A stretch of 60,230 bases of DNA, the filler included, from Dugesia japonica (lineage: Eukaryota): the NCBI GenBank assembly GCA_001938525.1. It is 5 parts of 5 records of this genome, joined end to end, with 100 filler letters (N's around TTAATTAATTAA, not from the genome) between each part and the next. Parts side by side here need not be neighbours in the genome. Positions count along the whole stretch, not along the records: positions 1 to 9,509 come from MQRL01497650.1; 4 more parts are not named here. One strand, 5' to 3'. The notes beneath the pieces were generated by a model. It ran no database searches. It was not told where the DNA came from and saw only the letters and a program-made list of their open reading frames with translations. Positions within the stretch are counted from its first letter, which is position 1. Each line of letters begins with the position of its first letter. A program made the translations under genes and the position numbers. Shown here in pieces: positions 1 to 60,230 of the stretch.

Positions 1-29
1 TTATTATTATTATTATTATTATTATTATG

Positions 30-74
<45 letters not shown>
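1..74. repeat. (TTA)n microsatellite, intronic
   Basis: Near-perfect TTA repeat, lying downstream of the minus-strand GT donor at 132-131. Confidence 0.95.
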
Positions 75-132
75 TATAAATAATATTTGTACATGTATAT
101 ATAATCATTATAATAAAAAAACTAAAAATTAC

Positions 133-737
133 TCATCACAATTTTCTTTTGTCGATGCTTCAAATATATAGGCTTCATTCTTGTCTAAATGTTCGATTAT
201 GAACTGTACTGATTTCAATTTCTTAATAAATCTTGATTCTTCTTTTATTCGTACGCCCATTCCGAGTAACATGATTCCATGATGTTTAATTTTGTCTTCT
301 GATTTCTCGTATAGAGTTAAAAATGGATGTTTTTCATGAAGTTCACAGAAATATTTTGTAGCTGAATTGAATGTTCCTTTATCACAATTATATGTTCTTT
401 CTTCAAGCCAATCAAATTTCATTCCTTTTCTATTTTTTTTGTCAAATACATTTTCCAATAATTTTTCAGCTTCTTCAACTTTCCGAGGACTAATTTTCTG
501 ACCTTGCAGTATAATGTAACATAATTCACAAACTCTTGACTCGCCGTTCTTTTCAAATTTTACGGTGACTTTATATGAACAACAAGAATCACAATATAGT
601 AGACCATCTGTGCGGCAATGATGTCTACGAACTGTTGATGAAAAACGTTGATTGCATTTGTGCCCATTACAATACCCAGCGGAACTATCTTTCTGCCATC
701 TAGGAGGTTCTTCTCCAATTTTTGGTTTCGTGAAAAT
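133..737 (-). CDS. Exon of FGD-family (FYVE, RhoGEF and PH domain) protein: FYVE finger plus C-terminal PH domain
   Basis: Extending the 129..458 frame upstream gives IGEEPPRWQKDSSAGYCNGHKCNQRFSSTVRRHHCRTDGLLYCDSCC...SRVCELCY (WxxD, RRHHCR and RVC FYVE motifs). A PH-like segment follows (LTLYEKSEDKIKHHGIMLLG...YIFEAST). AG acceptor at 739-738, GT donor at 132-131. Confidence 0.85.
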
Positions 738-1015
738 CTTAAAGTTAAGATCAAATAAAAATTAAAATGCAATATTATAAATTAAAAAATTTAAAAGATG
801 ATACTTTCATATTATAAATAATATTTTTTCCTCAGGTAATTCTTTAATTAGAAAATAAGAAATTTATTCAGAATAGCTGAAAATTAATTTTATTATGATA
901 AAAGAAAATTATTGTTTTATTTCAAGATTTTTCATAATTATAATAACAAGACAATTATCCATAACAATTTGTTAATCTAAGATGGAGAAAAATCTTTCAA
1001 ATTTATTTGTCTACA

Positions 1016-1121
1016 CATCAAATTTATATTTATATTGTAAAAAACACAATAAGTTTTGTACAAACAATAGTTTTTATACATCAAATTTATATTTATATTG
1101 TAAAAAACACAATAAGTTTTG
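1016..1121. repeat. Local direct duplication of about 44 bp
   Basis: CATCAAATTTATATTTATATTGTAAAAAACACAATAAGTTTTG occurs twice, about 63 bp apart. Confidence 0.9.
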
Positions 1122-1299
1122 ATAATCAACAAATCTATCAATTTTTTAATGTTGACAAGATAAATTAATTTTGTCCCATAGATTCGATTGAATTTAAAAT
1201 GAGAAATATTATTTGAAACAATTGTTTATATACAAATATAAGCATACATAAACACAAATATATGTATATGTATACATATTAAACAAAAAATGCAATTTT

Positions 1300-1890
1300 T
1301 ATAAAGCCTTTATTTGTAATACATGTTTCGGAAAAATCTATGTCCATCATCAGTTACTGCTGTAAAATAAGATGAAGTGTTTATATACGGGCCAATAAAA
1401 CCAGTTATGTAATCAATCCCATAAAATAACATTAAAATAAATCTAAAAGTAACTTTGTGTCAATCTGAATATTAAGAATCGGATTATACAACCCAATTAT
1501 CAAAGTCTCACACGCAATTCTTTCAAAACTGTAAACTCATCAATGCTTATTTGCCTTCTTTTTTTGCAGGAACAGACATGATCTAAAATCGAACTATTCC
1601 TACTCAAGTGTATATGCTCGTTAACTTGTGTGCGAAGATGACTTTTTGTCTCTCCAATGTGCGTGGTATCAATTAAATTGATAAACTAGGTTAGCGAGCA
1701 AGGCTTTTGGTGTAGTAGATTTGTTGCTTAAATAACTGGAGGTTTTTCTTTAAGTCAAAATTAATCTAAATTTATTTTTATCAAAATATTTCATGAGAGA
1801 GCATTTCAATGATTTAGCTCCTTCCGAGAATAGTAGTCTTATAGTTATTTTTTCTTGATTATTTTTAATGTTTTCGTCTTGGTCATTATT
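1300..1890 (-). mobile_element. Penelope-like element 3' remnant (GIY-YIG endonuclease, degenerate)
   Basis: Minus translation KTSSYLSNKSTTPKALLANLVYQFN..TTHIGETKSHLRTQVNEH...ETLIIGLYNPILNIQ matches the PLE pattern VY..C..YIGETxRxLxxRxxEH...E.I..LN. A hammerhead lies downstream. Confidence 0.75.
1316..1357 (-). ncRNA. Minimal type I hammerhead ribozyme (Penelope-associated)
   Basis: Minus strand reads GTAA-CTGATGA-T-GGA(catagattt t)TCC-GAAAC-AT-GTA-TTAC. This gives the core boxes CUGAUGA and GAAA, stem I GTAA/TTAC, stem II GGA/TCC, a palindromic ACATGT stem III and a GUA cleavage triplet. It lies just 3' of a GIY-YIG remnant. Confidence 0.75.
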
Positions 1891-1894
1891 TGAT

Positions 1895-1965
1895 GTTAAG
1901 CACAGTTTATAAATTTAATTGCCACGCACATTGGAGAGACAAAACTTTATCTTCGCATCACAGCA
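1895..1965 (+). mobile_element. Short inverted second copy of the Penelope GIY-YIG segment
   Basis: CCACGCACATTGGAGAGACAAAA..ATCTTCGCA on plus is the inverse of about 1632-1666; translates TVYKFNC..HIGETK. Confidence 0.7.
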
Positions 1966-2919
1966 AGTATATAAGCAATGGTTTTCATAACATTAATTAC
2001 TTTTCAACAACAAAAATGCAAGAAAATTTACTTACTAAAGACAATGTCTCATCAATTACTATGGAACTTGCAAAAACTACAGATTTACATCATCATAAGA
2101 TGTATTTCATCAAAATCCGATTATTTATGACTTTAAAGTAATCTTATTCATTCTTTGTTTTTATAAAATTAATAATTGTTCAGAAACCAGTTATGATTAC
2201 AAAATTAAAATACAGTTTGCTTCTTTCCGATATCAACACGAAGGATAAAAGCATATTAGAAGCATTATTTGCAAGATTCGTAGAGATACAGAAATAAAGG
2301 ATTCGATTTTCATCAATTTTAATTAGTAAGACAAGAATAAATATGATGATAAATCTGAATGGATGAAGTCAATAAATACAACTGGTGTCATATGGAAGAT
2401 CAAAATGATACAAAAGAAGATCTAATAACTGTATATGTACTTAATGTAATAAATGTTTTTTTATTAACAAATTTTTTAGAATTATTTTATACTTTTTTAT
2501 ATTCAATCATGAATATTTTTTATAAGCATTTTTTTAAAGTAAAAATTTTTATTTTATTATTTTATAGTTAAATAAATTTTATATTAATAAAATTCTTTTT
2601 AAACAAATAAATGTTTTTATAAAAACCACAAAATTTTTTTTGTTATTAATTCAATTTTATAGCCCTAAAGAGAGCTGGTTTTTCGTTCACAAGTATAAAT
2701 TCTACGGTTACATGATGAAATTACACGGGAAAGAAATTTTTCCTGACACCAAGTTCGACATGATTCTTTTTATAAAACAACATTTGTGTTACCATCATCA
2801 TTTGTGGGCTTAAAGATATCTGGGTTATTTTCATTCACAATTTAAAATTTTGACTGTTTGGAATTTAAGTTGAGTATTTTTAAATTTTTTTTACATCAAA
2901 TCGATTATATCTAATGTTA

Positions 2920-3329
2920 TATTATTCATCTCCTTGAAAATTAAAATTTTTAACTCCAAGTATTCAAATTGTTCCTACTGACAACACATTTAGACATAAA
3001 AGATCGTATTTTACAAACAGTAATGCAACAAATAACTCTGGTTCGAACCAACAGTTGACTATTTTAGATTATTTATGCAAAATTATTATAATTCCCACAT
3101 TTGCGACAAGCGTTATTGATTGTAAACGAAAATTTATTATCCTAGGGGTTCAAATTTTGCAGTTCTAATGGTTTCTTGAACCCCATTATTCTACATTTTC
3201 TTGTTCTGTAGAATATAATTGTATACTTGTCACTTTTGACATTGAGTTGACATGGTTTACACATAAGAAAGCTCATTTTTATGATAATTCTTTCGACACC
3301 TCACTTTTGTGATTAATATTTGTTATCAT
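2920..3329 (-). pseudogene. TBP-like (TATA-binding protein fold) gene, degenerate, inside a Polinton-like element
   Basis: Across frameshifts and stops: MITNINHK...KPCQLNVKSDKYTIIFYRTRKCRIMG...INFRLQSITLVANVG...CWFEPELFVALLFVKYDLLCLNVLSVGTI*ILGVK. This parallels TBP TALIFSSGKMVCTG / FKIQNMVGS / YEPELFPGL / LLIFVSGKVVLTGAK. Confidence 0.7.
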
Positions 3330-3440
3330 AATTAATGAATTTCAGGAGGTCCATAGAGGATTTTCAGAATTAATTTAATGGATTCAATAAAACAAATATA
3401 AACAATGTATTAAATTATGACTAAATTAAAGAAAAACAAG

Positions 3441-4040
3441 ATGGATAAGTTACGATATTATGCAGTCTATCAGATTATTGGACCTAATGGTAGTAGGAAA
3501 AATTTTCTTGTATGTAAACTACTGAAATCGAATGTATTTAAGTCGAAATTGAACAAAATATACTGACATAGAGGAGCAGATGAAGAGAATGGGTTGACTC
3601 AATCATACTCGTAATATTAAAATGGGGACTATAAACTGATTCGATAAAAATTGAAGCAAAATATTGAAACCTGGTGATGTTATTGTTGTTGACGATCTGT
3701 ATCAAAAGGCAAATGAAGAAAAATATTTCAATAATTTATTCCCAAAGATATCAAGACATTGTAATATGAGTGTGATATTCATTATTCAAAATCCATTTCA
3801 TCAAGGTTATAGTCACAGAACACGTAATTTAAACGTACAATACTTGGTTCAATTTAAAAATTAGAGATCAAACAGTTGTTGATTTTCTAGCATGACAGGC
3901 TTATCCTAATAATAGGCATTTTCTTATTGAATTATTTCCAGGTGAAATAGAAAAACCGCATATATATCTATTTTTCGACTTTACACATCAATTTCCAGAT
4001 GAATATAGAGTGAGAACGGATTTTTTCAATCCAAACTAGG
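3441..4040 (+). pseudogene. A32/FtsK-like viral packaging ATPase (Polinton/adintovirus), degenerate
   Basis: MDKLRYYAVYQIIGPNGSRKN (eroded Walker A), VIVVDD (Walker B), LFPKISRHCNMSVIFIIQNPF..RTRNLNVQYLVQFKN, YLFFDF; frameshifts and stops. Confidence 0.85.
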
Positions 4041-4324
4041 TAATTTTATTAATGTTATAAAATGGAAAAATTTTAAAAAATTATAGTTNATCAACTAATT
4101 GATATTAAACATCGAAAAAAGTCTGTTGTGAAGAAAAAAGATGGGGAAAAGAAGAAACAATCACATATAAAACAATCGCATAATAAGCAACTTGTAAATA
4201 ATAAGAAGCAACTTGATATGTTAAAAAATCTGACAAAACAGAACGGTAAGAAACTGCGAATGAAAAATGGAAATAGATAAAAAAAATATAAACAATTCAC
4301 TGTTATGTATGTGTTATTGAGATA

Positions 4325-4640
4325 AAAATAAAATTACTACGAAGTATTCCGCTTTCTAAGCATTGATTAAATCGTCAAAATCCTTGAGAATGAAAACTTT
4401 TCAATCATTTCCACCTTATTTTATAGCTGATTTACTTGAGATTATTATTAATATTATTCGTTGTAATGTAGTATTGAACAAAACCAGAAAGAATGTCTTA
4501 AAAAAACATAAAAAACATTATTAACCCTTATAAATACAAAAAATAGGAAATTGATGAGGCGAGTAATGAATAAACATGGTGGTGGTTTTATAGCAAACAT
4601 TACTGTCGATTGCATTAGCAGTAATATTAAAAATCATTGA
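4325..4640 (+). pseudogene. Small basic Polinton core protein ending in GGGF plus hydrophobic tail (pX/pVII-like)
   Basis: EIIINIIRCNVVL..LKKHK..L..MRRVMNKHGGGFIA.LL.IAL; lies between the ATPase and PolB. Confidence 0.55.
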
Positions 4641-5721
4641 TGAATTAGATGAAGAAGACATTAAATTACAAAAATTCATTGAATCGGAAGGAAATATTCA
4701 AGTTGGTGGCGCATTAAATTCCGTTGCTGTTGATGAAGATGTTGCTATCGAAAGGGATTTTTATCGTTGTCACCAAATCATAAAACTTGATATATCAAAT
4801 TGGTACGTTAATCAAATTATACTATCAGAAAATTAATTGTTCAACCGCTTAAGATTACTATAGAGTTGAAAGAAGTAAAATTTCAATTTCGTAAAAACGT
4901 TGAATTTATAAGGGATGAGGAGTTAAAAGCTTGCAGAATTTCAAATCGAGTTATTCAACTAAGTGACAATTTTTTCGAAGAGGGAATAAAACAATTAAAC
5001 GAAAGAATTAATATAAGAAGTGAGCTCGGTTTAAACTAGATACTGAGCTATTTTGGAAGGGGATTTTAAAATCACCAAGGTTGAAAATATTGTTAAACTG
5101 TCAGGACATAGCTATATACCAACACCATGGAATCTCAAAAAGAAAAAAGCAATTGTGAACATTCAAAATATCGATAATAAATGCTTAATTTACGGCATTT
5201 TAGGTATTACTAAGCAGGATTAAATTCAATCACATAGATATTCAATCACATAAAAATATCAAAAATACATGTCTGAGTCTCGGTTTAAAGAATGAGACAT
5301 GTCAATGAGATGGGATAATATTCGAAAATGGGAAAGAAAAATCCAGGACTTTCAATCAATATTCTATCATGGAGTTCAAATGATGCGGAAGATGACAGAG
5401 AAGTTTTAAAACATCCAAATTTAGATATCATCAACAGGTCTAAGGTAATTGATGGTGAGAAATTTTATTTTTTGTTACTATAAGATGACAACAAGTAACA
5501 TTACACAGGCGTAATGAATTTAAACAGATTAATGAAAAGATTGTTAAAGGATCTGGCACAAGAATCCAATCAATATGGTGCTCCAACTGTAGAAATGGAT
5601 TCAGAAAGGAAATAGCTTTTTAAAAACATCAAATAATTTGAGAAAAAATACCAACCGGAACAACTTTATATGCTATTCTGACAGAGCAAAACTTGAAGTT
5701 TAGAGATTTCTCCAAGACTTT
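4640..5721 (+). pseudogene. Protein-primed PolB N-terminal fragment (Polinton copy A), cut by a Gypsy insertion
   Basis: GHSYIPTPWNLKKKKAIVNIQNIDNKCLIY, HYTGVMNLNRL, WCSNC..F..KH, KFRDFSKT. Ends at the LTR just before the expected ExoI DFE motif. Confidence 0.8.
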
Positions 5722-6150
5722 TGTTAGAGTGATTCATAGATTTTAAATATCTGCGAAAGTTTTTAATTTTTATATATATAATATTAAGATTTCTTTTTTT
5801 GAAACATTGAGATATTTTTGTAAAAAATTTACTTAACAGATGTTTAAAATATAAAATATTTATTAAAACAAAATTTATTTAAATAATTTCTTTATATTAT
5901 ATTAGGCAAAATTATAAAAGCATAATTTATTTTAAAGAAATTATATATAAAAATAATTAAAAATATATGTGAAGTATAAATATTTTGTAGAATTAAAATC
6001 GATATTTTTAAAATATTTTATTAAAAGTTTCTCAGATTATTTGTTTGAGTACCATTAATTGTTGTTCATCTTCTTTTCACTTTAATCAAAAAACTTATGA
6101 TAATAAATAAAAAGTTATGGAGAGTTGTGAGGTTTTGAATTTTACTAATA
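5722..6150 (+). mobile_element. Gypsy 5' LTR
   Basis: Starts TGTTAG and ends CTAATA (degenerate CTAACA). Followed immediately by TGGTGACC (PBS-like, 6151-6158) and gag. Confidence 0.65.
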
Positions 6151-8625
6151 TGGTGACCAAAGCATCATTAGATTGCTAAAAAAAATCAATACACGCTGCA
6201 ATTTTCAAAATTGGCGATGATGTCGAAAGATTTATACTAAAGACAAAATATTTTGATATAGCCTATACAAAGAAAGGTCATAGGAGTTGGTTTGTAATTG
6301 CTTTCATAGCTAAAGAGTCTCGTGAAATCTATAAAAATGAAGACGAATCTTTGGGATTTGAAGAAAGATTCAGAAATACTTTTTTTAGGCCATCAACAAT
6401 GATTAAAGATTTGGAGAAAGCTCTAAATTATCGAAGGAATGGAGAGCAAATAAATATCTATAAGAAGAAGATTGAAGGATTGGTAGAAAAGTTAATGGCT
6501 CATAAATGGAGCAAAGAGAATTTAACAAAAGAGCTAATAATAAATAGTTGCAATGACAGAAAGATTAAACATAAAATCAAATCAGAAAAAATAGAAAAAG
6601 TAGAAGATGTATCTAAAGCAATAAAAGAGTGGGAAGACATACAAGACGAAGTAAAAACTGAAGAAATAAATGTAGTTCGTAACTACAGAGATGCCGTTCT
6701 CAGAAGATCAGAACAAAGAAATTTCACCACGAATTGTAATGAAGGAATGGAACAGAACAGAAACAACAAAAGACGAGAAATAACGTGTCGGACCTGTAAT
6801 AAAAAAGGTCATGTAAGCAGAAATTGTCACGAAAAGAAAAAAGTTCTATGCTTGTTGATTTGAACAACAATTAAGAAAAGAGACTGTACTAAAGTTAGTT
6901 GTTCGAGATACAACAAGAAAGGCCACCACACAGAGGACTGTTACACAAATATGAATAGACAGTTTAGTTATCAGAATAAAAGTGAACAGGCCAGAAAAGA
7001 AATCGGAAATAGTAAACAGAGATATTATTCGAACAATACGTATAATTACACAAAGAGGAATGGAAATCACGTTAATTCAATTGAAGAAAATGAAATATAT
7101 TGTTCATGTAGAGAAGAAAAGCCCACTATTGTAATGAAGGATCAAATATTTATCAAGATGAACACACAAATAGCCAAGCTCCGACCGAAGTCGAAATTGT
7201 TGGAGGGTTGAATTAAGTATCCCAAAAAATTGCAGTATTGGTAATTATAGTAAAAGTAGTATAAATAATTATATAAATAAAATAAACGAAGATAAACAAG
7301 TACATGAGTACAATGATGTAAAAGAACAGTTGACAAGTTTGTAAAGATAGAATTGATTAGAGGCCAACCAGTGATGATCAATGATAGTAATGGAGAAGAC
7401 AGTGAAATTCTGACGATAGCGAGATAAAGCGGCAAGAGATAAGTTATGGAAAGATGCAAGGAGGACTAAGTATAACAGTTGAAATACAAAGCGTGAAAGT
7501 TGATTGCTTGTTAGACACTGAAGCAAGAGTTAATGTGGTGAGTTTGAAAATGTGAAGACAATATAAGATGTGGCAATAATAGTCCGCTCTAAATCGTAGG
7601 TACGATAAAGATAGAAGTGAAGTTCGAGAATAAAAGCAAAACAGTTAAATTCATTGTGGTGAAACAGATACATCCAGATCTAATATGAGTAAAAGAATTA
7701 TAAAACTGTTTGGATTCCAACTTCAGACAAAGATTAAATGAGAAGGTAATGAAATGTATCTGGGTAATATAGAAGCAAAATATAGACGCAATACAACGGA
7801 TGAAAACAGAGTACAGAGAGTAAAAAAATATTAATTAACAAGCTAAGTGAGAATTTAGAAAAATTTATAATGATTCATAAAAGGAGTATTCATGGCAGAC
7901 AACTGGGATATTGGCAGAACAATAATTACCGAAAATCAAATAACCACAAATGGAGAACTAATAAATACAAACCATGGAGACAACATATGCATTTAGAGAA
8001 TAAGATAGATGAAGCTATCAAGAATTTGCTTGACAATTGCATTATTGTAATTGTAAATGCATTATTGAAAATGTAATTCTCAATGGAACATTACGTTAAT
8101 TTGTATTTGGAAAAAGAAAGGAAAGACGTTAGATTATGTCTAGATTTTAGAAAACTGAATGCAATCACAGAAAGACAGGCCTTTCCGATGCCCAATGTAG
8201 ATGAAATACTAGACAATTTGAGTGTTGCAACATGTTTTAGTACTATTGATTTGGGTAATACATTCCATCAAGTTCCGTTACATAAAGATTCACAAGAGAA
8301 AACAGCATTTTCTACGAAAAATGGCCATTATTGTTTCACAAGAATGACTTTTGGTTTTGCTGCATCACCTGGAACGTTTCAAGAATTAATGGCAAAAGTA
8401 TTAGGAAACTGTGAGGAGCAATTGTATACATGGATGATATATTGATATTTTTTATGAAAACTTGGAGCACCACTATAGAAGTTTAGACCAATTTTTTGAA
8501 CAAATTAAAGAATCAGGATTGAGAATTATTCTGGGAATATGTCATTTATTGCAAGCAGAAGTCAAATTTTTAGGACATTTCATAGACAAGAATGGAGTTT
8601 GAACTGACCCAGCTAAAATTCACGA
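6151..8625 (+). mobile_element. Ty3/Gypsy internal region (gag-protease-RT), degenerate and 3'-truncated
   Basis: Zinc knuckle CRTCNKKGHVSRNC; protease-like CLLDTEARVNVV; RT motifs LCLDFRKLN, FSTIDL..FHQVPL, KTAFST, VYMDDILIF, VKFLGH. Confidence 0.92.
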
Positions 8626-8659
8626 CAACCAATACCGAAAATCATAGTCCAGTCAATGT

Positions 8660-8705
8660 GTTTTTGCTCGGGGGAAGGGATTCAGTGCGTTCAAATCTAC
8701 CTGCT
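8660..8705 (-). mobile_element. Polinton-type terminus (degenerate), probable right end of copy A
   Basis: GGGGGAAGGGATTCAGTGCGTTCAAATCTACCTGCT closely parallels the terminus at 27090 (G-run, then CAGTGCGCTTCTATCTACCTACT). Confidence 0.6.
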
Positions 8706-9509
8706 GTTAAACCAAAATCAATGTGGTTTATAATAATTATAGTAATTAAAATAAACTGAAATAAATAAAATGCAATAATAAACCTTTAATAATAAAAAAA
8801 AATTTTAATTTAATAAAATCAATGTAGTTTATAATAATGATTAAAATAAACTTAAATAAATAAAAAAAATTTAAAATAAATAAAATTTATTAAAATATTT
8901 TTAATTTAAATTTAATTAGAATTTAAGAATTGAATTTAAAATAAAATCTAAATTTGAATGTAATTTAAATTAAATTAAAATGATCCAATAAAATTTTTAT
9001 AAAATACAAGCATTGTTTAGAATTTTCTAATATTGATTAAATCAATCAAAAAGCTATATTCTTGAAGAAGGCAATAGTCAAAAGTTCGATTATCTACCAA
9101 AAAAGAAATGAAAAGAATTAAAACAACATTTTGATCGAAACTATTAATTTAATAAAGTCTCCCTAATTTATTTTTCTTATTACACCCAAAGTAAAAAGAT
9201 TTAGAGTATATGATACATATATTAGTAAAATAAAATTTAAGATTTTATTTAGTTTTAAAACAATTTCCCATTTGTTTTATTTTTCAATAAGCCAAATTTT
9301 CAAAATGCTCTGAATTAATGCAAGGACTCAAATCATTTTACTGATTGGGAAACAATTCAATTGGTTTTCTAAAAAGATACAATCTAGTAGGAAGATTATT
9401 TGCATATGTTAAAATAATTATTTGTTGTTATAGAAATGTTGGGGTGAAACACCTAGTATCGAAAATAAAAATGGCAATAGGTATACTCGAAATTCAAAAA
9501 ATGGTCGTC

Positions 9510-9609
9510 NNNNNNNNNNNNNNNNNNNNNNNNNNNNNNNNNNNNNNNNNNNNTTAATTAATTAANNNNNNNNNNNNNNNNNNNNNNNNNNNNNNNNNNN
9601 NNNNNNNNN
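9510..9609. other. Scaffold gap with artificial TTAATTAATTAA linker (also at about 26633-26733, 36787-36886, 49070-49169)
   Basis: The same 12-mer, with stops in all six frames, is centred in ~100-bp N gaps each time. Confidence 0.9.
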
Positions 9610-9699
9610 ATAAATTTTTCAACTGAATTTATTAATAAAAATTTATAATTTTCATGACATAAAGTTTATGTATTTCCTTTTTTATATTTTTAATAAAAT

Positions 9700-9759
9700 T
9701 TGGCCCGCCAAGTTCTGTAAAATAATTTTTTTGGCCCACGGAAAAATAAGTTTGGGCAT
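9700..9759. mobile_element. hAT-type subterminal/terminal remnant
   Basis: TTGGCCCGCC..TTGGCCCACGG..AAGTTTGGGCA, typical of hAT (Charlie/Buster) ends. Confidence 0.45.
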
Positions 9760-9764
9760 TTTTG

Positions 9765-10250
9765 ATTTATTGGCATGATGGAGAATGCCAGTCACGTGTG
9801 TGGACAGACGTCCTAAACAGACTTGATGGAATATTAAATGAGGCGGTCAGAAAAGTGGGATTTACTATGCAAGTCCGCAAACCTAAGAAAACCGATTTAG
9901 TGGGCAAGATTAACATATTAAAATTTACCAGAATAATTTGGAAGAATGAAAAATACAGAGATTTATATGGATCTTATGACCATATATTATCTATGTTTGA
10001 TACAGCAAACATGGGTATTTTACATGAGCTTTTGGAGTTGTTTTATATTATAAGGTTAGCTTGTATTATTATAAGTAAAATTTATAATTTAATTTTAGCA
10101 ACAGTTCAATTAAGTGGATCAATGGAAATAAATACATACTGGAGAAAATAAAAGCCATTGCGGAGGTAAAATTCTCAAATTTCTGGTTAACTAATTTTTT
10201 ATAAATATAATTTTAGAGTTGGTGTTCATAAGAACGAGGATTAAATAAAT
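9765..10250 (+). pseudogene. HUWE1: HUWE1 N-terminal (DUF908-region) fragment with two short introns and a premature stop
   Basis: WHDGECQSRVWTDVLNRLDGILNEA...FTRIIWKNEKYRDLYGSYDHILSMFDTANMGILHELLELFYII aligns with the HUWE1 N-terminus ([25 protein letters not shown]...SRHLYSSIEHL). Introns at 10055-10098 and 10166-10216 yield AIAE|SWCS*ERG (HUWE1 LAESWGGKENG). Confidence 0.75.
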
Positions 10251-10274
10251 TTTTAGATATAAAAAACGTATAAT

Positions 10275-10416
10275 AGTAGATATGAAATGGGGTTTTCCTG
10301 ACAAGGTTGTGAACTTCGCTTACCTTACGATCTGTCATATAAATAAAATTGGAATAAAATAATGTATTGTAAATATAAATAAACACTTCTCAGGAAAACG
10401 CCATTTCATATCTACT
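10275..10416. mobile_element. 142-bp hairpin mini-element with Polinton-type ends
   Basis: AGTAGATATGAAATGGGGTTTTCCTGA ... TCAGGAAAACGCCATTTCATATCTACT. The first 13 bp are identical to the terminus at 31206. No TSD. Confidence 0.75.
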
Positions 10417-10464
10417 AGGGTTATCAGNTTGATTTTTTAGATTTTATTTTTTGTCTTTAGAAAA

Positions 10465-11600
10465 ATGGATGAAATAATAGATGATATTAAACAAAACCCA
10501 AAATTTATGGATAAATTGGAAGAAAATTACATTAAAGTTTTAAATTCTTCAGAAAAAGAACAAAATGTAATATTAAAAAATATTTACCTAAATTTAAATT
10601 ATTTGAAGAAGCTATGAATATGGCTGGAAATACAATTTATGATTAAGCAATAGAAAATGAAACTTTAAAAGAAGAATTAGAGAGAACAAATGAATATGAT
10701 GAAGAAAAAATAAATGAATTAACTTCTTTAAATAAAGCTGAAAATGATAATCATAGAAAAAAAATAATAATAAATGCTATTAGAAGATCAGATAATATTA
10801 CAATACAATCACTTCAATAAAATTACTTTTTAAAATGGTTGTAGAAAAAGATTCAAAAGTAATAATTGATTATATAATAAATGTTGATAATTTAAATATA
10901 AAATGTAAAAATCAAAAACAATAATATTTTAAGTAATTATTATTTGTATATTTATTTGTTTACTTCCATATTTAATTATTACTTTCAAAAATCTTATTTT
11001 ATCACTAAAGAAAAATAATGACTACAGAGAGTAAAAAAGATTTATGTATAAATGTTGTTGATTATATTAATTGTGCAAATACTTTTGATTCNNNNNNNNN
11101 NNNNNNNNNNNNNNNNNNNNNNNNNNNNNNNNNNNNNNNNNNNNNNNNNNNNNNNNNNNNNNNNNNNNNNNNNNNNNNNNNNNNNNNNNNNNNNNNNNNN
11201 NNNNNNNNNNNNNNNNNTAAAACTTTAAGAGAATTAAATTTAAAACCTGAGAGAAAAAGATATCATCGAGTTAAATATTCTTTTGATGATAAATCATAGC
11301 AATATATTAAAAATAATTATGGTGATTATATTTTTAATGTTAAAACTAATTCAATTGAAATTTTCGAAATTCCTACAAAAGAAAGTTTAACTGAAAAAAG
11401 AAATAATTTAGTATCAATATCAAAACATTCACATAAATCAATCTCTACAAGTTCCTTAAGTAAAAAATCAATGAGAACAGCTAATGAAATTCGAGGAGTA
11501 TTTGTAGATGTAGATGTAGATAATGAAATTAACAAAGCATTAAACTTTAAAGCCAGAAGATAGCAAAAAGATTATTCTTTGTTTGAAATTTATTCTTAGT
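10465..11600 (+). pseudogene. Degenerate unknown ORFs upstream of PolB (Polinton copy B)
   Basis: Tightly packed AAAATG-started, K/E/N-rich intronless frames; the last abuts the PolB start codon. Confidence 0.4.
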
Positions 11601-11603
11601 AAA

Positions 11604-13945
11604 ATGAATAATGATAAAGAGAACATCCTGGTTTAAAATTTTCAAGTGAAAAAGGCTTGCGACTGCATAAAAACTCCACCACATGTGGAGCTCTAGGAGC
11701 TTCAGGTGGTGGAAGTAGTAGAGGTTCTGCATGGATTAGTGTGATTCCATAATATTGTATTATCTGCGATCATGAATTCACAAGAAAAAATCATGCTCAG
11801 TCACATTTCAACAGTGATTTACACAGAGCGTGTAAAAAAATTGAATGAAGAAAAAGTTAAAGAATTATTTGATGAACTACCTGGTGATGAAGCAATTGAT
11901 TTTGAAAATAATGAAATATTATAANNNNNNNNNTTTTAAAGAAAGTAAAATTGAATTAACAAGAAATGTAAAAACATTAAATTGTAAATTAATAACCAGG
12001 TTTAAAAAAGAAATTACTAAAATTGTTGATAAATATTTGGATTATTCAAAAAAGTTGATATTACGATTGAGCGTCAATTGTAATTATAATAAAGAAGATG
12101 AAGAATATTTAATTCATATTCTAGTAATGAAAGAATAAAAATCAAAAGCGATGTTGAAATTATTGTGCAAGAGTTATTAAATCAACTTCAAAGATATATG
12201 ACAGATGAAGATCAAAGTGAAAGTGGATGGAATTCGGATTGTATTGATGATTTTAAAATTGAACTATCTAAATATCAATCATTAGTTGGCTCAAGTTATA
12301 AAAAATTACCTTTTATTAAACCAGATGTAATTAATATTAAAAATAAAGATAATTATTGTTTTCTATATTCGATTTTAGCTCATAAACATTTATTTGAAGA
12401 TCAACCAACTAGAGTTTCAAAATATATTCCTTATTTATCTGAATTAAAAATAAACGAAATGAATTATCCAGCAAGTATTGATGATGTAAAATTGTTTGAA
12501 AAATTAAATAATTTTAAAGTAAATGTTTTTGAAGTAACTGAAAAAGCTAAAATCTATCCAGTTTATATTTCTCATTATGATATTAACCCATCATCAGACA
12601 CAAAAAAATGTAATTTATTATTTTACAAAGGTTGTTGGTTTTTGCAAGTACTAATAATCATAAAAATCATTTGTGGTTATGTTGTATGAATTCATAAAGA
12701 AGTAAAACTTTATTAAATAATCATCAAAAAGAATGTATAAATCATGATTCTTCAAATGTTTATTTTGAAACTGATAAATATTATTCATTTAAAAATCATC
12801 ATTTCGGAAATGAATTACCATTTGTAATTTATGCTGATTTTGAAAGTTATACTAATACCATTATACCAATAAAAAAAACCATTATCTCTTGGAATTTATA
12901 TCAAAAGTAAATATCCTGAATTAATTCAAAATGAATATAAAGAATTTTATGGAGAAAATGTTCATGAACAGTTCATTTAAATTCTTAGAAGAAATAAATA
13001 ATAAATTAATTAAATATTTCAATAAAAAAGTTCAAACAAATAACTTTCGAGAATATCCGAAATGTAGATATTGTANTAAAAATATAACTGAAAACTTGGT
13101 AATCGATCATGATCCCTTTAATGGAGAATTCAGAGGTTATGCTCATTCAAAATGTAATTTCCAAGATAAATCTTTAAAAAATTTATTTATTCCTTTATAT
13201 TTTTACAATGAATCTGGTTATGATAATCATTTGTTTTTCAAGGAATTATTAACAAAATATCCAAAAGAAGTTAAAAGAATAATTCTTCATACTGATGAAA
13301 TTTATATTTGCTTTGTATTCCGAAAGATTAGATTTTTAGATTCATCGAGAATGTGTTCATTTACATCGATTGATACAATGGGTAAATTATTAAATTAATC
13401 TGGAAAATATAATAATTTAAAATCATTTAATCTTGCTACAAAGAAAATATCATTTCCATATGAATATGTTAAAGGAGAAAATATTAATCAAGTTATTGAA
13501 TTATTAAAATCAAATAATATTCCGTCAAAAGAAGATTTCAATAATAAACTAAAACAAAAGAAAATAACTGATCAAGAATACAATGAATTTTTACAAGACT
13601 TTAGTAACTTTAATAATCTTTGGGATTACATGATGCACTACATGAAAGTAGATGCAATTATTTTAGCTGATTTCTTTGAAAATTTCAGAGATTTGTTAAG
13701 ATAATTATCAAATTGATCCAAGTTATTGTTATTCAGCTTCAGGATTAACTTGGGCTGTAGGAACAAAATTCACACAAGTTAAATTAAAATATGCTCAAGA
13801 AGAAAGTTATGATACTTTCCTAAAGATTGAAAGAGGAGTTAGGGGTGGTTATTCTGGTGTTTGCGGAGAAAGACAGGTTTTTAATCATAACAATAATAAA
13901 AACAGTAATTACAAAAAAATAAATCAAGCTGAAAAAGAATAAATC
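11604..13945 (+). pseudogene. ZnF-pPolB, copy B, truncated before polymerase motif A
   Basis: CIICDHEFTRKNHAQSH; ESGW; YQSLVGSSYKKLP; NKDNYCF; FVIYADFE; EndoVII-like CRYC..VIDHDPFNGEFRGYAHSKCN; YNESGYD; RFLDS; FPYEY; YMKVD; GVRGG. Co-linear with the copy at 31577. Confidence 0.9.
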
Positions 13946-14992
13946 TTTTATAAATCTTTTTAAAATGGTTAATTTTATCATCAATAAAAATCTATAATAA
14001 AATCTACCAGTCTTAAATCTGATAATTTTTCTTTTAAATCTTCTATAGTGTTTTTTTGATCTTTATAAATATATTCGTTTAAATCAGGATATTTTTTACC
14101 TTCTCGTTTTTCCACAACTAAATCATTCTCTTCAAACTCAGACATTTTATTAAAAGTTAATATGAAATAATAATATTATAAATATAAATATTTGCTGGAA
14201 AAATCAAAGTAATTCTTTCTATCCTTCGATGGGATCCTCCAGGATTAATATTAATAGTAAGACGAAATAACTCTTTTTTAGTAAATATAAATTGATGTTC
14301 TTCTGGGGCATTATTAATCATTAAATAAATTGGAAAAAGATGTAAATCAGTATATCCATTAAATAATAAATGTATTTGTTCTAATGGTTTTTTTAAATAA
14401 AAAAAAAGTTCTAATAATATTTATATGATTTTCCTAAAGTAGTAAAATATTTAAATATTCCTTTTCTTTTTATTTTAAATGGAGTTAATCCAGAATGACA
14501 TGGTAATGTGAAGCCGTTGGGATCATTCTTTCTAAAAAAGTGGTTAATCTAAAAAGTGTTTTGGAGTTATTAGTAAAATTTATTTTATTGGAGTAAGGAA
14601 AATAAATATCAATTATTTCTCTAATCTTGTTTAACAGGTTTTGTCTATAAAGTTTATTTTGTGTTTAATTTTGTTTTATTTTCATAATATAATCATTAAT
14701 TTCATTAACACGATCAATATGAAGATCTTGTTTTATTTTATTAAATTCTTCTTCTAAAGGAATTAAAGGATTATTTAACAATTCTATTTGTTTCAAGAGC
14801 TTCGCGATTTCTCTCGATAATATTTCACTTTCTAAATTAATCTTATTAAATTTTTCAGGTGAACAAGTACTTGATAAATTATTAATTTCTTTTGTTAGTT
14901 TTACGATTTCTTTTTCTATTTTTATCACTATTCACACTATTCAGAGGTCATTAAAGTAGTTGATATAGATCCTTATTAATCAATTTGATGTA

Positions 14993-15693
14993 CAGGGTCG
15001 ATTGAGGGTCGAAGGAAAAACAGTTCTTAATACGCAAATCATATATACCTAACCACATATGTAAAATTCTTGAATGTTTCTTTACCAAAAATAAATAAAT
15101 AAATGTATATTTATTCGGCTTAAAAAAAGTATTTACGTACTACTTGAGCTCTGAACTTCTGGCTTAAGAGAACTCAAGCGAAGCTATGTCTACCAGGTGG
15201 TTTCTCCACTGCGCAATTATATATGTACGTTTGTGCAAATTTCACGAGCGCTGATGTTACAAAAGCAAATATGATACGCAGTTTCAGATATCTTTGCAAA
15301 CTATGAACCGTGTTAAATATTTGCAGCCATTATTATTTTATAGTCGTTTTTATAAAACGATTCGTTTAGTTTAGATATCAATTTTAATCATCTATACATG
15401 TAAAAAAAGGAGGTAAGCATTAATACTAATACCTTCCACTAATATATGGATTAGTATAATATATCATTTTATTTTTAACTTATTTTTAGAACCCTAATTA
15501 AACATTGACAACTTCAGTTTTAAAAAGAAATGTCGGTATTATTAATTTGATTATTTGAAATTTGGATTTATTTGTCCACCAACAAATAAAACGATTCCTG
15601 TGTCTTCTATGTGAAAAATCTTTTATGGGGATCAATAAGGCATTTCGAAAAACTATATAGGGGTCGATGATTAAAAAAGTTTGGCGATCCCTG
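14993..15693. mobile_element. Non-autonomous hAT-like remnant
   Basis: Right end GGGGTCGATG..AAAAGTTTGGCGATCCCTG (TIR CAGGGATCGCCAAAC); GGGTCGA subterminal motifs at the left. Confidence 0.5.
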
Positions 15694-15774
15694 ATAAAGT
15701 TAGTTGGTAGTTTTAAAAAATTTTGTTTAACAACAGCTCTCAGTTTTAAAAATTGAGTTGTTTTTTAATACATG

Positions 15775-18700
15775 TGTTGGGTTAGAACACATAATTTCAG
15801 TGCAAAAGAGCTAACAAAGCATCCCCAAATAATACGGAAATTAACCGAGAACAAGTGGAAAATTAAGTGGAAATGGGTGCTGGACCAGATATTTTTATCT
15901 TATATTATCATTATTATTGTGATATTATTGTTATTATAATTATTATACGATTATTATTGAAACGAGAAGAATGAAAATTGTGCGTAGAGGACTTGAATTT
16001 GGTGGTACAACGATAAAATTTTGATGTACGAGTAGAAAATGATAAGCCAAATAATAAAAATAATACAAAATACTATAATAAAGTATTAAAAGGGCTTCTA
16101 CAACCCACTATCGTTTTTATAAATAACGCTAATTAGCGTTTAATATTATTAAAAAGTTGATTTATTCTGGTCCAGTCACGTTTATTTTGGTTTTTCCAAG
16201 TGATGATTCACTTAGAAAACTAAATAGTGAGACAAAGACATTCCCCTGACGACACGAATTTTGTTTTTTCAGAGATTATTTCAGAGATGATTTCAGAGAT
16301 TCGAGAAAATCCGTCCCCGGGAACCAATGAGACTACGAGATTTTGCAATACGAACCGATGATTGGGCGAGCAATGAGAGCTCGTCAATCTTTGAAGGAAT
16401 AAAACATCGTTACCCGGAAAAAAGAATTAGAATAAAATTTGAATTTTTGGTGAAAATATTTAACATTACTGCGAATAAAATTTTTTTGGATTCCATTTGA
16501 AGAAATAAAGCTTTGAATTTTGAATTACCATTGTTACAAACACAGTTGAAATTACCAGCAGTTAATCCGAACAATTTCCAGGAAAAACACTGATTGCTAA
16601 GGAAAAAGTAACTATTCAATTTTTATTCATTAATGTACTCTTATATTAAAATCGAACTGTTTTATTATTTAACTAATTTTATCCGAGTGTCATAACGAGA
16701 GTACGGGTGAGGAAAGTGTAATCCGGATTCGATGAATATAGAGCTAGAGTTGATCGAGAACTCTACCTATTTTTTTGAGCACTAGTGGTTTTGAGCGATA
16801 AAATGCCATTAAGAAAATGATATGTTTTTATGCGATGAAATAACCAAGAATAAATTTAGTGTANNNNNNNNNNNNNNNNNNNNNNNNNNNNNNNNNNNNN
16901 NNNNNNNNNNNNNNNNNNNNNNNNNNNNNNNNNNNNNNNNNNNNNNNNNNNNNNNNNNNNNNNNNNNNNNNNNNNNNNNNNNNNNNNNNNNNNNNTAATT
17001 AACTATGAATACGGAGTTGAATGCGAGGCTGTAATTAAACTAAAATTCTTTGAAATTGATAATAAATAATAAATGCTTTATCTTATATCAATTATTCTTT
17101 ATTTGTTATTAGGTTGAGATTTATTTTTGGGTGCAATAAAAGTACCTTAGTAATTTATTGATGTTTCATTACAGGTTAAATAGTTAGTGACGTAATAGTT
17201 CAATTTATAAGAAATGAATGAATTAATAAAAAAAAAATTTTTATTTTATTATTTGCGAAATTCAACTATCAGTTTGTACTTAATTTATCAATTTCGATAG
17301 GCCGGGAAGTCATAAGGAAAAAGTAACGGAGTTTAGTGATGACAGGAACGAGGAAAGATGCTTGTTTCCAGCAGGTATCTTCCCTGGTTCGTGTTATGAA
17401 CTAAGGAACAATATTTAATAGACCGAAGGCCGAAGAAAGTCGGTCTCCGAGATACATTTTAATTTATTAAGGTTTAAAATTTTCTTTTATTTATTATCAT
17501 ATATAGAGCAAATCGATAAAATGATCATAATTTCTTAGGTAATGAATAAGAGAAGAAATTTAAAACGACCACGTTATATATGGCCGTACATCGATCGCAA
17601 CGTTTACTACTGTATCGAGTGGACGGAGGTCCAAGAAATGATTCGCGAGGAAAAAATAGAAAGAAAAGAAGAGGTAACTGAGTTGAGGGCGGACCTCGAG
17701 GTGCCAGTTTGCGGATCACCATACTCGAAGCCAATAATACGTTACTGACATCGCAACTGAATCGGTTGATGGCGGTCCTTGAGGAGACTGAATAGATAGC
17801 CATTGCCGGGGACGTCCAACAGCCGGAGATGGATCCCGATGGGGACGAGAGTGAAGAAGGCGAGTTGGATTCGCCAGACGAACGAGAAAAAAGGGAAATA
17901 ATGAGGAGCTTGCTGGCCTTGAGCGGCGCTAGTACGGCCTCCAGTGTAATTGAAAAATAAAAATTTTATGTATTGGAAAAATTACTAGCGATTTATTTTT
18001 AAATTTTTTTATTGTTTATGCTGAACTCTAGTAAAGAGGTGAAAGTGTGATATGTAAGTCACGATAATCTGCAGAGGAAGGGTTGATCAATTTTCGTTCT
18101 AGTTTGTTTATATCGTTTATTCGGCAGTTCATGGAAATGCCATAACTGAGCACAAGGAAAATTACCAAATTCGAGCAATATAAAATATATTTATTGTACG
18201 GTAATTATTTCCGAAATGATGTCAAAATTTTGCAAAAAAATGGCAAAAGATCGTTCAAAGATTATTCTGAATGACTTGATCATTTCTGCTAAAATTAAAT
18301 TTGCATCGAAATATTTATTATTTTATTGATAAGACAAGTTAATTTTCGATCTGTCAACCGCAGATTTTAGGTGGTAGAAGTGTATTATTTATACGTTACA
18401 ATATTTATATTTTACTTTGGAAAATAGTGACATAAATGAATTCCAATTTTATTATCCACCATTGCACTGGTTAATATTCCGCATTGAGGGTGAGATCTGA
18501 GTATGGTGTAAGGGAATATTGGACAATGTTATGAAGGGTTTAAAATCTAGAATGACAACGAGTAAATAGCCAATGAGTGAGTGGGAATTGGGGTTCCTAT
18601 AAAAGAAACGTAAGACACGATACCACAAAGTTGCGCTGAACCCGTGGAAAAAGAGGGGCATGTCACAGAGGTGACTAAATGCTTGTGGTTTTTAGGTATG

Positions 18701-18801
18701 TCTCTAGGCGGAGTATATCGGATTTATTTAGTTACGGAAATAATCAAATAGGCAACGTACAGATATTAAAGTCAGATAGTCAAAATCCTAAAAACCCAAC
18801 A
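15775..18801 (+). mobile_element. ~3-kb TG...CA element (long solo LTR or Ginger-like) with a coiled-coil cargo ORF
   Basis: Ends TGTTGGGTT ... AACCCAACA flanked by a CATG/CATG 4-bp TSD. Contains a GC-richer degenerate ORF at 17542-17960. Confidence 0.65.
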
Positions 18802-19299
18802 CATGTTTTAGTAAGTTTGACATTATATTTATTTAAATTATAATTTATAAACGTTCGAAAATTTTTAGTTCATCAAATATATGAAAACGCACCAAACTTT
18901 AAATGATTTTTTTATTCCACAAAATTTAATAAAATGAACTTCAGTCTAGAAACTAAATCGCCATTCTTAGGATTTCTGACAGAAACTGGAAAAACATCAG
19001 TTTAAACACGAAAATTGAAAAAAGGAAACTAATCTTTTTCAAAACTTATTTTTCTGTATTTTGAAATTTTTTTAATGTTTTATAATTGGTAGAAAAATTC
19101 ATTAATAGCAAAATGTTTGTTATGAAAGAATTTATATCTTTTAATAAACAATAACTGTGGTATTTTTATTAATAGTGGCAGCACCTTTAAAATAATCTTC
19201 AAACTATTTGAAATATTAAAATACATATAAATATATATAAATATAGTAAGTGAAAATTTTTATGTAAATTATGTTTAATAAATAATTAACAGCCTGCAG

Positions 19300-19930
19300 T
19301 TTTAATAGATATGCAATCTGTTTTGGAATCTGTAAAAAAACGAAAGAATGCTCTTTCAAAGGAAATAAGAATTTTTAATAGTAATTATGTAATTAAATAC
19401 TCAGGAGGATAAGCCACGAGTTTAAAAACTCATTTAAAATCAAAACATGATATTGATCTCACTCAAATCTCGTTCACGAACAAGATATAACATAATTTGT
19501 AAGAGTCTAAATAAAATAGTATATGATATGACTGCAAAGGAAATATATATTAAAGCTATTACAAGAAATAAGTTAATTCTTGATTCAATCAGAAAAAAAG
19601 ATACAAGCTTCAGAAAATGAGAGTGATGTAATGAAGATTGTTAACGATGATTTCCAAAATAAGAAAAACAAAATGATTTCTGAAAATAAATCAAAAAAAA
19701 TATCAGTTCGCCGTAAACGATTTTTTTTACCACATCTTCGGATAATGTATTGCTGAATCAATGACTGAAATAGAATCCACTCATTTGAAGAATTTTTCAA
19801 AAAATTCCGAAATAAACAATTAACCAAAAAATACATGAAGATTGTTAAAATTGGCCACCAATATTGTATTGATAATAGAATACAATTAGGAGTTACTAAC
19901 GCATTGTATAATAACGACATTCATTCTAGT
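19300..19930 (+). mobile_element. hAT transposase remnant (BED-finger end and CxxH-like region)
   Basis: IKYSGG*ATSLKTHLKSKH; IKAITRNKLILDS..VMKIVNDDF; HQYCIDNRIQLGVTNALY. Confidence 0.5.
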
Positions 19931-20181
19931 GAGCTTGAATAGCAGTTGGCTAAAAACCCTTGTTTTTAAAAAATCATAAATCGAAGTATTTAGACCAAAG
20001 TAATAACAATAAATAATTTAAAAGTGTAATACACCAACATAATTTTTAAACTATGATGACTAGACAATTCGACAAAGGAAAATTTCGACACAGAAAATGG
20101 CATGTACAACCACCGGGTTCCATTTTTTGAATATACGAAATCTTTTCCAGTTTTTTTAATAATGAATTTCTTTTAGCTTAA

Positions 20182-21632
20182 TGTTGAGGAAAACCAACCC
20201 TAAATACACATGCATGCACGCATCTACATGTTGAGGAAAATTAAAATCAGTTAATAAAAATTAAAATCATTTGACATACACAACATACACAACAAGTAAT
20301 ATACAAAACAATCGGAAAGCATTCCAATCAACCAACTCAAGCAATCAATCAATTCGAGCAATCAATCAATTTAAAATCAATAAACTTTATCTGATTCAAA
20401 GTCTATTTGATATGATCTGATTTTAATTGACTTTGTTAAATTAATTTGTTATCTCCAAAATTTTCTTTTATTTCTTTTTTAGAATTTTATATTTATATTT
20501 CATCCGTATCTAATTAGAAAATTGTATATTACATGAACTATTATTTATAATTAGAAATATCTTATTTAATGAACAATTATTTATTTACAAATGATCTGTA
20601 ATTTATTGAAATTATTGATTAATGGAAAATTTTTATCTGTAATAATGGAATTTTTATGATATTTTATGTAATCAACGAAAATTTCTATGTAAGTTTTTTA
20701 TCTTATAATAATAATACTAAAATCATGCATGCCATACTAGTATTCGTATTAGTATAAATAGTGATCAAAATTTTAGATGATCACCCTTCTTTAAAACCGA
20801 AAATTGTTTGTACCTTCTGAGATCCACAGCAAAAAGGTTAAAAATCTTTACGTCTGTAATTACGTTTTTGTAATTAAGTTTTGTATTGAAGAGTAACGAA
20901 ATTTTATATCAAATTACATATTTTAAAAGTAAATCTTGATTTTATTAAATAAGTCGACTTAATATATCTATAATAATCATATTAAGTTATAATTAATTAT
21001 TTTTAACTATGTAAATAAATTTTTATATTTTATTTATAATTTATTCGATTGTAAGAAATCGATTTGAATTTCATTTCAATATTTTTCAATATTTATTCAA
21101 ATGCTAAAAATAATGTAAATAAATGGTTTCACAATTTTTATATTTTATTCGGGTTTATGAAAAGAAATAATAATGGACTGAATTTATTTATTTACGCAGT
21201 AAAAAAAGTGTTCTTATTTTTGAAATTTTATTTTGAAATTTTATTTATTCTGTAAAAAAATATATCAACACCACATGAAAATAATGGGTAAGTATAAATA
21301 GAGAGCCAAAACTCATTGTTTTCACCCTCTTAAAAAGGCTGATAAAGTGTTTGGACTTTTTGAACTCCACAACCAAAGGCTAAAAATATTATTATTATTT
21401 ATTACTGTTAAATTTTAAAATACGCGTTGTTATTTAATTACAAATTTTGAAAAGTAATTTTTGATTCATTAAATAAGGGATACTATATAGTCTATTTATA
21501 ACATATTGATTTATTTTTATTAAACATATTAAAACAATATATACTGGGATTCATCTAATTATAAAATTCAATCATTAAACTCACGCCCTGTTGACTTATT
21601 TTCGAAAATTAATCCCCCAAATTATCTCAACA
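20182..21632 (+). mobile_element. Solo LTR (1451 bp) with TTAA TSD
   Basis: TGTTGAG...CTCAACA with TTAA on both flanks; both ends similar to 24127-25236. Confidence 0.8.
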
Positions 21633-21692
21633 TTAATATAATTAATATCAAAATAAAGATAAAAAATATAGATTTTTTTTTTACCAAATACC

Positions 21693-22100
21693 ATGGTTCT
21701 CAACAATCAACAACGCAAATTTCTGATAGAATGTTATTTCATGTTCTTTTATTAATGAAAGATGAATTTATTCTTATAATGCCTGTTTGCAATAATTTCG
21801 TGAACATTGTCCTAATGTTACCATGCAGAACTGTTCTCAACAAAGTTAAATTCAAGTTTAGGAAGACTGCATCAGTAGGAAATGTAAAGCACAATCCCAA
21901 AAGTTGGCGAGTCAATGCAAAAATTATTGGCAAATTGATACGCCAATTTTCTACAGAAACTGGTTTGTCGGTTGAGGAATTTCATGTGTTGATTAGCAAA
22001 ACACTGAAATTGTTTCCCTACAAAATGCACCAGATCATAGTAAACTACTGCAAATGGGTTCAAGATAACATTTATAACATTTCTAATTATTTCAATTTTA
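21693..22100 (+). mobile_element. Tc1/mariner-superfamily transposase N-terminal remnant (DUF4817-like HTH)
   Basis: MVLNNQQRKFLIECYF..KFRKTASVGN..RQFSTETGLS..ISKTLKLFPYKMHQ..VNYCKW. Confidence 0.65.
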
Positions 22101-23042
22101 TAATTACTTTTGTGCGACTAGAACAGAGTTTAATTATAAGGGTAATCAGGAAAAATAATAAACCAGATATTAAAAAATAAAATGGAATAAAGAAATTGGC
22201 AGAATATTAGTAAATAAATACGAAATAATAAGAAAAAGAATGCTAGTTAAAGCAAAATAACAACCATTAAAAATTAATAATAAATAAACAAAGAGAAATA
22301 GAAAATAAATTGACATCAAATACAGAATAAAGTAAGAAATAAAATATCATCAAATAGACAAAAAGGATAAAAAAGTGCTAAATAGATTCAAATAGAAGAT
22401 GAAAAAATTGATTAAAACAATGGTAAAATGATGATATAATGAAAGATTATTATTAAAAAATAAAACCAGTGCATTTTGATATCAATCAAACGAACGAAAC
22501 CCGAAGCTATAGCAAATCAATATTCAGCAAATGCAGCCAAGAATATAATTATTATGTAGATGAATGAAACCGAGATTGTGAAAGAAATGAATTTTTCAAA
22601 GAAATTAGTGGGACTTATACTTCAATTAGTAATCGATTTATTAAGCTCCAGTGTATCAAAATTTAAGTCATGTTACTACCTTTCGAATCGCAAAGAACCG
22701 GGTGTGTACATTGGAAATTAAAATCTAAAACTGTTTGTGAAGGTAATCTTTAAGCAAATTCAAAAAATCCCTTTGAAAATCCAAAAGTGTATTTTCTATC
22801 AAAGTTTTGAATTAAATGTTTTAATATTAAAATATTTGGAACGGTAAATTATATTTGTCTTATAACTATTTAAAACAAAGGCGTAAATGTTAGTGTATTT
22901 TTAAGAAATCAATTCATTCAACTAAGAAAGTATAAACGATTACTTAAATTCTATGCAAAAAATAATGAAGAGAATAGTAAAATATATTCCATGCAAATTA
23001 TTCGGACTTTAATGCTACCATTTTAAAGTTACTACTTTTAAT

Positions 23043-23773
23043 TTAACTCAAATTATTTTCGAAATATTCCAAGTCACCAAGAAAACCAAACTCTTCTTCC
23101 TTAATAGCAGGAACAATCGAAGTATCAAAATCTAGAAAATAATCATCTTTTATGGCTTCCGCAGCACTAATTCTTTTAGACGGATTATAAATAAACATTT
23201 TCTACATATAAATTGATGGAAATTTGAATTAATGGAAAAAGAATACCATGATTAGATTGAAACAGTTAGAATCCACTGTAGATTGTAATATCTTTATGAC
23301 ATTTTTAGTATCATTTTCAACTACCAAGCTTTCAAAATTAAATCTATCCAATAACCCAGGGAAATCACTTTTCTTGGGAACACCTAGTTGTGTGAAAAGA
23401 CTATAAAGGACATCCATATCAGATGTTCCTCTAAATGGAACTTTTTTCAAAAACATTTCTACAAATATACATCCTAATGACCAAATATCAATACTTGTAC
23501 CATAATTGTTTGAATTAAGTATTAATTCAGGACTGCGATAAAATAAAGTGACAACCTATACAAAGGAAATCAATGAAAATATGAAAATGATCAATTTACC
23601 AAAGGTGTTAAAGGTCTATTGATAACATCAATTTTACGAGCTAAACCAAAATCTGTAAGTTTTACGACTTTCTCATTATGAGAAACAAGAACATTTTGTG
23701 ATTTGATATCTCGATGAAGTACTCTACGATTGTGACAAAATAAAATTCCTTGAAGAAGCTGATACATGAAACT
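23043..23773 (-). CDS. Cyclin-dependent kinase (CDK1/2-like, divergent), last three exons
   Basis: Exons 23773-23600, 23555-23247 and 23201-23043 (44- and 45-bp GT-AG introns, phase 0) give [37 protein letters not shown]|[19 protein letters not shown]..|[13 protein letters not shown]. Confidence 0.92.
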
Positions 23774-23900
23774 CTAAAATTGAGATATTTTCTAACATAT
23801 TCAATTGGTACTTATTTATTAGAGAACCAAGTAAAATGATACAAATAATTATAGGTACTTTATATGATTATGAAATTTTATGTAAATTTATGCTTTACAA

Positions 23901-25260
23901 CAGCGGTTCCCAACCTGTGGGTGGCGACCCCAACATGGATCGCCTGAAAATTTTCAAGGGGTCACCTGAACCTTCTACTGTNATTAGGCTACGCTAGCAA
24001 GTGGTTTGTTATTGTAACTGAAAACATGGTGCCTATAAAATTGACTGTTTTTTTAGAAATAAAATACATAATAGTTATCTGCAAAAATGTGGTGAAGGAG
24101 AAGCAACCCAATTAATTTGATCGTAGTGTTGGGGAAAATCAACCTTAAATACACACGCATACATACACTTGTATACAAAAATAATGTAAAAAACATACAA
24201 ACACAACATACAAAAATACACAAGCCTAGGCACATACAAATCAATATTCAATCAACATTCAATTCGCAATTCAAAATAAATATTCAGATCAATCAATATT
24301 TAATCAATCTGCAGTTCAAGAAGCTATTACTGCATTATGAACTATTGTGATCACCTTGACAATTATTATTAAACATTATTACCATGAATTTTATAGATGA
24401 ATTTTATTTTCTGTAAATTGGTGTTATTATTATTTATTTATTTACATTTTTATTTTCAATGAAATTTCTTGTAAATTATTATTTTATTTTCTGTGTTATT
24501 ACTATTATTAAAAGTTTTATAAATTAGTATTATTTTTATTACTTTATTGTCATTAAAATTTTCATTCCCAATAATTAATTTTATCTTGTAATTTCCCAAC
24601 AATTTTCATGTTAATGCCGACAATTATTAAAATTTTTATGTGTAAATATTAAATTTTTATGTTTAAATATTAAAATATTTAGAATTTAATTATTTCCGTT
24701 ATTATTCCAAAATTTAGTATAAATATGAATTTTTGTAAGATCAAAAATGTCCTTCTTACAGAAGTTACAGAAGTGCTGAGAAAGATTTATAAGTCTTTAT
24801 AGTATAACTTTCTAAATTAAACATAATTACGTTATTCCGCACGCTATTTATAACAATCGTTTACGTAGTGTGTGCCGCTTCTTTGTTTAATAATCATATT
24901 GTGATAGGTGTGCCAAATACACCAATAGAAATAGATGAGTCTCTCTGTACGACTAAAAATTAACTTTTCACGTACTTCTAATCAAGAGAGAGTGTGTGAG
25001 TGTGTGAGAGATAGAGAGAAATATACTTTAAAAAAAGTAAATCTTGTTTAATTTTAATAAGGATCACTATATACTATATACTATATGTACTCGATATCAT
25101 TAATTTTATATTAAACATATTAAGGTATATAGAATCAAATATAGACAATAATATATTGGGATTATATTAGCTAAATGATTGTTAAACTCACGCATTATTG
25201 ATTTATCTTGGTCAAATCCCCCAAGGTATCTCAACAGTAGGGGTCGCATTTACAATGAAT
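23901..25260. mobile_element. hAT-like non-autonomous element in the CDK intron, interrupted by a solo LTR
   Basis: Starts CAGCGGTTCCCAACCTGTGGGTGGCGACCCC; the GGGGTCGC motif resumes after the LTR. Confidence 0.6.
24127..25236 (+). mobile_element. Solo LTR (1110 bp) with GTAG TSD
   Basis: TGTTGGGG...CTCAACA with GTAG on both flanks; same family as 20182-21632. Confidence 0.8.
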
Positions 25261-25724
25261 ATTAAATTATGTATCAGACTAAACCAGACTTATTCACTTA
25301 TCGATCTGCTATCAGAAAATATTCAACATTATTAGTTGTACTTAATAAAGGTTTTGAATATTTTCAATGAAGTCCATTCATATAATTATAAAGTGTAATA
25401 ATTTACACATATTATACAAACAGCGTATAAAGTGTAAATATATAGAGAGTATACATACAGTATACTCTCTCCTTATAGCAAGCAAAAGGAATTGTTTCTT
25501 ATTTTGAGGGTGTACTTACAATAAAATATATAAAACTAAATTAACATTAACTTTTATAATTAATAAAATATCGATCGAAAGTAGTTTGGATGGATGTCTT
25601 CCAATTATATCATCAAAATTTTTTGACAGTTGAAGAAGATTTCTTTTAATGTTTTATTTTCATATTTATGTCTTTCTGTTTTTTCAAACGATATTTTTAC
25701 CGTTAAATTTTCATATTATAAATA

Positions 25725-25975
25725 TTTTTCCATTTTTATTGTATTTTTATGCATTATTGAACTGTTCCTTTCGAGAGTTAAAAGAGACAGCTGTTTAAAT
25801 TGAGAATGAATGTTAATTATTTGACTATAAAAAATTTATCAACATGAAAATTATTATTTTTCCATTTTTATTATTTATTTTTATGCATTATTGAACTGTT
25901 CCTTTCGAGATGTTAATTTTATGAATGTTAATTATTTGACTATTAAAAATTTATCAACACGAAAATTATTATTTT
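25725..25975. repeat. Tandem duplication of about 130 bp
   Basis: TTTTTCCATTTTTATT..ATGCATTATTGAACTGTTCCTTTCGAGA..GAATGTTAATTATTTGACTAT..AAATTTATCAACA occurs twice. Confidence 0.85.
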
Positions 25976-26560
25976 AAATAATAACTTTTTCGTGGTTAAA
26001 TATGCAATTAAAATTTCAAGTACACAAAAAATATTAATTCAAATTTTGACATCATATAAATTAAAAAACATTTAGCAAGTTAACACATTCAAAAAAATGA
26101 GACCTGTCATGAAAGATATAATTCGTTCAGTACAATGGTTGTACAGTGAACAATCCGAAAATACTTTCCAAAACCAGAATTTCATCAAAAGAAAATTACG
26201 CTCATTATATTTCGTGGTATATAAAACCATTACAAAAGATAACCATTGACAAAAAATCAATAAGAAGCGCCAAACAATGGGTAAAACTTCTTAATTGCAT
26301 AAAACAAATTTTTTTTGACATGTTGGAAATTTATTTGAATAATTACCGAATTGCAAATTTAGTTCGCTCTTATTATGAATTTAAAAGAAACCACGAATGT
26401 TCTAGTTTATTTGCAAAAGATAGGCAAAGAGCCAGGAGATGAAGGAAACACTATTATATAAATAATTTTTTTTTAAAAAACCAATTTTACCTCTAATAAA
26501 TAGTTTTTTTAAATAGTATTTTATATACTTTTTTAAAAAAGATTTTTTTGCAAAAAAAAT

Positions 26561-26633
26561 TGTCAAATAAATTTTATGTCAAATAAATTTTATGTCAAAT
26601 AAATTTTATGTCAAATAAATTTTATGTCAAATA
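26561..26633. repeat. 16-bp tandem repeat (TGTCAAATAAATTTTA)n
   Basis: About 4.5 perfect copies running into a gap. Confidence 0.95.
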
Positions 26634-26733
26634 NNNNNNNNNNNNNNNNNNNNNNNNNNNNNNNNNNNNNNNNNNNNTTAATTAATTAANNNNNNNNNNN
26701 NNNNNNNNNNNNNNNNNNNNNNNNNNNNNNNNN

Positions 26734-27090
26734 CTACTGACCTTAAAAATTTCAACCAGTCAGAATAGAGGATTATGAATCACTTTGACCTTGAAAAAAT
26801 TTCCCACTAATCAGAATCAAGTATACTATGTACCAGTGACCTTGAACCTATATGACCTTGAAAATTTCGATTAATCAAAATAGAGTGTAATGAGCAACTT
26901 TAACATTAAAATGGCCAGCCAATCAGAATTGAGTATACTATGTACCAATGACCTTGAAAATTTCATCCAATCAAAATCGAGTATTTTATACTACTGACCA
27001 ATCAGAATTGAATATACTGTACCAGTGACCTTGAAAAAATTTGACCTTGAGGGGGGGAGTGGTGGTACAGTGCGCTTCTATCTACCTACT
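26734..27090 (-). mobile_element. Polinton-type TIR with subterminal TGACCTTGA / CCAATCAGAAT repeats
   Basis: Minus strand begins AGTAGGTAGATAG, then a C-run and many irregular TGACCTTGAA and CCAATCA(G/A)AAT repeats. Confidence 0.8.
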
Positions 27091-27814
27091 TAATTGAGAC
27101 CTTTTTATTAAATAAAAATTAAGAATAATCAGAATGTACTTTTTCCTCTAAGAATTTATGTATTTTTATTTCATCTTCCTAACAAATTATGCGTTTATCA
27201 TTTATTTTATTTACAATTAGATTTAATATACCTATACTAAATGGATCCATATTTTTTAAATTTAAATTCTTAATATAATTGATTAATATTTCAATTTCTT
27301 TATCTAACATATCTCGAGGTTTTAAAAAACAAGTTTCTAAAGTTATCTACCTCCATTGGTATTCTAGTGGATTTCCTAAATTATTTCTTTTATCTATTGA
27401 GTCCCTTTGGGCTTTTTTTTAATTCTTGTTTTTTTCTTTTTTTTAATTCTTGTATTTTTCTTTTTATTTGAGTCCTTCGGATTTGTTTATCAGTTTTAAT
27501 TAATAACTCACTTTTATGGTTTCTTTTAATTCTTCTATTAATTCTTCCTTTAGTTCTTGTTTAAATTCATTTTTTAATTCTTGTTTATCAGTCTTACTTA
27601 ATTTTTCTTTTAATTCTTCTTTAACAATTTTAATAAGTTCTTTTTCTAAAGAACCTTTTAAAATAAATTTAAACATTATTAATTTATTAAAATTCATTTA
27701 ATATAAAAGCTTTGATCAAAAATTTTGGTTTTTTTATTAATATTTGATAACAATTCAATATTTCAACCTTGTCTTCGTCAGGAATTGACTTTTTTAATTT
27801 ATTCAAGATTTTTT

Positions 27815-28450
27815 TGAAGTTCATTACTATAAAATCTACCTAGAATTTTTTATTGTCTAAATCAGTAATTTCATAAGTAAAAGGTTTTGTATTATAAACT
27901 CGAGTAACGCAAAATATTTGTCCATTGGGCTGTAAAAACCTTTTTCAAATTTATATTCATAACTAAAGATTCTAACTCTATCTCCAATTTTAAAATTTTT
28001 ATTTTCTTTAATAAAATGGGCCCCTCCGGGATCATTTTTGTGGTGATGATCTTCAATTATTTCTTTTATTTTATCTGGATTTTCACTAGCTTCATTTATA
28101 GTTGTTTTAATATAACTATAAATTATGTTACTGTAATCATTTACAATTTTTTTGTAATAAATTATTATCCCATTTTTGGTAGCCAATTGAAATAAAGTGT
28201 TTCCACATTTTATTTTTTAGAGTTCCTATAAATCTTTCAGCAAAAACGGATTTACCTTCGTTTTCTGTATGTTATAAATTAATATTATTTTCTTTAAGGA
28301 ATTTATCAAAATATTTTGATCTAATAGCGGATTCTTTATCAAATCAGATATAATCAGGAATTCTTTTATTTTCTTCAAATATATTTTTATAAGCTTCTTT
28401 AAATGATTCTTGATTTTTATTTTTCATTGGATTTGGATATATTTTTCTTT
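27815..28450 (-). pseudogene. Polinton-type rve integrase (C-terminal part), degenerate
   Basis: PMKNKN..PDYI*FDKES..FLKENNI..HTENEGKSVFAERFIGTLK..IVNDY..FKIGDRVRI..FEKGF..TYEITDL..ELQK. Confidence 0.85.
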
Positions 28451-28454
28451 CCAC

Positions 28455-29175
28455 ACATACCACCCTCCCCCACCCGAAATTTTTTTAACACTTATACTAC
28501 TCTCATATATTAAAAAATCAAATTCAAACACAACCAATCCGAAATTAAGTCACAATTGACATACAAAATATTCACCATCACATTACCTCTTCAAAAACAC
28601 TTAAAACAACAAATTCCATTAACCCCATACAAACCTACAACCTCCCAAAAAACAGCCCACGACAACTCATACGACTGTGACTGTGTGCTACCACATTTCT
28701 AGGACAAACCATCAATCCAATCTCATAAGTCCTTTAGACAATATTTAGACCGAAAATTTGTTCAACAACAAACAAATCTTAAAAACCCCGAAAAAATTAT
28801 TTCCAAGATCTCCAGCTCCTCTTTTTTGTTTGTTTTCTTCTTACACACACACAAAATCAACTTGACCTACTTTTTAAAAACAACCTTAACAACCCAAACC
28901 CACAAAAATTAAAATTAAAAAATACACACACTACCAGGATAAAAAACTGATCCGATCAAAAAAAATTGATCCGATCACAGATTTTTTGATCCCAAAAATC
29001 TTAGAAAAAAACCCCATCACCAAAACTATCACAAAAAATTGGTCACAATAGTTAGGAGTTGTTGACCCCACCCCCTGCCGGTTAGGGGGAGGGTGCGCAA
29101 TAACTGCTTTAAAAAAATTGTGACCGATTTTTGTCCCCATTTTAACTTGTGACCATGTGCTACTATCTACCTACT
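28455..29175 (-). mobile_element. Polinton-type TIR/terminal region
   Basis: Ends GTGCTACTATCTACCTACT (the same AGTAGGTAGATAG terminus as 27090), with nearby G/C-runs; integrase lies downstream on the same strand. Confidence 0.7.
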
Positions 29176-29259
29176 CATGTGCATTTCATCATGAAAATAC
29201 ACAGTTTATCTCAGAATGTACATGTTTTTCACAGATTATATTTAAGAATATATACAAGT

Positions 29260-31200
29260 CAGCATAGAAATTAAGAGTTTTACTATTGAAAATAAGATTT
29301 TAGCATAGAAAATATTGGTTTTAAAGTGAAGATTTATAGTTTAATGATGACAAATATAGATTTTATTATAATAAGCATTAAATTTCAATAGCATATATAC
29401 TTATTTTATACAATTCTAGAAAAATCTAAATTTTTACTAGAGTAATATATTAATTTCATACAAGGATAACCAGATTTTTGATACATATAAACATTATTCA
29501 TTTGATTTATTCAATAATTACATGATATAGAACCATAACACTCATTATAATAGATACATTCAATAAACAATTTGTTGAAAAATTGTGACCCCGTCAATAG
29601 GATTTCATTCATGAAAACTCAACCTCAACTTACTAATTCTACTTTTTCTCACAAATAGTGTTAATCATCTATTAATCATTCGCATAATCTACTATAATAC
29701 TTATATAATACACTTATATAACCATTAGGATCATGTGGATATATTAGATTTAATAAAAACCTTTCACTAATAATTAAATCTAAAGTCTGTAAGGGGCATA
29801 CTTTGATTAAAAAATTTAAGTTATTCATCGTAACCTAGTTAAAATATTTAACACAAGACAAAAATAATAATACATCGTGTAAAATTCTTTATTCATATAT
29901 TAAAATTGAAACCTATCACACAAAATTTAACCTATCAAACAAAAAATTATAAACCAATATACAAAACCTAACTAAACACATAAAAATTTAAAGCTGCATA
30001 CAAAAGAATATGATCCAATACATAGAAATTATAATACATTACATTAAAATTGAAAACCAATGTACAAAAAAGTAACATATCACAAAATCCAAAGCCAACA
30101 TATAATACCCAAAATGAAAAATAATAAACTCATGACTTGTAATTGGAAATCAATTCATTAAAATTCTTAACCGATACACTAAATTTCTTAACCAATCATA
30201 TGAATATTTATCTCATCATATGTAAATTATAATCCATCCCACTAAAGTCTTAACCATGACACAAAAATTAAAACATGTAAAACTAACTGAATCACTCGAA
30301 ATTGAATCAACACTTAAAAGTAAATAATATACTGATAAAGTAATACATTTCACTATAACCACTAAACATTTGACACTTAAATCTATAACATAACTAAATT
30401 TCTTACTCTTGACAATAAAAATCTACTGATTGAAACAAAGAATTTGACGAATATAAATTAAATCAAGCTTATATAAAAGTAATTAATTTTAATCTTTATT
30501 AATTTAATGAATATATCAATCTAACTAAACTAGTAAATAATCCATAAAAATAGATTTTTAATCCATCTTATGTATTTTATTCATAAATCAATCATCTCTT
30601 TAATTTGTTACAATCTATTGAATGTAATTTAATCCATCATTTATGTATCTAAATATTCTCATAATTTACTCTAGCTTTTACAAATCAATTGAATAAAAAT
30701 TTAACTGAATATATAACATGTGCAAATCTTAACTTAAAATAAAGCTTAAAACAGAATTAATTAAAAATTAATTAATTTAATCCATCACATGCAAATTAAA
30801 ATCAATCATTCTAAGATTTTAAACCAAAACACCAAAGGTCTACGTCAACACACTAAAATTATAATTAAACATACAAAATTGTAACACATTAAATTAAAAT
30901 TATAATTTTTCATACGGAAAATAATCAAAATCAATACATAAAAAGTAATTGAGTTATCTAAATTTAATACTATAATTTAAACATTATCAATGTAAAAATC
31001 TAAACCACTAGATACACACTTTTAGACAACACAATAAAAATTGGAATCAAAAACATAAAATTTATAATTCATCAAACAAATATCTAAACCAATATATTAA
31101 AATTTGAAACCAATGCACTACAAGTTCTAGGATAGCACTATTAAAATTGAAACACACTACTACAAAAATTATAAACAATCATACAAAAATCTTAACTATT
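29260..31200. repeat. Degenerate ~21-23-bp minisatellite region
   Basis: Recurrent AGAAAATATTGGTTT-like units (29260-29460) and AAAATT..AAACCAAT-like units (29900-31200). Similar units at 40800-40990 and 41490-41650. Confidence 0.5.
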
Positions 31201-31576
31201 ATATAAGTAGATATGAAAGTACGAGTGGCCTTCATGAGGGTACCCTTACCTTTTTTTCGGGATTATATTTTAAAATGTCAAATGTCGCATCCAATGTAAA
31301 ATGTCAAATGTCAAATGTCACATCCAATGTAAAATGTTAAATGTTACAATGACACTTAATGTTACATTTTCAGTCAATTTTTTACTCCTTAAAAAAAGTC
31401 CATTTTGGGCTCAAAATTTGAACCCGAAAATGTTTTAACCTTAAAATTCTCACAGTTAAATGAGGCTTAAAGTTTTGATATTTAAAATGAAGCAATTGAA
31501 TTTATAAATAAAAAATTATTTTAAAAAATGATTACCTCCTTTTTTAGTAGGTAGGATTAAATTATTTATTTATGAA

Positions 31577-34500
31577 ATGAGTGGGATAATATGGAAATGT
31601 ATTAATTTTAATAAAACATTTAAAAACAAAGCGGGTTTATCAGGTCATGTAAAATCTCAATTTTGTATTACACCAGCAGTAAAAATTAAATGTCCAAAAG
31701 TTGAGTGTAATAAATGGTTTAAAACAGAAAATGCTGTAAGGGGACATTTAAATTTTACAGATTGTGGAAATCAAAATAATGTACATTTAACTTGTGAAAT
31801 TTGTAATAAAACATTTAAAAGACAAAATCATGCAAAAGCACATTACAATTCTAAAACTCATAAAGAAACATTAGCCTAAACATTATTTGATGAATTACCG
31901 CAAGAAGAAGCAATTGAGTATGAAGCTGAAATTCATGATATTTTAAGAATGTATAAAAATTATGAAATAACATATTTTAAGGAAAGCAAAGTGGAAATGT
32001 TAAAAAAAGTTGAAGAAATAATTGAAGCAGAAATTCAAGATATTAATGTATTTAAAAATGAAGTTGAAGAAATTATTAAGAAATATTTTAAATATGGAAA
32101 AAAAATTATTGTTAGTATGTCAAAAAAATGCAAATATATAAAAACAACAAATAATCAATTTGATGAAAAAGAATTTGAATCGTATTCAAATAATAAAAAA
32201 TTTATAATTGAAACGGAAATATCAAATGGTGTAAATGAAATTTTTACTCAATTAGAAAATTATATTGAAGATGCAGATAGAGAAGGATCTGGATGGACAT
32301 TAGAAAATATTGTAGAATATAAACTTGAATTAAGTAAATACCAATCATTAGTTGGAGCCACATATTGTAAATTACCATTCTCAAAACCAGGAGTAATTAA
32401 TATAAAATATGAAGATGAGAAATGTTTTCTTTATTGTGTTTTAGCTCATAGAAATCTAGTTGAAAATCCAACACGTGTAAATAATTACATTCCTTATTTA
32501 GATGAATTAAGTTATTATGGATTAGATTACCCACTAAATATTTGTGATGTAAAAAATTTTGAGAAAATGAATAATTGGAAGTAAATGTTTTTGGAGTAAA
32601 TTCTACAAAAAAACTTGAACCATTACACATTTCACATCACAAATCAAAACCATCACCAGAAGAAAATAAATGTAACTTATTAATTTATAAAAATCATTAT
32701 AGTTTATCTAGAGATTTAAATTTATTTTTTACATCAAATAATAATAAAAATCATTTATGTGTTAGATGGATGTATTGCTATCATAGTGAAGCTTTATTAA
32801 ATAAACATCAAGAACTTTGTATTAAACACAAACCAAATAATATTCGTTTCCCAAAAGAAGAATATTATAAATTTAGAAAACATTATCAAAAAAATAAAAT
32901 TCCATTTTTCATTTGTGGAGATTTTGAAGCATGGACAGACACCAACACTAATAAACAAAAATCTGCAGCATTAGGTATTTATCTTAAATCTGATTATCCA
33001 CATTTAATGGAAAGTAATTATTATGAATATTCATGTGAAAATGTTCACAAGAATTTGTTTGAGTTTTTAGAGAATATTGAAAATAAAATAATAGATATTA
33101 AGAAAACTAAATTAAAAAAATATTACACAGGAACAAATCATCATCAATTCAATCTAGATATGAAATGTAGATATTGTGATGAAAAAAATAAAAATCCAGT
33201 TATTAACCATAATCATTTCAATGGCTAATTCCGTGGATGGTCATGTAGACAATGTAATTTAAATGATAAATCTTGTGGAGAAAATTTATTTATACCATTT
33301 TATTTTCACAATTTATCAGGATACGACGCTCACTTATTTTTTCGAGAATTATTAATAAAATTTCCAGGAAAAGTAGAAAAAATAATTCCCCATAGTAGTG
33401 AGAATTACATCTCATTTCATTTTGGAAATTTAGATTCCTAGATTCCAATCGATTAATTCCATTTACACCAGTAGAAAAAATGGGGTAATTATTAAGACAA
33501 TCAAATAACTACCCAATATTAAGATCATTTAATTTACATCCTAAAAAAGCTATATTTCCATATGAATATTTAAAAGGGAGAAATATTAATGAAGTGGAAG
33601 AATTACTAAAAAGTAGTAAAATTCCACTCAGAAGATATTTTTTTAATAAATTAAAACAAAAAAGATTAACAGTTGAGGATTATAAATTATTTTTAAAAGA
33701 TTATTTTAAACTCAAAAATATGTAGGAATATATGCATCACTACATGAAATTAGATGTTTTAATTCTCGCAGATTATATACAATATTTTAGAAATAAATGT
33801 ATGAGTGGAATTTTTAAAATAGATCCTTGTTACTCATATTCAAAGCCAGGATATTCTTGGGAAACAGGAACTTATTATTCCCAAGTAAAATTAAAATATG
33901 CAAAACCTGAAACCTATGATATTTTCCTAACAACTGAAGAAGGAGTTAGAGGAAGAGTAGCAACAGAATTAAGTGAGAGACAAGTATTTAGTTTTAATAA
34001 ATCACGAGATCCAAATAGAAGATTAAATAAAGCACAAAAAGAAGACTTGTTAAAAATAATTAATACAGGCGACATTAATCTTCTTGAAGAATATCTTGAA
34101 GATTTAACACAAGACAGATTTATAAAATATATAGATGAAAACAGTTTATACGCAAGTTGTATGACAAAACCACTTCCAACAGGTGAGATGTATCCAGATG
34201 AAAACCTAATATATGAAAAAGCAACAGATGAAATGAATTACATTTATGTTGTAGATTTAGAGTATCCACCTAAAATACATGAGAAAACAAAATATTTTCC
34301 CCTAGCGCCAGAAAGAATAAATATCACACAAGACATGTTAGCCAACTATCAAAAAAGTTTCAATCGGAAATTATCTAAAGAAAATATTAAACTTACATTA
34401 AACCAATTTGATAAGAAAAATTATGTTACACTTGGATCAACATTAGATTTGTATCTCCAACTAGAAATAAAAATAACAAAAATGCACAAGAAATATAAAA

Positions 34501-35387
34501 TAGAAACCAGTACATGGTTTAGAGATTATGTACATAAATTTATAGATTTAAGAAGACAAGCCAAAACAAATAATGATGCTTCTGGGGATTATATTTATAA
34601 ATTAATGTTAAATGCTTTCTATGGAAAAACTTTAGAAAACATTAGGAATCGTTGTGATGTGGAAATAGTTGAAAATGATAGAGATTATCAAAAATTCACA
34701 TCAAAATTAAATGTTAAATCTAGTAAAATTTTTACATGAAATGATGAGAATGAAGCACAACTAGATGCGATGCACATGTTAAAAGGGAATTTATATTATA
34801 ACAAATTTCCTTATATAGGATTTGTAATTTTAGAACACGCAAAACTTGTATTATATGATTTTGTATACAATCAATTAGACCCATTAGTTGGTCAGGGAAA
34901 TTATAAATTATTGTATACAGACACAGATTCTATGTTTTTAGAAGTAAAAACTAGAGAAAATTTAATAAAATTACATACTTTATTAGGTAACCAATTATTT
35001 AAAATGAAGGATGAATTACCTAATGTTGAAATAATTCAAGGAGATTTTATAAGACCTAAAAATTATGGGTATAATTATATTGAAAATGATGAATGTAAAT
35101 TTGCTTCAAAAAATAAAGGTGTTCAAAGTTCTAATAAATATTCTATGAATGATTTTGACTTGGTTTTAAAATATTCAAACAAAACATTTTAAGCAACAAA
35201 TTATTCATTAAAATCTAATTTCCATGAAATAGAATTAACTAAACAGAAGAAGATTGGGTTAAATGCTTATAGTGATAAATTAATACTAGAAGATAATGGA
35301 ACACGTAGATGGCCACATGGAAATAAATATCAATGTGAAAAATGTGGACATTGGCATATAATATTAGATTTAATAAATAAAAATTAA
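31577..35387 (+). pseudogene. Full-length C2H2-ZnF / protein-primed family B DNA polymerase with EndoVII insert; several stops and a frameshift
   Basis: Three N-terminal zinc fingers; EGSGW; DEKCF..NHY; CGDFE; CRYC..HNHFNG*FRGWSCRQCN; HNLSGYD; RFLDS; YMKLD; YIDENSLYA; KLMLNAFYGK; YTDTDS; PKNY. Stops at about 31877, 33226, 33486, 33723, 34737 and 35190. Confidence 0.95.
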
Positions 35388-35389
35388 AC

Positions 35390-35906
35390 ATGTTGTCAAT
35401 AATTTTTATTAAGAAAGTGTCAAATCCAACAAGTGGAATAAATCCAACGGAAGAAGAATTAGAGAAAATAATAAATTCAAAGAAATGTAAATCAGTAAAG
35501 ATTGATGGTAAAATATATTATCAGTAAAAAAGTAAAAGATGAACTTAAGAAACAAAAACATGAAGGCGGATTTGCATTTTTAGCTGTAATACAAGCAATT
35601 ATTGGTGCTTTAGCAGGAACAGCTGGAATTGCAAGTACCGTAACAAATTCAAGACAAGCGATAAAAGCACAAAAAGAAATAGAACAATTAAGTAGTGGAT
35701 CTGGTATTTATTTAACACCTTATCAAGGTTCAGCTATACATAAATATTTAAAAAATATAATTGGAGATCCAAATTTTAAAGATTTAACAAAAAAGTTTAA
35801 AGATGATATACAACTAATTCAACAAGGTGATGGTTTATATTTACAACCTTATAAAGTAGAAGGAACTGGATTATATATAAATCCATACATAAAAAATAAT
35901 CTATAA
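35390..35906 (+). CDS. Adenovirus pX-like virion core protein (frameshift near 5' end)
   Basis: KHEGGFAFLAVIQAIIGALAGTAGIAS resembles adenoviral pX (RGGILPLLIPLIAAAIGAVPGIAS). Three GxG(I/L)Y(L/I)xPY repeats follow. Confidence 0.7.
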
Positions 35907-35956
35907 TAATCCTTAATAAAAAGAATACAAAACAAGTTGAAAATAGAATTAAAAAA

Positions 35957-36511
35957 TTGAAAGCATTAATTAAAGGTCAAGAAAAATATAATGATTTTTT
36001 CTGTGAAAATTTTATTGATTCAAGAAACTTACAAAGTGAATTATCTATTTTACAAAAACCAACAATTACCGCAATAGAAAAAATTTCAACAAAACCAAAA
36101 TTATTTGAAACAAGAGATATAACAAAATTCTTTTTAAATGAAAAAATAATTCCATTTATTCCCGAATATTCAATTGAAAACATTGATGCTAATGGAAAGT
36201 TAACTCAAACAATTATTCCTAAATTCTCTAGATTAAATGTTGTTTGTATTGATAGTGAAAAAGGTTTTATGGAAATAACTTTAAAAGAAAATAAAATTTA
36301 TTTATTTGTAGAAGAAGGAAATAAAAATTTCTTATTTAAATCTGAAGTTATACCATACACCGATGGAATATTTAGATTAATTTTAGGAAATATAGATGGA
36401 ACAGAAACACCTGAAGATGTTGAGATTTATTTAAATAAATTTATTACTCCTGCACCAACTAATAGTGATTATTGTTCTAATTTAAAAAAGAAATTAAAAA
36501 GTAAGTGTTAA
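35957..36511 (+). CDS. Hypothetical Polinton protein
   Basis: 184-aa intronless ORF packed between element genes. Confidence 0.55.
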   Translation: MKALIKGQEKYNDFFCENFIDSRNLQSELSILQKPTITAIEKISTKPKLFETRDITKFFLNEKIIPFIPEYSIENIDANGKLTQTIIPKFSRLNVVCIDSEKGFMEITLKENKIYLFVEEGNKNFLFKSEVIPYTDGIFRLILGNIDGTETPEDVEIYLNKFITPAPTNSDYCSNLKKKLKSKC

Positions 36512-36512
36512 T

Positions 36513-36725
36513 GTGAAACCTAAAAGAAAAATAATACGTAGAGCACAACCACAAGAAGAATCTAAATCAGAATATTATGCTTCAACAACAGAAGGTAGTG
36601 AAACTTCAAAAACAGATAAGGAAAGTAGTGAACAAGGCTTTGAATTGAACCCAATAAGTTTATTTGAAAAGTTAACATTATTAATTTCAGCAGTAAAATC
36701 TGAACATAATAATTTTTTCTATTAA
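36513..36725 (+). CDS. Hypothetical Polinton protein (truncated)
   Basis: KLTLLISAVKSEHNN resembles the L.LL..S..AGNN motif of small Polinton ORFs; weak match. Confidence 0.4.
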   Translation: MKPKRKIIRRAQPQEESKSEYYASTTEGSETSKTDKESSEQGFELNPISLFEKLTLLISAVKSEHNNFFY

Positions 36726-37576
36726 ACTTTTTGTCTATAAGATTTGGTGATTTTATGTTTACATATTTGGAATAAGTGAAAGATTCNNNNNNNNNNNNNN
36801 NNNNNNNNNNNNNNNNNNNNNNNNNNNNNNTTAATTAATTAANNNNNNNNNNNNNNNNNNNNNNNNNNNNNNNNNNNNNNNNNNNNTATATATATATATA
36901 TATATATACTGCATCAAGTAAATGAAGTTATTCAACAAAGAAGTCCAAATAGTTATCCTATTCTATAATATCAGACCACACATCAAAGCTATTCTCAAAA
37001 ATCTTCAGTGGAAGGTTCTTTAACACCCTCTGTATTCTCCAGACCTAGCACCAACGGATTACCATATATTTTGTTCACTGTCCAACCAAATGACGTATAT
37101 TACCTGTAACAATGCAAATGATACGGAAAAGTGGCTTAACAAATTCTTCGAGACCAGACCTAGTGAATTCTGACGTAATGATGTCGATAGTATGGTGGAA
37201 GCAGGTAAAAAATAGTGAGAAATTACATTAATGATTACCGTGAATTATTATTCTAAAAATTGCTCTAAAATTTTGTTTGAAATTATTAAAAAATCACGGA
37301 AAGTTATGTCACAAATATTGAAGTTACTTGATTATGGCGTCCCAGGAGATACCCAGTCTGCCCCTTCTTAACNNAGAACTGACACCAACGTTCATATCAA
37401 TACTTTTATAACTTGTTTTACTACTTTCTAGAAATATGAATGTTTTCATAGATAAAATGCTGAATTTTACTGTGTTAGCTATCCTAATTTGATTTTCATT
37501 ATTTAATTTAGTAAAATAACATTAAAAAAATTATTAAAAATATTGAATTTTAATTAATATAATCTTCGAAAAATTC

Positions 37577-38472
37577 CTACTTAAATCGAGAAATTAATTT
37601 CGTTAAATTTTTTTGCTTTATTTTTAATACAGTATAATTTAATAAAATTGATCATTTACTAACCTTCGTTCTATAATTACAAAACCAAGTCTGAACAACT
37701 TTAACTGGTAAATTTAGTTCATCAGCAATATATGCACGTTGCTAAAAAAGAAATCAAATAATTTTTTGCAACTACTTAAATTATAATTTACTTTAATAGA
37801 TGGATTTTGATATTTTAAATAAAAATTTTCTAAATATTGTCTTTGATCAGAAGAGATTTTTGTTTTCCGCCGAACTCCATTGTGCTCTGGGGGGTTATCT
37901 GATTTATGAGACTGTGGTTTAGAGATTTGAGTTACAGCAGAACTGCTTATGCGACCATTTTCGTAGTCTTGTTTACATATTAAAAATCCATTGTTAATTA
38001 CAAATTTATCGCCTTTGGAAATAAGATTTTTACAATAATTACATTTGAAACATGATAAATGATATGGTTGGTTTAGGCTATACATTGCAACTTCATGAGT
38101 TTGCATTGGTAGTTTGCAACCGAAACATTTTGTTACATATGAACTTCTAATATGATTGATAGTATATAATATTACAATTAAAACTAACTTATTATAACAA
38201 TTTCTACATAGCAAAGTATTTTTAACTAAAAAACATGTTTCATCTAACTGAATTTGACAATTATCACACTTGACACAAGACTTGTGCCAGTAACTATCAC
38301 CAATGACAAATAGGTGTTTTTCTTTAATGAGATCATTACACATTGCACAATTTATAATTGCCATTTTAATTTTCTTTTTAGTTTTTTTTGTAGAATGAGG
38401 CTCTTCTGTGGGTGTTTTAAATGCCTCTGAATTATCATTCAACCAATTACTACTTTGATCACTAAAATCCAT
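37577..38472 (-). CDS. LIM-homeodomain transcription factor, Lmx-like
   Basis: Two LIM domains plus homeodomain. Exons 38472-38189, 38146-37792, 37741-37664 and probably 37615-37577 (introns 42, 50 and 48 bp). Homeodomain RRKTKISSDQRQYLENFYLKYQNPSIK|QRAYIADELNLPVKVVQTWFCNYRTK|. Both homeodomain intron positions and KGDKFVINNGFLICKQDYE match Lmx1 as recalled. Confidence 0.88.
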
Positions 38473-39904
38473 TCCTGTGCAAAAATGAAGAAAATAATTA
38501 TGACATAAATAATTTGCGATTATAACAATGCATTTATTTTTAAAAATATTTTTAAAAAAAATTAGTTATAGCAAATTTATAAAAATTATACTTTTAGACT
38601 GTAAAATATCACCAGTAGCCATTGTCTACAATATTAAAGGCTATTATCGGCTTGAGATATATTTAAACAAATTCAAGTTTTGTTTATTTTTTAAAATTTA
38701 TTACTAATGTTAGAATTCAAAAGATTTTTATAAGAGTTGATATATAAATAACTTTTAACTTATTAATATATTTGAAAAAAGTTTTATTTTTGCTATAAAA
38801 ATAACAATAAAATATTTTCCTTAATAATTACGAATTAAAATAATTAAAAATTGGTAAGTATTTCTTTTATAGTAAAATATTAATATTTTAAAGTATAATT
38901 TTTTAGCATAATTTGTTGATAATTGGAATTTCTTACTAGTTACATCCACTAACTTTATCATATTAACTATTAATGAATTAAAATAAAAGATTGATTAGCA
39001 CTTATAAAAAATACTTAATATAACTTTTTAAAAGCAATATTGAATTGATTTTAGATAACAAATAAAGAAGCGACGTTCAAGTTATGGGAAAGGTTAAAAC
39101 TAGTTGATAATATATTCCATTAAAATTTTTCGAGAATAATACACGGAATGGTCAAGTAAGAAAAATTGACTAATTGCAAATAAAATAAATTTACGTTTAT
39201 GTTGTGGTACTCGCTATCTATATTACAATTATTTTTTTTAATCACATGCAATTATCGATTCAAAACTACAATCAACCTTGAGTAACTCAAAATTCTAGAG
39301 AATCAAAATTTTATCTATTGAACTGTAGTCGTAGATCAAACTTTATTATGCCGTATAATTTATTCAATCTATATCTTATGATCGAATCTGATTCAAAATA
39401 CGTGTTTATTAAATTTTATTTATTGAGAGCGGTTGTAATCTTAACTTTGTTTTGCATGTGAAAGAGTATCGTTTAAAAAAAGAAAGTGACCATTGACTCA
39501 ATGTAAAATGTTGTTATAGAGGTTGGTCATAAATAAAAATATACAAAACTTAATCATATATATTTTTAGTATTTTTTGATCCTCGTGGTATAGCAATTTA
39601 ACAAAAAAATTTTGACTTCAAATATTTTAATTTATTAGGCGTGTAAGTAAAATCTCCTTATTTATTCTAAATATTAATATAATAAAAAAAGAAAATACAT
39701 CAATTAAAATAACAGTTATTTGAATAAACTTTTATTTAATAATCACAAAACTTTACATTATAATGCTTAACTTCAAAATTAAACTAAAAATAAATGTATT
39801 GAATTTTAGTGAAAACCTTTCGACCAACTTGCTTCTACATAATTTAAGGAAGAACTCAGTAATATTTACTGACCTAATAAATTATTCTTACGGTGACACT
39901 AAAA

Positions 39905-39963
39905 AATTGCAGCGCGCCGCCTTTAATAAAAGGAACAATATATTTGATTTTTGGGAACCGCTA
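39905..39963. mobile_element. hAT-like terminal remnant
   Basis: GCGCGCCGC..TTTGGGAACCGCTA is the inverse of the TIR type at 23901. Confidence 0.4.
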
Positions 39964-40047
39964 ATATTAAATATGTTTTGCGGGAATGTATAATACCTGT
40001 AACGAAAAAGTCTAGCAGTATTTAAGGGCATATTTGATTTGAAAAAA

Positions 40048-40750
40048 CAGGTAAACCGCGATATAACGTACTTATCGGTGCAACAAAAAATGTACGCAAT
40101 ATCGAGGATACGTTTTAACGAGGTTTTGGATAATTTTTTTAAAAATTATTACGCAATACATAGTCAATATGATCTAATAATAATTTAAATAATTTACACG
40201 TTAAAAGTAATAAACAATGAATAGAAACATTCTGAGATAACAAATTTTATATTTTAAAAAAGTCTATTATTGAAGTTTATTTTCTTGTTGGTTTCAATGA
40301 ATTTGGAATGCTGCTTTGAAAGGATAGAAACAAATTTGTTGATATTTCTAGGTGCTGCTTTGGTAAAAATATTAAGAATTTATGAATAGTATCCGATGCA
40401 TAATTTTACTGACACACTGTTAGACAAATAGTTTTCTTGGCAATTAGCATATCTTCGTTATTTTTCCAGATTCAAATGACAAATCATTGTTTTCTGTAAG
40501 CATTGAAATTATTTCTTTAACCTTTAATTTTTCAGTATTCCTTATACTAGAGTCAAATTCAATAAATTCTTGTACATGTACTTGGTATTCGATGGGAAGA
40601 TTTTGCATATTCTCAATTATTACAGAAACATGAAAATAATAGGTTTGTCATGTGAAATATATGTATTCCATTCGATAAATTTCTTCACTATTTACTTGCT
40701 TCTCATCTAAGCCCTGCTTGCACATTAGTTTCTTGCTTACTCTTTGGTTG
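40048..40750 (-). mobile_element. pogo/Tigger-like remnant
   Basis: TIR-like CAGGTAAACCGCGATATAACG..CGTTTTAACGAGGTTTT. Minus-strand C-terminus *TSIIDFFK resembles a QxxIxxFF PIP box. Confidence 0.55.
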
Positions 40751-42022
40751 TCATGTGTTTCACTTTCTTTTAAATACCTAATTATCAGTGACATTTTTTG
40801 TAAAATCAAACTTTAGACTATAAAGCAAACATTATTATATAGTTTTGATATGGAAAATATGAGTTTCATTATAGAAAAAATTATAGACTTACCATATAAA
40901 AATTATTGAGTTATCATAGAAAAGATAAATTTTACCATTAGAAAATGAGTTTGGACATAGAAAATATTTAATAGANTAAATCTAGTCACTAATTATATTG
41001 CATTTATTCTATACATAATCATTTAATATGCTTAATTTGTCTATTTTTTATTAATTTTGACTTACTTTCCTACCATTTCCGATATTTTAGTCATTTACGA
41101 TCATTTACCATATATTTTCCGGATTTGCCCCTATTTAGTTATATTTTCCCTTTATTTCCCACCATTTCTCATCATTCATCTTTATTTGGGTATATTTAGC
41201 TATATTTAGCTATATTTAACATATTTTCACTATTTTCTATTTGGTTNTAATGCATATTTTCATAGACCTCACTTCAACAATCTTTAAAAAGTGTCATATT
41301 AATAAAAGAAGATAATAAGAATGAGTAAGACCTAGTATGATATGCATTTTATATAAAATAATATAACTATTTCAGTTTATTTTAATCATCTCGTTATCCT
41401 TCTGCTTCTTTGTTTGCTCCTTGGTTCTCTGCTTGCTCATTGGTTTTATGGGATTCTTTTTCCTTTTGATAGCCAATATTCAAATACAATGTTAGAAAAT
41501 AATAGTTCAACATAGAAAATACTGATATTATTATTAATAAATATTGGTATCAACATTGAAAATATTAGTTTCAATAGATAAATTTATGGTTTCATCAATA
41601 AAACAGAGTTTTATCATGAAAATGTTGGTTTTATTATTGAATATAAGACCGATAAATTAGATATATTAAATACACTAAATTAGGATTTATTGATATTTTC
41701 AACACATAGACCATTACAGGGAAAGCAAGTAATACTTTTTCAATTATTTCTTACTCAAATTATGTTTTGCTTTATTCTCAGTAAGTTTCTTTGCTTTAAG
41801 TTAGAAAAATTATAAGTAAGGACAAGAGTAAGACGTATCAAATTTACTAAACCTCGNNNNNNNNNNNNNNNNNNNNNNNNNNNNNNNNNNNNNNNNNNNN
41901 NNNNNNNNNNNNNNNNNNNNNNNNNNNNNNNNNNNNNNNNNNNNNNNNNNNNNNNNNNNNNNNNNNNNNNNNNNNNNNNNNNNNNNNNNNNNNNNNNNNN
42001 NNNNNNNNNNNNNNNNNNNNNN

Positions 42023-42839
42023 GTCGATAAAAATTCTATGAAATTTCACAGTAGTCGATAAATAAAACCGATTAGGTTTGCCCATATTTGACCTCATCGA
42101 TAAAACCTTACCCAAATTTTACCTAAATCACCCAAAAATTACCAATCCCGAGGAAAACTTTGACCAATTCACCCAAAAATTACCCAAACCAACTAATCCC
42201 GAGGAAAAATTCACCTGAACTAACCAAAAATTGACCTTATTCGACCTCACCAAGAAAACTTTCAACCACTTTCACCTAAATCACCCAGAAATTACCAATC
42301 CTGAGGAAATATTTGACCAAAACGCCTAAAAATTACCCAAACCAACCAATCCCGAGGAAATTATTGACTAAATTCACCTGAACCAGCCAAAAATCAACAT
42401 TATTCGACCTTACCGAATAAATTCCCAACTAAATACACAGGGAAATACAAAAACATTTACTGCTTAAAAACCTAAAAAATTTTCCTATTTAAATACATTG
42501 AAAAAATGAAAAACAGTTACCGCCTAAAAAGCTTAAAAATTTTCCAAACTAAATACACAGGGAAATTTAAAAAACAGTTAATCCTATTACGTAAAGTTTC
42601 ACCGATGAAATTAATCTGATGACATAATTTGTGTGCCAAATCTTTTCCCAGCTAAATACACAGGGAAATTTAAAAAACAGTAACGTAATAATGTCGCGAC
42701 GAAATTAATTACATTATGCAATGCACACAAATGTGTGCCGCCGACTATTTACATTAGAAAAATACAAAAACACTTATGTAATAATCCGATTACGTCGGGG
42801 TGGGGGGTTACCAAATGTGTGCTGTTCTTTCACACTACT
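42023..42839 (-). mobile_element. Polinton-type TIR with subterminal repeats
   Basis: Minus strand starts AGTAGT..GGTAACCCCCCACCCC. Internal repeats ACCAATCCCGAGGAAA and AAATACACAGGGAAAT. Abuts the truncated Gypsy integrase. Confidence 0.6.
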
Positions 42840-45440
42840 ATCTATTTTCTCTCGTTCAGCTAATCTAATAGATTTATGTTCATATGGAGACGTAAAGATC
42901 CATGAAATATTAAGCTTACTAGCTAGATTTTGTAAAAATTTCCCTTCAAATACTTCACCTAGGTCTGACACNATTTTCTGTGGTTTTTCAAATTTATAAA
43001 TCCAGTGGTTTAGTAGAGTACTTTTTACAGCGGTTTCATTTTGATTGTTTTTTGCAGCAAGATTAATCATTTTACTTAATTGATCGATGATAACAATCAT
43101 ATATCTTTTATTTGATCGACCAATATCCATATATGATATATCCATAATGATTTGTTCCATAGGATTACTTACTTCGCACGGAATAAACTTCTCTTGAACC
43201 TTTTCACTACTTATTTTCCTGCGCATGCAAAATTGACATTTTTTTATGATATTTTGAATATCTTTTATCATATTTGGCCAGAAAAAATAATCTGATACAT
43301 ATTTTATAGTTTTCTTCATTCTCGCATGACATAAATCTTTGTGTACTTTATTAACAAAGTCGTTTATTTCATTTGGTGGTCTTGCAATCTTAATGAACCG
43401 CATCACGTTCAATGCTTATCAAATCGTCTTCTACAAATAAATGATTCAAGTACTTTTTGGAAATTGATTCGTTTAGATCTTTAAGAATCTCTTTGTCTTC
43501 TCCAGAGAGGTATTTTTTCACTTTAATAAACAATTCATTACTGTTATATGTTAATATAGCTATTCAAATTGCCTACAAAATCATCTAAAACACTCAAATA
43601 TTTTACTTTAGACATCTTGACTTTAGCATCTGCATGTTTGGTTTGAAATTGAGAACAATAACTTAATATAATACGAAATATACCATCTGCGTTTGCGTGC
43701 TGTTCACCTTTCCTATATTTAAGCTCGAAATCATATTCTACCAATTCGGTTATCCAGGTTTGAAATTTTGGCATAATTGGCTTATGTGAACTCTTAATAA
43801 ATTCCAATCTCTTGTGATCAGTTCGTGCTACATAATTTTTCAAATATAAATAATGACGAAAATGTCTGGTAAATTCATATAACGCCAGCAATTCTTTACA
43901 TGTCACGCAATAATCTTTTTCATGAGCATTTAGTAACCTTGAGCCGTATAAAATGACCACATCACGACCGTTTTGAATTTTGCTCAATAATGCACCAATC
44001 CCACTAAAGCTAGCATCAGTATCCAATATGAATTAGTTGCTTGAATCCGGAAAACATAATATTGGCGTAGTACATAAAGCTTGTTTGATCTCATTAAAGC
44101 TTGTTTTGCACTTTTCAGTCCATTGGATTTTTATTTTATGGCTATCATTGCAGCATATAATGGTTTTGCAAGTAAAGAAAAAANNNNNNNNNNNNNNNNN
44201 NNNNNNNNNNNNNNNNNNNNNNNNNNNNNNNNNTTTAACAAACTTTCTGTAAGTTTGCTATGCCTAAAAAAGAACGTAATTGTTAAGTGCATTTTTGTAT
44301 TTCTGCTTTTGCAATTTCTGAGGCCTTTTCTGAATTGAGCCTCAATCCCTCTTTGCTAACTGTATGGCCTAAAATTAACAATTCACTTTGATATAATTTA
44401 CATTTATTTGGATTGATTTTGAGACCAGAATACTGAATTCTTTGAAATACATTTTCAAGTATTTTATCATGTTCTGATCGACTTTTTGCAAATATTAAAA
44501 TATCNTCAATATATACAGTTACATCTTTAAATAAAATTCAATCCAAAATTGTATGCATCAATTTCTGAAATGTAGCTGGAGCCGTTGATAACCCAAATGA
44601 CATACGATTGTAGCAATATTGTCTCTTCTTTTTTGAAAATGTAGTTTTAATCTTATCTTCTTCGCTTAATTCTACTTGATAATAAGCTTGTCCAACATCC
44701 AACGTTGAAAATATTGTACAACTACAAAGGTGATCAAACAAGGTTTGTGAATCTGGGATTGGGAATGAAAATTTTCATGTAGAATCATTTACCATTCTAA
44801 AGTCTTGGCACATTCTGATCGCGCCATTCTTTTTATCAACAATTACCATCAGAAAATTCCAAGCACTTCTACATTCTTTGATAATATCGCTTTCTATCAG
44901 TTGCTCAATCAATTCATCAATCTTCTGTTCAAGATTTATTGGTTGACGTCGAGGTTGTTATAGAATAGGGTTACCAACTGTTGGAATAAAATGTTTTACA
45001 ACATGTGTTTTTCCAAAAGTATCTGCCATAAATATACTTGAAAACTTTAGAAGCATTTCTTTTAAATCATTATCTTTTGGTTTAAACGCTGCTATTGATG
45101 CCTTAAAACGAACATTAACAGTGAATTTGCTGTTAATGTTCTCTGAGTCCAAAATATATAGCATTTTTAATTGAATATTACATGCATTAAACATATCAAT
45201 TCCACCAATAAATTCTGGATTTTTTACATCANNAATCACAATGTAAACAATTCTCGTCACATTTCCAAATTTCTATTTCAACTTTTCCAATTCCTGAACA
45301 ATTCACTACTTCTTTTAAAAATGCACCACTCAATTTAATATTGCATTTATCCAATTGAAAAGATATACACTCTCATCATAACTTTATTTAAATAAATATT
45401 CAGTTTTTTTTAATATTCAACTATTACTGCTCCCTTAATT
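42840..45440 (-). mobile_element. Ty3/Gypsy pol (RT-RNaseH-integrase), degenerate
   Basis: FSTLDVGQAYYQV, FGLSTAPATFQ, VYIxDILIF; DTDASFSGIGA, ELLAL, TDHKRL, NADG; HKDLCH..CQFC, MDISYM, SDLGEVF, LAER. Confidence 0.93.
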
Positions 45441-45444
45441 TGAT

Positions 45445-45690
45445 AGTTTAGACATGGTTTAGGAATATAGAAAAGTAATTCAACATCGTAATGCAGATAT
45501 GTTATCTAGACCAAGATGTGAGTTATGGGTACAGTGTCAAATGTTTGGAAAGAAAATTTGCTGAGAAAAGTGGTACGAGTCAGACGTTTCAGATAGAACT
45601 AAAGAAAAAATTTCAGACGTGATTACTAAAAGAGAATTCAAAGTGGGCGATGTTGTACTCATCAAGGTAGAAACAAGAAATAAAAGTCAA
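45445..45690 (+). mobile_element. Second Gypsy fragment (RNaseH end and integrase C-terminus)
   Basis: EYRKVIQHRNADMLSRPRC..QC; REFKVGDVVLIK. Confidence 0.65.
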
Positions 45691-47049
45691 AGTTCAAATT
45701 TGTATTGAACATTGACTTATACTTTACATAAATCTATTTAACTTTATTTTTTTATGTTTTAAGAAAATTTACATGATTTAATGAATTTTATTAAAGTTTA
45801 CAAATCCTTATGAAATTATATGTAACTTATTTCGTATGTAACTATATATTACGGAACCCAATCTATAATTTTATTGACATTTCTTGGTGTGTTAGTGACA
45901 GATAAACTTTCCGATAAGTCCAATAAATTCATTGAAATTTTATTTATGAAACGAAATTTCAAATCTTCAAATCTTATTTTTAAATACTGAATATTTAAAC
46001 AACGTTTTTAAATATTTTAAAAAATTCTTGAAATCTTTTATAACATTTTCNNNNNNNNNNNNNNNNNNNNNNNNNNNNNNNNNNNNNNNNNNNNNNNNNN
46101 NNNNNNNNNNNNNNNNNNNNNNNNNNNNNNNNNNNNNNNNNNNNNNNNNNNNNNNNNNNNNNNNNNNNNATTGAAATTAAAGTATATTGATATGAAATAG
46201 TATATATAAGAAATAGTGTCGGTTTATGTATGTATTTTTAATTTTTTAATTAATAATTAATTTTTTTAGTAATACTTCTTTAAATTTAAATTCCAGATAA
46301 AATAAAATATTAATTACTTACATTTATCTGTAAAAGCTATATTATTCAGAAAAAAGAAGCTATTTTAATTCGCCTGGTAATTCAATTGTTAGCAAATCAT
46401 CGAAAATTATCTTTTTATATGAAACGAACTTGTTTCATTACTAAATATTCAGTAATTTATTTATTGCTATTTAATTCTTAAATACTTATTTTTCCGGCTG
46501 TATTTTTTAAAGAAATACGTTTCATTGAACAGTTTATTAAATAACTGTTTACAGAATATTTTATCCGAATTGTTTAAAATAGACTTTTTTTCAAATATAA
46601 TATTAATTATTGATAACCTGTATTATGAAAATTGATTCGTAGTTTTCTTTTCAATTAAACTGCAGTTATACAAAACGATTGATAAATTTAAACTGGTATG
46701 ATTTTGTATATTTTGGACTAAAATAAGTAGTTTATTATTCATTTATGAAATCCATTGTTCAAATAAAATTACTGTTTGTGATCGTGATTAAATTTTTATT
46801 AAAGTCTCATTAAATTCGAAAATTTTTTGTGATTTNNNNNNNNNNNNNNNNNNNNNNNNNNNNNNNNNNNNNNNNNNNNNNNNNNATTGTTTAAAATTTT
46901 TTATATGAATATTATTTAATTTAATAGATGATTCAACAATAAACAAGGCATAAACAATAAATAAAATCTAAAATGTCAGTTACAATTTAAATTCATTTTT
47001 AGCTTTTGGAATGGTATTTAGATTGATAGATCCACCAAAAAGTAATTTA

Positions 47050-48495
47050 TGAATGACATTTAAATTAGGTATTTTATGATTTCAAGTAAATTAAAACTGA
47101 AATATTATTAGATTTAATTTCATACCGTTCATTAAACATACACTAAACTCGAAACATTTTTAATTTCTCTTACTCAATTATGATATGCTTTTAATCTAAT
47201 AAAAGTGTTCTTATTTAGGAAAATTAATTCAAAAAAAGTTGTATTATTTATTTTTTAATTTTAACTGATTTAAGGAAATATGTTTATAAATATACCATTT
47301 ATGTTTAGGCTTAATCAAATTTTAACTTAATAATAAATTTAATAATTTTTTATGCGACTCACGTTTCTTTTTAAGTTCATTGATCTTTTTACGGGCTTAA
47401 AGCTCCAATCTTAACGTTGTAATCTTAACGTTTCGTTTTCGGTTTCATTTTCTTGAGCTCCTTGACTTCTGGTTCGCGAAATCACTGAATTAATAATTCC
47501 TCTGGCAGTTGACATTTCTGAACAAGGTCATTTAATTTGTGCTATTTATTTGTTTATCGAAAAATCTAATATTAATTAGACTTCGTAATTTCTTACACTA
47601 CCTTTATTAATTAACTATAGTAAAGAAAATTTGAAATTTTTATTTTTCTAACTATTCGTGAGAGATAAATAGAGATGCTTATACTTCTTCAAGGCTGCCA
47701 GTGTCTTGATTGAATCCAACTGGTTCCTTTTCTGAGACACAGCATTTCGAACACGAAAAATTTGTTCAGTTCGATTAAGTCGTTCTGCAAATATATCCGT
47801 TGTGGGTGTTGTAGAAAGGCTGGGTTTTGATCTAGCAGCTTTTCAAATGGTAGCCGAAATCGTTAATCTCCACCAGTTGTACAGCATATATTTTTCCACT
47901 CTTCCTTCCAATGGTTGTATTTTCTGAGCTCCCGGACTATCAACCCTTTGCCTTCTTAAAGTTAAGTTAAAATTTTTAATTTTGACTAAAATTTAAAATT
48001 TAATTAATAATTATGAATAAATTTAAATTGTACACCCCCTTTCCTTATCCTCTCGAAGGTTTATGACTTGTAACATTGCCGAAATCTACTCCTTTTCATT
48101 CTAATCTGTCCAGATTTTCTTATCCCGTTTCCTTACCGTTGTCTGAGCCGGAGTTATTCTTCATCACTTGTCTCACTAATTAATATTTGTTTTTATGAAC
48201 TAATTAATTAATAATTTCTTTATTTTTTCTATTTTATTTTTATTAATTTTATCAAATTTAATTCGATTTTCCACTGTATTTTAATTATAGCTGATCAGGT
48301 TTCTCCGTCTTTCCTATTCTAATAATTTTCTTTTACTTTTATTATTTTCATAATTAATTTCTATTTATTTCTCAATTAGTTTACTGGACTTCTGATTTTT
48401 ATTAATTTTTTTATATTGTTCTTAATTGATCGAAACTGCTTGTTTGGGGCCCCTTTTCTTTTAATCGTTTTTTCTCTGGGTGCTTTACCCCAACA
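47050..48495 (-). mobile_element. Possible member of the 15775-18801 TG...CA family in opposite orientation
   Basis: Minus-strand start TGTTGGGGTAAAGCAC versus TGTTGGGTTAGAACAC; GC-richer internal patches. Other end and TSD not located. Confidence 0.35.
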
Positions 48496-49344
48496 TTATG
48501 ATTAAATTTTACAGCACTAAAGAAAAAAATTACTCTTTGCAAATGTATTCTAAGATTCTGCCATTGATACATGAGTGTTGAAAAGTATGATAGAATTTTG
48601 CCAATTGTAAGATTTAGAAACGTGGTAAATAAATTTGAAAGAGTGTTAATATTACTGCATTTGGATTATATAATTCCAAAGTCAGATTGCAGGAACGTAT
48701 AACATTATTGGCCCACCAATCATTACCAGGAGTTACATCAAATCTTTTCTCCTTGACCAATCACCTCACCAGCTTTTTTTACTTTCACCGCAGTAATTGT
48801 GTCATCAAATTCTCTGTTTTCTCCCTCTTCTTTATGTGGTTTGAGTGACAGCGATTTTGGTTTACCAAATTTATGTTGTCCCTACGGTAAATTCTTTGTT
48901 GATAATAAGATTAATTCACATTTTGTTTCATATTTTAGATTTGGTTTTTTCAAAATCAATTTGTGTCTAAATCTGAGTCTATTCGAATGGATTAAGATAA
49001 TTGTTAAGTAATAATAAGAGAGAGAGATAAGTAATGATATCAAAAATGTGTATTTCACAACAATGCTATNNNNNNNNNNNNNNNNNNNNNNNNNNNNNNN
49101 NNNNNNNNNNNNNTTAATTAATTAANNNNNNNNNNNNNNNNNNNNNNNNNNNNNNNNNNNNNNNNNNNNTATAGGCATATAATTCCATAAAGATAGAAAT
49201 AAAATCCTAATAATAAAAATATTTGTTAAATAAAATTTCGATGAAAAATTTTGATTTGAAAACAATATATTTTATTTTAATATTTACGAGTTTCAAATTA
49301 GAATTTCAAGTTATTAAAGGAAAACAATAAAATAAATAATTTTA

Positions 49345-51607
49345 TTAAAATAAATTTGTTATTTGAATTTCTTCAATTATTTTACTTCCTTCAACTGTAT
49401 ATTTATTTTTAACTGGTCCAATACTTTTTGGAATTTTATTTGGAATACGTTTTACCCATTTGGGACCACCATATTTATAGATTATTTCTGAAACTCTGTC
49501 TTCCACCATTCTTGTAAGAAAATCATCAGGTATAAAAAATCGTAAGTATTTCAATCTTTCGCATACAGCAAAATCAATTGGCCATCTCCATAGGTCATAA
49601 AATGGACATAAATTCATTCCACTTACAAATGACGATGTTAAAATCCATAATTTCAGTTTAAAACTATCATGAATATCCATTCTTTCAAAGTTTTTATATC
49701 GCCGAAATATCTGAGCATATAATTCCCAACCAAAACTATTCCGTAATTGAGCATAGACCCCTAAGGCCAAATCTCGAATTGTTTCCCATTCTGAAAAGTA
49801 TCCATAATTAAGATAAGTTACCATAGTTCTAACAATAAGTCTAGATTTCAACCATCCTTCTGAAGGAGACCACGAACTTTTATTCGTCACGGATTCAATA
49901 CCTACTAGTGTAAATATGTTATTTGTTACTTCTTCAGTCCCTCTAAATGTAAACAAGTTGTCTTGTAAATTATGTCCAATCTCATGAAGTATAGCCCATG
50001 CATCATTGGTTTCAATAGAGTTTTTATTAAAGATATGAAACCCTTCATGATCTGTTACGTCGGGTATCTTTGTAGCAATCGGGTATCCAGAATGCATATA
50101 TCCTTTTTCAATTTGTATATCTGTAGATATTACCTCTCTACGACTTTGACTTACTGATTTTCCTTTAAGATGAAATAGTTCTTTCACCACTGAATCATAC
50201 AATGTTAATATTTTATCTGGTTCTGCTAAATTGCGAACTGCGTGTGATGATACTATAAACACGAGTGCATCACCAGCCAGAATCACCCATGGAGAAANNN
50301 NNNNNNNNNNNNNNNNNNNNNNNNNNNNNNNNNNNNNNNNNNNNNNNNNNNNNNNNNNNNNNNNNNNNNNNNNNNNNNNNNNNNNNNNNNNNNNGTCGTC
50401 ATATTGCTGACATTGTATTGATATTAAACCACCAAAAGGAAAAGAAAACCTTTTCAAAATATTTGGATAAATGTAAAATTTAGTGGAGGCTGATGGCCAT
50501 TTTTTCCATTCAGTCAATTTGTCAACAGAAAATAATTGAAAATTTAAATGAATAGTACATTGCTTTGACATTGAATAAGTAATTTNNNNNNNNNNNNNNN
50601 NNNNNNNNNNNNNNNNNNNNNNNNNNNNNNNNNNNNNNNNNNNNNNNNNNNNNNNNNNNNNNNNNNNNNNNNNNNNNNNNNNNNNNNNNNNNNNNNNNNN
50701 NNNNNNNNNNNNNNNNNNNNNNNNNNNNNNNNNNNNNNNNNNNNNNNNNNNNNNNNNNNNNNNNNNNNNNNNNNNNNNNNNNNNNNNNNNNNNNNNNNNN
50801 NNNNNNNNNNNNNNNATTAGTTAATGGTTTGTTCAGACATGGTATTAGTTGCTTAAAAAATGGTAAGTAAATAAGATAAAAGGATTGAACATTCATAAAT
50901 ACTCTTTCATAATTATTTATATTGGCTAAATATTGAAATGGTACATTTAATAAAATAGTTTTAATGGTGTCTGCAACAGATATTGCATTTGATATACTCA
51001 CTGTAGCATAACCTATCAAATGAACGAGGGGAAATGTGTGGATTTCTTCTTTTTTAGTTACATGTATTTCCGTACGTACTTGCTCAACTGATGGCCATAT
51101 TCCTAATGCAAAAAATAAAACTTGCAATTCACTATCCTCAATTTTCCTAGGATAATCCCACAAAGTTATTTCCATTATTATTCTTAATCCAGCTTTTATT
51201 AAGTTTAGTAAGACGTCAATTCCTTGTTTTCCAATTTCATCAACAGCATTCCATATGACCGGCGTAGAAACATCATTTTTGGTTTCCCAGTTTGATTTCA
51301 ATGTTTTTAGAAACTCAACAGTTAACTTTTGAGGACGTACTTTCCAGAATTTAAATACTTGCTGAAATAAATCTGCTAGATCTGTATAATCCTTTAGTGG
51401 TTCACCGGATTCATCAAAAAGATGTATTTGGGAATGTAAAAATGCAACGCAACCTTTTCCAACAGTAGAAATTGTTGCCATTACTTTATTTTCTTGAGTA
51501 ATGGCATACGGAATAACATTATCATTTAACAGATAAAAGTAACCAAAATGTAATTCTATTGAAAATGTTGAAATTAGTTTATCTTTTCTGGCTAAAAAGT
51601 TTCTGAT
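49345..51607 (-). CDS. TCAF/FAM115-like M60 (PF13402) zinc metallopeptidase
   Basis: DIQIEKGYMHSGYPI, WAILHEIGHNLQ..GTEEVTNNIF (HExxH..E), YAQLRNSFGWE, NLCPFYDLWRWP. N-terminal PYAITQENKVMATISTVGKG is like TCAF. AG acceptor before 51607 (phase 0). Two N gaps internally. Confidence 0.9.
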
Positions 51608-52276
51608 CTAAATAACAATAAAATGAAAATTTATTTGATTAAAATATTATTAAAAATTAATACATTTATTAAACATAATTAGTGATAAATTATACATAAC
51701 ATCTCGTGTATAACGCACGTTATATAAGAGTAAGAAACCATTTATTTAAAAATCTAGAATGCGCATTAAACACGGGATTTTAGTGTAAACAATTTCAATA
51801 CTTAATTCTTAATCTTAAAAATTAATAATAAAATAAAATAAAAAATTTCAATTTGTTAAAATATTTTTACACTAAAACTCTTTATCAATAACTTTTATGT
51901 TTTTAGCCTTTTTACAATTTTTCCAATTTTATTTAATTCTGATTTAGTTGAAACTATTTCTTGTATAATAAAATTGGCAAGTTTTATGATAACAAGTATA
52001 TACTACACTAGAGGTTTTCAATCTTTTATAGCGGGTAAAACTATTTATACTCTTCACAAATGTGGAGCTCGTTTATTAAAATAAGTTATAAATAATAGAT
52101 ATATTATTGCATACTCATTTGAAAATCTATTACAAACTGAAACAAATCAATGTATAACTTAAGAAACATAAATTTGTTTAGAAATTATACAATTTCACGG
52201 AGCCCTTGTAACTCTTCCAAGGCGCCCTTGAGCTCCGCAGATCACGCGTTATATTATCAAACGAAATATTATAGAT

Positions 52277-53950
52277 CAGGGGTAAACAAAATTTTTATGA
52301 GAAGGGCCAAATTTAGGCTGAGAATGTGAAATAAATTATATTAAAAAAACTTCAAATTAATTTTTAATTTTATTAATGAGATTTATGAAACTGATTGCAT
52401 AATTTTTTAAAATTATAATCAGGTACTAGATTGCTAGTTGAAATGCGTAAAATTGATTTTAAATTAGAATCAGTAATGAGTGACCGATTTTTTGACTTAT
52501 TAATATTCATGCTTGAAAATGTTTGTTCACAAATGTAAGTTGACCCAAAAAAAGGAAAAAATTCTTGATACAAAATTACACAAATTTGCCGCATCTAGTT
52601 TAGAATAAAATTCAATTAGACTGGCTTCTTTAAAATGCGCTCTAATCGAATTGTCACTTTGAAGATCAGTAATTTTCATTTGAAGACATTCATCAACGGT
52701 TTACTGAAAAAGGATAACAAATAATATTTTAACTTTATTCAAATGCTGTAAAATCGCTGAATCTTTTAGAAAATTCATCATAAAGTTGTAATATTATTAA
52801 TTTATATTGATTATTTTTATCCAAAGGTACTTATTGGGTTTTTAGCGCTACAAAATGAATATAGTTATGTTCACTAATTTGTCTAGCAAACAACTTTAGT
52901 TTATTTTGAAAATCTTTTACTGCAGTATAAAGTTCAATTTTATAATTACAATTATTGTGAGAATAATTGTTGGACATAACCATTGATCGGATTTGAGATT
53001 TCATTANNNNNNNNNNNNNNNNNNNNNNNNNNNNNNNNNNNNNNNNNNNNNNNNNNAAAATTTATTTGTAAAAAAAGTTCAAATTTTGTTTTGTTTTGAT
53101 CGAAGCCTTATCTTATTTTAATGAAATAAAGTTCAAATATGAAAAGCTCTTTTCCTTGTAAAGTATTTGTTAGTTGAGTTTGGAAAACTCGTCGTATTAT
53201 CAATATCAAAATTCGAATTCATTATGACACTTTATTAAAATCAAAACTGTAATTAACATTATTTGTTAATCAAGCAAATTAAAATCATGTGTTTTAATTG
53301 GTGTTCATTTTTCTAAAATTTAAAAATTGAAACTTTTATTTATTAAAATTATTTTTAACATTTTACTTGTATTCAGAATCAATATTTTCGAGAAATGAGC
53401 AAAATTGATGATTAAAAAATCTCAAAAAATTAATTAGATTTGTAATTGGATTAATATCATCTTTAAATTTTAAAATAGATTTACACAAACTTTCTTGATG
53501 AATGATACAACGAAAAGAAGACACGAAAAGGATAATTTTTTTAGCTTCATCGTTTACGAGACTCGCCAGATCGGAATTTTGGCCAATCGTTGAGGGGGCA
53601 CCATCCGTCGTAATATTAGCCAATTTATTAAATGGTAAATCAAACTATTTAAGGGAATTTTCAAGGCAAACAAACAAATTTCTGCTAGTTGTTTTTTTTT
53701 CATTGGTTCAATTGATAATATATCTTCAATCATTTCAAAATCTGGATTGATACCTCTTTTAAATAACAAAAGCAGTGCAGTATCATGAATATCGGTACTT
53801 TCGTCGAATGCTAAAGAATACCAAACAAAATTTTGACAAAATTTATTGATCTGTTTCAATTGGTACTCAGCGATAACTTCAACTCGGCGCACCACAGTTC
53901 TTTTCGAATGAACTAGTTGGTTACCAAAATTAAACATTCCCAAATTATTT
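52277..53950 (-). mobile_element. hAT transposon (SPIN/Buster/GTF2IRD2-like), degenerate, intronic
   Basis: TIR-like CAGGGGTAAACAAA at 52277; YSLAFDESTD, ITTDGAPS, CIIHQESLC, FGSTYICEQTFSSM..KSKNRS. Confidence 0.9.
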
Positions 53951-54928
53951 GAACTATTAATTCTAAATTATAATTTTAGCAATTTGAATATTCTGATTTT
54001 ATTTCGAAAAAAATTTTCAATAAATTTTAATTTTGTTCAAGGAAACTTAAATTTACTTCATGTATAATAAATAAAAAAAATTTAATATTTCAAAATTCAA
54101 AATATATTTTCATCATATAGGTTTTGGTAATTTAATTTTTATTCAAATTATTTTCCGTTAATTAATTTTGAAACTTTTTAAAAACCGTAGTTAAAATAAA
54201 TTTAAAAATTTAACTCTTCAGTTAATCCTTTCTAACGCTAAACATAAATCGAAACTGTTTCCTAAAAAAGGTCATAACTGAAGAGGCCATTGTCTTAAAA
54301 TCTTATATAAAAATTGACTAATTCTAGAATAACGAACAATGCAAAAATTCCAATATTTCGAATATATTCTACATTTGTAAAATTAATTACATTATCAAAG
54401 ATGATTATACATTGCTCACCTTTTATTAAAATGTATTGTTAGACCTCGCGGCAATATTCTTGCGACCCATGTGACTATCAAAGTTCACTGATTTTGACAT
54501 GCTTAGTTTAATTCATTTTGCTAATTTTATTTATTAATAATTTGAATATTCTGATATTATTTCGAAAAAATATTGCAATACATTTTAATTTTGTTCCACG
54601 AAATTTAAATTTATTCCTAGTATAATATTCCTAGCTATTCCTCGAATTTCTATAAAAATAAATTTTATTTTGATCGAAGCCTTTTCTTTATTTTAATGAA
54701 ATCTCAAAAACGATCAATGGTTAAGTTAAACAATTGTTGCAATAATTGTAATTATAAAATGAAATTCTAATAAAATTACACGTGATTTTAAATAAAAAGT
54801 AATTTATTAATGTTAATTCTAAAGCATAAATAATTAAGTTTTTAATATTAATGTCCTAAATAATATTTCTATATCTTTCATGCATTTAAAACAATCTCTT
54901 TAGGGAATTAATTTATTAATAACTTTAC

Positions 54929-55975
54929 CTTTCCTTGATATTTCAAAAATTCTTCACTTAATTTTATTGTCGGCTTATAAACTGTTCCCGAATACGTTAT
55001 ATGAAAAGAGGAATGTCTTAAGGAAGAAATAAAAATTAAATATCTAAGGGGCTGACGACACCAATAGGTTAGAATAAATTGATCATATGACTTCGTACTT
55101 CTATACATTTCACAATNNNNNNNNNNNNNNNNNNNNNNNNNNNNNNNNNNNNNNNNNNNNNNNNNNNNNNNNNNNGTTTTACGGCGAACATCCCATTGCC
55201 ACAAAACTAAATTAATAATTTTACCAATGAAATAAAATCACTCATCTTTTAACCTATATGAACTGAGACCGTAACCATTAAACTTTGATATAATTCATTC
55301 AATGGTATGATTTTAGTGTATTTAAGATTAGATTTTAGAAAATCATAACCTCCAAAGAAGTCAACTTGACTGAATTCTAAAATGAATATATAAAATAACA
55401 AATACGTGAATATTAAATTAACTTTTATCACAATCTGGAACACGGCAAAAATCCCAACTATATGCATAGAAACACCATGGTGCTTGCATATTTTCTGGAT
55501 TTCGACATTTGTTACCAGCATAAAACCTACTTTTCTCTGGAAATAATTCATCCCTGTATACCCCTTTATCAACCCATGCTTTGCAAGCTTTTCCACGCAT
55601 TGTATAATTTATTGAACCCATATATTCTGTACCTTCATCTGATGTTTTGCACCAATGTCTTTCTTTAATGTCTTTTTGTTGTAATTTATGCTTATATATT
55701 TATAATCATACCTTTAACACAACTTGGAATGTTGCAATACTCCCACTCTAAAGTATTTTTATTAACAAAACACCATGGTCCTTTAGGAAATTGTGTTGGA
55801 TTTCTACAAAATACGATATCAGTGATAGCAGATTCGTCGTAATAATAGCTGTTAGATAGACGTAATCCATCTATATATGCTTTCTTCCAAGGAATGCATG
55901 ATTTACCATTATAGGTTTTGCTTACTGTTCCAATATATTCGCTACCATGACTTGTGATTCTGCATTTTTCAATTT
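54929..55975 (-). CDS. Two tandem kringle domains plus linker exons (probably the 5' part of the M60 gene)
   Basis: Exons 55975-55712 (CRITSHGSEYIG..GKSCIPW..FCRNP..GPWCF..WEYCNIPSC), 55671-55423 (CKT..GTEYMG..CKAW..NKCRNP..APWCF..WDFCRVPDC), 55376-55254 and 55206-54929. Introns are 40-47 bp, phase 1; the last donor is phase 0. Confidence 0.88.
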
Positions 55976-56069
55976 CTAAATTAAAAAAATGAATTTGTTA
56001 AATCTCAATAAAAATATTTTAAAAGGTTTTTAAAGAAATTGATGTAAATATTAGGATTAAAAAAAGAAA

Positions 56070-57425
56070 ATTCAATTTCTAGGAGTAGAAACCATAAATA
56101 AATAGTACATAAGATGCACACCTAACCAGTGATGACTAAAGATAGAACACAGACGATGGGGCCAAAACCAACAAAAGCGATGAAATATTTAGCAAGTTGT
56201 TATTTTAATTATATGGGATTTTCCAGATTTTAGGGATAAGAAACTACAGAAGGAATAAATTATTGCAGTGAAATACATAAGGGTAAACGGTATTAATACC
56301 CGTTAAAAGACTAATGTCTAATTTGCAGCAAGTCTGGCTATTCTTTTAAATCTTGTGCAAAGTGATAGCGTTGATCTGGCCGCAGTAACACTAAACTTCT
56401 GTATATTCAGGAATAATTAAATGATGCAAATTAAAAGACAACAGCGTAACAGATTATGATGTAGTAATGATAAAAAACCGGAACGACTCCATTGCTTTTA
56501 TTTCATAGATGGAGTAAATATAAAACAAGGTTAAATAAATTAAAGTGGTGATGAAAGAAGAGAATTGTTTGAAAGAAAAGATGCAGAAGAGTGGAGAAAA
56601 GTATACTTTAATCGAGTAAAGTAAAAAATGTTGCGAGATTAAGGAACTTTTGTGATATACGAGTGAAAATTATTAGAATAGAATTGAAAAACTGTTGTTC
56701 TCAGCGCGCAATATCAGATAAAATGAAATATTTAATAATAGCGTAGAAAACCCTAAAAATAGTATTTCAATATTCCATGGAAGATCAGATGTACATTTTA
56801 GATTTTTGGTACTAGTTTTGTGATAATTTCAATGCAAAGAAGAAAAGAAAATTGTATTGGCAAATGAATCCAGATATTTGACAGCTCATGATAAAATGTA
56901 TTGGAAATTGAATTCCAGTAAAAACAGATCACAAAGCTTGGGTATTTTTGAACTATACAAAGAAACTGATTAATCCACAAATCCAGATGTGTATGGTAAA
57001 TTTAAGAGTTTATGATTTTTATCTCAAGTATAGAAAATGCAAAGAACCCACCAATGCGGATGAGTTGCCGAGGTTTAAGAAGAGTTTATGTTTACAATGC
57101 AGTATGAAACACGTGTACGCAAAAGAAGCAAAAACAAGATTATAGAATATCAATGGAATATAACATAAGACCGATAAATTTGCAATGATTGGACACGGCT
57201 CAAAAAAGGATTAAGAAATACAACACTGTGTAGCAATTTTGAGAGAGCAAGGTTAAGAGATTAAAAATAGTGAACATGGAAAGTACTGAAATAAACTGAA
57301 AATTAAATTTAAGATAGTGGATTATTTATTAGTAGTGGAAAGAAGAAATAAATTATTGTTAGTGGTTCCGACAAGCATACTTGATAAAGTGAAAAAGGAA
57401 ATTCATGAAGATTTATTTCATTTAA
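56070..57425 (+). mobile_element. Highly degenerate Gypsy pol fragment
   Basis: FLGV.., YMGFSRF, YRKCKEPTNADELPR..CLQC, LLVVP..EIHEDLFH. Confidence 0.6.
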
Positions 57426-57429
57426 AGAA

Positions 57430-57800
57430 GAATAACAACGTCAAAGGGTATATTCCAATATGATTATGCGAACAGTCTTTTCAAGGTTTACTTAATACAA
57501 CAGAAATGCCACCAAAATGGAATGAAATAACGGATGAAGATTATGAGAAGGCGTTGGAAATGTAGAGAACTACTGATCGCAAGATGCTTCTGGATTATAT
57601 GATGATTTATTTAAAGCTGGACATATTTTTATTGGCAGATTTCTTCCAACAGTTCAGAATCAAATCAATTTCACACAACAAATTGAAGCCATTGAATTTC
57701 TTTGGCTTACGAGCCAAGAGTTGGGCATTAGTCTTGATGTCACTAAATTAACAGGTAGAACAGTTGATGGACAACGATATATTCTTCTTTGTTGAAGGTG
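57430..57800 (+). pseudogene. pPolB exonuclease-III fragment (different subfamily)
   Basis: KGIFQYDY..ITDEDYEKA..LDYMMIYLKLDIFLLADFFQQFR..SW..DIFFFVEG. Confidence 0.8.
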
Positions 57801-58017
57801 AGTAGTTGTTAAATGGGATGAATGACACCTATAGCATTTTTTTGGATTTTTTCACCAAAATGACTGTTTTGGCGAGTTTTTTGTCATTAATGAGAAAAAT
57901 TCCATTATTCAAATGAATTAGTTAATTTTAATAAATAAAATAAATGGAATCATGCAAAAACGTCGAAAAAATTCAAAAAAACGCTACAAGTGCTATCCAT
58001 CCCATTTAACAACTACT
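57801..58017. mobile_element. 217-bp hairpin mini-element with AGTAGT...ACTACT ends
   Basis: AGTAGTTGTTAAATGGGATG ... CATCCCATTTAACAACTACT, with imperfect pairing over about 55 bp. No TSD. Confidence 0.75.
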
Positions 58018-58309
58018 ACACTTTTTCAAATCAGAATTTGTACTTTTTCAAATCAGAATTTGTACTTTAATAAATGACATTGTTTTCAATAAATTAGATA
58101 AATATTAATAAAAAGTTCCNAAAGAAGATAAATTCAAAAATTTGGAAAAACTAAAAAACGTTTTTTTGNAAANGTTTTTGTTATTTTAATAAAAAANTTN
58201 AAAAATAAACTTTTTTTTGAAACTTTTTTGATCTACGCCTAAGTTTATTTTCGTAATTTTGAAAATATTTAATTTTTTATTTCACTGATCAATGGTTAAA
58301 AATTTTAAA

Positions 58310-59847
58310 AACATTCTTTGCAAGAGGAATAAGTGGATGAATCTCAACGGTATTGGGAGATTAATATGTTAAAGCAAATAATAAATATACTAATATGCGA
58401 CAGATATAAAATATTAGATAAAATAGAACGTCAAGATGTATTAAATGATTTAAAAATAAATGGTAAGAAAACAACGAAACTTCAAGAGGCACTAAAATCT
58501 AATTATTTATTATATATCGATGCAAATAATTTATATGGACATTCAATGAGCCAACCTTTACCTTATAGTAATTTTGAACAAGCCACAAAAGAAGTAATCG
58601 ATTGTGTGAAACAAAATCCAATGGAAGGATTACAATTTATGTTTAATAAAGCAAAAGAAATACATAATAATGAGTTTAATGTTAGTTATGCTTTTAAAGT
58701 TGATTTACAATATAAAGATGATGAAGCGAAATTAGCTAATAGGAAATATTCATTAGCTCCAGAGAAAAGAAACATAGAAATAAATGAATTATTTAATTAT
58801 CAGAAAAATTTATTAAATCAATCCAAACAAAATTTTGTTGAGACAGAAAAATTAGTTTTAGATTTAAATCCAAAAACAAATTATTTTGTTTATTGGAAAA
58901 ATCTAGAATATTATCTTCAAAGAGGAATGGTTGTAACAAAAGTACATAAAATAGTTTCATTTTAAGAAAACCTTGGTTTAAAGATTATATAGATTATAAT
59001 ACAAGAAAAGAACTGTTGCCACAACTGATTTTGAGAAAGATTTGTGGAAATTAATGAATAACGGTTTTTTTGGTAAAACAATGGAGAATTTAAGACTAAG
59101 GCAAAATATAGAATTTGTTAATACACCAGAGTAATTTATAAAAAGAACTTCTAAACCAACTTTTAAAAGTTTAAAACAATTTGACGAAAATTTATTCGCT
59201 TGCCACTTCACGAAGAAACAAATACAAATGAATAAACCAATTTATATTGGATTTGTTATATTAGAATTATCGAAGTTACATATGTATAAAACTTTTTATG
59301 AGGAATTAAATCCTAAATTAGATATCACCTCATTATATACAGATACCAATTCTTGGGTGTTTAAAATTAATCGGATGATTTATATAGAGAAATAAGAGAG
59401 AAGAATTTAAAAGAAATATTTGACTTTAGTAATTATAAAAAAGATAGCGCCGTTGGGGGAGAATTAAAATTAACTCCTAAAGATTTGACTAAACATAAAA
59501 ATGTAATTGGTTATTTTACGGACGAGTTAGGAGGAAAATTAATGAAAGAATTTTGTGCTCTAAAATCAAAATCTTATTGTTTTATAAACGGGGATAATGA
59601 GGAGAAAAAGAAAAATAAAGNNNNNNNNNNNNNNNNNNNNNNNNNNNNNNNNNNNNNNNNNNNNNNNNNNNNNNNNNNNNNNNNNNNNNNNNTTCAATAT
59701 AATATTAATTATAGTATTAGATCGAAACTACATAATGTTTATGCAATAAAACAAAATAAAATATCTTTAAATCCATATGATGATAAAAGATATTATTACA
59801 ATAGTATAAATAATGGTCCATATTGTAATGGAATTTATTTAACATAA
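58310..59847 (+). pseudogene. pPolB polymerase domain, copy E, degenerate
   Basis: RGISG*IS; LYIDANNLYGHSMSQPLP; KLMNNGFFGKTMEN; NKPIYIGF; YTDTNS; ALKSKSY; KISLNPYDDKR. Confidence 0.92.
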
Positions 59848-60230
59848 ATATTAATTTAAATTTTCATTGAATACTAAAAAATGGATGAAAATTATTACAA
59901 TAAAGATAATAAAGATAATGAAAATTATTATATTTTAAATGAAGAAGAATTTCAAGATATAATAAATTATTCTAAAATAAATGCTTCAAAAACAACAAAG
60001 ATTCAAGAATACATAATTTTAAAGTCTTATGAAAATAGAGAAAGATTTTTATAAATAATGAGTTAAATTATAAAAATTATTTTTATAAATAAAAATGCCC
60101 GACCCAAATAAAAATACATTTAAAGAAATTTAAAATATTATTGCGTCAATATTTTTATTCCAACGAGATAAAAAATTTAAAAGTGTACCAAAAATGTTGG
60201 AATCTTTTACTTTAGAAACAGATTATGAAA

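Follow-up and report, generated by a model that had tools for sequence, protein, structure and literature searches.

The window, by which we mean the whole 60,230-nucleotide stretch of Dugesia japonica DNA analysed here, contains a decayed TBP-like gene on its minus strand. It lies head-to-head with a decayed packaging ATPase gene, which is followed by a pX-like ORF and a fragment of a pPolB gene (Table 1).

Table 1. Features of the TBP–ATPase region, with positions counted along the window
Feature	Position	Strand	Remarks
Decayed mini-TBP gene	2880..3329	-	Two frameshifts, three premature stops
TBP–ATPase spacer	3330..3440	.	Sequence; 111 bp between starts
TATAAACA box, putative late core promoter	3397..3404	+	44 nt before ATG 3441, facing the ATPase
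Decayed A32-type packaging ATPase	3441..4039	+	Frameshifts, stops, degenerate Walker A
Decayed pX-like ORF	4285..4600	+	Homologous to the ORF downstream of ATPase in L005 and L023
Second TATAAACA box, putative late core promoter	4287..4294	+	Upstream of the pX-like ORF
pPolB N-terminal fragment	4866..5716	+	Several frameshifts; protein-primed DNA polymerase homology

Alignment with intact relatives places the homologous start of the TBP-like gene at ATG 3329 and its last in-frame stop at 2882–2880. Frameshifts near 3290 and near 3150 split the gene over frames, the homologous frame is interrupted by premature stops at 3071, 2966, and 2924, and two of the three phenylalanine sites conserved in the family carry substitutions. 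Judged by its sequence, the gene is real but this copy is a pseudogene. The TBP motifs quoted in an earlier, sequence-only reading of this DNA are present on the minus strand, and its description of both TBP repeats holds loosely: the second repeat is complete in the model of a relative, but the first is much shortened.

A read-through of the window gene (P0003, 111 residues with X at its two breaks) was searched against proteins of 61–195 aa, and matches ten of ten candidates with E values of 3e-28 to 5e-13, all of them PF00352 proteins. The best intact relative is 55% identical (E 3e-28); these ten closest relatives are 144–170 aa long, and an unrestricted profile search returns proteins mostly of 100–230 aa. 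The proposed Pfam check fails with the broken window pieces alone, which have no match at E 0.05 and find their nearest solved TBP only at E 0.053, but succeeds with all ten intact relatives (48–63 bits against a gathering threshold of 22.9). The family profile run against the six frames of the window identifies a single TBP locus (iE 1e-18).

The neighbouring genes are in a similar state. With the ATPase ATG at 3441 (an alternative is at 3417), the distance between the two starts agrees with the approximately 110 bp noted before. The middle piece of the ATPase has a weak match to Pox_A32 (E 0.006, below the cut-off) and shares 67% identity with an intact ATPase at locus L005, and the ORF 3' of that ATPase matches the next window ORF with E 1e-14. 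The latter has no Pfam match, and we take it to be pX. The pPolB fragment is 35–37% identical to residues 12–294 of L007:9125-12391 (E 2e-31), an ORF that has no PF03175 match itself and is assigned as pPolB because it matches the other polymerase copies in the window, which do match PF03175. The succession of a pX-like ORF and pPolB downstream of the ATPase is as the sequence-only reading had it, on the plus strand and with every member broken. These two Polinton hallmarks, an A32-type ATPase and pPolB, are intact in L026, L037, and other loci. Homology and family profile searches of the window revealed neither an integrase nor a capsid gene next to the TBP fragment, and of the window's 94 inverted repeats the 25 longest include no TIR pair flanking it; TIRs were also not found in eight long relative loci, all of which may be incomplete.

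Several other features of the window were recorded. A broken lysine-rich small ORF lies between the ATPase and the pX-like ORF (4062–4280), and decayed LTR-retroelement remnants with a zinc knuckle and RVT_1 directly follow the pPolB fragment (6180–8445), with another such set near 42774–45272. Three further Polinton remnants with pPolB are present at 11800–14100, 27900–36500, and 57400–59850, none with a TBP-like gene, and there is an integrase-like piece at 27935–28448. Host-type genes, all on the minus strand, include FYVE/PH (129–761), LIM domain (37714–38565), and protein kinase (23229–23555) genes.

Thousands of diverged host contigs align to 2968–3435, mostly with less than 95% identity to the TBP gene, spacer, and ATPase. 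Their summed depth of 22,000–51,000, compared with 14–28 on 2617–2850 (three runs; this is not a copy number), suggests a very abundant family. Raw RNA reads on the stretch number 62, 590, and 110 in three runs, with none at least 99% alike; they come from other copies, are few and have no readable strand, and so say nothing about timing or about the window copy.

A family of TBP genes in Polintons

When 1.84 billion representatives were searched with the profile, 38 matched at E ≤1e-30 and 377 at 1e-10, with cellular TBPs among the weaker ones, and a metagenome scan yielded at least 78 loci whose TBP-like genes belong to several types. Among the matches listed, at least one Polinton core gene is present in 45 of the 78 loci, and in 29 of the 30 TBP loci of at least 4 kb. 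The core genes with Pfam support in these relatives are pPolB, A32, rve-chromo, C5 protease, and PLA2; capsid-like calls rest on size, position, and recall, without a Pfam match. A Polinton or adintovirus lineage with its own TBP-fold gene, as the sequence-only reading had envisaged, is thus borne out by intact relatives whose contigs also carry pPolB, ATPase, rve, protease, and capsid-like genes.

The intact family genes are, as judged from pairwise sequence comparison, under purifying selection: dN/dS is 0.10–0.35 in 13 of 14 estimable family pairs and 1.00 in one near-identical pair, with four of the 18 pairs saturated. A 27-row tree (LG+G4 without mixture; host TBP, TRF2, and giant-virus TBPs left out) places the window copy inside a nine-row clade of compact proteins with support of 98/98, and the AU test rejects grouping the window copy with the two cellular eukaryotic TBPs (p-AU 2.9e-5). 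The phylogenetic check that had been called for is answered to this extent, with the window copy nesting among Polinton TBPs and not with the two cellular ones. We conclude that the Polinton mini-TBP gene is real, widespread, and barely described, and that the window copy is a dead member that serves as a pointer to the family.

Four of six loci longer than 9 kb that were selected by their ATPase carry a TBP gene (L079, L082, L085, and L091, with three different types), and TBP may therefore be common in that Polinton group; these four contigs come from records of bacterial MAGs, where they are probably contaminants from binning. Locus L060 (2065–3582) has two tandem TBP-like genes, one of them near-canonical (144 bits), after capsid-like and protease-like genes. 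A 116-aa gene adjoins TBP in 12 loci and has eight homologues; it has no Pfam match, no atlas match of at least 0.9, and no convincing remnant in the window. IMG/VR gave no match in scans with the TBP and ATPase alignments or with a single capsid-like protein and a single pPolB piece.

Fold and DNA face of the family TBP

An AlphaFold model of the intact relative P0004 (pLDDT 97.2, pTM 0.86) has the TBP saddle, with two repeats and a continuous beta sheet, as the proposed structural check anticipated, and with a shortened first repeat. Its top Foldseek matches in the PDB are all TBPs (TM 0.66–0.74 over the whole chain, ~20% identity), and the 35 PDB sequences matched by the family profile are all TBPs or TBP fusions. 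In the model the second repeat is complete, and the first has a six-residue helix and lacks the long second helix; segment 126–157 (yeast numbering) has a median length of 19 aa in the ten closest relatives versus 33. By both model and alignment, the family is without the first stirrup and most first-repeat helices. The helix lost from the first repeat is the one that binds TFIIA, Mot1, and NC2.

Residues were counted in 142 partly redundant rows (search matches of up to 230 aa, together with locus ORFs of 140–200 aa scoring above 28 bits), with yeast numbering carried over through a colinear cellular TBP. As described in the text of PMC10005294 (Arabidopsis numbers plus 42), C-terminal stirrup glutamates bind TFIIB and four phenylalanines intercalate. 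Three of these phenylalanines are kept in the family (F116 in 141, F190 in 140, and F207 in 140 of the 142 rows), but the column of the fourth, F99, is a gap in all 142, a result that depends on the alignment; the suggested check of the intercalating residues thus finds three of the four conserved. The stirrup glutamates are also kept, E186 in 132 and E188 in 138 rows.

The positions that we take to face the DNA behave differently. V122 is replaced by R in 139 of 142 rows, T124 by M in 140, L205 by N in 139, N159 by S or T in 140, and I194 by R in 105. Among the canonical TATA contacts, which are presumably N69/N159, V71/V161, V122/V213, T124/T215, and L205, only N69 and V213 are mostly kept; N159, V71, V161, V122, T124, and L205 are replaced, and T215 is kept in 28 of 142 rows. 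Compared with a canonical TBP, the family thus has the stirrup glutamates and departs from it in the four phenylalanines and the TATA-contact residues. A DNA face that is changed and yet so strongly conserved suggests a new DNA specificity, not a loss of binding. The first repeat faces positions 7/8 of the DNA site, and the arginine at the V122 site may read a C:G pair at position 7.

The YATAAAC box and the role of the TBP

We counted k-mers without bias in 100-bp upstream regions, after de-duplication (loci L001–L049 among the matches listed), and found ATAAAC in 94 of 201 regions, compared with 12.1 in shuffles (z 23; the shuffle maxima of z in comparable sets are about 5–6), and ATAAACG 18 times versus 1.7. 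The preceding base is T or C at 92 of 107 sites, so the box, YATAAAC(A/G) and here called YATAAAC, is not AATAAA. It is strand-specific, occurring in 79 of 209 upstream regions in the sense orientation versus five antisense, and its position peaks at 30–49 nt before the ATG (40 of 79). In the window, the ATPase (3397) and the pX-like ORF (4287) are each preceded by the box in the form TATAAACA, against a background of 118 of 4650 random 100-mers, or 2.5% per 100 bp. The cellular TATA consensus is given as YWTAWADN, with the second phenylalanine pair inserting at step 7/8 (PMC1935006); C at position 7 puts YATAAAC outside this consensus.

The box is found before the genes for ATPase (14/19), capsid-like protein (5/6), pX (7/9), PLA2 (8/10), and rve (6/10), and before 36/101 other ORFs, with counts of 1/3 for pPolB and 0/1 for protease; five of the 19 ATPases have no box within 100 bp. 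Only one of 40 TBP genes is preceded by it, and 11 of 40 have a canonical TATA. Pooled, the box lies upstream of 91 of 225 ORFs in family loci versus 3 of 200 in other Polinton loci, a difference whose Fisher p overstates the case because the loci are not independent. At least two boxes are present in 15 of 20 family loci with at least five ORFs, compared with 0 of 20 other loci; four of these 20 family loci (L009, L019, L041, and L045) have none. Some boxes lie inside the coding end of the upstream gene, and codon constraint may therefore add to the counts. In YATAAAC elements, several ATPases have Y-K-Q or H-K-R as their last residues, and these codons spell the box of the next gene.

As an independent check, we used fifteen loci selected by ATPase alone. 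The one with a family TBP (L079) has the box before seven of 11 ORFs, and those with other TBPs have it before 0 of 13 (L082), 1 of 16 (L085), and 0 of 12 ORFs (L091). In the eleven loci where no TBP is visible, which are mostly short or partial, there is never more than one box per locus (L092, 0 of 14 ORFs). Trees of the ATPase and the capsid give no support either for uniting the YATAAAC elements or for separating them, so that TBP clade and element lineage are confounded as correlates of the box.

Other TBP types accompany other motifs. Loci with two-repeat TBPs have GTAAGAA in 14 of 56 regions versus 1.0 in shuffles (YATAAAC in 1 of 56), and a third group of loci has ATGCAAA in 9 of 52 versus 0.8 (YATAAAC in 0 of 52); k-mer counts gave no clear motif for the group with TBP and TFIIB or for L082, L084, and L092. 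TATTTAA was considered as the box of the TBP and TFIIB group and rejected, its z of 5.5 falling below the shuffle maximum of 6.1. A gene for the coactivator PC4 (PF02229, mostly with two repeats) lies upstream of the two-repeat TBP in L056, L058, L061, L062, and L064, and tblastn finds the same pair in L075–L077; these are Polinton-type contigs, and the PC4 and TBP elements have upstream boxes of the TAAGAA type. In L085 (10445–11547) and L091 (4714–5828) TBP is followed by a TFIIB-like gene with a zinc ribbon and one TFIIB repeat, and in both TBP is head-to-head with a capsid-like gene. No TFIIB-like gene was found in the loci of the window copy's own TBP family. The pairing of TBP with PC4 or TFIIB in related Polintons supports a role in transcription.

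We propose, with a probability of roughly 0.65, that the family TBP of intact elements is a virus-specific late-promoter factor that reads YATAAAC. The TBP gene would be transcribed early, by host machinery and from a host-type promoter; its product would bind YATAAAC as a TATA box with C at position 7, and the kept stirrup would recruit host TFIIB and Pol II. Bound TBP would then turn on the packaging, capsid, and other virion genes, 'early' and 'late' both being assigned from gene class. Loss of the first-repeat helix may free the protein from host regulators that use this helix. The fold, residues, linkage, and distribution of the motif are observed, and from them we infer binding, timing, and recruitment.

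The sequence-only reading had left a choice between a basal factor and a decoy, and it is the basal factor that the DNA-face residues, the position of the box, the clade-specific motifs, and the TFIIB neighbour favour. A decoy would sequester host TFIIB or block host promoters, with host TBP or a forkhead protein reading YATAAAC, and we regard this as unlikely. The TFIIB stirrup is the best-kept surface and the first repeat is reduced in the model, both as a decoy might have them, and ATAAACA is also a forkhead consensus; PDB entry 1qn3 is a crystal structure of wild-type TBP on a C(-25) variant of the TATA box. However, a decoy has no need of near-invariant new DNA-face residues together with three kept phenylalanines, and the box is strand-specific, is placed like a core promoter, includes ATAAACG, and differs between TBP clades.

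Still less likely is another role on DNA, at the element ends or on single-stranded DNA during replication or packaging, in which case the box would mark lineage only. The confounding of lineage with TBP clade is compatible with this, and there are precedents in the divergent Giardia TBP, described as preferring single-stranded DNA (PMC12209930), and in KSHV ORF24, described as acting also at the lytic origin (PMC6541308). However, the Giardia protein is without three of the four phenylalanines (PMC12209930) and the family TBP without one, and the neighbouring PC4 or TFIIB genes of related Polinton TBPs point to transcription.

The sequence-only reading had also proposed that TBP and ATPase are driven from a shared bidirectional promoter. 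The divergent spacer is real, diverged host contigs cover it to the same depth as the TBP gene, and a single contig, 82% alike, reaches from the 5' end of TBP across most of the spacer; this coverage makes the divergent layout probably common to other copies in this host. However, among the 29 loci with TBP and ATPase in the matches listed, TBP is upstream on the same strand in 20, downstream in two, convergent in seven, and head-to-head in none, and four further loci add no head-to-head case (0 of 33 in total). TBP is instead divergent from the 116-aa gene in L001, L005, and L006 and from the capsid-like gene in L085 and L091, and the box in the window spacer faces the ATPase alone. Co-regulation from one conserved bidirectional promoter is thus unsupported and decidedly improbable. 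A processed host TBP or TRF2 pseudogene lying beside a Polinton by chance would suit an intronless, broken copy in an animal-type genome and trees that leave the host proteins out, but it is very unlikely given the compact clade and the rejected grouping with two cellular TBPs, the 56% identity to an intact compact member set against the marginal match to any solved TBP, and the Polinton linkage of the relatives, and for a canonical TBP it is refuted.

If the family TBP is indeed a late-promoter factor, its DNA-face changes, going with the C at position 7 of the box, would be an example of how the specificity of a TBP is rewired, and the combination of a mini-TBP and a matching box bears on how Polintons switch on their capsid genes, with or without a helper virus. 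A broader proposal, which we put forward tentatively and at a little under even odds, is that many Polintons of animals use host Pol II for a late-gene programme of their own, driven by captured basal factors (TBP alone, TBP and PC4, or TBP and TFIIB), each TBP clade having co-evolved with a private core promoter (YATAAAC, TAAGAA, or WWGCAAA). An L070-type TBP would then prefer CGTAAGAA, YATAAAC being the box of the family TBP. Such elements would provide a natural series of orthogonal TBP–promoter pairs and a sign of virion-gene expression without a helper virus.

Comparison with known systems

Cellular TBPs (PF00352; PDB 1ytb and 1cdw) have the same saddle, complete second repeat, F116/F190/F207, and E186/E188 as the family TBP. 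The family protein is smaller, ~150 aa versus ~180, has lost the first stirrup, F99, and most first-repeat helices, has its DNA-face residues replaced, and is only ~20% identical in structural comparison. TRF2 is described as having lost phenylalanine residues and as not binding TATA (PMC10005294, PMC4422821), and is set against the family TBP here by description, not by sequence.

In our literature searches, which covered mostly titles and abstract openings together with the open text of selected papers, one Polinton-linked TBP appeared: the MELD virus/adintovirus map of Starrett et al. 2021 (PMC8502044; preprint 10.1101/697771) shows a TBP-like gene together with an adintovirus-like PolB. 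'TBP' is a figure-legend label there, for a gene that may belong to the same family; 'promoter' occurs 0 times in the main text (PMC8502044), and the text covered contains no family, residue, or promoter analysis.

A viral TBP fold is also present in nucleocytoviruses, for example Heterosigma akashiwo virus 01 and Megavirus, and the best BFVD match of the family TBP is a nucleocytovirus TBP (E 2e-8, 18% identity). Those proteins are described as being expressed together with RNA polymerase genes that the virus itself encodes (PMC11464507), whereas no RNA polymerase subunit was seen in the scanned Polinton ORFs.

The closest functional parallel would be with the beta- and gammaherpesvirus proteins KSHV ORF24, EBV BcRF1, and HCMV UL87, which likewise combine a virus-encoded TBP fold with a variant box, although the activity of the family TBP is predicted. 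KSHV ORF24 is described as a viral TBP fold that works with TATT late promoters, in which structural genes have a variant TATA box (PMC6541308), and BcRF1 has a weak fold match to the P0004 model (E 0.007). The herpesvirus mimics are large and bind Pol II directly in a six-protein complex that reads TATTWAA, whereas the family TBP stands alone as a minimal core, with the TFIIB stirrup retained, and is accompanied by YATAAAC; a large protein, a Pol II-binding domain, and five partner genes, which characterise the herpesvirus vPIC, are not features of the family. By analogy, therefore, the family TBP would at most work like the herpesvirus TBP mimics and is not a member of that system. If its proposed role is correct, it would be a further viral late-gene TBP beside those of the herpesviruses and giant viruses, in minimal form.

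What the first reader, a model, noticed from the sequence alone, without database searches (positions are those of the whole stretch)
49345..55975. Probable kringle-kringle-TCAF/M60 metallopeptidase fusion
Seen: the kringle exon chain ends at a phase-0 donor (KYQGK|gtaaag, 54929). The TCAF region begins at a phase-0 acceptor (tag|IRNFLARK, 51607) on the same strand. I recognised only transposon and repeat DNA in the 3.3 kb between. Established: animal TCAFs lack kringles; microbial M60-like enzymes are glycopeptidases/mucinases with binding modules; kringles are extracellular and usually partner serine proteases or receptors. Inference: a secreted, kringle-targeted HExxH mucinase-like enzyme, a candidate host-interaction factor if the organism is parasitic. 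I do not know this architecture from elsewhere. No signal-peptide exon was found.
Basis: partly seen in the sequence, partly recalled or inferred. Interest (0 to 1): 0.8.

Follow-up and report, generated by a model that had tools for sequence, protein, structure and literature searches.

The report
Kringle-fused TCAF/M60 metallopeptidase gene
An animal gene appears to join two kringle binding modules to a TCAF-type M60 zinc-peptidase body; only one other database protein shares this layout, I found no paper describing it, and no transcript yet proves the join.

Summary
On the minus strand lie, in order, two single-exon kringles (Pfam E 2e-17 and 2e-12), a 92-codon cysteine-bearing linker exon, and one 2.26-kb exon. 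That last exon encodes a complete TCAF-type body: an IMPa-like N-domain, M60-like_N, and Peptidase_M60 with intact HEIGH...E. Intron phases fit (1-1, 1-1, 1-0, then 0).

The closest of 1.84 billion representative proteins is P0001 (UniParc UPI0005FFB7D8, about 50% identical).

Exon 4 has no ATG before codon 43. Codons 22-36 are nearly identical to P0001, and codons 21-50 are the most confidently folded part of the N-domain. The exon therefore needs an upstream coding exon.

The three gaps in coding sequence match the homologue's missing segments in size.

The fusion is probable (about 0.7) but rests on one, probably predicted, homologue.

Corrections:
- Exon 3 starts at 55206 and runs through the 55117-55175 gap.
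- The kringles lack the lysine-binding acid pair.

No signal-peptide exon lies in the piece. Secretion, activity and the parasite idea remain inference.

The parts
55712..55975 (-). Kringle 1 exon (264 nt, intron phase 1 on both sides); six cysteines. The gene is open at its 5' end here: at least one upstream exon with the start codon is missing from the piece.
   Evidence: Pfam PF00051 E 2.4e-17; splice contexts ttaatttag| and AAG|gtatga; its end aligns to P0001 1-30.
55423..55662 (-). Kringle 2 exon (240 nt, phase 1-1); six cysteines. An alternative acceptor lies 9 nt upstream at 55671.
   Evidence: Pfam PF00051 E 1.7e-12; 44% identity to P0001 29-114; splice contexts.
55254..55376 (-). A possible cassette exon but unsupported; most likely intron.
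   Evidence: No counterpart in P0001; no Pfam hit; frame compatibility read.
54929..55206 (-). Exon 3: linker region of unknown fold (2 nt plus 92 codons, phase 1 to phase 0). It runs through the assembly gap 55117-55175 and has a conserved Cys-x18-Cys pair. It ends at donor AAG|gtaaag.
   Evidence: tblastn to P0001 117-208, 31% identity, E 3e-12; the gap is 21 codons against 21 residues in P0001; GC 32% like the other exons against 18-24% in the introns; no Pfam, PDB or N-domain similarity.
51608..54928 (-). Intron 3 (3321 nt), filled with decayed transposon and repeat DNA; contains gap 53007-53056.
   Evidence: Inverted repeats 52928-53006 / 54694-54769 and direct repeats; hAT-like motifs (DESTD, TDGAP, C-terminal CEQTFS) seen by eye in the ORFs with no Pfam support; no ATG...GTRAG phase-0 mini-exon.
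50816..51607 (-). Exon 4, first part: TCAF N-terminal alpha/beta domain (IMPa-N-like). The frame opens at the acceptor; the first ATG is at 51479-51481 (codon 43).
   Evidence: 37% identity to P0001 209-469; alignment to 19 TCAF homologues; AF2 pLDDT 82, pTM 0.81; Foldseek match to IMPa 5kdw/7jtv, E 2.4e-5.
50395..50583 (-). Exon 4, middle: C-terminal half of the M60-like_N beta domain, between gaps 50586-50815 and 50298-50394.
   Evidence: Pfam PF17291 E 0.003, below cut-off; aligns to P0001 542-604 and P0002.
49345..50297 (-). Exon 4, last part: Peptidase_M60 catalytic domain and C-terminal tail, with stop codon 49345-49347. HEIGH is at 49972-49986. The glutamates of EEVTNN are at 49930-49935, the first 13 residues after the second His.
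   Evidence: Pfam PF13402 E 3.6e-36; PDB profile hits 4fca, 5kd5 (BT4244), 7sci, ZmpA/B/C, with the motif aligned to HEVGH...GEVT; coordinates.

Best explanation
This is one 5'-incomplete, multi-exon animal gene on the minus strand. Its product carries at least two kringle modules, a roughly 95-residue cysteine-bearing linker, and a complete TCAF-homologue body. That body consists of an IMPa-like N-domain, an M60-like_N beta domain and an M60 gluzincin domain.

Shown:
- the domains and their order;
- compatible intron phases;
- an intact HExxH plus downstream Glu;
- the same order and the same junction in the closest known relative;
- no usable start codon in the TCAF exon.

Inferred:
- Exons 3 and 4 are spliced across the 3.3-kb transposon-filled intron.
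- The product enters the secretory pathway, because kringles need three disulfides each.
- It acts outside the cell as a zinc peptidase of the M60/IMPa type. Solved members of that type cut O-glycosylated, mucin-like proteins next to the glycosylated Ser/Thr.
- The kringles serve as protein-binding anchors, not as classical lysine binders.

The likely origin is exon shuffling: phase-1 kringle exons were placed upstream of a single-exon TCAF-like gene, which then lost its own start codon.
For: - Domains: Pfam hits.
- Closest relative: P0001 (919 aa, 47-58% identical by part) is kringle (partial), kringle, linker, TCAF N-domain, M60_N, M60. It maps colinearly onto 55802-49348.
- Junction: P0001's ...QYQNK|IKL... 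aligns with ...KYQGK|IRN..., with 21 residues on both sides to the conserved GYFYLL.
- Exon 3 is conserved up to the donor (E 3e-12).
- Exon 4 opens right at the acceptor. Its first ATG is codon 43, yet codons 22-36 match P0001 in 14 of 15 places. AF2 gives blocks 21-50 a pLDDT of 90-92 and places strands 24-26 and 31-37 there.
- Canonical TCAF homologues start with their Met a few residues upstream of where exon 4 begins.
- No ATG-to-good-donor mini-exon exists in intron 3.
- Exon GC is 31-36% against 18-24% in the introns.
- The catalytic motif aligns to solved M60 O-glycopeptidases, and the N-domain fold matches IMPa.
Against: - No transcript or EST spans the junction: nothing in the protein collection and no spliced-junction match in metagenome contigs.
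- P0001 is a single, N-terminally cut UniParc entry of unknown species. It lacks about 33-35 residues inside the M60 domain just before HExxH. It therefore looks like an automatic gene model, which could itself merge two neighbouring genes.
- P0001 has a Met 17 residues into its exon-4 equivalent, and P0002 has a Met at the very start, so relatives could be stand-alone genes.
- The acceptor AG is simply part of the in-frame TAG that opens the ORF, so it is weak evidence on its own.
- Animal M60-like/TCAF proteins are reported without signal peptides (PMC3267712). Fusion to disulfide-rich kringles would need a change of cellular compartment.
- No signal exon was found.
- AF2 gave no confident fold for the linker.
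Confidence: 0.68

Rival explanations
1. There are two neighbouring genes on the same strand. The first is a small kringle-kringle-linker gene ending at the TAA at 54908-54910, six codons past the proposed donor. The second is a separate single-exon TCAF-homologue gene, cytosolic like its relatives. On this reading P0001 is a chimeric automatic model.
For: - Canonical TCAF homologues are stand-alone, start with Met at the equivalent point and carry no kringle.
- P0002's ORF starts with ATG at the exon-4 start.
- P0001 has a model-like internal deletion.
- The read-through ...VKLLIN* resembles P0001's IKLILN.
- AATAAA lies at 54917 just after the stop, though 48 such sites occur in the piece.
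- Animal M60-like proteins lack signal peptides.
Against: - Exon 4 has no ATG before codon 43, and starting there removes two core strands that are 93% conserved with P0001 and folded at pLDDT 90 or more.
- No ATG...GTRAG phase-0 first exon lies in the 3.3 kb between.
- The phases match.
- The spliced junction reproduces P0001's spacing exactly.
- The same adjacency is kept in a relative that is only about 50% identical.
Confidence: 0.22
2. The fusion is real, but the product is not an enzyme. Like vertebrate TCAF1/2, the M60-like body would act as a binding or regulatory partner, here displayed extracellularly or in the secretory pathway, and the kringles would add further binding surfaces.
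For: - The only functionally studied animal members (TCAF1/2) are known as TRPM8 trafficking and gating partners, not as proteases (established knowledge: Gkika et al. 2015).
- 36% of vertebrate M60-like proteins have a degraded zincin motif (PMC3267712).
Against: - HEIGH and the downstream Glu are intact here, in P0001, in P0002 and in the mollusc homologues.
- This fits selection on catalysis.
Confidence: 0.25
3. The TCAF exon is a recently dead copy: a stand-alone gene that lost its start codon and happens to lie downstream of an unrelated kringle gene.
For: The canonical Met is missing, and the surroundings are full of decayed transposons.
Against: About 640 readable codons have no stop in roughly 30%-GC DNA. 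All conserved motifs are intact and identity to P0001 is 47-58%. The same arrangement occurs in P0001.
Confidence: 0.07

Closest known systems
P0001 = UniParc UPI0005FFB7D8 (919 aa, N-terminally partial, species and name not given by the source)
   Same: Same order: kringle, kringle, cysteine-bearing linker, TCAF N-domain, M60-like_N, Peptidase_M60. Same linker/TCAF junction and spacing. 47-58% identity in the M60 part, 37% in the N-domain, 31% in the linker, 44% in kringle 2.
   Different: It lacks about 33-35 residues just before HExxH, probably a model error. It has a Met 17 residues after the junction. It is uncharacterised, and its DNA was not retrievable.
Invertebrate 'TRPM8 channel-associated factor homolog' proteins (Lottia XP_009065661, Patella XP_050415374, Limulus XP_022249607, Mytilus XP_071162964) and vertebrate TCAF1/2
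   Same: Same body: N-terminal alpha/beta domain(s), M60-like_N and Peptidase_M60 with HExxH. 28-35% identity over the M60 part.
   Different: They have no kringles and no linker exon, and they start with their own Met. Animal members are reported without a signal peptide. Vertebrate TCAFs are known as intracellular TRPM8 partners (established knowledge).
Bacterial M60-like / IMPa O-glycopeptidases (BT4244 5kd5, IMPa 5kdw/7jtv, ZmpA/B/C, AM0627 7sci, BcM60)
   Same: The gluzincin motif HExxH...E aligns. The N-domain fold matches the IMPa N-terminal domain (Foldseek E 2.4e-5). These are secreted enzymes with accessory binding modules (PMC3267712).
   Different: The bacterial enzymes use carbohydrate-binding modules (CBM32, CBM5_12), not kringles. 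Sequence identity is low (E 4e-16 at best with a profile).
Kringle-bearing proteases of the plasminogen / HGF / tPA type
   Same: Phase-1-flanked kringle modules sit N-terminal to a protease domain. Six-cysteine kringles, 35-38% identical to fish plasminogen kringles.
   Different: The protease here is an M60 metallopeptidase, not an S1 serine protease. The acidic pair after CRNP is present in all five Silurus plasminogen kringles but absent in both kringles here.

Membership tests
Kringle domain (PF00051) | Pfam profile match above the gathering score | tested here: met
   63.5 and 47.9 bits against a cut-off of 34.3.
Kringle domain (PF00051) | Six conserved cysteines (three disulfides) and the CRNP...PWC core | tested here: met
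   Alignment with five Silurus plasminogen kringles.
Lysine-binding kringles (plasminogen K1/K4 type) | Acidic pair (D/E-x-D/E) directly after CRNP, forming the anionic centre | tested here: not met
   K1 has T-Q-F and K2 has E-N-M; all five plasminogen kringles have the pair. Which residues matter is taken from memory.
Peptidase M60-like (PF13402, gluzincin) | Pfam profile match above the gathering score | tested here: met
   125.6 bits against a cut-off of 25.8, E 3.6e-36; PDB M60 hits.
Peptidase M60-like (PF13402, gluzincin) | HEXXH followed by a Glu within 8-28 residues (zinc ligands and catalytic base) | tested here: met
   HEIGH at 49972-49986 with EE 13-14 residues after the second His. 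It aligns to HEVGH...GEVT of 4fca.
Peptidase M60-like (PF13402, gluzincin) | Metal-dependent cleavage of mucin or O-glycoprotein substrates | not testable with these tools
   Needs recombinant protein and an assay.
TCAF family (TRPM8 channel-associated factor homologues) | Architecture: N-terminal alpha/beta domain, M60-like_N, Peptidase_M60 | tested here: met
   The N-domain aligns to 19 homologues and folds at pLDDT 82. M60-like_N is weak because half of it is in a gap (E 0.003), but it is colinear with P0001 and P0002.
TCAF family (TRPM8 channel-associated factor homologues) | Stand-alone protein with its own start Met and no extracellular modules | tested here: not met
   No ATG before codon 43. 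Kringle and linker exons lie upstream in compatible phase.
TCAF family (TRPM8 channel-associated factor homologues) | Binding to and regulation of a TRPM8-type channel | not testable with these tools
   Functional assay needed.
Secreted protein | N-terminal signal peptide | tested here: inconclusive
   No ATG plus hydrophobic stretch plus phase-1 donor in 55976-60230. The 5' exon probably lies beyond the piece, and P0001 is also cut at its N-terminus.

The most novel reading that the evidence does not exclude
An animal has moved a normally intracellular TCAF-type M60/IMPa-like zinc peptidase into the secretory pathway by exon-shuffling kringle modules and a new cysteine-bearing linker onto it. 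The result would be an endogenous, kringle-anchored O-glycoprotein-cleaving (mucinase-like) enzyme, a domain combination I found in no paper.
Probability: 0.4. Interest if true: 0.6.

Novelty: new variant of a known kind. Interest (0 to 1): 0.45.

Why it matters
TCAF proteins are the animal branch of the M60-like peptidases, and their biochemical activity is still unknown. Vertebrate members are studied only as TRPM8 partners.

A lineage in which the intact HExxH body is fused to extracellular kringles would argue that at least some animal TCAF homologues are real, secreted enzymes. It would also give a natural construct in which to test O-glycoprotease activity.

It would further be a clean example of phase-1 exon shuffling that couples kringles to a metallopeptidase rather than to a serine protease.

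If the two parts turn out to be separate genes, the locus is ordinary.

Tried and rejected
1. Word-indexed protein searches:
- with P0001 whole: returned only P0001 itself and fish plasminogens;
- with P0001 115-919: returned only P0001 itself;
- with the window's N-domain: returned nothing.
The index is swamped for these low-complexity, AT-rich-encoded proteins, so these blanks say little.

2. DNA for P0001 is not on record, so its intron structure could not be checked.

3. The metagenome scan with an M60 alignment and an exact search for the spliced 54929|51607 junction found nothing.

4. AF2 of P0001 31-470 with a shallow alignment gave pLDDT below 50 for the kringle and most of the linker. 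It says nothing about the linker fold. One helix (P0001 200-216) spans the junction, with block pLDDT of 49-78.

5. The linker has no Pfam, PDB or N-domain-profile similarity. The idea that it is a relic of a second TCAF N-domain was rejected.

6. The transposon ORFs gave no significant Pfam, PHROG or PDB hit. The hAT and DNA-polymerase-B labels rest on motifs seen by eye.

7. Literature searches for kringle plus M60/TCAF and for the accession numbers found nothing relevant.

8. The organism could not be identified. It is an AT-rich metazoan with GT-AG introns as short as 49 nt. The parasite speculation could not be tested.
Full report
**What is there**

The piece 49170-60230 is AT-rich (about 25% GC) and looks like metazoan genomic DNA with GT-AG introns. 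Everything in the finding lies on the minus strand.

Pfam confirms the named domains:
- Kringle at 55720-55973 (E 2.4e-17) and at 55421-55687 (E 1.7e-12).
- Peptidase_M60 at 49348-50295 (E 3.6e-36).
- A sub-threshold M60-like_N at 50395-50583 (E 0.003), half of which is hidden by a gap.

**The closest relative**

I ran a full HMMER search with the M60 part (49348-50571) against 1.84 billion representative proteins. It gave 1305 hits.

P0001 is the best hit: 919 aa, E 7.6e-117, about 51% identical.
- It is a UniParc-only entry, UPI0005FFB7D8, with no name or species.
- It begins in the middle of a kringle.
- By Pfam it contains Kringle, M60-like_N and Peptidase_M60.

P0002 is the second hit: 756 aa, 42% identical, with no kringle. 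It comes from a 2.5-kb genomic-looking Logan contig.

Next come ordinary 'TRPM8 channel-associated factor homolog' proteins of molluscs and horseshoe crabs at 28-35% identity.

A phmmer scan of all 150 listed representatives with the two window kringles found kringles only in P0001. The architecture is therefore rare within the family but not unique to this window.

**Colinearity and the corrected gene model**

tblastn of P0001 against the piece and a three-way alignment show one colinear series:

| P0001 residues | Window region | Identity |
|---|---|---|
| 1-30 | end of kringle 1 | |
| 29-114 | kringle 2 | 44% |
| 117-208 | open frame from about 55201 to 54929 | 31%, E 3e-12 |
| 209-469 | 51607-50816 | 37% |
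| 542-918 | 50583-49348 | 47% |

From this I derive four exons:

| Exon | Coordinates | Length | Intron phase |
|---|---|---|---|
| K1 | 55975-55712 | 264 nt | 1-1 |
| K2 | 55662-55423 | 240 nt | 1-1 |
| E3 | 55206-54929 | 278 nt | 1-0 |
| E4 | 51607-49348, plus stop | 2260 nt | starts in phase 0 |

The introns are 49, 216 and 3321 nt. Exon GC is 31-36%, against 18-24% in the introns.

- Exon 3 starts at 55206 and runs through the gap 55117-55175.
It has no counterpart in P0001 and no family hit, so I treat it as intron.

**The gaps**

This test was required first. Read as written, gaps 55117-55175 and 50298-50394 keep the reading frame.

| Gap | Codons it stands for | Residues at the same place in P0001 |
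|---|---|---|
| 55117-55175 | 21 | 21 |
| 50298-50394 | about 33 | 33 |
| 50586-50815 (230 N) | about 77 | 72 |

Gap 50586-50815 shifts the frame by one base as written. Both of its flanks align in order to P0001 and P0002. The exon is therefore most simply continuous and the stated gap length is only approximate.

Gap 53007-53056 is intronic.

I did not fill any gap. In scripts the gaps were kept as X.

**Is the join 54929 to 51607 real?**

Evidence for:
1. P0001 carries the same junction. Its ...QYQNK|IKL... aligns with ...KYQGK|IRN..., and in both there are exactly 21 residues from the junction to the conserved GYFYLL motif.
2. Exon 3 is conserved right up to the donor.
3. Exon 4 has no ATG before codon 43. 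Codons 22-36 match P0001 in 14 of 15 positions. In an AlphaFold model of the N-domain (20-sequence alignment, pLDDT 82, pTM 0.81), blocks 21-50 have pLDDT 90-92 and strands 24-26 and 31-37 fall there. Translation from codon 43 would delete core strands.
4. In the alignment with 17 canonical TCAF homologues, their start Met lies a few residues upstream of the point where exon 4 opens. Here the canonical start has been lost.
5. No ATG-initiated frame in intron 3 ends at a GTRAG donor in phase 0.

Evidence against:
1. No transcript was found.
2. P0001 is one entry. It lacks about 33-35 residues just before HExxH, so it is probably an automatic model that might merge neighbours.
3. P0001 has a Met 17 residues after the junction. 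P0002 begins with Met directly after a ttttag, so stand-alone relatives are possible.
4. The acceptor AG is part of the TAG that opens the frame, which is weak evidence alone.
5. Six codons past the donor there is a stop (54908-54910). A short kringle-linker protein is therefore possible.

I put the fusion at about 0.7.

**What the parts are**

Both kringles have the six cysteines and the CRNP...PWC core. They lack the acidic pair after CRNP that all five kringles of Silurus plasminogen carry. That pair forms the anionic centre of the lysine-binding site (from memory). The kringles are therefore probably generic protein-binding modules.

The linker (exon 3) has a conserved Cys-x18-Cys pair. 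It shows no similarity to any Pfam family, PDB chain or the TCAF N-domain profile. AlphaFold gave no confident fold for it.

The first 264 residues of exon 4 fold into an alpha/beta domain. Its only significant PDB matches are the N-terminal part of IMPa, the secreted O-glycopeptidase of Pseudomonas aeruginosa (E 2.4e-5, probability 1.0, TM 0.41 on the query).

The catalytic domain aligns to solved M60 O-glycopeptidases (4fca, BT4244 5kd5, AM0627 7sci, ZmpA/B/C, BcM60). HEIGH (49972-49986) and the Glu of EEVTNN (49930-49935) are in register with HEVGH...GEVT.

**Likely mechanism**

If the fusion is real, the kringles imply passage through the ER. The product would then be a secreted or surface zinc peptidase of the IMPa/M60 type. 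It would probably cut O-glycosylated, mucin-like substrates, with kringles and linker as targeting modules.

This is inference. No signal-peptide exon lies in the 4.25 kb upstream, which is occupied by decayed mobile-element DNA. P0001 is also N-terminally cut. Nakjang et al. (PMC3267712) report animal M60-like proteins without signal peptides, and 36% of vertebrate ones with a degraded zincin motif.

The motif is intact here and in P0001, in P0002 and in the mollusc homologues, which favours activity.

**Comparison and novelty**

The body is a member of the TCAF/M60-like family. The kringle-plus-linker N-terminus is not a feature of that family. Kringles are otherwise known upstream of serine proteases, not metallopeptidases.

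I found no paper on such a combination. One unannotated database protein already shows it.

I rate it a new variant of a known kind, of moderate interest, conditional on transcript proof.

The 'parasite host-interaction factor' idea has no support. The organism could not be identified, and the nearest named relatives come from free-living animals.

Noticed in passing
window 58333-59844 (+), with a second partial copy from about 59880: Decayed ORFs on the plus strand carry motifs resembling protein-primed family-B DNA polymerases (YIDANNLYG; YTDTNS), as in Polinton/Maverick-type elements. An 83-nt stretch of the ORF start recurs at 59926-60008 (75% identity). Pfam, PHROGs and PDB gave no significant hit, so the label is by eye only.
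   Followed up: partly
window 57768-57853 and 57965-58050: An inverted repeat with 86-nt arms (76% complementary) around a 111-nt loop, looking like a MITE or foldback insertion. A short tandem duplication of about 22 nt lies next to it, near 58030-58075.
   Followed up: partly
window 52376-53967 (-), inside intron 3: Broken same-strand ORFs with hAT-transposase-like motifs (DESTD, TDGAP, and a C-terminal CEQTFS...R..L motif). They are partly enclosed by roughly 80-nt inverted repeats at 52928-53006 / 54694-54769, with direct repeats 53945-54069 / 54503-54627. There is no Pfam support.
   Followed up: partly
window 58130-58200: Several isolated single n letters (ambiguous base calls, not a gap) in a T/A-rich stretch.
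   Followed up: no
P0001 residues about 700-703: The closest homologue lacks about 33-35 residues just upstream of HExxH, including the conserved GYMHSGYP motif that the window and P0002 both have. This suggests a mis-predicted intron or a gap in its gene model.
   Followed up: partly
L001 1-160 (Logan SRR33002330 contig encoding P0002): The kringle-less relative's ORF also opens directly after a T-rich tract ending in ttttag, with the TAG in frame, followed at once by ATG. It could be a stand-alone start or an internal exon like the window's. The contig is too short to tell.
   Followed up: partly
L002 1-140 (ENA ERZ27257134 contig encoding P0010): A third relative of the M60 C-terminus (55% identical) sits on a metagenome contig whose frame is interrupted upstream of residue 1. 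This suggests an intron inside the M60 domain that the window's gene does not have.
   Followed up: no
window 55663-55711: The intron between the two kringle exons is only 49 nt (40 nt with the alternative acceptor), while intron 3 is 3.3 kb. The organism therefore tolerates very short introns.
   Followed up: no
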